Of a stretch of 64,000 bases of DNA, positions 1-64,000 are shown one piece after another. The notes beneath the pieces were generated by a model, which saw only the letters and a program-made list of their open reading frames with translations, was not told the origin of the DNA and did not search any database. The number at the start of each line of letters is the position of its first letter. Within the stretch, counting starts at the first letter, position 1. The position numbers were made by a program, and so were the translations under genes. This DNA comes from Balanoglossus misakiensis (Eukaryota > Animalia > Hemichordata): positions 4,110,093-4,174,092 of the forward strand of contig CM082587.2 of the NCBI GenBank assembly GCA_040954595.2, in the 5' to 3' direction.

Positions 1-912
1 AATTTTAAAAACAAAAACAAATATACGGTCAGACGAGTTTCCTTTTTTGTGAAAAGTACCTCTCAAACGATATATCACACATCTCGGGGCTGTTGACACC
101 AGCAATACTTACCAAATGCAGACTGCACGCGCAGTGGCGACTACACGCTCGTTTAGGCCATTCTTACAACGTACCGACCCCATTGTCAATTTCTAAAATC
201 GTCTCTCGTGGTCTCTGCCTTAATTGGACCATTACCTGAGGAATCGTTGAGAATATAAAAAAGCAAACTCGGAAAGGGGCTCTCCTCAGCTCATCTTCAA
301 TTATCTCTTTTTGCCTCGCTTTACGGCGTCCTATTTGTTTTTTCTCTTGACTCGCGAGATGACTTCGTTTAAATCTTTCCTTTTTTTACAACAGCCGAGA
401 AAATTACACCTAAATGTTGCAATTTGCTCCGACAATAGATTCCGAGAACCACCCGATGTTGTTATTTCAGGGAAAATTGGAGGGTCTTGAGTAGGCCGTC
501 TATAGAAATGCCAGTGACAGCCTAATAGCCACACTTACACGCGGAAAACAGCCATTGTGAATCTTTAAAAATGAAGATTTAGGCTCTCACATTCGTTTTT
601 TTTCTCTTCAACTCCCGGATTCTATTGCGCTGTAATGAATACAATCCGTCCAAATTTCAGTGGCATTTTGCTATAACTCCCGACTGGGACCACGACACGT
701 CTCCGCTGCTGCCACAAAACGAAATTGCTTCGGCTATTAGGAGGCTATTACCGCCCAAATCGCCCGCTACTAATCATGCTTATCACCGCAGATATTGCTG
801 GGAAAAGTACGATTTAATCGCTATCTAATTTGGACAATCGTTTTCAACAGTTCCACCTCCTTTGATTGACGATGTCTCAATGCACGGAACTCATGATTTC
901 AAAATAAATATT

Positions 913-3900
913 AAAGCTGCAAGCAGCATTGAAGGGGCCCAAGCATAGAGTTAATAACCATTAGACTCCATTCAGGGTTGCACCATTCAAATGCGTAGGC
1001 CGTATGTATTTGCTCTCGATGTTGAGATATGGGGAAGTAGGCAACCACCCGAAATGCATGTCCTACAACAAGTACAAACACAACAACCAAAGGTGAACTT
1101 CTACGTTGTAAGTACTTCAGTAAGTATACTTCAAAGGTCAGCTGAGGGTACCCAACATTTTTTTTATTTGGTTCATATTCAAGACAACGAAAAATCCCCG
1201 CTGGTTGGGTTTGTCAAATTAGATATGGCCATAATAATGAGTTACTCGAGTAAGTTACAGGTGGCCCCAGGAATTTAGCATTTCATGACGCAGAGGGTCC
1301 TACCCTACCCCTCCATACACCTGGCTATATATGATGTGCGTGCTAACATATGGAAAGCAGGTCAATGGACACCTGAGGTCACCCAAAAATTTGACAAAAA
1401 ATTTTCATTCCTGTTTATGTCATGTGCAACAAATCCTACATTTGCAGCCCTTTCACTTTGCCTACCATTAGGTATGCACGTAATACATGAATCAAGCAGG
1501 TGTCGCAGGTATCCCCCTGTATTTGACATTTCATGATAGTTTCATCCCTCCAAATACCAAAGCTGCACCTGTACAACGGGCTGAGATATGGCACTGTATG
1601 ACAGAGGTCATCCAAATCAACTTATACATTTGGGCAAAAACAAACTGACACTTACATTCGTCCCTGTGGAACAAAAACCACGCATATTGCCCTGTTGGTT
1701 AGTGTCCAATTAAATGTACAAAATCAATGACTTAGGCAGGTGCAACAGGGGACCCCGCCTTTGGTATATCATTATGGTCCCATCCGTATATGCCCCCCGC
1801 ACCCCCAACGCCAAAGCTGCATGCATCTGCTGTGGATGCTCACTAAGCAAAAGTAGGTGAAATGTCACATAAGGTCGCCCATAACTTGACAGGAAAATCG
1901 GACTTCAAATTGATCCATGTGCAACAAATACCACGCTAGCATCCCTTTCATTGACTCCACAATTACGCACATAATTGAGTTACACATGTGTCACAGGTGA
2001 CCCCCGAATCGGGCGTATTACTAGTATTTTGGTCCCATACATCTGCATGAAGCTGCGTGCCATTAAGGGCGACCTGATAACCCCCACGGCCACCTGTGGG
2101 CCGACCCCCATACTGAACGTCCAGTTGCAACGTCACGACTGAAGTAGGAACTTTTGAACGGCAACGAAGCCTGATCTCTGATTATTGCTGGTACCATACT
2201 CCTTACGTGCAAGAAAATCACTGGTCTGCTGATGTATTTCGGCCACATTAGCGACTGAGGGTCAAAGTCCGCGGCCGCATTACATTGAATGTTAACCAGT
2301 GTAGCCGGGTCTTGATAGAAACATTTGAACGGCATTAGCTAACAAACTCAGCGTAATTCAATAAAACGCCCTAACACAGCCTGAACTCCGATAATGTGTT
2401 GTCCCAAAATTCATTCCGTGGAAAATAATCACTGGTCAGTTTACGTATTTCAGCTGATTTTCCAAGGACTACTGCAACCCGCCAGAAGTGAGTAGCCTGC
2501 TAATGAGATCTCCACAACATTACGTAATGACGGTCAAAGTCCGATGCCCCAGTGTTCGTCCTCAGCCCACCAAAAAATGTGAAAAATATTACAAAAATCT
2601 TCTTCTCAAAATCAACGTGGCCTAGGACCCTGAAATTTGGCACAAGGGATTTTGGCCACATGGTCTACAAAAATCGCGAAAAGAATGTACATGCCCCCAT
2701 TAACGTGCAAATTAGGTCAATTTGAAAATTTCGCTCGATTATAGTCACCAAGTCACGTGACTAATTAAAAATTCAAAGGGCAGGTGCACCAGTACTCATG
2801 GGCCCCAACCATCGTGCCAAATTTCAAGGTCCTAGGCCACGTCGATTTTGAGAAAAACGGGAGCAAAAAAACGACTCAAGAAGAAAGAAGAAATATAGCT
2901 GCAAGCAGCGATGACGGGCACAAGCTTAAGCCGAAGGTCAAAGGTCATATGTGGTCACCCAAAAATTGGGCAAAAAGTTTTGACTCCCATACTAGTCCAG
3001 GTCCAACAGAAACCAGACCTCTAGCCCTATTGGTTTGTCTGAAATTAGATATGCACATAATTAATGATGTAAAGTGTAAGACTCTATAAATAGTTCGATC
3101 CATCCAAACACAAATGCTGTACCTGTTCTGGATGCCGAGATATAGGAAAGTAGGTCAAAGGTCACCTGAGGCCATCCGAAAGTTTAGCAAAAAATTTTGA
3201 CCCCATACCAGTCCAGGTCCAACAAAAATCAGGCCTCTAACCCTATTGGTTCGCCTAGAATTAGATATGCACATAATTAATGGGGTAAAGTATAAGGCTT
3301 CATTAGGAGTTTCATGCCTCCAAATGCCAAGGCTGTATCTGCGCTGGTTGCCGAGATATGGTAAAGTAGGTCAAAGGTCACCTGAGGTCACCCAAAATTG
3401 GGCAAGAAATTTTAACCCCATACTGGTCCATGTTCAACAAAAATCAAACCTCTAGCCCTATTGGCTAGCCTGGAATTAGGTATGCACATAATTAATGAGA
3501 TAAGCAGGTGTCACAGGTGACCCCTAATTTTGTCTTTTCAATTTTAGTCACAACCCTCCAAACGCCAAGTCAGTACCTGCTGTGGATGCCGAGATATAGG
3601 AAAGTAGGTCAAAGGTCACCTGAGGTCACCCAAAATTTGGGCAAAAATTTTTGATGCCATACTGATCCATGTCCCACAAGAACAAAACCTCTAGCCTTAT
3701 TAGTTAGCCTGGAATTAGGTATGCACATAATTAATGAGTTAAGCAGGTGTTACAGGTGAGCCCAAAATTTCGCCTTTTATTGTGGTCCCATTCTGCTCAC
3801 GGGCCAATAGAGAGTCACTGTACAGGACCATTGCACAGCCGACGTGGACATAGCGTCATAGCTTAACTATAGAAAGTATAGGCCCATGGCTGGGTTCAAA

Positions 3901-4333
3901 AATATGAAAAATAAAAAAATCTTCTTCTCAAAATAGACTTGGCCCACGGCCTTGACATTTTGCATGTAGGACACTGACCACATGGTCTGCAAAAATCGCT
4001 AAAAGAATTTTGATATCTCCATTCATATGCAAATTAGGCCCATTTGAAAACTTTGCCCATATATGGTCATCAGGTCACATGACTAATTAAACATTCACAG
4101 GGATACTGCACCAGCTCTCATAGACCTACACCATTGTGCCAAGTTTGAGATTTGTAGGTTCAGCCGTTTTCAAGATCTACCTGAGCAAAAAAACTACACA
4201 AGAAAAAAAAAAAAAAAAAAAGATGAAAAACCCCAGTAATACCAATAGGGCACAAGCCTGCTTGGCTTGTGCCCTAAAAACTCCAGCAATAACAGAAGGG
4301 GACCAAGCGCCTGAGGGCGCTTGGTCCCCTAAT
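913..4333. mobile_element. Non-autonomous Helentron/HINE-like element A (outer), with diverged ~235-245 bp internal tandem repeats and a terminal stem-loop
   Basis: Left end AAAGCTGCAAGCAGC..GAAGGGGCCCAAGC (913-944). Right end is a perfect 15-bp hairpin AGGGGACCAAGCGCC-tgag-GGCGCTTGGTCCCCT (4297-4330) echoing the left motif. Diverged repeat units near 1130, 1360, 1600, 1855. No coding capacity. Family assignment is by structure only. Confidence 0.6.
2896..4278. mobile_element. Related element B nested in the A-rich tract of element A; about four tandem units of ~214-239 bp
   Basis: Starts TAGCTGCAAGCAGCGATGACGGGCACAAGC. Ends in a 13-bp hairpin TAGGGCACAAGCC-tgctt-GGCTTGTGCCCTA (4246-4276). 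ATTAG(A/G)TATGCACATAATTAATG recurs at ~3043, 3261, 3475, 3714. Segment 3900-4210 parallels 2580-2890. Confidence 0.65.
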
Positions 4334-4879
4334 TAGTTCTCAGTGAGTCTCCTCCCGATGTGCGAGCGATAAGGACAATTCGTCAATCACTCCTCGGCAA
4401 ATTGCGCAGAAGTTTAAACCCGGGAAAAGAAAATCCCATTTACAGTCCACTCATCAGACACTGTAACTCGTATACATCTCAGCTGGGGTGTGCGCAGAAA
4501 AGTGTACTTAAGATTGCACAGCTAGATAAAGTTTGACGACAGCCAGTGTTGAAGTCTCGCCTACCACGAGAGGACTTCTATAAATTGCTCTGTCTGACAG
4601 ACACAGTAACATTTCTGACTGTTCACAGAATACGCCACGGTTTAACATTTCCGTTTTAATAGCTTCTGTTTTCTCCAGTGCGTTGAAATTCGAAACTTGC
4701 ATTTAAATTATATTTCGATATCACGATCGGCATTTTGATTGTTCCAACGACGATTCAAGTTGATAACTTTGTTTTTACATTGTTCGTATCAGATGTATTA
4801 AATTAGCAATGACATTTTGTATCTTCATTGCCATAGCAACGGTAGTGTGACTTGAAGTGATGGCATTGAAGCGATGTGG

Positions 4880-5036
4880 GTGAGTGAGTGAGTGAGTGAG
4901 TGAGTGAGTGAGTGAGTGAGTGAGTGAGTGAGTGAGTGAGTGAGTGAGTGAGTGAGTGAGTGAGTGAGTGAGTGAGTGAGTGAGTGAGTGAGTGAGTGAG
5001 TGAGTGAGTGAGTGAGTGAGTGAGTGAGTGAGTGAG
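4880..5036. repeat. (GTGA)n tetranucleotide microsatellite, ~39 units
   Basis: Perfect GTGA array read directly. It generates the spurious SLTH-repeat ORFs. Confidence 0.98.
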
Positions 5037-8000
5037 CGAGCGAGCATGTCGACAATGAGTGATATACAATCATGTAATGTATTATGGTGTGACGTGTGCG
5101 ATGCAACTGATCTTATAAAATGCTAAGCGATGTGATAGTGAGTGAAATACAATACAACTTTCTAACAAGAATAACATTCGTGAATTTTCTTGCATGTTTA
5201 TCATTGATATAATATGGCTAGTACTATAAAATTTACGCAAAATGAGACAATCATTATGCAGCTTTCGCAGAAGAACAGAGTGACCCAAATATCCATGCAT
5301 GGGTTGCTGAACAAGAAATTGAGAAATCAAATCTTGTTAAATGTAAGTGGCGTTGTTAACCGGAAACGGAAATTGAACATAAAGAGAATTTATTGCAACC
5401 AAATCGCAGAATGTACTATTTATATCAGAAATATAACTGGAAACAAAACCTGAGATGCGATTTTAGGTGTGTGCATCGTGACTCCCAGACATGATAGCTC
5501 CCTGACAAATTGCTACATCGCGGTCCAATTACCGCAACAATCGGTAAAGGTGCCCACCGACACAATTGAACGAAAACATACATGGACGGATGGATGGATG
5601 GATGGGTGGGTGGGTGGATCGGTGGGCGAGGGTATGGATTGATGGCCGCAAAATATATCTATTTTTTGTAAACTCATCTGAGCGCTCAGTACACAATATT
5701 TTCCGAAAGCTTCCTGGGCAAGGAATATTTCAGCCGAAAATTAGGCGCGAGAGCAGCACGGAGATTTATTCTTTTATTCATAGCGTTCATTACGTGAAGA
5801 TTTCCACTTTAAACCCCGCTGTTAACTCCTCTCAAGTACGCATTTCTTCTCGATTAAGTGAACCCATTAGCTCATCACCTTAACATGCGAAGGGTTATAT
5901 TGAAATTTTATGATTATTTATTTGAAATTAATATTCGAATATCATGCAATACCCCGAGGGAATCGATCATTACCGTAAAATACTACGACCATTTGTCGTA
6001 AAATAATTATGACTCGCGTATGGCGCCTTGATGCCTTTGATAATACAGTCAGGAATTTGAAGTGTTAAATGTGTGTTATTTTCCAAGCACTGTCCTCGAA
6101 GCTATCCGCGGACAGGATGCGGAGAAATTAATCTTAGACCCATTCACACAGCATTTGATCTATAACCTGTCCATCAGCATTTGCAATAGTAATCACTCTT
6201 CGGGTTACTTTCGGTCATGTCCTGCTCTCACGCGAGAGCGACAATATTTTTTTTGTATTTATGAAGGGTCTTGATTTTTTTTAGTAGATGTAAGAGGATC
6301 CATTCGTATCACTGCATAGCGCTTTGCGTCGCGGTGAATTGTTGTTCTATCTCGCAATACTGCGCACGGCAGCTAAATTATTCCTTATCGGAACTTCAAT
6401 CGGCCCACAAACATCAAAATCCAAATATCAACGAAAATTAATGTCAGAGATATGATGGTTGCTTGCAGGATCGTTTCCTGATGCCGCAATTCACGGTGAT
6501 ATATGAAACGCCGGTGATTAACTAATGATTTCACGATATCGTTTTCAGCGGTGAAATACTGAGACGGTGTCACTTCAGTATTATTATGATGTGCCGAGCG
6601 CTTTTTCGAGTTCAATTAGTAGCCGATCGGTGTCTGTTTGAACGCAGAAATCGGCGGAGATGGAAAGACAGTGAGTTGGTGGGTGGGGTAGGGTGGGTTG
6701 GGGTGCTGTGGGGTGTGTTGGGGATGTTCAGTGAGTGAGTTTGGTATGGTATGGATGGGTGGATGGATTGGTTGGGTGGTTATGACTTGTTTATCTGTCC
6801 CCTTGTATTTTGCACAGCGTTAAAATTCTAGTACTATGACTAAAAAATGCACCTTTGATACTGTCGCAAACTTGTCCATTCCTGACAATCGGTGATGAAT
6901 ACGAAGCGCTCCTTTACGACACACTATGACAGAACAGCAAGATAGCGGCGATAAACTTTATTACGGCGTATAGGCAGACAGTCCTTGTTTAATGTGCTAA
7001 TCATGTGATTCGTTTCCCGAGGGATGACGTCATTTTGAATGAATTTTACGCAATATCAAAAATTTTAACAAAGGCAAACTTTTTTGAAGTGAAATAAAAA
7101 AATCGATTTTAAACACAGAAATTCTTAATCTGCGCGTGGATGAAACCTTTTACGGAGTTTTTTTTCACATTTCAAGCTTGAAATTTAAAATTAACAGATT
7201 GGAACAATCGCCCGTATTCTACACTGTAGGCCTACATCGGCAGGAATTTCAACTCCGGTAGCAGCCAGATTAAAAAAGAAACGACGGCAGCTTAGAAATA
7301 AAAAAAACATTACATATTTTCTTTTAAAACCATCGTCAGTGACGCGCAATTAAACCCGAAATTATCTTATCTCTTCGCAACTGTCATCGACGATAAGCGA
7401 TCGACTTGTGTGCATCCATTACCGGCAACGCTGCCCACCCGGCCGTACTCTTATAACCGTCTATCTTGTTATAGCGCACTTAAAGCTCAACTACATTAAT
7501 TTCATTAAATTACGACATTACTTTGCAAGCATTCAATTATTGTCCGTGTCATCGGGACTGCCGAGGCGCGGAGGGCGACGGACTCGAGTGACGTCATGCA
7601 CCAGCTGTATGTAGATAGAGCCGGGATTCCAAAACCAGGGTGACGTTTTACCTTTTGATTCTTAAAATAACCACGCCGTGTGGCGCTTTTTAATATCATA
7701 AAGTGTGGCGTATTAATTGTCAAAGCCCATCAGGGTAAAACATCCAGCGGCGCGTCAGGTTTTGATGTAACTTGGCATCAATATTGCCCCTGGTTTCTTT
7801 TACAGTCACGGACCGGGCTTAAACACAACGAGGCAATTTGTACACACTCTGCAGTTATTACATGTGTACACGTAAGGTCCCAATCAAAGTTCAATTTCGT
7901 AAATGGAAAGAGTTTATTGACATAGAAATTTTCCATCGATGCGCCTACATGAAACGATGTGTACACACATTTCACAAGTGGGGAAATTAGGAAAATAAAA

Positions 8001-8249
8001 CAAGCGGCGATTAAATGTCCTAATCATTGGCGCTGCGTCGGATTGAAAGGTGAGTTTCCAGTGGACATTCACTCTAATGCTATTGATTGAAACAACGAGT
8101 GCAAATTAACTGTTAAATGCCAATTTACACAGCGAACGTGTCTTCCATTATCAACGTTGTTGTGCGCCAGCTAGCCCGCGCACCAGAAGGTGGAAAAATA
8201 CCGTTGCGTTGACAGTGTCTGTGGGCTAAACCATAGACCCAAACCGATT

Positions 8250-8356
8250 GCGATTCGGCGCGTTTCAGCATTGTGTTGATTTCTTGTCCGCACGCGCGCG
8301 ACGCGATTCGGCGCGTTTCATCATTGTGTTGATTTCTTGTCCGCGCGCGCGCGACG
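8250..8356. repeat. 53-bp direct tandem duplication (2 copies), CpG-rich
   Basis: GCGATTCGGCGCGTTTCA(G/T)CATTGTGTTGATTTCTTGTCCGC(A/G)CGCGCGCGACG starts at 8250 and again at 8303. Confidence 0.9.
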
Positions 8357-10607
8357 GAAGTATTCGACGCGTTCACGCTCGCCTCTGCCGGGCCAGAGGG
8401 ATCGAGTGCCTCGCAAAGACCGACGGCGCCCCGAGGACAAGTGAAAACCCGCTAAATCTTTCCATGCTGGATATCGTTCTAGCTTTCGTGGAATTATTTT
8501 AATCCAGGCCAAACAGAAAAGTGCTCACAACTGCACTTTCAAACAAACCAAAAAGCTTTGCCTGGCTGAAATTTCTGCACACAAACTTTATACCTCAATA
8601 ATACCCAAATTCGATTACTCAAAACTCACTTCTGATATCATAAAAAACTTAAGTTATTTTAATGTTGACCAAGACGTCGTCAATTGCAATAGAAAAAAAA
8701 AGAATTTCGGAGTACGCGTGCTTGGTATTTATATTGAAATAGTTCAACACTGCGATGGAAAGAAAATCTGCCGCATATGTTTCTGGGCGACGTGGACGCG
8801 TTACAGAACCAGCGGTAAAATTACTGCCATATCGAAACAACTGAAGTTTGTCTCGCTTGCCAGCTTGTTGACTGATGTGGATTGCCTCCCCTGCGTGAGC
8901 TAGCGTTGAAATTATTGTATTTTAGCCGTTAGCAACTGTCATTTAGAGTAATTTTCCAGCAAAACTAACAATACTGATAAGTAGTCTTTGGGGAGTCGTT
9001 CAAACGAGATACAGGAAACTATTAATGGGTAAAGTAATAAATGGAAAAGGAAATATGTGCCCGGTACTTGTGAACCCCGATAATTGTGTCTCATTCATCA
9101 TTATCAACACGCCGAGTTGTAGATACTCCACAAGCCCGCCCCCTTGCACCACGAGTTGAGCGCTGTAATTTCAGCAGCAGGAGTCTGTGTACAGTTCCGA
9201 ATCTCTCGGCTTCGCGGGATTTTGTTTTAAGGTAGTACGCGCCTCGAAAAACAAAATCTCAGTAAACCTTTTCTCGTGCTTTGCTCAAAGCAACATTAGG
9301 CTGTTCTCTCTTAAAATCAAGAATAAAAATTGGGGGTCACCGCGCAAAATTTTGGACAGAGCAAAATTGTCAAATTGTCTCAAAGTTGAAATTCAAAATG
9401 GCCGCCCAAAATGGCCGCCGATGTCTGTGTTTAACTCTATGGAGAAAAAAGTTTTTTCGTGTATGAGTGAGTGTGAGGGAGGGGGGTGGATGAATTTAAA
9501 ATATCGGGGTGAATTTCGAGGTTAGCCGTCACTACAGAAGATAAAAAATTGCTGTGTTGGGGGGACGAGGTCCCGAGATCTACTTGGAGATGCAGTCAGT
9601 TGTCGTGTTTGTCATCGGCGCCGTCACTATGGCAACTGTCCAAGTGAAGGCCTCGTTATTGCCTAAATAGACTTGATTTTCTCTGACGATCGGTGGTTAC
9701 ACTTTCCGGTCGTCATCCTATAACTGTGGTTAATTCTAGTGTTCGGATCTCGGGTTGCCTTTGTTGACAGGCGGGAATTACTCCTTCTTTGGTCGGCGGG
9801 TGGTAAGATGTGCCGACATTTCCGGTGGTTGTCAAAATTATGCATCATGATTACCAATTTCCAGGGCAATCATATTTCGGAATGGGGAGCGGGGGGAGGG
9901 GGTGTGAGACTGAGCAATTTTTTTTTCCGCCAGACACGACATGTTTCCAAAGCAGAGATGATCACGAAGCAACAGAAGTTGACACGCACGAGGATAATGC
10001 GCGCAAATGTCTGAAGAGACATGATTTTCATCAAACCCGTCGACAGCTGTACCATTACCTGTAAGAGGGGTGATAGGTTGGCAAGTGAAGAGTGCCAACA
10101 AATCACATCTAGGAACAATCGTTAAATTGTAATTGAAATTTTTAATATGTACACAAACAGTTTGGTCAACAGAGCAACAGGCTTGAACTGGCTCGGATTA
10201 TATAACAATTTTAAATAAGGTTTTGAATAGGATACATAAAAACATGTATTGGAATATTTGCTATATTCCAAAACTACTACCCCCTCACCCAGTGAACCCC
10301 CACCACTTGCACTTCTGATAGCATAATAACTAATTTACGTAACAATACAATAAATTGTGTGGTGTTGTATGTGGGGTTGTATTTGAGGTGGGTGAGGGGA
10401 GGTCCTTGGGGAGGGGTGAGGGTGTCAGGACTTGACTGTGGTAACTAACAATCCTTACAGTCAGCTCACTTTCGTGAGAATTACTGGTGAGATTAAACTT
10501 AGACCGCGCGTAAGCCTGTAAACAGGATAAGTAATTTTGTGAGGGGGAAAATCGTCCCACTCCAAAACATGCTATCCCACTATACCCTAGAGAAGTCAGA
10601 ACAAAAT

Positions 10608-13600
10608 TTAATGATCCCCTCTTCCGTAACGCTTGGGGAGCGGGTCGACGAGCATGCTCTCCAGGTTTTCAAAGACGGTGTGCGGATCTTGGTCGGCGTT
10701 GATGTGCTGCGAGTCCTCGTAGAACTCGGCGATCTCCTCGGCGTACGCCTGGTACGTGGCCAGCTGCTTCTTGACTTCGGGCTCCGAGTCCTTGGCATGC
10801 AACTCGCAGCGGTCTTTGATTTCCTGCGTCCTCGGAGGATTGTACAATTCATGGTAGCGCTCCCCGGTAATGGGGTCGGTCGTCCGGAGGGTCAGTCGTT
10901 CAATGACAGAGTCGTTAGGAACGTCGAGGAAAAACACCCTGCAAAACGACACCGTGGAGAGACGCTTTAGAAAAGCAAAAAAAAAAGTATCGGCAATACG
11001 CGCGGTTTGCGCCGGTGACAAGATGACAAAGTGCCACTCCCGCAGGATGGCACAGCGAGACATTTCGACTAGCTCGGGTGTCACGTCGACCCTGCAAAAT
11101 CAACAACTCGTAAATCTCATTGAAAAAAACTTTTGTATCCCGCCATGAATCATGTACATTACATCAGCGTTCGTTTCGAAGCTTGAACTGAACTTTGATT
11201 GGTTCTTAACTTTGGGGTCAGCAGGCCAAAAGCTAAAGTCAACATCTCTTCTGTTGTGCGCAGATCTGAACTGCGGTTCTTCAATTTAAATCATTTTTTT
11301 TTATTTCACACAATGATTTAGGAAAGTTTGGAAGCACGGGGTTATCTGATGTTATGATTACACATTATTTTACTGCTATCTTGATATTCATATATTCTTG
11401 AATTCTTTTTATGAGTTGCAAAAGAGATCAGTTCTGCTGATATCGGAATAAATTCATCATTTATTTCCCGACAGTCTTGAATACCTGCTATCTCAGTCAA
11501 ATCTTTTACTGTATCCCACATCAATTTCTCTCAAAATGCATGTAAAGAAAGAAAGGGTGTCTTGGGCAAACCTCTGACAAGAAGTTTGAAGAATTTCATC
11601 TCAATATCTAAGCCTTTCAATGCAAAACAAAGTCCAGTTAGAATAATATAATTAAAAAAAACAGGGCGGGGCTGGTCTTCTACGAAGCATACATCTAGGA
11701 TTCTCCATGTCTGCCACAAAGATGTTCCACGGAGAAAAGATAGCAATCATGGAATTGAGACACACACACACACAGACACACAGACTCCACCCACCTGTTT
11801 GGTTCAAATCCGGCACTCGTCAAATTCTCAGCTTGCTCTCTGGTTCTGGGGAATCCACGCAGGACCCAACCCCTGGAAACGCAGTCAATCTGACTCAGGC
11901 GATCTTTAAGTAGACTCATTATCAAATTATCAGGCACTGCGGAAAACAATGAACAAACGAAAAGAATTAAAGTCGAAAGCAGGGTTGATCAGGAAAGCAT
12001 GACTTGCACAGAAGCATATCCTGCCAACGATTATTCAACTGTTTTTTTCAAAAATGATCAAACTTTTATCTCCCAGTTATGAAACTGGTCCATGGCTGGA
12101 AAACATTGAAAGAGTTGACATCCAGGTAGAATTCACCACGGAGACACAACTTTTCAGGTAAAAGTAACAATCCTTCAAAACTTCCCATGTTTGAAGGTGT
12201 ACTATCCCAATTTTACAATCACCACAGAACTACAGAGGGCACTGTGTCTTCACGACATATAAATCACACTTGCAGGAGTACACACTGCAGAATGTAGACA
12301 TCTCAATGTTTCAACCACTGGTGGCGCCCTGACACAACACATTGCAACACTGTCTAACAGTGGGAATAACATATGCAACAGACACATACCCTAGACACAG
12401 ACAGAAAGCAAGAATCAGTGATATAAAAAAAAACATACTCATCATGTCCCGTTCAACATAAGGTTTGATAGCCTCTCCGATCTTGGATTCATTAACAATA
12501 GCTTCCTTGACGAGCTGACCGGTAGATACTGAAGATGAAAACAAAACACACACAAATGTTCACTACACACAATGTATGGACACTCCTATCCTTCAGAAAG
12601 TTAACTTTTCACATGATGTGTGTGGGCCTGGTATTCATGTATCTCCCGAACAGGCCCTTACCAAGGAGATTCAGCTGTACTCCCTTTTTAATAACAAGAA
12701 TCGGGGAGGTTAGCGAGATAATACCAGGTGTAATGAATTCGCTCTGAGTACTCACCGCTGACAATGTGGTATTTACTAGCGAGCAATGCAGCCTGTGTTT
12801 TCTTGCCGCTTCCAGTCGGTCCCAGTAACACAATGCGGGGTGAGTGTGGGGCTGCTGTCCTGGCTTGAGAATTCAGGAATGTCCAGGCTGTACAAGTTGC
12901 AACGAGAAAAAATAATCAGTAAGCTCTAATAATGGTTGTGGCGTTCTCAATGTCATGTAGGCCAAACCACATCAAAATGGGGGTCAACAGCTACATACCT
13001 TGTGAGAAGACATCCGATTTGGGTTGATCTGCGTTGATCTTCTTGCTGACTTTCTCGTAACAGCTGAGGATGCCGTCGATGTGCCGATGGTAGACGACTA
13101 GGCGACTCACCATTGCCTCCTCGCTGTTGTTGTCGGGTTCCACCAGGCGGTGGGCGATGTCAGGGCTGGTTGGCCAGTCAAATGTGGTGTGGTATACGCC
13201 TAATGATGTGAAAATCATACATGTCAAGATTAGGTAATGTATGGAGAATACCTGACTTTGAAGTACATGCTTAGTTGACGAGCAATGAAACTCAATGTAA
13301 CACTCCTGTTATCCATTCACAACTCAACAGTTGTAGGAGATGCAATGTTATGTTTTCTGCGTGTTTGGGATTTGCAACTTACTTCCTGTCTGTGGGTCCA
13401 CTCTCTTTCCCATCTGTCGTTCAATGAGAACAGTGTCTGGTGAATCGAGCAAAACTGTAACACAAGCAATGACAACACCTTGTTGAGAACATGAGTGACA
13501 AGAATGATTCGTGGCTGCCAGTCCAGAAAATGTCTCCCTCATGAGAAAAAAAGTCACATTAGATGTTGGAAACACCACAACGAGCATTTGTTAACATTTC

Positions 13601-14802
13601 TTCCCCAAATGCATTATAGCACACCACAGAATTGTCGACCATCGGCACTTCAGTAGGCCAAAGAGCAAAATACATTTACATACCAAAATGTTTTGGATGT
13701 ACGCCCACAGTCTGAAGAGCCCTTGCTTGTTCCTTGGTCTGCGGAAAGCCTTCCAGCACCCATCCTTTTTTGACACAGTCGAACAGTTTCAGTCTGTTCT
13801 GTATCAGTTCTACCCATAATTCTGTGGGTATTTCCTGTGTGACAAAACATTACAGGCAAAATTGTTTTACCTACCCATCATTTGAATCAGTTTTACAAAG
13901 GATCAAAAATATGAGATGATTTTATTTTTAGAATTGTCTTGGTTGACATACCTCTTTCCTTGCAAGAACTTCTTTTGCTCTTGCAACTACTGGAGACACA
14001 TCATCTTCCAGCAAGTTCTGTGGTGTAATATGGGCACTTCTGAGTTTTTCGCAGACCATCTTTGCGATGGTTCTCTTGCCAGATGCTGGTGGTCCATGAA
14101 TTATGATTGCAGGTACTGTAAAAGAATTTTTGTTTAAACTAGATAATATCCCTTTATTTTTGGTTGACTTTCAAGTTCGTGAAGGGACCGGCTATAAAAG
14201 TAACTATGGAGGTAATGGCAAAGCTTCTGTAACTGGCATTGGCATGGAGGAGGTAGGTGCCAAGCGAGAGATCCTGTGCCTCGTCCAGGTCATGGTACTG
14301 CTGTCAATGCCCTAACTCAACTGTCTAACATGTACATCGTTTGCACCACAGTCGTTTGTGAGTAGAGTACACGTATACGCCGGATAGCCCATATAACACA
14401 GAAAACAGATTTTTGGCGAGGGTGTACTACCCTATCACAAGCGACTGTGGTTTGCCATTTGCACGATAAAGTGTGTTTCTCACCATCATCGTTATCCTTT
14501 TTAAGTTCTCCAATAAGGAAATCCAGTGGGTCGTCTGGTTTGTTGACGATAAGTCTCTCTATCAACCTCTGCAACAAAACAGCAAACCAGTTAAACTAAA
14601 CGTGTGGCACAAAATATAATGCAACTTATTCATTTCTCTCGTTCCCCGTACTCCGAGATGAAGTGTCGGTCGTGACAAGAGCCCATTTCCGTCTAAGCGA
14701 GAAAATGACTTTCCTTACCTTGTACAAGTTGAAAATGTCGTGCCTTTCGGCGTATGTTGTAAATTCTGGAGGAATGCTCAGTGGTTTCTTGGTGGCGTCC
14801 AT
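10608..14802 (-). CDS. AK8: Adenylate kinase 8 (two AK domains), ~10 coding exons
   Basis: Exon 1 (14802-14719) [28 protein letters not shown], then [20 protein letters not shown]-loops GPPASGKRT and GPTGSGKKT; [10 protein letters not shown] and [10 protein letters not shown]; lid motifs KRVDPQTG and [12 protein letters not shown]. Stop TAA 10610-10608. GT-AG boundaries. Confidence 0.93.
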
Positions 14803-14825
14803 TTTGAAATGATGTTTTGAACGAG

Positions 14826-14839
14826 TTGCTACGGAGTCC
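14826..14839. promoter_or_regulatory. Candidate RFX X-box just upstream of the AK8 ATG, with nearby CCAAT boxes
   Basis: GTTGCTACGGAGTC (one strong half-site) 24 bp upstream of ATG. ATTGG at ~14866 and ~14903. A stronger X-box-like GTAGCCATGGTAAC at 15887-15900. AK8 is a motile-cilia gene. Confidence 0.45.
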
Positions 14840-16264
14840 CGATGATATATGTTACGAGGAATATAATTGGTCGAATGTGACCTTGTTGTAAAATGGAAGT
14901 TGATTGGACAACAAGTCGGTGGATGAGTTCATAGGTCAAAGGACACACAGGAGCTTGAGCACAGCGCACCCAGCGGCAGAAACAATAGCTTGAGTCTTGT
15001 GTGTGGACCGTTCGCGTTACTAAATCCTTAGCTTGTTATAAATTAACGATTCTGAAGTGTTGTAGATTTTAGCGGCTGTCAACTCTGTAAGGTGACAGAG
15101 CTGTCAGACGATGCAACAGTGCACATCCTTTAAGTATCTGAACAAATATTTGATTATTAAATTATCCGCGGGTAAACAAAGTTGGCAATCCCCATCGCCT
15201 ACATCAACAAGTGCCTTGCTATGATAGTGACCACGGAATTCATTACAATTTATCTCTAGTAGAGTCAATGCTTTCAGGGTGAGTCAGCCTTCGTTCATAT
15301 AGAGTCCCTGGATATTTTGCATTAAGCAAATAAGCTATACTATCATTTCCTGATGGAAATGTGAGACATGTAGCAGTTTCGCCAATTCGTATGTGTTTTA
15401 CATCAGGTTATCTATAACTACTTTGGAGAGAGAGAGAGACAGACAGAAAGACACTGAGACACGGACAGAGATACCACGGATGGCAAATGCAAGGAGGCCA
15501 CGGCTTGACAGATAAAACGTTAAAATGTAATGCAAATCAAATAGAAATTCGATAAACAGCTGCAGAGAGCAGGCTATGCACTCCGACTCTAAGTCAACAG
15601 ATGTACAACTACAAATGTCAAACGTCAGCATCAGACAATCGGGTTGAAATAACGGTCAGGGGTAGGCGGGGGCATAGATTCGACAGGGATGAGTAAAACG
15701 GGTGGGTGGGTCAGGTGAGTATACTCAGGAGGATGGTAATGATGGTGATGATCACGACAACAACGATTCCGAAGAAGTTGCGAACAACAGGTGTTGTTGC
15801 AACTTCTGACTGTTAATGTTGAACTTTTCCTGGACGCCAATTGGAGAAAATTAACTCAAATATGAAATATGAAATAATAAACGGATGTAGCCATGGTAAC
15901 TAATGGTTAGGCATGCCCTGTGCCATGACATCATTATTCGTGCTGAAAAGGAAAAAAAAACATTTTCTGCAATTTGGTCTCCCTATCATCACTGCTACCA
16001 AATCATAATTATAAGAATGCATTCTCACACAGTAAAATCCCCTTTTAAAGCAGTTGATGACATCATTTCCCCCCAATGATAATAATCAACAGTACAGAAT
16101 TGGCGGTAAACATTTCTGTTTTTTATGGTTGCGCATGCGTAAGTGGGTGCGTTGGTGTGCCTTGTCTGGAGTAATTGGTATTTACAACAGTCCTATCCGG
16201 CAACCCACACAAAAATTGCACTATCTGCGACATCAAAGTGCTCATTGTTCCCACACTGTATGAT

Positions 16265-16501
16265 TCATGAAATATTCTGGTTAAAATTGGTTCGTTGTTT
16301 GTAAAAACAGTCACTCATATCCCACCGCGCGTCTCCGCCGTTATCGAGCTCGCAACACTGCAGGTGAGTAAGATCTAAACATCTTTTACATTTAATAATT
16401 CTACCACCTTTAATATTTCCGCCATGTTTTCCGGCAAAGCATGGGGCACAGACTTCAGTTGCTACCCCCCCCCCTCGGTAAAAAAGACCAGAACACGCCA
16501 A
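16265..16501 (-). pseudogene. Degenerate PHD-finger-like fragment, probably a transposon relic
   Basis: CAPC-x16-CKRC-x4-H-x2-C...W-D-M-S-D-C follows C4HC3 spacing with one Cys lost. No splice context. Flanking frames are broken. Confidence 0.35.
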
Positions 16502-18011
16502 AACTGGACGGATTAATTAGAAATGAAGGATTTTTTCAAGGTACGTTTCCGTTCTGAAGAACTGACTTCAACGAAATTCACGCCCTCGATCCTTAGTGAG
16601 TACCCAACTGAAACAAGCCACGCGGGCGCTCAGCTGCCAGCCATCCCGTCCAAAGTCCAACAAAGAATCAAAGTCATGAAACCAGATAAATACGACTGTC
16701 TTGTACGAATATGCAACAAAGGCTGTACAGCATACGAATATGTTGAACACACCACGACAGGCAGCCTTTTTGGAAAACTTTGCATGTCGGGTGTTAAAAG
16801 TGGTTCAATCTACGACTGGACCAGTAAACGCCTAGCGTCTCTCGAATGGAGGTGGCGTTTACAACACCGTAAAATGTAACTTTACGACCGTGTTCTCGAG
16901 CAAACAAGACTTGTGAATTCCGACCTAGTTCAAATCCCAAATTTGACATATTTCCCTCTACTCAAGTACACACAAAATATTCGAAAAGATTCGAATATAA
17001 CAGCTTGTCGCGGAAAAGAGATTTAAAAACTCTTCTCAGATATGCGTAAAGATATCCAGAAGGTATGTAAGGCTCTATAGCAAATAGTAACTACATGTAT
17101 TTGTAACTCAATGGTTAAATGGTGGACTCCGACTTAAAGCGCGAATTTTGGCGCCAGATATCGGTCTTATCCAATCTGTCCACATCATTGGGCTCAGCAA
17201 CTTGGAGGCAACTCGTTTCTTGATAAACGGCCCTGCTTGACATTCTTTTGAGTCATTGCCAATTTTGACAAATATTTGGTGACAATAAACACCGTGACTT
17301 CGCGGTGCAACGTCCCACGCTTATACATACCAAAGTGATGAACACACCAGTCTGAGAAACAATACCTGTTTGATTTCGTTTGATGTAATCAGCCAAATTG
17401 AGGAATGTATGGGGGAAAACAGATAGCATCAGTTTCGTGCAAGTAAGATGCATTTGCGAGATTTTTCGCAATCAAAACGCGCTAGGTAGGCTAACTCGTT
17501 CAAACAAAGCAGTTGTGAAGTTGTACTTGTAACCTCTGTCAATATACCATTTGGCATTTAGTTCATTTTTGAGCTATAAATAAGGTAATTCAAGGTTGCT
17601 CGGTTACCCCGTGACCCCCAAAAGGCAACCGCCATGGTTGCGCTGCATATGATGTCCTCTGAAAGAACGAGATTTTGTATTATTTTGAGCCTTTTGACGT
17701 TTTCCGTGGACGTCGGGTATTGACTTCAGAAGTGTACAAGCTGCACAGCAACGACGCTGTCACCCGTCATGGCCATTTTGATATTAATAAATTGACTAAA
17801 AGTCAACCTGAAAAGTTAATAATTAACATAGCGGGCTGTATAAAGGCAGCTAATGGTGTCCCACTCGTTTTAATTTCAATGGTTTGCATTCACTGAGTGG
17901 GTATTAGCCAAATGACGTCATCGTCCGAGGATTGGGACGAGTTCTTATTATGAAATGCCTTGTTTTTCGTCTTTCAGCACTGGTATTTGAATCGGTAGTT
18001 CAAGAGTTACG

Positions 18012-19980
18012 ATGGATCTTCGACTCCTTGTTGCATTGTCCGTGGCGATCCTTCTGCCGTTCGTTGCAGCGGTCCCAGGTAAGGTTACGTTGAAACGGTC
18101 GTTCGTATGTGAAAAAAACGCACGCGGACGCTATCAGGTACAGGTCTGACGCTCTCCCCATTGGACCAGATGGCAGACATCGTACTTTGCTCAAATGATG
18201 TGCTAGTAAATAGACTGTAGCTATGCCCCAAGTTGACCCAACGGGTTAAAATGTCTGGTGATGTCCCACTCTTGAAGGTATTTCAACTTCGGGAAGAATA
18301 CACACAATTTCATCGCAAGGCAATGGTCCCTGGTACCCTGCTAAGGATATTACCGAAACGGCCAGACTATTCTTTGCGCTGGCTATCTATTAAACTAGTA
18401 TGATATAAACTTGCTGACCTATGGTGACCCTATATGTTTGAGTTAGTTTCGCACACTCGTTTCACGCAGCCGTGGACTTCGGACCAGGGTACTGACCGCG
18501 ATTGGCCTCCGGGCACATGTATGATCCTGTGACACAAAAGCCAACGGTGGAAGTGTTTAAGATTCTCTTCCATATTATATTTGTCTATTTATTCCCGTCC
18601 TAGATCTAAAGGCAGAGTACTACACCATAACATCCGATGAAGCCCCGGCATACTTTCCCGGGGAGGAAACGACCATCCAACTGGCGCTGACGGTGACGAA
18701 CACCGGCACCGACGGTCTGCACTCCGGAGACGGATCCCCCAAATTCTACGCATGCGCTTACTTCACCGACAGCGTCGAGGAGGAGAGCGCGCACGAGATG
18801 TCCCGGCACTTCAACTTGACCATTCCGGACAACCAGGCCGGGCAGGCATTCCCCGTTTCGCAGAAGGTCAACTTGACCGGGTTGACGGTCACGGTCGGGG
18901 TGGACAAGGAGCACTGCTTCCATTACAGTCACCTCTGCGTCCAAATCATGCCGACGTATTCGCAAGACGATCCCGTGGAAAACAACGATTTCTGTCTGTC
19001 TCTGGGAAATGTGCCACCCGGTAGCGCTGGTCACCTGCATTGCACAGGTAACGAAATGTGTTAGAGGGTAACACTGAAAAGCACGACTTTTGCGCTTTTT
19101 TCGACCAAAAAACGTATAACGTTTGCCCCAAACTCTTGTGAAATATTCATTTTCGAATTTTGCTCCTATTGTTTTTCCACTTTTGTCTTTCAAGTTTCTC
19201 TAAGTAATTTTTACCGAGGTTTCATTTACTTATTTCGGCCCAAAACTATAAGCTTGTGTCTTCAATATTGACGGTGAATAATTAAATTCTACTCCACAGA
19301 TTTGGTAATTAAGGACCTGAAGATGCACCATGCGGAGCATACGAAATTCCAAGCTGGGCAGCCTACCGACATCTCCTTCTCCATAAACGTGCAAAATGTC
19401 GGCGCGTTGGATTTGCCCGCTTCCGAACAGCCCCATTTTGGTTTCGAGCTCTTCTTCGAGGGAGCGGAGGCCATGCAGAGCCTGGGAAGCCCCACCGCGA
19501 ACCGATCGCTGACCACTTCGGCAATGAACGGCAAGGACAACCCGACGTCGGCCAGCAACGTAGTCCACCTCTCCGACGTTCAGCACACGGTGACCATGGA
19601 CGTGGACGACTGCAAGAACTTCGAGGAGTTCTGCGTGCGGTTGGTGCCCAGTCTGGAGGCTAAAAGTTACGAAGACCCGGACGACAACATCTGCGTCTCG
19701 TTCACAGAGACAGGCGCCGGTACCAAAGACTGTAAGTATGCAAACAGTCTGCTCGTCTTGTCCTGAGTATAGTTTATTGGAATCCTGGGACATTTACTGC
19801 CCAATTTTACTTCAAAAGATTTTCCACTTATGTTTGTTTTATCTTTCAACAGGCTCGATCGACACAGTAGTGACGAAGAAGGACCCACAAACAAATACTG
19901 ACACAGAGAGTGGTGGCGCTGTCATGGCGATATCTACAGTGGCTTTTGTTCTCTCCACCATCATGTCAGTCTTATTTTAG
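18012..19980 (+). CDS. Uncharacterised GPI-anchored surface protein with two CARDB/Ig-like Cys-containing domains
   Basis: Exons 18012-18078 (signal peptide MDLRLLVALSVAILLPFVAAVP), 18604-19047, 19300-19731, 19853-19980; all introns phase 1, GT-AG. Each domain starts DL, has V-x-N-x-G, and ends C..CV...D....N..C. C-terminus ESGG-AVMAISTVAFVLSTIMSVLF* is GPI-signal-like. AATAAA at ~20496. Confidence 0.85.
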
Positions 19981-21342
19981 AACTAGACAGCAGAACATTA
20001 ATAGTTTGTACGAAATATAACTTTAGTTAAATTCCTTCCATGGAAGAGTTGTTATGTCACATTGTACACCTTGCCAACAGTTCCGAAAAAAATCAAACTA
20101 TTATAGTAAGTTTAGACCGGATATGTTCTAGAGCATTATTTTTTTCGGCACATCTCTTCAAGTTTTGCCAACAAGACAACCGATCACGTGACCCACGCTT
20201 TCAAAGTACGTGCCCACGTTGTGACGATTTGTCTGACTTATTATGTCATTTTATACTTTAGAGGGTAGGAGTCAAGAAAAGTTTTGAAAACAAATGTGTT
20301 TTTTTTTTATCAAAAGTACTATTGTGTAAGGGTCATAATTAATAATTTGTAAGTGAACATTTGTGCATTCGTTGAAAGACGGACTAGTCGTTGACCGGTT
20401 TCATGTATCACGTGACTTTGCTGTTTTGCATACTTTACTCTCATTGGTGTCCGCCTCTTGAACAGATGTAGCTTTGAAAATGTATAAGTGAAACAAATAA
20501 ATCATTGTTTGAACTCAGTGATGCGTTATGCCAATTTTGCCGGAGGTATAACCGAGATCTTCTGCTTGCAGTTTGCTATCAAGCAATCAACGTGACGTCT
20601 ACAGATCCCTGTGGACTGATTATTGCAGGCTTGGGAAAATGGATCCAACATTTGTTAGAAAAAATAACACTACCATAGGAACACACAGGTGCCTCCCGGT
20701 CGCGAAAACGATGCGATGGTTGCCGTGTACTGCTCCATTGGACCGCAGTATCATATAGTCACGGTCACACTGACCTCTTGCGCGTAGGCTGAATAGAAGT
20801 TTCATTTTAGACCCCTTTTTTAGATTCGAAAGTTGCTTTGTTCTTACAAAATTAAGATACAGTATTTCGCAAGTGGAAATAAACAGTACTAGATTATTAA
20901 ATGTACATCCTGTTGTCTTGTGTTCATCTTTGCAAACTATAAATACCCCCGGTACATACGATTGCGAGCCTATTACAAGCAGAGAACTGAGCCAATATAT
21001 CGATCAAGTCAACTTTTAGAAATACAAAACCGCATTAATGTTTTATGGCGCAGTGGTTATGTGTCTGATTGCAGTGTCGAGTGATGAAAGTGATTGAAGT
21101 TTATTTCATAAGTGAAAACACAAACAATATAGGTCATCTATATAAGTATGATGAGTATAGAAATGCATGGTGTCACGCATCGTACAACTACGTCTACAAA
21201 ATGATTTGTGTATTCCAAATACCGATTTTTCCGAAATTTTGATCATGTAACATTAGTCGCCACCGTTGATGGCGGTGTAAACGACATGTACATGGAAAGA
21301 GTATAGAGTATTTAATATTAATGAGTGGGCGGAGTTTCTTTC

Positions 21343-22554
21343 GGGAATTTCCCAAAGACAAACTGAACAACACGCACACAACAGTCTGTGAATTTGACTC
21401 CATATGAAACACAGCTCCGTTCATTTTGTCACGATTACAAATGTAAAGATTGCTTTATTTTCTGGACGGAACTGTTTGCAACGCGATCTCGGTCCCGAAG
21501 ACGGCGCCGCGTCTTGCTGGATTGAAAGCAGGTACTGTAAACAACTTGAAAAAAAATCGCCATTTTGTTGGTGTAGTATTACCTAGTAGACTAAACGAAC
21601 ATGTTATTGTTTACACACGCTCCTTTGAAAGGACTACCTGGTTTAATTTTTATGCATACTGTCTTTATTTGACACGTTTCAATCATCTTGCTCCTACATA
21701 TACCGCCATGTTTATGAATGCATATTTACTTGGTGTCATTTTCCCAGTGAAAACATCAAGATAGTGCGAATGAATCCGGACCTCTCCAATATCCCGTCGT
21801 TCACTGTTTCATTGTGAGTTTATGCACGTGTGCCTGCTGGGGAAAACCCATTTTGCATGTGGGTAGAAAAAAACAACGACTGTTGCGTCACCGTCACTGT
21901 ACTGCGCATGCTTTATAATAGGTACAAAATGTACTAGTATAATGTTTCTTTACTTTCAGTCGTTTTTATCCTATACTCATCATAATGCCGACCTCCTAAA
22001 TTAAACGTAATGTGTAATCCAGAGCAAGTTTCTTCTAGACAAATGGTGTAAAAATAGAAACTGACGTCGATTGCATCCTGCCAACTATGGCCAATGGTTA
22101 CTCTTCATTCCACATTGTATAAGAATTTGCAGGTGAAAATACATATTTTCGACAAAAGGAATCATAATTAACAGAAGTAAAAGTATCATCACACAATCAT
22201 GTCCCGTTTTCTCTGTTCTTTTTTTGCCCACAGACAAACCATTGGTAAAAAAAAATGCTGAGTCAGCAGATTTCTTCTATTATCGACAAAATTCATGGCT
22301 CTGTATTTCAAAAACAAGCGCGGTGACCCCTATATTTTATCACGGATTTTCATTATACATACACAGGATAATTCAAAATCAACATTCAAAAGAAATGACA
22401 ATACTTTCAATTTTACTGAACGCAATGTGTTCAGAATTTCATAATAAGCCTGGATTTCACATCATGTTCTTCGAAAATGCTCACAACGAACCGGACGTGC
22501 ATTGTCCGAAAGTGAAAGAAAAGTCGTTGATGATAACGTAGTGGGTTTTTCCCC
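21343..22554 (+). promoter_or_regulatory. Cluster of NF-kB-type and IRF-type sites upstream of the STAND gene
   Basis: GGGAATTTCCC 21343-21353; GGGGAAAACCC 21839-21849; GAAAGTGAAAG 22508-22518; GGGTTTTTCCCC 22543-22554. Confidence 0.5.
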
Positions 22555-23476
22555 AAGTTTCAAAACCAGCGTTTCTCACAAGTCAACCGTCCAACGGAAA
22601 ATGCAACAAAGGGCGTGGCTTATCCTAATTACTTTTTTAGACAGACGTGAAACTAATATTTCGCCTAACAAGCTTGACAGATCACATTTTCACTTGAGAA
22701 CTTGTGCTGAACAAACAAACAACAATTACCGGAAACCTCACTATTGAAAGCTAAGGCGTGCACATGTCACCGTATGACAGTTGACCCCTATTAAATATTA
22801 ATGCGCTGGTTTTATTTGCCCCAACTATCGCCGAAATGATCATGTAGTAAAGTTAAATCTACATTTTATTTACATCTGAAGACAAATCTGGAGCAAATTA
22901 AATTGATTTCATGCACCCATACACTTTATACAGTCGATGTATTATGTATATGTATTTTAGGACCGTCGTGTGAGGCGCTTCTTCCTGGTTTTGAGAATGA
23001 TTTAAACATAAAATTATTTTTATGGTGGTGTTTTGAAAAGTAAATAACATTTGAATATGGCAAGTATTTATTTAATGTTAATGAGTAACAAAGGTTGTGT
23101 AAAGTCAAACTGAGATAGGAGAGAAGTAGTCTGAATACACTTTACCGTGCATGTATGCTTGAGTAATTTCGTAAAGGCCTCGGTCCGCGAATTACCTCGG
23201 TGAAACTCGACCTTGATGTGTGACCTATTTACATTACTAATCCGAACTTAAAATGGACTCAGGCTAAGGAACACAAAAAATATGCCCCTCCTCAGGCAGA
23301 TAATCACATTCTATACGGCACTCCATACAATTATTTGTACTAACATAAATGATAACCGGACTTTTCTATTTTTATTACAGTTCTGGTCACACTCGGTGGT
23401 TACCACGAAACATTATATGGATGTGAAGATCGTGTGAATTACCGCCATCATTTCCCGCTGAATAACCTGATGCAAA

Positions 23477-26400
23477 ATGCCTCGACGACACAGGGGAGCC
23501 ACTGCCTCAAAACGTGACCACACCAAGAGCAGGATCGAACAATATCCATATGTTTGCAGGCGGGATGAGCGCGATAAGTTCCAACACGAATTTGATGATC
23601 CTGTAAGGGGTTACCAAATAGCCTTAGTGGTTGGCCTTCCCAGAACTGGGAAGGACAGGTTCGCAATTGAGATCGGCCGCAGTCTTGTTCAGAAACACGA
23701 GAAAAATCCCGAAGAAGATGACTTTCTCCATGCGTATTCGATCAACATGCGACCCAGACAGGGCGAACAGCGCAGCCTTCAAGAAACCATCGCAGAAGAA
23801 CTTAAAGATACTCTAGGCGTGACTGGTGACCTGGAATCATTTTTCAAAGGTTCTAACGATACTCATCTCTTCATTTTGAATAATTGTGAGCATTTTGCAA
23901 AACGACGCCGCATGCAGTCACAATTCATAGACGCACTTATTGATCTGACAGACGAGCACGACAATGTTATGTTTATAGTGACGTCGAGGACAAGATTCAA
24001 GATCGGAAAAGTTCTGGTACTCGAACACGAAATGAGGTCTCTATCACACGAAGATAAAACGTCCCTTCTTGCAAGCATTGCTGGTCATGTAGATCATCTC
24101 GACGACATCATAAGACTGTCTTATCCTCTGCCAGAGTACCTGATACAAGTTGCCAGGTATTTGAAAGAAGATGACTACACCCCGGGTGAAATGGTCGACC
24201 TCCTGGAACGATCAGCGCTTAGCGTCGGCTGTGATGAAAGTTACTCAGATAGGGAACGAATGAACTGCCAGCTGAAAGGAGCCGTGGGGGTCTTGAACGA
24301 ACCACTATCAGAGTTTTTCAGCTCGCTGATTTCTACCTATGATGGTGAGAATGTTTCGCCAGATGTCATTGCAGAGAAGATGGGGATAACCACGGGTGAA
24401 GTGAAGCAGGACTTCCTGATGAAGCTGAGGAGGCAGGGCGTGATGAGCAAAGGTCGGCACGCGTTTTCGCACGCAGATGGTATTCGTGAGCTCGTGAAAG
24501 GCTTGGTTGGAGATACGAAGTTCATGGAGCCTGAAATGAAGAATGACCCGACAACGCACTGGATACTGGGCAGCATTCATAAGGTTTTGTCATCAGCGAT
24601 GGAAGAACCCGAAACTGAGCTGATCAAACACAGCGATGCAGTCAAACGTCTTAATGATACGTTACGGTACGCCACAAGAGCAAGTACAACGGAAGACAAG
24701 CTGAAATCCTACGGGGAAGCCATCACCTGTGCCTCAGAACTACTCAAGCGATGTGTAGGCAACACGGATGAGTGTCAAGAATTCAGTCCGTTAGCGTTGA
24801 AATATGTAGAGCAGAGTCTGAGCAGAGTCAAAGGTGACGAGAAGGCTGGGGTATCTAGGTCCGCACCTTACAAGACACCCGTTCAGGTGGACGACTGCAG
24901 AAGAGAAGAGGACACTAATGCTGGTCCCACATTGGATGCTGCACAGCGTGTCAGAACGCCGCATGCTACTGATAGCAGCAATTTACGTCAAGCGTACTCT
25001 TTCTCGCCACGTGGAGATGGTGTTCCCAGTACATCCAGCGTTGCCAAGGGTCTCCAGTTGCAAACCACGCCATCAACATTACCATCTGGAGATAACGACT
25101 CGGAGGTGCAGGTTTACTACCAAGGAACTAGTGAACAATTACAGTCAGCGCAAACGCAAGCCTGCCATGGGAGCTTGGCGGGAGGTGCCAGTCCAGAACA
25201 CCGCGACAGGGGCGGTCGAATGGGGGCACACCCATCTTATGGTAATGGAGACAACTTCAATGGCATGAATATAGGACTTTTGTCACTGTCAGATTTCTCT
25301 GCAAAACCACTAAGTATGAGCGAAAACAGTCACCAGTCAATCGATCCGAATTCGCGCAATTCTCTGTCATCTTCTGATTACAGTAATGAAGGCGCACCAG
25401 GATTCACCAACTCCATGGAGAGCAGTCACGGAAGACTCTTGCAAAGGGGCGGGGATTTTGTTGAAAAGTCGACAGTTTCTCAGACAGCATTGGTCCAGAA
25501 CAGCACAGTGGGCAATCGTACTACTTTGAAAGAACGTGAGACGTGTTCAGGTTCGCTCGATTCACCAGGTGGCCCCGCTGCCATTTTGAATCACGAGATC
25601 CCGTTGACCAATCAACGACAGTCGCCTCGATCCCCGGGGAGTCAATATGTGGCAAGCCATGGAAGTTATGCCAGAAACGAACTTCCGAAAGCAATGGGCA
25701 CGTCCAATGAGCTTTACAGAAATGACAACGACCAATCCAAGAAGAGTCAAGTACCCTTTGCAAATCCGCAGTATGAGAATCACAACACGCAAGCGCATCT
25801 GCAAAGACATCAACAACAATTCGCAGGTAAACGTTTTGAGTCCTTTTGCTATGGGGTCCACTTTTTGTCAATTAATGTTGAAACAAACACTATTTTGTCT
25901 GACTGATGGCATTTGAATCAATGTGTATATGTCTCTACTGACTTTCTTCAGGCACAAGGCCATATTTTCCACCGGAAGGCTTACAGTATACACCATCGTT
26001 TCGCGCACCAAACGTCCATGAATGCAGTAACGCACAATATATGCAACAATACTCGCATTCTGGGCCGGGAGGTCAACAAGCTGGACCACGGGGTTTCCCA
26101 CATGGAACACAGTCTTATATGCCCAATTGGCCAGATCAACGACCACTGGGTAAGTTCGTCAGATTTACTTCAGATGGCACTTATTCTCACAAGTGTCAGA
26201 TATGCTGGGACACTTTGGAGAAATACTAGTTGTTGCCATAGACTTCCTTTAGATTGAGACCGGTGTCTATTTTCTTCTTCTTCAGATGGGACCAGAAACT
26301 ATTGCGATGTACCTATGTATCTACTAGTTAACGACGTTTCCAGGTTACATGTGGAGGATTCCCGTAATTGCCCAACCTTAAACAGGCATATCGTTCCCAA

Positions 26401-27173
26401 TGGAGACCAATATGAACAGACAGGCCACAACAGAACACAGCCACAACAGTTCAATCAACCACCAGATCAATATCCGAACGGACAAGATATTGATCAACAT
26501 CTAAAGTTCAACACACCAAAGCCCCAACAAGGTACATTATTTATTTAGTTAATTATATGGATTTGGACCAAACCATCGCGGTGAATGGTTACTATTCCAA
26601 GCGATGTGCATGTATTGCAAGTTAAGAAATGCATGTAAAGACCGATTTTGTGTTAAAATGACAACACTGTGCCTTTAACTGCGACACGTTTTGACGATTT
26701 AAACACAGTGGACGAGACTGATTCTATGATCTTCGATTTTTTTCTCTCTCTCCCAACATTCAGGCGAGTATGGAGTACATGGCGGTGAATTTGATTCTGG
26801 GATATTGGGAAGCCCAAGGTCCCCGGGACATGGAGACCAAGATCAAGGACGATTTGCTGGGCAATTTGAGGCTGGTACAAATAACCTACCACAGAGTAAC
26901 TGCCAGTTCCAACAACGTCCAGAAAATGTCAACAAAATGCCACACGGACATACTGCGTCTGGAGATCTGTACTATCAGAATGTTAGGGCACTAAATCGCG
27001 CTTTTGGTGCCCACGCTACTCCTGGGGACTACTCGCAATATATCGCGTACCAACCCACAGGAGGCCCTGCAAGACAGAATCCAGTTACGGACCCATACTA
27101 CAACAAGGCGGAGAACACAGGGTACCAGGGACCACCACAAACTCCAAGAAACAGCCATGACTTTCGTCAGTGA
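23477..27173 (+). CDS. STAND/NB-ARC-like P-loop protein with a long disordered C-terminal tail (1067 aa as spliced)
   Basis: Exons 23477-25826, 25952-26149, 26286-26531, 26764-27173 (3204 nt, three phase-1 GT-AG introns, frame open to TGA). YVCRRDE (cf. FVGRE); Walker A GLPRTGKD; Walker B LFILNNCE; FIVTSR; YPLPEYL (cf. GLPLAL); FSHADGIRE (cf. MHD motif). In-frame TGA at 23468 upstream of the ATG; acceptor at 23380 implies a 5' UTR intron. Confidence 0.82.
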
Positions 27174-27959
27174 GTTGACATCAACAGACAACCAAGCTTG
27201 ACGTGTCATTGCTATCAGGCTGTACTTCAGCATGACTGTCAATAATTTGGCTGTGGGTTACTCGTACACAAAGGTGACCGAAAATGCAGTCACTTTGCTG
27301 TATCGTCTGTGACTGTTTGCCTTTACAACTGCCCATGTAAACAGTGTATATTTAACCTATGAACTTTGAATATGGATAGATATGCTCGCAAATATTCACT
27401 GGGTTTGACGTAAGTTATAAATTGAGATTTTCAGCATTATCATATGATTGTCCAAAATTGAAATGTCAATGGCTGACATCATGTATTTAAAGTGTAATTT
27501 TCGACGTTACCCTTTGTCAAAAATCTTGGGATGTCGTGTTTTCTTTCCCTTTTTGTGTGGTATTAAGTAAACGAGATTGCTCTTGAGAGTAAACACATGT
27601 ATTACATGTTGATAAAATTGTATTATAGCAAAGTGCTCGAAGAGACTTTTGAAATATGCGTACTAAGGCTGAAATTTGTAATAAGTGATTTTTTAAAAAT
27701 CGCCTTCAAAGCTAAATTTTTCAGTGTTGCAGTAACTAGGTATTCAATAACGTTTAAAACAGTGTGTTTTTGTAGTACATTTATTATTTGAAGTAGAGGC
27801 TGGGAATTAGTGTTTTTCTCCGGGATTGTTGTTTTCAACCATGACAAACATTTTTAAAAATAGTTTTGAAGATTGATAGAGGCCTGAAATGCATAAGTTG
27901 GGAGCAATCATGACTTGCTTCCCTCGAATTTTATTTCCCCGTTGTTAAACGAGAGTTAA

Positions 27960-28695
27960 AGGAATGGTAGCTGTAACCTTTTCAAAAATTTCGTATCCGA
28001 TAGATTTCCTTTTTTGTTCTTGAAACCAGTATCAGTATTGTCCAAAGTTATGCTGAGAGGTGCTACTGCCATCTGCCTTGTTCCTGCCATATTTGTCAAG
28101 CTGGATGTCCTACTTAAAATATTTATTACCTCTATTGTAGCCAGAGTGGTTTCATCGCTAACTGACCAATCATAGTTTAGGGGGAGGGGAGATACCATTT
28201 AGGTAAAGGTGTGTATTTCCATGACAATGGGTTAGTTGGTGGCCACGCGCGCGTCACAAAAAAAAACGAAAATCCGGGTCACTGCCCGGGATCTTCAAGT
28301 CCAAGTACCTGTAAACACTTTGAAATAGCTACTTGCTTTTATATTTTTGTTTAGAGTACATTTAACAGGTTTTCAAGTTGAATATAAAGACACCATGGGA
28401 AATATGTAGAGAAAAGTTTGAATAGCGGCATTCAAAGAAGCGAAAGTACACGCCTAGCTAAATTAGCTTTAAACACATGCCAGCTTGAAAGACATGTTTT
28501 ACAGCGGTTGCTCGCTGTTGTCCGTTTCCTTCCAAACACAGGCTCGAAATGTCGCATGCGAGTCTGTACATGTAGTAACTGTGGTAACAAGCCCAACAGA
28601 ATAGCTGGTCATGCTTCAGTGAATAGTACTACAAGAGAATACTCCATATTCGATACACAGAACCAAAATCTGAAAAATTACAGCTACCGTATCCT
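27960..28695. mobile_element. Non-autonomous TIR element with TTAA target-site duplication (Kolobok-like AGG...CCT termini)
   Basis: TTAA|AGGAATGGTAGCTGTAACCTTTTCA ... TGAAAAATTACAGCTACCGTATCCT|TTAA; imperfect TIRs; TTAA at 27956-27959 and 28696-28699. Confidence 0.75.
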
Positions 28696-31600
28696 TTAAG
28701 TACATTTAACATTTTATTTTGTATTACTATTATAATTTATTTCGACATCACCTTTACCAAAACCACCGTGCCAAAAAGTTAAAAAAAAAACGTCGAGTAT
28801 GTATATGTCAGTGTCTCGCGTTTAAAACATGCTTCATTACTATGAATGTTTGTGTGGTTTTTACCTTAAGTAAGTTACATATAGCCAGCTGACTTTATCA
28901 GTAAGTTTGATCATTGTATCAAGTACATTGTACTTTTATCTCGACTTAGCGACAAGTCGTATTTCCCGTACTATTTGCCATTTCTTGTGAAAAATCGGTG
29001 TGAATTAATTTTTTGTTTTGGCTGCCACCTTCCAGAATATTACTAATAATAATGTTTTGTCTAACCATTTTCTGCCACTCATTGGTTTTACCAATTCATT
29101 TCTTTAGTCTAGAGTGTGTATAGTGAAGGTCATCTTAATTCTGTGGGTTTTAAATATATACGTACGTTCATTTCTTGAGACAATTTCCAAGTGACACAAT
29201 CAAATCAATGACGTTACTTTACTTGACCAAAAACTAGAACCTGTGCGGTTGTTATGCAGGTAACGTGATCATGTAGTAGGCACATGTGTTTCTGGCTAGT
29301 GTTAGGCTTTGTTTTACATCATTTAATGCTTCACATTTTGAATAATCTCAAACAAGCAGGCTTTATATACCTGCCAATCAGAACGCTCGATACATTGGCC
29401 AATGACGGCCTTGGATAGAAAGGCGCATATATACCTGACCCTGTACGAGAGTTCAGCGGGGCTTACGGGTCAGCAGCGAACCATTATACTGCCTCAATGG
29501 ACAACACAAAGAAACAGCCTATCAGGTCACACGAGATGTTTGTCCTGTTTACTATTTGAAATCTAGATAAAGGTCACACACGCCAGAGATTACCCCCACA
29601 CTGGGGAGGGCACCAACCCATCCACCTTGCAGCATTATTCTGTTCTTTGACACATCATGATAAAATACATAAAATTGAACTGAATTACAAAATTGCCATT
29701 CTGCTCAGCGGTGGACACATGTTTCTGGTATGTTTACCAACAGACATTTCTTCAGGTAGTTTTTCTACCATACCACGGTCCTTTCGACCTTGGAGGAATC
29801 CGACTAAGGTATAGCTATTAAACAGCAAATGTATGTGGTATTGGCCGATGTCCAAGCGGTTCACTGCAAAGGCAATGCGGATACAAACCCGGATGTGGTT
29901 CTTATATTGACGAAGCACTTTTAACTGTGCGCATGACGTAAACAACCAGACAACCAAAACATGCATATACGTGAGCAGAATGGCAATAAATGTAATATAC
30001 ATTTTTTTTAAAGAATAGACGTGTTTTATGCAATTTCGCTGTTATTTTTGCCATGTATGTTGTATTAAACATATAGTTTTATCTCATCCGATGTGTAGCA
30101 GCAATAATTGTAGCCCGCAGGGCTATTAAATGGCCTCTCTTGGCTCCCAGGGGAATTTGAAGAAAGCAAGCCATGGATTTCTGTTCAAAAGGGGTAAACA
30201 CTGCCAATTATCTTTGTCAAATAGAACGCATGCATACATACATGCATGAACGCATAAATTACAAATACACCGATAGTAAATGCCACTCAGACCCCCTACC
30301 TAGGTTAGAATTATCCAAACGCAATCTCTGTACGGAGAATGGGCGCCATCAAGCGACGAATTTGTTAAGTTCCTTCCAACCCATACTGCCGATTCAGTCA
30401 GCGACCTGCACTGGACGATCTACTCGATTTACAATGTATTACAAAACAAAAAGTGGTCCTATTCTCTGATCTATCATGATATTCTGTGTAGATAGCATCC
30501 CTTCCACCGTGGAATAGTCTCGCTTGTCATCATGTACCCGAGAGGGGTTAATGGTGCGACTCTCGTTTACCAAACATATTATTGGTATAGGGTATATCCT
30601 TCCTCTTCCACTGTGAAAACGTGATTCTTTTCACTGGTCGTTCTATGGGCATGTTCTTGCATACACACCCGACACAAGAAAATACAATGACAGTGACTTT
30701 GAACTTGCCGTGACAATAACCGGAGCTTCTGCTTGTGGAAGTACCTAGCTGCGAATTTCAAATGGGGAATTGGGTCTGAAATACATTTAGGTTTCAATTA
30801 ACTATGACAGTAAATAAAATGCAGTTTGGGTGTGGTCTGATTGAGGATGGGTTAAATCAGGAGTCTGTATTAAGCTCTGTGCTCGGCCAATTTGCAACGG
30901 CGTCAGCTGTGCTTTGCAAGCCTCACAGCTATTTCTAACAGAAACATCTGGGGTGGGCTCGTATATGATCTGGGCACGTTCATACGTGTACCAAGTTATT
31001 GAATTAACACACATTGTACTTCGTAACTTTCCTGTGAATAACTTAACCGGCAATTTCAGAGTGAAATCTCAGTCACACTGGTCACACTATTCGCATTGTT
31101 GCTAGCTTTTAAACTACGCGTCTCTAAACAATGTTTTCAAGCTGATATCCGATCATGTTTCAAATTCCTCTGAGTCTCTGCACCCCCTCAGATCTTTCCT
31201 TAGACTCACCCCTGTTTTATGAGTGAATTCGGCTTGACTTGAAGCGCCAATCACGTGATCAGCTATGGTATCGATCACAAAAAAGTATTACATCATATAA
31301 GAGTATGCTAATTTGATTTGATGAATGATACTCTCCACAAGATAATCTGCGGCCCTGGTTTTTGTCTGGCGTGAAATCAGTCTACGTTGTTTGATGTTTA
31401 TAAAGAACATTAATCAATCAACACACATTTGAATTAAAATTTTCAAAAGAGTGCAACTGAAATTCTCTAACAATAGCAACAAGACTGCAGATCAGCGAGT
31501 GATGCTACCAGTTTCAACACCTGTAGGTCACAGCGAACCTCGGACCACTCATCAATATTGGTACAGCTGGTTCTGATGCGGCTCTATTGGCCGGGGGATT

Positions 31601-32186
31601 ATGATGCTAAGTTTGGAATTCCCTGCATGAGTGTCGCCCAGCGGCGGCGACGAAAACAGCGCCTATACAATGAACACAGCAGCCTGGTGTTCTGGCCAAT
31701 TGTTTGAACTCAGTACATCTGTTAACTGCCGTGCGTTCTCACATCCAGAAATAGCTGGTGTGGAATTCTCTCGCCGGTGTGCCAACCGATCAATTATCGA
31801 GCATTAACTTCCATTATAAAAGAAAGGGGAAAAAATCCGTGATTCAGATAAAAGACAAGGCTAATTTACAAGGCTAATTTTTATTGTCTTAGACTCATGG
31901 ATGCGTGAGCGAATGCAGTTGCGCACATGGGCAGTAAGAGAACAGGCCAATTATACCGGGCGATGACATTCATTAGTGTTTTTGACAAAACCTTTTGCTA
32001 ACCTTTCTGCACAATCTGTCACCTGATAATAATTGCCTGTTTATATGTAAATATGTATGTGCCTGATTTATCACTTGTCTGCGGGTTTTTCACCTTTTAA
32101 ACACATGTTAATCGTTAGCAAAAATTGTAAATGACACAATAAGGTGATATGATAGAATATGATATATACTAGTGTATATGATCTAA

Positions 32187-32223
32187 CTATCTATCTATCA
32201 ATCTATCTATCTATCTATCTATC
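32187..32223. repeat. Short (TATC)n microsatellite
   Basis: ctatctatctatcaatctatctatctatctatctatc read directly. Confidence 0.85.
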
Positions 32224-32840
32224 GATCTGTCTGTCCATATTGCTTTCTTATACACAGGTAGATGCGCATCTACCAACGTGCGCATTCAGCCCTTCCACCT
32301 TGCACTGTGCTATACAATACCATCATAAACATAGCGGCGACACCTGTGGAACAATGGAACCGTCCGATGCTTATGTAGCAAGATCAGTTTCTGATTTCCA
32401 GCGCAGTGCATTTCTGATCACTGTCTGTAGAAGGTGCAACAGGGAAGGTCTGACTACTTTCGATAGGTACTGTGTATTGAACGTGTCAGGTAAAGTCTGG
32501 TCTTTTTTACTTTCTTTGTCGACAACACACCCAAAAGTGACCTGAGATGATGCCTAGCGATCACAAAATATCACTGAAATACCATAATATGAAATTTGAA
32601 GCTTTGACACAAATGACTTTTTGTACTCTCGTGTTATTTGTCATGTGCAATCCAGACGACGGGACTGCTTGTTTCAGAACCTGGACGGAGTTCGACCAAA
32701 GTGAAAAAGATATTATCGCACAGAGTTCTTTGGAAAGGATATTACGTTGTCCCGAAAACGACGGAAGCGATTATGTTGGTTGGCCCAATATTAGACTGGA
32801 TCATAACTGGTATTTTTTTTTCTTTGATTGCAAGGCAAAC

Positions 32841-35474
32841 ATGGCTTCCACCAGGGTGCTGCTCGTCTTTGTTTTAATATGTGGGATATGTATCGAGGGA
32901 ATGTCGGGTAAGGCTTGGCAATATGCGACATATATTCACAGTGACAGATCGTAGTAGACTTCTGGTCAGTTATGGCATCAGCGTAATTGCGCTTGCAAAT
33001 ACAAAACTTGGTGACGAAGTTTGTGACAAAGGTTCCGATCAGGTGGCATGCAAGTAACCAAAGAAAAAAAAGTTCCCCCTCCCCCGACCCTCTATTTTAA
33101 CTGAACGAACAGATCTGTGGTTCGTTGGTGTGCGTGTACGCGCGTTATTCCTTCCGACCGCTGCTGTAAACCAAACTCATTTCCCAGTGCCATGTATCAT
33201 TGTCACGTGATCATGCAACGGCTGTCAAAGAGTGAACCAAGCTGAATCTACAGCAGGGGTGCTGTGTGAGACAGCAGAGCATTTGAACAAATTATCGAAA
33301 AGGGGTTTGTTCATTTTTACAGCACTTCAGTTTTTTGACAAAGGTCAAATCAATCGAAGGACGCCGAGAAAACTTTACGCGAGAATGACGACTTCGGCTA
33401 AAAAACTAAATGCAACCCGTTCCAATTATACCTTCGGTCGTTCATTCATTCATTCTTTCGTGGTTTTCAGGTTTGACTTGCAGAATTTGTAAGTCACAAA
33501 GCTCACGGCGTTCTACTGGCGCCGACAATGCTGAAGAGATTAGAGTTCGCAGCATTGGAAAACATCATAAAGAATCGGATGGTGGGGACAGCCAGAGCGG
33601 GTCTCTGACAACGACTTCGCCTTCAGAAGAGTCCAGTGACGCCAGTGAATCTGTTTCTGAAGATGCTGGAAGTTCCCAGAGCGAATCCAACTCGACTTCG
33701 CAAGAATCTGAAGCCGAGTCAGACAACCGTCGACAGGAATCATCGGCTTCATCCGTTGATGATGATAACGATGAGTCCGTTTCTGAAGATGCTGGAAGTT
33801 CTGAGAGCGGAACCAATTCCACCTCGCAAGAAGATGTAGGAAGTTCTGAGAACGGATCCAACTCGACATCGCAAGAATCTGAAGCCGAGTCAGACTACCG
33901 TCGACAGGAATCATCGAGTTCATCAGATGCTGATGATAATGATGGGACCGTTTCTGAAGACGGAAGTTCGGAGAGTGGAACAAATTCTTCAGAGAGTACA
34001 TCATCTTCTACTGAGGAGTCAATTGTTGGTGATTTTGTCCGAAGGCAAGATCCAGATGCAAATGTGACCGTTAACGGTACTTCACCAGTTGGTAATTTCA
34101 CCGATGTCGGTAATGCCACTTCGGCGGACGGCAATTCCTCGATCATCGACCCTGGCGGAGACTACTCGAATTTGACCGATAGTATAAGCGTGCCAGCCCC
34201 GGGCGGTGGTGGCTGCATGCTGTTACCACAGCCCGGTTCCCCGGCGTCCAACGCAACTGACGACGTCGTGGATGGCGGGAACTCAACCGGAGACGTCAAC
34301 ACCACGACACCGGACTTCGACTTCGGCGGAAACTCAACCGGAGACGTCAACACCACGGCGCCGGACTTCGACTTCGGCGGAAACTCAACCGCAGACGTCA
34401 ACACCACGGCGCCGGACTTGGACTTCGGCGGAAACTCAACCGCAGACGTCAACACCACGGCGCCGGACTTCGAGGGAAACTCCACCGCCGGGGGCTCTAA
34501 CTCTTCTGCGACCAACTCTACCTCAGACACCGGCGATTCTGGTGTGTCAACAAACACGTCCGAGCCTGACCCCGCTATCTATCCGACACCGGCGGGTATA
34601 TTCGTCTACGAGATCTATCGACGCGATGATGAAGATGACGAAGACGATGACGGTGACGATGACGGTGAGGAAGACTGCGAAGACGATGTGATTATTGCTG
34701 AAGGAGTGAGTATTCACGTAACATTATCGCGTAGGTTACAGGATTCCTTAACGATGCGGCTCTAAATCAATACAATTCTCATTAACATTAGTTATGATTA
34801 CGTGTATGTTAAAGTTTCAATTGAACTTTTGATCGAAGAAACAATTTCTCAGAAACCTTTGGATAAGTCTATCTGATCAAATAGAAACTCGGTGTTTTGA
34901 CACATATTTTCTTACAGGAACAATGTTTCGCGATGATAACCAAACAAGGTGACGGTATTGTGGAAACTTATGGTTCTCAAGGTTCAGAGGTATGTGTGTT
35001 TTTTTTACGAAACGTTGTTGTTGTTGGTGGTGGTGGTGATGATGATTGTTAATGCGTACATAACAAAGTGTATGAGCTTTCATTCACCGAAAAGATAAGC
35101 AAAAGTACTGGTTTTAACTGTCAGGTTCTCAAACACTAATCAGAAGCCTACACACGTCCACCTCTGTTCGTGTATACAGGCATGTAGCACCAACGAAGGT
35201 CTCAATGACATCGTGACGTGCGGTGACCCAACGTTGATGGCAGAAGGTCAGACCTGTACACTGTGCTGTGACGATGAGGATAACTGTAACAGGAGTAAGT
35301 ACCGTTTGCCTTCTAGTTTGGTTCTAAATGTTTGATAATGACCAGGGACTGTGGTTCAATTTCGGTTGCTCAGAGAAACTATAGCGCATCCATAAAAATA
35401 ATTCCCTCGACGTCTATTATCTCATTTTATCCAAATGTTTTATGTGTTTTCTTTTTTTCTTGACAGACTACTAA
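32841..35474 (+). CDS. Secreted three-finger (Ly6/uPAR/quiver-like) protein with a ~390-aa acidic Ser/Asp/Glu/Asn/Thr-rich insert (498 aa as spliced)
   Basis: Exons 32841-32907 (signal MASTRVLLVFVLICGICIEGMSG), 33471-34705 (LTCRIC...EEDCEDDVIIAEG), 34918-34989 (EQCFAMITK...), 35180-35294 (ACSTNE...TCG...QTCTLCCDDEDNCNR), 35467-35474 (NY*). 1497 nt, in frame. LxCxxC start and CCxxxxxCN end are LU-domain hallmarks. AATAAA at ~35808. Confidence 0.85.
34274..34488 (+). repeat. Coding 51-bp minisatellite, ~4 copies of GGNST(G/A)DVNTT(T/A)PD(F/L)DF
   Basis: Read directly in DNA and translation. Each 17-aa unit has two N-glycosylation sequons. Confidence 0.93.
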
Positions 35475-37296
35475 ACTGATGGAAAATGGCGCTCAACAAC
35501 AGTGACATTTCAAAATACCGACGGAGACAAGATTTCCCGCGATGGGTTCAAATATTTGTCTTTGTTCTGATAACTGAGAATGCTCAATAGGAATTATCAC
35601 GTAGTTAAGCAATAGTTTAAGATTTATGTAAACTCATGTAAACAATAATGTCACATTACTTTTCGTTTTGACTGAAATCACAACAATTGTCTTGATAGGG
35701 TTATCAGTTATTTCACGATTTTGTCACAAGGTTTGCTCCGTCAGACTACAATAATAACAATCTGGTTTAAAAATTTGAGTTGATTTTTCTAACCACTGAA
35801 ATACAGCAATAAATGACATGATAGTCGCTAGCGAAATATAGGAATTATGTTTTTCGAATCCTTGTGATTAACCATAGAAAACAATGTAATGGAATACAAT
35901 TCCTGTCTCTAGTTTGACTATTGTACCAAATACTATCAAGACAATAGCCTGTTAAACAACAACAGTAACTGTCAGAGGTTGAAACCTATGTGGTACAGGA
36001 TTAGAGTTTCCGATTAAACATATCCTATAATTGTACCATCTGTGAACACCGGGTGGTATATCTTTTATCGCTGTGGGAACTTTTGTAGGGTTTAAAATGA
36101 TAAATTTATATTATATGATCCAGACAGAAATAGGCCTAAAACAGCGATATTTTCACTTGTTTAAATAGTATCTCGGGATTATCACTAGTTCATTAGATAT
36201 ATTACTTTATACGGTTCCCGTTAGTTTACCGCGTAAGTTACTTTATGGACTTTCTTATTTACAGCGAGCGATGTCTACCCTTAGAGACCGTAGGTATCAC
36301 TCTAACGTTTACAGTTGTTTGTATTTACCTTTGATCAGAAAATTATTCGTTGACGTTTCGAGGGTTTCAACATGTGGGATAATAAATTATACGGTTATTA
36401 AGTGCATTCTCGACTGTGTTGTAGCTGTCGTGTATGTACGCGCAAACATGTGTGAGACGGCTTGGCGAAGATGTGAGCTGAGTACAGCTGACGTTCTTCC
36501 GGTAACAAATATGACACGAGGGGTCGCCCGCAATATATATATGCATGTATATATATACATTTTTTTTACGAAATACCAAACAAGGTTACGATAAATGAAA
36601 AATGATCAGAAAATCTCTACAAAAGTATGGACAACTTTTACGAGGTGTCAAAACATCATGTGCCCTTCTGGTTAGCTTCGCAAGAAACTCACATGCATTT
36701 CCAAACTGGTTGTGTTCTGGAAACCACCGTCATCTACCCACGTTAAGATGATCTCGCTGTGGTCATTCGTAAGCCTTGAATGAGTTGAAACTTGACTGGT
36801 TTCTTCTGTATAAATGGAAAATGAAAATAATATACACAAAACCCTTCCGCGTATACAATGGTAAACTGTAATGCTTTGATTTCCGACGCGCAGTCTACCT
36901 TCTAACCCTGCTGCAGCCGAATTGCAGTCTCGAGGTTCAACTTTACCAAACACAGCGCCAACCGCGTATGGTGTTCGGTTGCTAAGGCAGTAAGAAAACG
37001 GTTTGCAGAATCCACTCAAAACGAGCAGAAATGCAGAACTTTGCAGTGTAAAAAAGTATAAATGGAAATTAATCGCACAGAATGCCGCAAGAAACGGAAG
37101 ACGCATTTTGACATTAGATTCCGCCATTGCGCAATTCATGGTTCCTTTTAGCCTATGCTAAAAAGGACATCTCCCTTATATTCCATTATTTCAAAGGGGC
37201 AGTATATTTTGCTAGAGGAAAACGCCTATGTTAAAATCGAGAAGATTATTTAGAGCAGATTTGCATAAAGACAGTGCTGCGCCCCCACCGACCATA

Positions 37297-40200
37297 TTAC
37301 GCATCAGCCTCATTTGTCAAGTTGACCATGAGACCTTCCTTGGGTTGTTCCATCTGGCCAACTTCCTGCATATCCTCGTACGTGTGATTGTCGTATGGCG
37401 AGGAAGGCGGTGTGTTCATGTAGCGGACAGTGTCATTGTCCGGCTGCAGGTCTACTGCGTCGGGTGGGACTACTTTCTCGGGCAGCGGTGAGGCGCCGCC
37501 ACCACCCTCCGCGAGATTCAACATTGAAGGGTCAACGGCAGAGTACAGCGGAGGAGCGCATGCGTTGTTGTCATAGTCTGGACTGGTGATCGTTGCATAC
37601 ATAGGATTGGGAATTCCCACGATACCTCCATCGGGACTCTGTTCTGGTGTAGCCAGATTTCCCACTATGTTGTGTATGTCCTGGTGCTGTCGTTCAGTGT
37701 GATGCTTCCTACGTCTGCAAGAGAGCGAGACTTTTTTTATTCAACTGCCAGTTTTTACATAAACTTAATACCACAAGCTTACATGCAGTTACTGGGCACA
37801 CGATTGTACACAAGCACATTTCAAAATGTCTTGTCAAGTGTAAACGAAAACTCTATAGTTTGTAAAATCTTACCTCCAGAGAAAGAAGAACAGTAGCACA
37901 ACGATTGCTACGAAAACAATAACAGCCAGGGCGACTGCAAGTGCCATGATGGTTGGCTTGTCTTTATTGGAAGACTTGTCTCCGTCTGTTCTTTTGCCAG
38001 GAGTGTCTGGTGTTGGCATCTTCGTGCTAGGCTCCCCTGTACAGAGAAAATAAGAAAAATCTCTACCAAACACCGAGGTTACTCTGAAGTTAGTGGGGAT
38101 GTTTGCAGGAATTCTTGGAGGCCAATTTGCATGTTATGAGCGAACTACATGCACAGCTGCGAGCTTTGGCAAGCATTTGTCTGTTACTCACTCATACAGA
38201 GTTCCCGATTGCCAGTGTCCCATTGGCCAGAAACAGAACACGTGATGGCGTCTGCTGTGATTGGCATGTAACCAGGGTCGCACATAAAACGGCATCGTTG
38301 ACCACTTCTGTTATCACACGTGTTCTCCATTCTGCCATTGGGTATTGTCAGTGGACATCTGCTAACACCTGAAAAGAAACCACATCAATAAGAATATCGG
38401 CATCACATTAAGTTTTTACATGAACCCAATTATATATCTGTTACTCACTTAATATACAGAATCCCTGACCGCCAGTTTCCCATTGGCCAGAATCAGAACA
38501 CGTGATGGCGTCTGTTGTGATTGGCATGTAACCAGCGTCGCACATTAAATGACATCGTTGGCCAATTCTGTTATCGCACGTGTCCTCCACTCTACCATGT
38601 GGTATTGTCAGTGGGCATGTGCCAGGAGGATCTGAAAAGAAACCACGTCAATAAACCAGATTCTGTGCTCACAAAGTATACCAGGGTGGTTGTGCTATAC
38701 CATGGTCGTTGGTGAGAAAAGTTGATGAGAATGATCTTGCAGGCAATGTGAGTTGCTAATTTAAAATAATGGACGGTATGGTATGGTATAATTTGCATTT
38801 ATGACTCACTTGTACAGAGTTCCTGTCCGTCATCGTCCCATTCACCAGACTCGGTGCACAAGATGGCGTCTGTCCGGACTGGCACATAACCGGCGTCACA
38901 CGTAAAATGGCATCGTTTGCCGTTCCTGTTATCGCACGTGTCCTGCATTCTACCGTGTGGTATTGTCATCGGGCATCTATAAACTACGACAGAAATCATA
39001 ACAGTGACGTCAGAGTAAGCTGGGCGTAGAGCTTGTTGTAAATATGGTGTGTTAGTCACCCTAGCGAAAACACTCAGTCAAAATCATAGCATATTAAGTA
39101 TTAGGCGTTTCAATTGCGTGGAAAGTGGAGAATTTTAGTTTATTTGTATTTACCTGTCGTACAAACACTGTGGCTTGGCCGAGAGCATAGACATTCCGCT
39201 CCGTGGTCAGTATTGATGCAAAGTTGGTCGCATCCTCCACTGTAGATATCACATGGATTAGGTTCTGGGATTGTAAAAAGAACAGGTTTTAGTTACCAGA
39301 CTGAAAAATTGGTGATACCTCAGTATTTTTGTACAGTGTACAAATTGAGAAAAAAAGTTGGCACACAGAACAAAACTACCGGAAATAAAGGCTAGTGTCC
39401 CTTTAAAGTTGACTCGCTTACCTCCAGTAACGGGTTGAAGACTTTGGTGATAAAATTTCAGCGCTGTCGGCTCCTCTGCGAGTGTTATAACCCTGGCGGA
39501 ATTTTCCTCCGGAATGCTGAAGATCTGTATTTGTTTTCCTATTCTCTCACCGACAAACAAAAAATCCTGGTGTAACAAAATTTAAAACACGCCCGTTTAT
39601 ATCGTTCATTTTTGTGAATGTTAATAAATCACCTAAGTGGAGAGGAAGAGATTTTTTTCACTTTGAACGAATATTGAAGGAATACTTCACCTGAAATATG
39701 GTTATTCCGACAAACTGCGAGTAGAGTGCATATTGAACGAAAACTTCCCTGTCGCCTCCATTAAAGTCAACAGACTCTATGGTGTGCTTGTAGTCGTCTG
39801 TCCAGTACAGCCTACATGAAAGGAAAATGAAGGGGGTTTAGAATGAGTCCCGCTCTATTTTATATGCACCCGTGAATAGTTTTTTTTTTTTTTTTTTTGG
39901 GGGGGGGGTTAATATATATTATCAAAATGGTCTGGTGGTATTTAAACATTTGATTGCACTTAGGCTGCATTCACAAACACCTCTGGAGGGGGGGGCGGGA
40001 GAATTGAGGGGGGGATTTGAAAAAATTGAGGGTATGTAAGGGGGGGGATTTGAAATAATTTAGGGACTGAAAGGGGGGGACTTGAAAACTTTAACGACTA
40101 AATATTTATTTTGAGTCCACAAAAATGCAGTTTCGCGCCCTTTATTTTACAAAATTTTCTAATGTGGGAGGGGGACACCCCCTCCCACACCCACCCCCTC

Positions 40201-43200
40201 CATTTATCAACACCTTTCAATCATTGACTGGTTTATCTAGTGTCCCAGGTCAAGGGACTTGCCCCACCCCATGATAACTTTGAGCGGCGACGGTTAAATT
40301 TGTCCTCCCCAACATACCGGTAGTTGAGTTAATTTGCTTTTGCCGGGTTCATTAAAATGCAGCTTTGAGCTCTGTATTTTAGAAAATTTTCTTACGTGGG
40401 AGGGGGACACCCCCTCCCAAACCCACCCCCTTCAATTCTCGCTTTACAATGTCTCCCAACACAGAATACAAATATATGTACTTAAAAAATAAAAACAATG
40501 TTCAGTTTTAATACCCACTGATGAGGGGAAACATCAGTTTCAATTTCTTTTCATGGTAGCACTGTTTTTCTTTTTACAAGATAGATAGGTGATGTGTTTT
40601 GCTCTGTGAAAGAAAATGGGGGGGGGGGATTTCAAAATTTTGGCAGTTCGGAAGGGGGGGATTTCAAAATATTGGCAGTTCGGAAGGGGGGCATGTGAAA
40701 ATTAGCGGTAAAAAAAATTGAATTCTCCCGCCCCCCCCTCCAGAGGTGTTTGTGAATGCAGCCTTACCTATCGGTGTTGAAATCAATGGCAAGATTGTTG
40801 GGTTTCTGAACATCGGTAGATACTATCAGTTTGCGCTGGCGTCCGTTGAGACCAGATCGCTCGATGCGCGGGAAAGAGTCATCTATGTCACTCCAAAACA
40901 GATATCTGTGGTGTGAATGAGATTGAAAGCTGGTAAGTACACGTGTGCATGTATTTGGGTAGGCAGGTAGGTTTAGTGGCTTAAAGTGTCACGGGGGTGC
41001 CCCTACAGGTAAAACTAGCGTTATAGTTGTGGTACAGACGTTGAGCATTAACGTTATCAGGAATGGTGTCCGTATTCTCGCTGCAACATTATTATGAGCC
41101 ACGAAACTCAAACAAGACAAGACAAAACAAACACTTTTACAGAAACAAATACCGAGACCTTCCGCGTCTAAGAAGCAACGTACCTCTTCACAGGATGAAC
41201 AACAATGCCATAAAGCGTGCCAGTATTTTCATATACGAGTCTTGTGACGTCAACACCGTCTAGTCTACATATCATGATACTTCCTTCCGTCTGGTCTGTC
41301 CAGTAAATATTCGACGCGATCCAGTCGACAGCAATACCTGTAGAGGATAAACCAGTTTAGTCAAATAGAGTATGACGTCATGACCAGGAAGGCGCATGAC
41401 TTGTACATGCGGTGGATCAGACCAGCTCTCCCTTTGTACAACTCTACCTTTTGCATCGGTGCCGTCCACGATATTTGTCCACCGTTGTTGGTCCAGCAGA
41501 CGAACACGCCAGATGCTGTTGATTCGGTAGGCATTTGCGTGCCCATAGATGTAGTTAGCGAAGATGTCGAAGTCAATGGCGTTCACGGTTAACTCAGTGA
41601 AGCAGCTAACGTTGAAAACTTCGGGCAGATCTTGGTGGGCGATGTTGGCGGGCATCTTGCAAAGGTGATCTCCCTTAGCTGAGAAGATCAGCTCATGTTC
41701 GTGTATTATTGATTCATCTGTAAATGAAATTAGAAGACAGATTAGCAACAAAGGACAACCAGTCAACGTACAATATCGCCATTTATCTTTTTTTTCTCGC
41801 TTCCGACTAGTTTTTACAACTATCACCCTCATCTGCGCCTCGATCAAATGCCTGTTGAATACAGGTCTACATACCTATTTCACAAGTTTTGCCATCGTCC
41901 AGTAATCTGTATCCATGGTCACACATGCATAATCCTCCGACGGGTTGACTCACGCATATTTGGCCACAGTTTTTATCATCACAGGAGTCTGCATATAAAC
42001 AAATGCAGCATATTATGACTTGGGTATCAAGAATCAACCAACCTCTATTCGTGTCATATAATATTTGCACGTCATGATAAGAAAACAGCCATACACATAA
42101 GTAATTTTAGAGTCTAATTCTTTACTATCAATCACGTGATCTGGCAATGTGTCCCATGGCGCAGTCATTTCCAGATGACGGGCAAGCAATATTTCGGCAT
42201 CCAGTAAAAGTTTTCCCGAGTATGTTTTTACTTTAGAACCGCCAAACACGCAACATGTATCGGGTATGTTGCCTCATCAGCCTCATTGCATTTCGTCTGC
42301 ACAGTCTTTGTCTGCACCACGTAAGTCCACGTTGCTGAAGTTGCCCGTCATCTGGAAATTTGAATGCGAACGCAACTGCCACCTGAGCGCGTCTGACGTC
42401 ATTTGATAGCGAAGAATTGAGCGAGTCGGTGGTATACTCACCGTCCTGGGCCGGCTGCCGACTTGCATCGTAGAAAATAACTCCATTTGGTTCGTAAAGA
42501 TGGGGTACAAAGATTGGCTCCGCGTCTGAGTCAAACGGCACGAGAAGGAGATTTTCTCCTAGGATGTCACTTACGAAGAAACCAAAAGTCTGATTGGAAG
42601 ACAAAAGCAAATCCGATTATTACATGTAGTTATTACATCACATTTAAAAGCCAGATTGTTATTGGCGCAATCAATCTCATGGGCCTCACAATGCACAGAA
42701 AACTAAAGAGCAATTATTGTCCAAACAGCGAATGCAATATGCTTGACTATATGCAAATTAACACATTGTGTGCAAGTAAAGTGACAGTTCATGGGATGCA
42801 ATGATTTCTTCCTCGTAGAGGCAAAATGTAACTTACAGGATCGACATCCAAGCTATACAATTCAAGGTTGTCTCGTACAGTGTCTTCAAAGTCGACAACA
42901 ACAACTGGCGTAGGGTTTTCGTCATTAAGACTGACTGAAAGAATCCTGTTGTTTGCATTGTCCGACCAGTAAAGCCTGTAAAGAAACGCAGAAGTCATAC
43001 TTCACGTCACATGGCAAGGTGAAAAGTACGTCGCATATGGTTAAAACATGGTTTTTTTCGCTAGTAGCTGTATTCAAAACCAGCGCGTGTCACGTGTGAG
43101 AACCCAGCAAGTTTGTTGGACCAATGATCATGATGATGTAGAAGAACAATACGGTCAGGTGATTCAGCCAAAAGCTCGACTTACATCTTGGACGCGTAGT

Positions 43201-45861
43201 CGATCGTCAGGGCAGCAGGACTGCCGATGACATCATCACCGACCACACTCCCGTTCACCAAAACTATTCTGTTACTGCCATCCAGGTTTGACCGTTCAAT
43301 CTTGTTGGTCTCGCCCCAATCGCTCCAGTATAGGTACCTGTGTGAAAAACAAAACAATGTAAAATTCGAAAGGGAAAAAAAACAAAGACGTTGTTCTAAA
43401 TTCAATGTAGGTGGCGCCCTAACTCGTATCGTATCGTATTTATTGTATTGTGTAGTGTTGTGTTCGAGTGTTGTGTTACTGTACTGTGCTGAACTGTGCT
43501 GTGTTTTACGTTTTTAGTTGGATATATGAGAACACTTGCCCATTCTCCGGGTCACAAACAATTCCAGCCGGTACATCTAACCCGGTCGTCACCAAAGTAC
43601 GATAGAATGAACCCTGGTAGTTTGCTATCTTGATCCAATTGTACGCCGCGTCCGTCCAGTAGATATTATTGGCTACCCAATCGACCGCCACACCCATGAC
43701 GTAAGTGGACGTCCCGACGAAGACCGATCTGTGAGCCCCGCTGCTCAGGTCGTACACGTCTATGGAGTGGTGGCCGGGGTCGCTCCAGAAGATCAACGAA
43801 TCGTCGTAGTCGAATGCCAGCGCCGTCTTTTCCGAGTCGCTCAGGAGGTCGCTTTTCAATTCGGTGTAATCGAACTCGCCGCCGCTTTGCAGACGATCGT
43901 ACATGTTTTGTCCGGTCCCTGGGTAGTAGACGATGCGGGATTCGATGTACTCCTCGTGGTCAACCACAAACAGAAACGGGGTGCCCGTGAAATTGCCTTC
44001 GTCCTCCTCGGCAGCGATACCTACAAGCGGACGTTAAATGTTAGAAGGCGATGCAGATTGCACAAAATGGAACCAAAGTAACCATAACCACAGACAAAGT
44101 TTTTTTCTATTTTCTCTTTTTGGCCACGATCAATATTCTTCTCATTTGTATTAAAATACTGAACTATTCTTATTCTTATTCTATATTCGCGTATATTCTT
44201 TTCCTTTTGCCTGTGTTTTGAATATCAAAGGGGTTTATGTCAAGGACACGATCCAGGAAATACCGAATGATGTCTGTTAATTATATCACTTACATTGACG
44301 CATTGAAAAAAAATACTGGTTAAATTGGTGGGTTTTTTTTTGGGGGGGGGGGGGGGGAGCTCAGCTACTTTACTACACGCGATTTATCGAATTCTCTGGC
44401 GGCCAACACGAAAGTCTGCGACATGTGAAACAACACGACGTGCAACCGTCGTGACTGGTCACAGGTGATTGCACGGGTGAACACCGGGTGCGATCGTGAC
44501 TGTCCAACCAGGAAAGCCGGATTCTTCGCGTGTCGATCGCCTAGAGTGTTGCCTTTTGTTCGGTACAAACAATGGCCGCTTAGATGCCCAGTAACTTCGA
44601 GCTAAACACCCTTATAGCTGTAGCAATATACTTATATCCAGCCTTGAGGGCTTCCGAGACAACCTGTTGCAAAAATCTACATATCAGAATTAAAACAAAT
44701 CACTTGTTTCACTATGTGGGGATATGCAAGTATATTTCTCCTATCCTGTCCCTATCAACCGGTTAATACAGATCTGAACATTGCATGAGCCATCCCGGAA
44801 TCGAAAGTGGAAAAACACTAGATATACCCTCACATCATACGTAAAGCTATGGACACAAAAGCTCCCCTTTACTGCGCGTGAGAGCTACCATATTACGCAA
44901 TACATGCTAAACCTGTATAATATACTAGTATTTACGAGCTGAACCAAAGCGCGAAAAACAAAGGCGTGGCCGGATTATGTGACTATGGGATCCCCGTTAC
45001 ATTTAAAGTGGCTCGAAAACGCTGTTTTAAGCAGAGTGACCGTGTTTTAAGCATAAAGGCCAGATTTTCGAATAATTACTATAAGTAAAGTTCTTTCATT
45101 CATAGATGTCGACACAGTCCGCAAGCCTATACTCAGTAGCTAAATTATTCATTCGCAAAAAAGGACAATATTCCGGACGACCATGGTTCTACCACCAAAA
45201 AGGACCCTGGGCATGACGGTGTCAGTGTGTGGAGCGAGGGTGTGTTGACTTTAACAACTGTTTTTTTCTCACTCAACTGACCGTGAACAATTTTTTTCCA
45301 GCAATACTAGTGCAGTCGTACACTGAAGGTCAATAATTGGGAATGGCGCGCCCTTACTCAATGTTAGCCGTGCCTGGGTCAATTCGGCCTATACCAGTCG
45401 ACACAATATCGTTAATCTACATTGTGTACTATGTGCATAACGTTTCTGAGCAATGCTATACAGATTAGTGAAAAAGACAAATCGGGGCCTGAGTTTTCAC
45501 CATGACAAATTTACCTTTTGGGGAAAAAGCCCCCCTCCCTCCATTGTAGCTTACACAATGTGGTAGCTACCTATCTTTCGTAACCCATCATGTGTATTCC
45601 CAGACAACAGGTCGTCTGAGGGTGGGGTAGGGTGGTCGGCCGCGATTTAGGGTAGTGATGACACGAGAAGAATGTAACGTAGAGAAAGGAAAAGTTTCTT
45701 GCGATTTTTTCAGCGTCTGGGCCTCAGGTATACGAGTATACATAGTTACCAGTACGCTTACACAACATATCAAACATACCTGATAGATACATGCACAAGA
45801 CTATAGGTAAAACAGACAGCCACCCGTAGAATTGCCCTCTGCTTTTTCGCTGCGCACTCAT
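37297..45861 (-). CDS. LRP-like single-pass receptor: signal peptide, 2x(YWTD beta-propeller + EGF), 3 Sushi/CCP, TM, Tyr-motif cytoplasmic tail; ~17 coding exons
   Basis: Exon 1 45861-45780 ([28 protein letters not shown]); exon 2 44020-43540 (IFWSD, IYWTD); 43337-43185 (LYWSD); 42975-42837; 42589-42442; EGF 41988-41875; second propeller 41717 to ~39421; EGF ~39274-39154; three Sushi exons ~38990-38193; TM exon ~38036-37874; last exon to TAA 37299-37297 with NPMY. Confidence 0.88.
39963..40763. mobile_element. MITE with ~43-bp TIRs and TTA target-site duplication (PIF/Harbinger, Tourist-like)
   Basis: TTA|GGCTGCATTCACAAACACCTCTGGAG(n)CGGGAGAATT ... AATTCTCCCGC(n)TCCAGAGGTGTTTGTGAATGCAGCC|TTA. 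Internal duplicated palindrome GGGAGGGGGACACCCCCTCCC at ~40166 and ~40398. Confidence 0.9.
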
Positions 45862-47071
45862 AGTGCTCTGCTTTCTCCTTCTGGCGAATCAAGTTTAAAA
45901 TGTCCAAATCTACCGTGAACGCCAGGTACGTATCCACTTTTACTTCCGCATATGACGCAGGTATTTTTTTTTACTTTTAAGTACCGACGCACTGTATACA
46001 CACACTCAAACACTGCAGGTCGGGGCTTTACTTTCACCCGCTATTGTCTGATGTACTATTGTGTACTCGTTGGTGTGTGGTACGGCCGGCATTCGTGACC
46101 CGTGACCTTGTTGGTGAAAGAGACAGACTGTAATCAATTGCGAATGCACAAATGGCAGCGCGCGCATCCGATATATATTTCAGCAACAACGCACAAATGT
46201 CGCGTCACTTGGGCTCCCAATAAAGCCCGACAAAAAAAAGCTGAACAGCGAATTATCGCAAAGTGTTTTAATACCTTTGTAGATTATAAATAGTGTTACC
46301 GCTGCGAAGTTTTTCCGCGCGTTTTTTGTTTGTTTAAAACTGATGATATATCATTTGATTAAGCGTTTCCATGGCTCCAGTCCGCTAACAAGGATAGTTG
46401 CCGACGCAAGAGACATCGGGAGTCGCGGTGAAGGAGGCTATCGCGGCCAGCCAAAGGACTTTCGTATGAACAGGGCTTTTATAAAAGACAGCCTTTTATA
46501 GAGACAGGTCCAGAGACCGTAACAAAGTGGCCACTCCAGACACGTTTCCACTATAAAAAGGTGATGACAAATCACAGACAGGTCAAACTGTGATTATTAT
46601 CCACCTCAGCAAACAAGCCCACTACGCACTACTTCACGATTTTCATTATTTGTTTCAGCCTCACTTCAAGCCCTTTGTGAAAGATAATACCTTGCATGTG
46701 ACATACTGTTTATTGTACATACATGTATTTTATACCTATGCAAATTCAGACACAGTTGCCATAGAAAGTTGAGATTTAGCCAATCACAGATTTTGGGTGG
46801 CCATGCAAAAAGTGTGCCACCAATTGATATAGACGTTGATGTGCCCCTTTAACTATATATGAGCATATGTAAATTAAGGGTGACTGTATATCTTTAAGAC
46901 CTGCACTGCTTTGCTGTGCTAAGCTAGCTGCCTTTTAATTGAGCTACATGCATTATATCCACAGTCCCAGTAAAGGTTTTTTAAACTACAAGTATTTGTT
47001 GACGATGTCAATAATGCCAAAAAGACACAGCTAGTGAGGTTTTTTATCCTATGGCATATTCATCATTGTTG

Positions 47072-50000
47072 TCAGCCATTCTTGGCTTGCTGGATCCACT
47101 CTTTGATGTGTTGTATTTCTTGTTGCCGTGCTTGGACGACCGATGGGGGATCTGCTGGATTGGATGACCTGCAGATGAACCCAAACCAAAAAATAAATAA
47201 AATAACCTCTTTATTTAGTCTTTGTTGTGTGTTGCCCACTGAAAATCTGTGATTGGCTATACATGTATTTCAATTTTCTATGGCAATTAACAGGTTAAAT
47301 TTGCATAGATGACCCTTTTGGCTGAATAAAGTTTTCTCATAATTCCACAAACGATGATCATGGACACTATTTTACCTCAGATCCAGGTGGTGGGCTCCTC
47401 CTTCTATCAAGATGGCAACGAGAGTTTCCGATACAGACTCAGTCACTCCACCTCTGCGCCATGGATCCAAACTTCCATTGGAAAACACTATGTTACTAGA
47501 GCTGCTGATATCTACAGACATTTTAGATAAAGACAAATTTGACAGTTAGGAGGTGTTCTTCGAAGGGTGTTTGGTGTTTTGAACAGAATATTGCCCACAT
47601 GGATTGGTTAGATTTTCAGTTTTCTTATCAAAGAGTTGGAAGCAATATATGAGTTTTCCTGTGGTAAATACGGAGCAGAAACTGAAGTTGAACTCCTTCA
47701 GTAAGATTTACCTCTTCCCCACAGATTGACGTTCATCCAGTTGTTCCGTGGTGTGATGTTCCACTGTTTCTGGCAGTACTCGTCTCGCATTCCCAAAGTG
47801 AACGGCAGGACCGGGAACATATCCGTCACGTTGTTGCTTCCGGCTGGCATGACTGATTCCGTACACGCCTGGCAAATGTAAAAAAAAAAAAAAAGCAGTT
47901 CAGGGGTGTACTAATTTCCACACGATGATGCAAGTCAAGCGGCCTACGAATCTTGTTTGGCCGAAGCAGTTCACGAGACTGAGAAAAGAAAATACATTAC
48001 CTGGTAGTCCCACGCGATGCCACTGTTTCCCACACCACAGCCAGTCGGGTCAGCACATTCAACGAAATCAGTCTCAATGTCAAAACATTTCAGGTGACCA
48101 CTGGTCCCGTTGTAAAACAAGCCTTCGTTGTAAAGTAACCGAGAAAGAAAGGACATACACTGTTCAGTATCTGACACACCAGTCAGAAATGAATCTGTGT
48201 GATAACGGAAGTTTTACTCCATGGCACTTTTGAGCCACAGTACTACACAAGGCAAAAAAAAACCACACCAACCTGCTGCTTTTGCCAGACCTTGTAAATA
48301 ATCAGAACTGCTCATGATGTAGCCACAAGCAACCTGTAGAAGAGATGATGTACCAAACATGGTTATTTGTAAAGTCTGGTGGTTTTAATGTCTAGTCTGA
48401 AATTTCTGGAATTTAAATATGGTACATATAGGGGATTCCCATGTGTGTTACTGCTGGTATGTACAAAACACAGGACAAAAATACAAGATCATGCATACAG
48501 CCAATGCATATAGATTACCTTAACAGGATTGGCTGGCAGATCAGCCATAAATGATGTTGGATACGGGTAATCTAACATGGCCAAAGTCGTAAATGAATTT
48601 CTAACCCATCCCATCAGATGTTGAACTCTGTCACTCTTCAAAGGATTACACAGCTTGAAGGTATCTGTTAATTCTTGCAACCCTACAGTTCAACAGAGAA
48701 TTAATATACTGCATGAGTATATATGCATACAGGCGATGCATAAAGATTACCTTAACAGGACTGGCTGGCAGATCAGCCATGGCTGATGTAGGGTAGGGAT
48801 AATCAAACATGGCCAAAGTCGTAAATGAATTTCTAACCCATCCCATCAGATGTTGAACTCTGTCACTCTTCAAGGGCTTACACAGCTTGAATGTATCTGT
48901 CAACTCCTGCAACCCTACAGTTCAACAGAGAATGTCTGCATGAGTCAGTATATATTGCTCATTTTCTTTCAAACTTTGTTATCGCGACATAAAAGGGCAG
49001 TATTTCTCATGGATATTTCAGCAGTGAAATACGAATAGCCAATCTGGTATTTTCCTGTCAGAAAATAAACTGAAGGGTACTACCATTTGTCATAGTCTTA
49101 CCTTTCTCCCCCTGTCCTGCAAGGTTTACGAGTTTGACAAAAGCACTGCGGACAGCTGTGGTGCACTTAGGACTGACTAACTCAAAATCCTAGAAAAAAA
49201 AAGCAGTGCGATCTACTTTATTCCGTTGCAATATTATTACCTGGAAGCAGATGATCATCTAATCTAAGCAAGGACAAGATATTCTTCACTCACATGGGTA
49301 ACGTCTTCAAAGAAAAAATCCCTGGAGGCTTGTCCTGAAACCAGGTATATTGGCGCACTAGCTGCGATGGCTCCGTCAACTACATTGGGATATTTAAACC
49401 TCATGTATGCACTCAGCATGCCACCATAGCTGTGGACAGAATACACGCCCTCATCATATAAGCAGCTCCATACAGAAGTTTCTTCAAATCATTATTAAGA
49501 CAGTATTAAAAAGAGATCAAATATAGCAAAATACTGATTTTCACTTCAAAAAATTCACACCAACCTTCCTCCAAAGGCAATGACTGGACAATGAGTTGCA
49601 TTGAGTGTCTCTTTGAGGTGATGTAGTAACACCGCATAGTCTGCCATAGCTTGCTCTATTGAGAGGAGACCGATATTTTCAAGGCTAAACGAAGACTCGC
49701 CAAAGGGTAGAGATGTACCGTAATATCTCTGTAAAGAAGAAAAGGAAAGTTCTCCTATTAAAATTAGAAAGGAAAGTTCTCTATGTAAGTTTAGAATATC
49801 ATACTCATGGAATTACATACAATGGAATTACTCACGTGCTCTGCAAATATAAGTAATGCACCAAATTGAGGTGCAATTTCAAACATAAAACCAGTGTTGT
49901 CGGCAAACGCTGTTATGGGACCTTCGTTGCCCGCGTAGAAAAATATCGGTCCACTCCCTGCATCCCAATGCCGACCTGGCAGGAAATAACACAAGAGTTG

Positions 50001-50456
50001 AAATCAGACTGTCCTTGAAAAAAGGTCACTCGCAGGTCAAACAAGGTACTTGTCACTAAAGGTTGCGTGGAATCGTATATTAACAGATGTGTATATAAAC
50101 ATTGCCTAAAAATGACAATATATAGGTAAATCAGGTTTTCTAGCAATATATAACTACACATTGTTTTAGCATACGGAGATTTCGTATTGGGGAGGATCAG
50201 GATGGGATTGGTACAAGTACTCAGCTGCGATCATATGACTAACTCGTGATGTACAGTGGAAAGGTGTTTTCATGCATGACTATAATGTACACTCACCGTT
50301 GTAAAGATATCGTTGTTCAAAAGTCTGATTTCCATGACTTGCCAAATTGAAATGGTCGATGTACTGGTTAAAATGTTTTTCCTCGTAGAAGGGCTTCGAA
50401 TGCGCAAAACATGCCAGTACGAGAGTAATCGCTACCTGCAGACGACGAACCGCCAT
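47072..50456 (-). CDS. DPP7: Dipeptidyl peptidase 2 (S28 family), ~11 coding exons, one duplicated
   Basis: Signal [20 protein letters not shown]; FNQYIDHFN; [11 protein letters not shown]; AEHRYYG; [17 protein letters not shown]; [10 protein letters not shown]; [17 protein letters not shown] (DPP7-type rather than PRCP); NGSLDPW; GAHHLDLR. Stop TGA 47074-47072. Confidence 0.92.
48519..48914 (-). repeat. DPP7: Tandem duplication (232-bp period) of a 164-nt DPP7 exon
   Basis: Copies 48914-48751 and 48682-48519, both with AG/GT sites and open frames, separated by 68 nt. Confidence 0.93.
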
Positions 50457-50486
50457 CTTTAACTTATATGACCTCTGACCTCAGGG

Positions 50487-50502
50487 GCGCCCCCTAGCGG
50501 CC
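50487..50502 (-). promoter_or_regulatory. CTCF-type motif upstream of DPP7, beside an AGGTCA-G-AGGTCA (DR1) motif
   Basis: Minus strand GGCCGCTAGGGGGCGC closely matches the CTCF core. TGACCTCTGACCT at 50469-50481. Confidence 0.55.
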
Positions 50503-51753
50503 CTGTGTGTGTGTTTGTTATATGTTGAATCGGGCCCCCCAACTTAGTGGTATTCCAGAGCCTGTGCGCGTTACCACTTGAACTGTATTATGGTTGTAAC
50601 AATCAATTTGGGGTATTTAACACAAAATAAGAAAAATATCCGGTCAATAACAACAAATTTAACAAACACATCTAGTGGTTTGCTTGTGAATCCATTTTTT
50701 AATAAGAATCGAAAGATGGTTTACATCTTGCTAATGACAAAATCTGGCAATCAAGATGGGATCAATCATAATCAAACTTTCCAAAACAACTAACACAGGG
50801 CATATTAGTCTGTACATTCCCAAGAAAAATGAGAAAACAAAACAAAATGAGACTTGTGAGTGCAATAGTACAACTATACATTTGTTTAATACTCAGGTTT
50901 TTTCTCCTTTTATAAGAATGAAAAAAGTACAATTTATGAAAACACAGTATTTTTGAAAACATAACTGGAAGTGCAATGATGGATATCTGTACTTATTATT
51001 GTTGTAATTAAGTGTTATGTCACAGAAGTTCAAATCCATGGCCAATTCAACCCAAACAGATCTGTGGATGGTTTCAGGAGAAACTGTATCTGTACAGCAA
51101 AGATCATTTACCAGCCTCTTTGTTTCATGTGTTTGAACTCATTATTTATCACTATTAGCAATTTCATTAAAAGCCACAAGAGGTATTATGTCTGGGGCTC
51201 TATGACCGCTAAACACCAAACACTTGCACAGTGCAAACACCTGCAATACTGGTTATTAAACGCCACTTTCGAAAATGAAAGCATCTTTTTAAATGCTACA
51301 AATCGGGCGATGTCCATAAAAACTCGGACACCACGCAATTTTGATCCTTGCATATTGAGTGGAAGGGAAGGTTGACATGAACGGATATGCAGAATACAAG
51401 TGAGGCGTGCGTACCACAGGCGTGGTAGATGAAGCGTCTGTAAAATCTTCCTTGTCTAACATCATATGTTTCTGTGAAAGTCACCCAGGTCAGACGATCG
51501 AAAAATATCTTCGTTGTTCTTATCCCCGTTGGTGGGAACATCTTCCAGTCCAATCCATGATATGGAAAGTTATTTACAGTGGGAAAGTGGGATGCCTTCT
51601 GTGGTTTTAAACGCCATGGCAGTGTCGTTCGAACTAGTCCCTATGTTGCAGATTGCCAATATGCAAACAAAACCCAGACAGGCACATGTGGAATATTCAC
51701 ATAGAATATCATGTACAATGCGAGTCCTTGAGTATAAACACATACAGCTGCGT

Positions 51754-56110
<4,357 letters not shown>

Positions 56111-56983
56111 GATTTCTTGTTATCGAGGTGTCGAAAAGGATTGTGGGAGACCCAGCGCACGTCTCCGGGTCAGAGGTTGAAGGTTAGAAGGCAAAGGTCA
56201 TATCATTATATGCAATGTTTAAAAATTTTGAATGTTATTTTCTGTTTATGTCTTTATGTCTCTTTAAAATGAGGCTAATTTACCGTGAAGCAATGGGCAT
56301 TTTGTGATCAGGTCGTGGGACAATTCCAATGACGTCATCGTATCTAATTTTATGCATACTTCCGCATTCAGACATTTTGGGAGCTTGGTTTGGAGAGCTT
56401 CTGTTTGCAGGCGTTGCTCTGCACGTTGTCTCCTTGCAATCAACACCGATTGGCAATACATTTATCATCGCAGTGGCGATGAATCATGGTTAAGAACTAC
56501 TGCGTAAGTTTAATTTACACAAACTACATTGCGTGAGTTTCATTTTCGGGTGTGTTTATAGACGCTTCTGTCCTGATCGTACAGCAGAATGTACGTTTCA
56601 CTGTTCAGTGTTCAGTTGATGATCCGTGTCCTTCGCACTCATTGGGATGGCGATCGACTCTGTTTGCGTAAGTAAGTGACAGTAAAAAAGGTGGAGATCG
56701 TGATAATTATTATTACAGCGAGTGCCGACAACTTTGCAGTGCCCCGCTCCAGTTTGAAGTTGGGACAGTATTCCGGTGCCTACTGGCCGGTTGTGTTGTT
56801 GCCATGCCAGTTTGGTATGGGAGCCATTCAATCATGATGTACACTTTATGCATGTCTGAGGATGTAAATCTTTTAATTCAGGGTATTGCTGTGGGTCCGT
56901 TGTCCTGCTACTCCCCAATATACAGCCAAGGGTACTATGCTAGGACTACGGACCCGCATCAAAACAGCTGGTGGTGACTAGCC

Positions 56984-57008
56984 GGGGGGGGGGGGGGGGG
57001 GGGGGGGG
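56984..57008. repeat. Poly-G tract (~25 nt) in the CDC73-RO60 intergenic region
   Basis: Read directly. Length may be affected by sequencing error. Confidence 0.85.
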
Positions 57009-57421
57009 CTATGGGAGTTCAACCAATCCCTCACAAATAGTTGTTTCCACAGCTACTAAGGTAGTGACACAATCTACCATATTAATTGTTTTAATGTAGG
57101 TTTAATACTATGGATTTTGTTTGCCATATTTTTCAGAATTTTAAGAATTTCCACTAAGTGTGTTTAACACGTGGATTCAGATCGGGGAATTAGGACATAC
57201 ATGATCAAGGGACTCGGCACAACGCCCAAGAATTCAACTGACTGTATCAGATGTCCATTTCCAACTGAGGGTGACGCACTTGGGTTCAAAGGTCAAGAAT
57301 TGGGGCAAGAGGTCAGACGCATCTTCAGACTGGCAATCAACCCAAATTGTTAATAACACACAAAAAAAGAAAACATTTCTGAGTGTGCGCGCAGTGTGTG
57401 GAGTGGAATTATCGTACCGCG

Positions 57422-60400
57422 ATGGCTGACAATAAAACCACCCCGCAGAGCGAACCCCTCGTGAACGACCAGGTGAAAAACGAAGCCGGTGGCTATGTCT
57501 GGGAAGTGACAGACATGAAACGACTTCACAGGTTTCTGTGCCTGGGGTCTGAGGGGGGAACGTACTATGTGAAAGACAGCCTTGAACTTGGAGTACAGAA
57601 CGCCAGTTGCATAGACCGGCTCATCGAAGGCGGCGACGGAGAAAAAGTGGTGGAGGAGATTAAAAAGTACAGTGTTGGGGGCAGAACAGCCAAGCAGGAG
57701 CCCCTCATTCTGGCCTTGGCAATGTGTGCAAGGAGCGCAGATTTACAAACCAAGCAAGCGGCGTATCGAGTGTTGGCAGATGTGTGTCGCATCCCGACTT
57801 TCCTCTTCACCTTTGTCGAGGACGTGGAACGGATAGGGAAAGCCAAGAAAGGCACCGGCTGGGGACGGGCCCAGCGCCGAGCTATACAGCGGTGGTATAA
57901 CGATAAAGATGCTAAGGCCTTGGCGCTGGCAGTGACAAAATACAAACAGCGCAATGGATGGTCACACCGGGACCTGCTGAGGCTCGCGCACATCAAACCT
58001 GCAAATGACGGTAAGTATCCGATATAGTATAACTGTAGAGACAGACACTCACTGTTAGTTCAGTGACCCCATCAGAGCAATTGGACCACCATTCGTGGAT
58101 GCGACTAATTGAACACATCTGAGAATGTGACCATGGCAACCAATGTTAATCATGATGTCATACTGAAAATAACTGATTGAATGTTTTTTTCTGAGCTTAA
58201 TTAAGTTGATACACAGTTTTTCTTTGTCACTGGGGTGAAAAAAGCAATATTATAATTTCCAGGTAGTGGTACATGTTCTTTGGGATAACCCAGAGACCAG
58301 AGTAATGTCTATAAATAATCTGCCCCGGAGCCAACTGCTCCACTGGTGTCAATTTAGATGTTTGTACAGAGGATATCACTTCCAGTCAACATATTTGCAC
58401 ATGACACACGCCTGCATGTATCACTGGACAGCCAAGCCTCGAATCTGTGTTTTATTGGCAAAATTTCACATTCCTTTTCTGTAAGAGCAGCCAAGGTGTT
58501 TGGTTTCTCTTTCGTCATACTAAAAGATGATTTATCATCTGTCTGGGTGACTCGTGCCCTCCTTGACCCCCGTTGCTGTCTCTGAAGGCACATGATGTTA
58601 CGCAAAATGTTTCGGCCGGCCGTATATGCATTAGTGCCTGTTCCCTTTAATGTCTGTTATGCATGAAGAATTCGTGCCTTCCACTCATCCAACATTGGAG
58701 AAAAGAAATCAAAGCTACCAAATTTAGCCAGCCAAAAAACGCCGACAAGGATTCTAGGTCAGTGGTGCCCAGACAAGAAGCAGCTAGTTGAAATATTTGC
58801 TTTCCATCTTTTTAGGGCAAGTATTAGTGCTGACCCAGTTTTGTATATTGCAGCTCCGGTTCAGAGAGTGAATAACACGTGTGTCATCCTATCCTTTGAT
58901 ATGAACGTCTAATGTCTGTATCAAGACAGCATTATGAAATAACGGAATCTGACTCTGGCATACTTAGAATAGCCAGTCACAAATATTTAACAAGATCGGT
59001 GCTCTAGTTAATAAATCCTTTGGGGGTGTTTTTTTCATGATTTGTTCATTTTTATTTTTACATTGATATTGACTTCAACCTCCACAATGTCTAGACCATT
59101 GTCAGGCAATTAATATGTAGGTGTCTTGTTGGGTACTGAATGTGAAAAGTTTCTCTTACATGTATGTGCCCGTTTAGCAGGAGCCAGATGTCTGAAAACA
59201 CTATTGAAACTATTTTAGATACGTGTCCTGGCAAAGTGCTACTGCTAAACGCCAGATAAACACTTGGCGATGACAATAAAAGTCCAGCTTATCTTAGGCT
59301 TCCACTTGATATTTTATTGGGCAAAACGGGATTTGATAGCGCTTGGTGTTGATGGTCCGGGAAATGACTTTCAACTGGGCGCTGATGGATGCTCTGCGCT
59401 GGCAAGATATTTTACAGTGAGGCACTGTGTTGCTTTAAGTTGAATATAACGAGGCATGGTAATGATTGTCCGTACTTGTATATTGCACCTACAGATGACA
59501 CACACACACACATGCCAGGAAGGTTGAACATTCACGCGTCTTGTACGTAATTTATTGCTGCCAAATTTGGACGTGGATCCGTGACATTGATGCAAACGGC
59601 ACTGTTGGGTATTTCACAGATGCTGCCAGTGCCAGATGCACCCCATAGTTGGATATTAGACGGTGAATGTTCACTTGATCCACTTCCCGACAACCTCAAA
59701 ATGGGTCACTCTTGAAAGTACCCTAGATTCATGTCACCTTTGAGGTGTCTCACTGAAATCATACATCCAACTGATCATTTTCTTTCTGGTTTTCGCATCT
59801 CCAAACGTGATCTCGGTATGTTAACTATGTCCCAGCCAAGCATGCGGCCTGTAGGACTCCTGACATGCCAGGATTCCACATCAAATGTTATTACCGGGCA
59901 TTTAAATTGTCCGACGGGAATGTCGGTTTGATGGACTTAATGGATTGATATCCCTCGCATGTCTGTGACCTATGACCTTGAAGTAACCTTTGACCCTGGC
60001 AGAGTGCTCCTCTTACCTATTCTGCCATAATAAATAATTCTTTCGTGGTAATTTTTCTGGTCAGAGAGACATGCAGCATCCGTGGTATAATCACATGACA
60101 AGGCAGACATGTAATAGACTCACATTCCTTCAGGTAGACAGCCTTATGCTGTTACCCTCATGACCAGTCAATATTTGTGTACTGTTGCCCCGTAGCAGCT
60201 GCATATGAATTTATAGCAATCATTTCTGTGTTTTATTTGTGGCCTACAAGTGTTGCTAAATTCTAGCACCTGTGTAAAAGTTTTAATCACATCGTAGTAT
60301 GTAACCCGCTGTAAGTCGAACCATTTATAGGAATGAGGATATTAAAAATATCCTCTCCCAGTAATTCAAAATGCCAATAATATAAATATATATTCCCCTC

Positions 60401-61866
60401 TCCCTAGGTGTTGCAATGGTCTTCAAGTACATTATCAAGGGCTTTGACGCTGTCAAGGAAGCGTACAAAATTGATGACATCACTGATGATGCCCTCAAGC
60501 AGACCATGAGGTTCCTAGAAGCGGTGGAAGACATGAAGAACACTGGAGACGAAAGCCGCGCTATTCACCTGATTGAGGAGTTCAACCTCGTGAGAGAGCA
60601 CATCCCAACCAACCGATTGAAATCTAGGAATGTAAGTTTTTCAGCGGAAAAAAAAGTGTAAATAGTCGACCGTTTGACCATTGTTGTGCATCACCATTCA
60701 GGGGTCGAGGTTTCTGCAGTCACGGTGTCTTTCTTTGAACGTTTCCAGATCTGGAAGGCCTTGCTGAGACAGATGCCCATGACCGCCATGATCCGGAACC
60801 TCGGCAAGATGACGTCCGCCGGCGTACTGATGCCGGAGAGCGACGAAGTGAAGCTGATCTGCGAGAAGCTGCGCGACGAGACTCGGCTGCAGAAAGCCTA
60901 CATCCACCCGTTCAACGTGCTGTTGGCCATGAGGACGTACCAGTCGGGGCAGGGCGATAAGGGCAAGCTGAAGTGGATGGCCAATGAGAGCATCGTCGAC
61001 GCCCTAGAATTTGCATTTTATGCATCTTTTAAGGTAAGAGCAACAACCAGAGAATAAACTGGCTTTCACCACAGTTTTACTGCAGAGATGCTCAATTGAT
61101 AGCTGGCTGCAATGGATTTTATCAGTGAATATATTCCTCTCTTTTTTCTTCAGAATGTTGAGCCCACTGGTAAACGTTATCTTCTGGCTTTGGATGTGAG
61201 TGGCTCAATGTCGTACGGCAGTGTCAACGGCGCCAAAAGCATCACTGCTGCGCTGGCAGCCGCCGCCATGTTGATGGTCACGGCCAGGACAGAACCCAAG
61301 GAAAATTACGACATCCTGGCCTTCTCTGATAAGCTGGTCCCTATGCCGATCAGTGCGTCCATGAAGTTAGATACCGTCTGTCAGACTGCTGTTGACGTAA
61401 GCATCCCATTTATGCAATGTAGTGTACATGTACAAGATATATTCCACGGTTCTTATCTGTTGGGGAAATTACCAAAGGCCAGTGCATACTGCCATCACAT
61501 AGCTGTTTGTCCATCTTTGGATTTCATAAACACTTAACGGAATTTTCCGATATTTACTTTTGACAGATCGCCATGGGAGCGACAGACTGCGCCCAACCAA
61601 TGCTGTGGGCCACCGAGAACAAGAAACCGGTGGACGTCTTCATCATATACACTGACTGTGAGACCTGGGCAGGTGCAATCCACCCAGCACAGGCACTCAA
61701 GCAGTACCGCAAGGCCATGGACATCGAGGCAAAGCTGATTGTCTGCGCCATGACCTCCACGGGATTCACTCTGGCAGAGCCCAACGATGCCGGAATGTTG
61801 GACATTGCCGGATTCGACTCCGAAGCGCCGCAGATCATCCGGAGCTTTGCACTGGATCACTTCTGA
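57422..61866 (+). CDS. RO60: Ro60 / 60-kDa SS-A ribonucleoprotein (TROVE + vWA)
   Basis: Exons 57422-58010, 60408-60631, 60749-61033, 61154-61396, 61567-61866. [67 protein letters not shown] (MIDAS), [15 protein letters not shown]. Confidence 0.97.
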
Positions 61867-64000
61867 GACCAGAGAAAGGAATTATTAGCGGCCGGCGTGA
61901 GGCGTGGTAGTTTTGTAGAAATTCACCGTGTGTTACTAACACTTAGGAGGGGCTTTTTAAACCTTCAAAAGTTGCAGTTTTCTCTGGACAGGAACTCTAA
62001 CAGCAAATTGTTAGGCAGGAAATGTTTTTCTCTTTCAATCATCGATTTCTAGTTCTGGCTTTGTTAAAAATACCCCCCAAGGGGGCCTTATATACTGAGG
62101 TTATTGTAGTGCATCATCATGTATTGGAATGATATGTGTCTGTTTTCAACATTCTCCTGATGACAACCAGAGAATGAAAGCTCTGGTAATTTTTATCTTG
62201 AATTAAAGTTTCACTGTCTTTTGGTCATCACAAAAAAAGACTTCATAAAATAATGTGGGCGTGAACTTTTTGCAGTTGTCTGGGAGAAAAGATTTCGATT
62301 AATTTATTTATAGTAGCATGCAAATCAGTACGTTCAATAACAACACGTTATTTCGATGACATTTGAAGTTTCTGTCCTGAGTAACATTTTTGATAGATTT
62401 CTCTTAGCTGTATCATAGAAACTTAAAATTTATGTGTGTCACATGTGTCTCGAAAGTTTTTCAGAGAAATGTTGATTCACAACTTCCTTAATCTAACACC
62501 ACTTCAGAAAACAATCAATTAAACGTCATAATTCAGTAATTTTCAATTTTTCTGCTTGAGAGAATTTATTTTACTCAGCAACTGCTGTATGTACGTTTTA
62601 GGAAATATTAGCATCTTTTAAGTTAATGTAAAACTTTGAAATTATTTTGGCTTGACTTTTGTAGTTTGGGGTACCTTAAGGTTGAATTTTTTGTCTCGCA
62701 TGTACATTTTCTGCAAAATTTATTTTCTGATTCTTAAATTCATTTACAGCTCTGTATTTTTTCTTTTCTTTTATCAGGGAGGTAAGGCATTTTTTAAAAC
62801 TTAATTTCTATGTTTTTGTGATTTTTTTCTAGTATTTCCTTTCATGGTATAGGATAGTGATGCTAATGTTAAGAAACATGTAAATGTAATATACTGTAGA
62901 AACTAAGGTTTGAAGCGAATGGTTAATGCATAGGGATTTACCTGATGAACACAGCTGCATGTTCCAAGCATGTGCTCCAATCATGTAGTTACAGATGTTT
63001 TGTGGATAAATGAATTTACCAGAGACAAGCATTAACCTTGAATCATTTTCCAGTAGGATTTTTTTAGGTGAAATTCTGTCAATAGCAATATGGACAATAT
63101 CATTTTATTGTTAATACACATGAATAGATAATAAAAACCTACGCTATATAAGCTGTCTATCTTGCTGTTAGTTTGTCTATTATTTATCCTTGGATAGCCT
63201 GGATGAGCATCAGATTCAGATTTGTGTTCAATTCCCTGATCACTGCTACACAAATTATAACATCAGCTGCATCAGGTCTGACTGCTTTTTAAGATCTCCC
63301 AAGTTCATGAACTATTCCTAGATGAATGTGGATTTAATCATTAGTCCGTTGAGGGCGCTTTGGGTCCCTGAGTGATGGAGTTTGCAGTGCCAATTTGCTG
63401 GGCTGAACTTTTCAGTCTAACATCATGCCACAGAAAAATGGTACACGTTGTGCTTTGGAATCAGGTGCAACACAGACACCAATGACACTTTTTACATGCA
63501 TAAATTAACGCGAATAAAGACTCGTTTCGTCCTATTCAGTCATAAATCTTATTTTAATAAAACTGCCTGCAAAGTCATCATCATGTCTGTCGTAACAGAA
63601 TTTTGTCAATAAAATGAATTAAAAAAACAAACGAGTCAAAGAAACGAAAATTACATAAACTACACCACCACAATCAGTGTTCTCTCCCGGATATGTTCGA
63701 CGGTTAAAAATTGTACAGCTGTAAATTCTGCCATAACCCACTGGAATAATCATATAGTCACGTATCATGGCAGAGCTATTACCAGTAAAAGGGTAAAAAG
63801 TCATCCTAAATATATTTTCTGCATACAATGCTCAGTGTTGGGTTCTGTTTGACAAGCAACTTTCTCGTTCCATAGGTGATATTAATTGTGACAAATTTAA
63901 CCTCCAAAGATGTGGCTCTTTGCTCAATTTGCGATCAAGTATCAGCCACTTGTGGCACCAAACTGAGTATTGTAGGCCAAGTCAAGCTATCTGCTTAATA

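What the first reader, a model, noticed from the sequence alone, without database searches (positions are those of the whole stretch)
32841..35474. Three-finger protein split by a ~390-aa acidic insert bounded by Arg-Arg sites: a possible proinsulin-like two-chain precursor
Seen: after the signal peptide comes LTCRIC (C1, C2), then ~390 aa of S/D/E/N/T-rich sequence with more than 20 N-x-S/T sequons, then the rest of an LU domain (EEDC, EQCF, AC..TC, QTCTLCC, NCN), with no TM or GPI signal. Known: LU domains pair C1-C5, C2-C3, C4-C6, C7-C8, C9-C10, so the insert sits inside the C2-C3 loop. Here C4 and C6 appear lost together (VIIAEG and YGSQ positions), as expected if the fold is still real. 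Seen: RR sites just after C2 (SSRR) and shortly before C3 (IYRR), plus three internal RR-Q sites (DNRRQES, DYRRQES, FVRRQD). Inference: convertase cleavage could excise the insert as pyroGlu-capped acidic glycopeptides and leave a disulfide-linked two-chain three-finger ligand or toxin. Alternatively it is an intact matrix, mucus or biomineral protein.
Basis: partly seen in the sequence, partly recalled or inferred. Interest (0 to 1): 0.8.

Follow-up and report, generated by a model that had tools for sequence, protein, structure and literature searches.

The report
Three-finger-like protein with giant cleavable loop
This animal gene encodes a predicted secreted protein whose cysteine pattern resembles a three-finger (Ly6) domain interrupted by a 395-residue acidic, sugar-site-rich stretch with five paired-arginine sites, so it is likely cut, insulin-style, into a small two-chain core plus acidic peptides, though neither the fold nor the cutting has been shown.

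Summary
Five GT-AG coding exons give a 498-residue protein: hydrophobic leader, L-x-C-x-x-C, a 395-residue acidic spacer, then eight more cysteines ending C-x2-CC-x5-CN. The spacer is under selection for two features. 24 of its 28 Asn lie in glycosylation sequons (0 of 5,000 shuffles). 10 of its 12 Arg stand in RR pairs (0 of 20,000 shuffles; 82 of 100,000 after collapsing repeats). Corrections: the three RR-Q sites likely descend from one duplicated unit; there is no furin motif; the spacer holds an odd extra cysteine (Cys271); the missing C4-C6 pair is a core LU disulfide; and the core is strongly acidic, so a classical neurotoxin is unlikely. No relative, Pfam match, RNA run or usable fold was obtained, and the spliced protein could not be folded, so LU membership rests on the cysteine pattern alone. 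Best reading (0.4): a degenerate three-finger protein cut at RR by PC1/PC2-type convertases into a disulfide-linked two-chain acidic core. Main rival (0.3): an intact acidic matrix or mucus glycoprotein. The scan's notes show no earlier finding of this on other DNA.

The parts
32384..32489 (+). Possible non-coding first exon (inferred; start at an initiator-like hexamer)
   Evidence: ATG-free stretch ending in a strong donor; a pyrimidine-rich acceptor lies 6 nt before the start codon. Not confirmed by RNA.
32841..32907 (+). Coding exon 1: hydrophobic leader, predicted signal peptide (residues 1-23)
   Evidence: Top hydropathy 15-mers 2.6-2.7 at residues 4-7; phase-1 donor. No dedicated signal-peptide predictor was available.
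33471..33511 (+). Start of exon 2: predicted short chain with C1 (Cys26), C2 (Cys29) and the first RR (35-36)
33512..34045 (+). Ser/Asp/Glu-rich spacer segments (74, 57, 47 aa), each ending in RR; includes the 171-nt duplication 33659-33987
34046..34624 (+). 193-aa segment with 19 sequons, the odd Cys271 (34214-34216), the 51-nt repeats (34274-34473) and the last RR (406-407)
34625..34705 (+). Asp/Glu tract (15 of 17 residues), predicted C3 (Cys425) and strand B, with Ile at the expected C4 position
   Evidence: LU numbering is inferred from spacing
34918..34989 (+). Exon 3: predicted C5 (Cys437) and finger-2 hairpin; Ser454 (TCT, one base from a Cys codon) at the expected C6 position
   Evidence: assignment inferred
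35180..35294 (+). Exon 4: Cys460, 472, 484, 487, 488, 494 and the terminal CN (predicted C7, an extra loop-3 pair, C8, C9, C10)
35467..35474 (+). Exon 5 coding part (two residues, stop); AATAAA at 35808
   Evidence: Strongest of 31 candidate acceptors (12 of 14 pyrimidines); poly(A) signal

Best explanation
The gene encodes a predicted secreted, likely three-finger-derived protein whose first loop holds a 395-residue acidic spacer, and convertases likely cut that spacer at its RR pairs, which would leave a short chain (residues 24-36) held by predicted disulfides Cys26-Cys437 and Cys29-Cys425 to a long acidic chain (408-498). Shown: the reading frame, cysteine pattern, sequon and RR excess, internal duplications and charge. 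Inferred: splicing, secretion, LU wiring, cleavage. One cut anywhere in the loop already gives two chains; cuts at the first and last RR would give a core of about 11 kDa and four acidic peptides, three starting with Gln that could cyclise to pyroglutamate. With no Arg at P4, PC1/3- or PC2-type enzymes of regulated secretion are more likely than furin (recalled knowledge). The core would keep a 17-residue Asp/Glu tract beside finger 1, and most likely binds a cationic protein or a calcium-rich surface, as the acidic tail of GPIHBP1 binds its enzyme partner, rather than acting as a cationic receptor toxin.
For: RR: 5 observed, maximum 4 in 20,000 shuffles; 4 after dropping one duplicate, 0 of 20,000; 3 after keeping one RR-Q and dropping three of the 17-aa repeats, 82 of 100,000. 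Of 16 residue types tested, Arg has the only doublet excess at that level (next: Gly, 190 of 20,000). No RR is an identical-codon doublet, which argues against slippage. RR sites flank both ends of the spacer (6 residues after C2; 17 before C3). The best three-segment split of composition cuts after residues 215 and 401, near RR ends 214 and 407 (post hoc). P1' residues are S, Q, Q, Q, D; the nearest sequon is 6-60 residues away. The layout (signal, two-Cys chain, dibasic, connecting peptide, dibasic, Cys-rich chain) parallels starfish relaxin precursors (PMC4772807 passages). Dibasic processing with pyroglutamate is known for colubrid three-finger precursors (PMC12390062 passages). An extra loop-3 disulfide has precedent in LYPD6 (PMC6600238).
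Against: No relative was found to test conservation, and there is no family or structure match for the exon pieces. C4-C6 is absent although it belongs to the tight core, and the review names only 2-3 and 7-8 losses. All five sites are RR, none KR, and there is no R-x-x-R in the spacer. Dibasic sites are not always cut (PMC7179676 passages). Nineteen sequons and a free cysteine on a single segment look like investment in a retained or polymerising chain, not a discarded linker. Internal introns differ from the archetypal LU gene. The best two-segment split falls at 206, not at an RR.
Confidence: 0.4

Rival explanations
1. The protein works intact as an acidic, heavily N-glycosylated matrix, mucus or mineral-binding protein. 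The three-finger core clasps the two ends of a giant loop, Cys271 cross-links chains, and the RR pairs serve slow turnover or anion binding.
For: 24 sequons under strong selection; an odd cysteine; tandem expansion of the spacer with loose constraint (10 non-synonymous and 5 synonymous changes in 44 codons between duplicates). Acorn worms make calcium carbonate ossicles (PMC9490348 abstract), if the host is one.
Against: It does not explain why 10 of 12 Arg are paired and bracket the spacer. S-x-E phosphorylation motifs are not enriched (9 against 6.7; 1,015 of 5,000 shuffles) and Ser-Gly motifs are depleted (4 against 8.7).
Confidence: 0.3
2. The spacer peptides are the main product (a granin-like multi-peptide precursor), and the cysteine-rich parts are a decayed LU remnant or a different fold that only serves folding or sorting.
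For: A core disulfide is lost; CC-x5-CN rather than x4; no LU match for any exon piece; RR excess. The granin comparison is recalled, not from a call.
Against: Ten cysteines still fit LU spacing, with both C4 and C6 positions vacant together and Ser454 one base from Cys. The released peptides have no amidation signal or conserved repeated motif beyond the duplicated unit.
Confidence: 0.2
3. The gene model is wrong in part: the downstream exons are not spliced to exon 2, an anchored last exon is used, or the locus is not expressed.
For: No transcript evidence could be obtained; 2 of 31 alternative last exons give a hydrophobic tail; an out-of-phase donor at 34665 scores higher than the modelled one in my crude score.
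Against: Four GT...CAG introns with matching phases give one open frame. The only strong acceptors between the start and the stop are three of the four modelled ones plus two in introns and the exon-5 site, none inside exon 2. Sequon and RR selection indicate a translated secretory protein.
Confidence: 0.1

Closest known systems
Secreted single-domain LU / three-finger proteins, LYPD6-type cysteine pattern (PMC6600238)
   Same: Leader exon with phase-1 intron, two residues before C1, C-x2-C start, CC...CN end, extra cysteine pair in loop 3
   Different: 395-residue spacer inside loop 1; C4-C6 missing; CC-x5-CN; two phase-0 introns inside the domain instead of one at the tip of loop 2; no sequence match detected
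GPIHBP1 and SP-10 (ACRV1), LU proteins with a disordered extension (PMC6600238 passages)
   Same: LU domain combined with a disordered segment, highly acidic in GPIHBP1 (21 of 26 residues)
   Different: Their extension lies in front of C1 on a separate exon; here it lies between C2 and C3 in the same exon and is far longer; GPIHBP1 is GPI-anchored
Colubrid three-finger toxin precursors (denmotoxin, irditoxin; PMC12390062 passages)
   Same: Three-finger precursor with basic processing sites and N-terminal Gln converted to pyroglutamate
   Different: Their propeptide is 7-15 residues and precedes C1, giving a single chain; here cleavage would split the domain itself, and the core is acidic
Proinsulin / relaxin precursors (PMC4772807 passages)
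   Same: Signal, two-cysteine chain, dibasic site, connecting peptide, dibasic site, cysteine-rich chain
   Different: No insulin cysteine motifs; connecting region about ten times longer, glycosylated, with three internal RR; analogy only
Plethodontid modulating factor (PMC4029566 passages)
   Same: Secreted, strongly acidic three-finger protein with non-canonical disulfide wiring
   Different: Small, single chain, all eight core cysteines kept

Membership tests
LU / Ly6-uPAR three-finger domain | Signal-peptide exon, then C1-x2-C2 near the mature N-terminus | tested here: met
   Hydrophobic leader, phase-1 intron, L-x-C-x-x-C; leader judged by hydropathy only
LU / Ly6-uPAR three-finger domain | Ten-cysteine pattern 1-5, 2-3, 4-6, 7-8, 9-10 (four conserved core bonds) | tested here: not met
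   C4 and C6 positions hold Ile and Ser; consensus from PMC6600238 section 2
LU / Ly6-uPAR three-finger domain | Terminal CC-x4-CN with Asn after the last cysteine | tested here: met
   CC-x5-CN, one residue longer than the quoted motif; 0.03 per shuffled window for C-x2-CC-x3-6-CN
LU / Ly6-uPAR three-finger domain | Contiguous domain of 60-90 residues | tested here: not met
   77 residues only if the 395-residue spacer is left out of the count
LU / Ly6-uPAR three-finger domain | Match to a clan CL0117 profile | tested here: inconclusive
   0 families at E<=10 for 4 of 4 pieces of this gene scanned one by one; the spliced domain was not scanned
LU / Ly6-uPAR three-finger domain | Three-finger fold | not testable with these tools
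   Only single exons could be folded: exon 4 pLDDT 53, no match; exon 2 pLDDT 46.5, no match at E<=0.001
LU / Ly6-uPAR three-finger domain | One internal intron at the tip of loop 2 | tested here: not met
   Two phase-0 introns, before predicted C5 and before predicted C7; the archetype is drawn mainly from vertebrate genes
Insulin / relaxin family | A-chain CCxxxC-x8-C and B-chain C-x11-C motifs | tested here: not met
   Cysteine spacings 2, 241, 153, 11, 22, 11, 11, 2, 0, 5 against the motifs
Convertase-processed precursor (works-like) | Paired basic sites beyond chance, bracketing the parts | tested here: met
Convertase-processed precursor (works-like) | Sites conserved in orthologues and cut in vivo | not testable with these tools
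   No orthologue found; no peptide data
Snake-type three-finger neurotoxin | Compact, usually cationic domain with all four core disulfides | tested here: not met
   2 basic against 16 acidic residues in 425-498; C4-C6 absent; most three-finger proteins are net positive

The most novel reading that the evidence does not exclude
A three-finger domain that matures like proinsulin: its first finger carries a 395-residue connecting region that is wholly excised, leaving a two-chain, disulfide-linked acidic three-finger ligand and releasing pyroglutamate-capped acidic glycopeptides. I found no such architecture in the papers I could search.
Probability: 0.28. Interest if true: 0.75.

Novelty: new variant of a known kind. 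Interest (0 to 1): 0.5.

Why it matters
Three-finger domains are described as compact single chains of 60-90 residues, and known add-ons sit outside the cysteine frame. A member with a giant cleavable loop would show that the scaffold can fold around, and be matured by removal of, a large pro-region, which is a new way to control a three-finger ligand. It would also mean that profile surveys needing a contiguous domain of 60 or more residues (PMC13719153) may undercount or misdescribe such split members. If uncut, it is still an unusual use of the fold as a clasp for an acidic glycoprotein loop.

Tried and rejected
No whole genome is held, so paralogues elsewhere were not searched; within the window there is no second CC-x3-6-CN motif. 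No RNA holder was listed, which is no evidence either way. Homologue searches were all blank: exon 2 (7,974 candidates, none at E<=0.001); exon 4 against longer proteins (1 candidate, none at E<=10); exon 4 against 1.84 billion representatives (0 at E<=0.001); end of exon 2 (215 candidates, none at E<=10); metagenome contigs (593 pattern matches, none confirmed). These used short or low-complexity queries, so they exclude only close relatives. The ESM Atlas gave no usable hit for exon 2 and one unnamed cluster at 0.80 for exon 4, a level a third of shuffled proteins reach. PDB sequence searches gave only chance rows. AlphaFold2 built a beta-solenoid (pLDDT 70-75) on the 17-residue repeats. I set it aside because AF2 is reported to give confident but unrealistic solenoids on near-perfect repeats (PMC11795689 abstract) and Foldseek found nothing at E<=0.001. 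A phosphoprotein (S-x-E) or proteoglycan (Ser-Gly) signature was tested and not found. A furin substrate was rejected: no R-x-x-R in the spacer. Insert-as-intron was rejected: one open frame, no strong internal acceptor. Paper searches and the passages of PMC4476152, PMC11595613 and PMC10421932 added nothing specific.

Full report
Observation. Coding exons at 32841-32907, 33471-34705, 34918-34989, 35180-35294 and 35467-35474 are separated by four GT...CAG introns of phases 1, 0, 0, 1 and give 498 residues. A probable non-coding first exon ends at 32489 and a poly(A) signal lies at 35808 (inferred). Splicing rests on signals alone. My crude donor score passed 2 of the 4 modelled donors and also an out-of-phase donor at 34665, and it found no strong acceptor inside exon 2. 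C1, C2, the spacer and the predicted C3 are in one open frame, and the other five frames of exon 2 have 6-39 stops, so the spacer is not an unrecognised intron. Of 31 candidate last exons, the modelled one has the strongest acceptor; two weaker ones beyond the first poly(A) signal would give a hydrophobic tail.

The spacer. It spans 395 residues between Cys29 and Cys425. 24 of its 28 Asn are in N-x-S/T sequons (shuffle mean 8.0; 0 of 5,000), which shows selection for glycosylation and so passage through the secretory pathway. It grew by duplication: a 171-nt unit at 86% identity and 3.9 copies of a 51-nt unit. Between the two long copies 29 of 44 codons are identical, 5 differ silently and 10 change the residue, so the bulk is loosely constrained. 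S-x-E motifs are not enriched and Ser-Gly is depleted.

The RR sites. Ten of twelve spacer Arg are in five RR pairs; 20,000 shuffles gave at most four. The units beginning QES are clearly duplicates, so the three RR-Q sites may have a single origin. The third is written with different codons at all three positions, but its alignment to the others is uncertain. Counting only one RR-Q and dropping three of the 17-residue repeats leaves 3 RR among 8 Arg in 240 residues, reached by 82 of 100,000 shuffles (19 of 20,000). Among 16 residue types only Arg shows such an excess; Gly is next at 190 of 20,000. No pair is a repeated codon. There is no KR and no R-x-x-R, so furin is not predicted, whereas PC1/3- or PC2-type enzymes accept RR (recalled; RR sites occur in insect neuropeptide precursors, and some dibasic sites there are left uncut, PMC7179676 passages). 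The best three-segment split of composition cuts after residues 215 and 401, close to the RR pairs ending at 214 and 407, but the best two-segment split is at 206, so this support is modest. Full cleavage would give pieces of 14, 74, 57, 47, 193 and 91 residues counted from residue 23.

The cysteine frame. Spacing fits C1, C2, C3, C5, C7, an extra loop-3 pair, C8, C9, C10-Asn (numbering inferred from the consensus in PMC6600238 section 2). The extra loop-3 pair has precedent in LYPD6. C4 and C6 positions are both vacant, and Ser454 is coded TCT, one base from Cys. The terminal motif is rare by chance (0.03 per shuffled window). Against membership: the review names losses of 2-3 (often) and 7-8 (rarely), and my search of it for '4-6' returned two occurrences, the consensus and what appears to be part of a reference identifier. 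The equivalent bond is part of the tight core network (PMC4029566 passages). The last motif has five, not four, residues between CC and CN, and the internal introns differ from the archetype. Pfam, PDB, Atlas and large protein searches on single exons were blank, and single-exon folds were uninformative. The spliced domain was neither scanned nor folded. I put LU-type wiring at about 0.75, and call it LU-like, not a proven member.

Host and context. Neighbours are ordinary genes: Ro60/TROVE, an LDL-receptor class B protein and an adenylate-kinase-like exon (6 of 12 frames... matched a family at E<=0.01 in 7 of 12 cases). Earlier unchecked notes on this genome call it an acorn worm and report relatives of other genes in Ptychodera and Glandiceps. 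I did not test the host. If they are right, the blank searches suggest a fast-evolving or lineage-restricted gene. Hemichordates average 55 three-finger genes per genome, and the survey lists only LU and receptor-kinase architectures for them (PMC13719153, parts 1-3 of 4 read). Its supplements, which list the sequences and may hold a relative, could not be read.

Mechanism. I favour processing (0.4): folding of the two ends into a three-finger core in the ER, glycosylation of the loop, then cutting at RR in secretory granules. The estimate is about 0.9 for the gene model, 0.75 for the wiring and 0.6 for at least one cut; full excision is about 0.28. The long chain would carry 31 acidic against 2 basic residues, including a 15-of-17 Asp/Glu tract beside finger 1. 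That resembles the acidic tail of GPIHBP1 and the acidic pheromone PMF more than cationic neurotoxins, so binding to a cationic protein or a calcium mineral is the more likely role (inference). The main rival is an intact acidic matrix or mucus glycoprotein cross-linked by Cys271 (0.3); acorn worms do mineralise (PMC9490348 abstract). A granin-like precursor with a decayed core (0.2) and a faulty gene model (0.1) follow.

Novelty. Searches and 65 of an open-access library turned up no three-finger protein with a large insert inside loop 1 or matured into two chains. The nearest cases have extensions in front of C1 (GPIHBP1, SP-10, colubrid precursors). Subscription papers were not covered. Papers seen: PMC13719153 (parts 1-3 of 4); PMC6600238 (outline, section 2, part of section 3, passages); passages of PMC12390062, PMC4029566, PMC4772807, PMC7179676, PMC11595613, PMC4476152, PMC10421932; abstracts of PMC11795689 and PMC9490348. 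Verdict: a real, odd gene; a new variant of the three-finger kind on the cysteine pattern; two-chain maturation plausible but untested; interest 0.5.

Noticed in passing
window 34274-34473: AlphaFold2 folds the 17-residue, two-sequon repeats into a beta-solenoid at pLDDT 70-75; probably the known AF2 repeat artefact, but a glycosylated solenoid is not excluded.
   Followed up: partly
window 23477-25903 (+): An 809-residue open frame with a P-loop-like motif near its start and no Pfam family at E<=0.01; the exact sequence is not in the protein collection.
   Followed up: partly
window 18561-19061 and 19278-19763 (+): Two adjacent frames of about 165 residues that look like extracellular beta-rich modules followed by a hydrophobic tail; only a weak malectin-like hit below the cut-off for the first.
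   Followed up: partly
window 57422-61534 (+): Ro60 (TROVE and vWA) exons.
   Followed up: yes
window 37300-44033 (-): Exon-like frames of a probable LDL-receptor class B membrane protein: a class B repeat at 43509-44033, a hydrophobic segment near 37873-38133 and a Tyr/Pro-rich frame at 37300-37740; that they form one gene is a guess.
   Followed up: partly
window 10611-11099 (-): Adenylate-kinase-like exon, below Pfam's cut-off.
   Followed up: partly
window 32181-32232: (ATCT)13 microsatellite just upstream of the predicted first exon.
   Followed up: no
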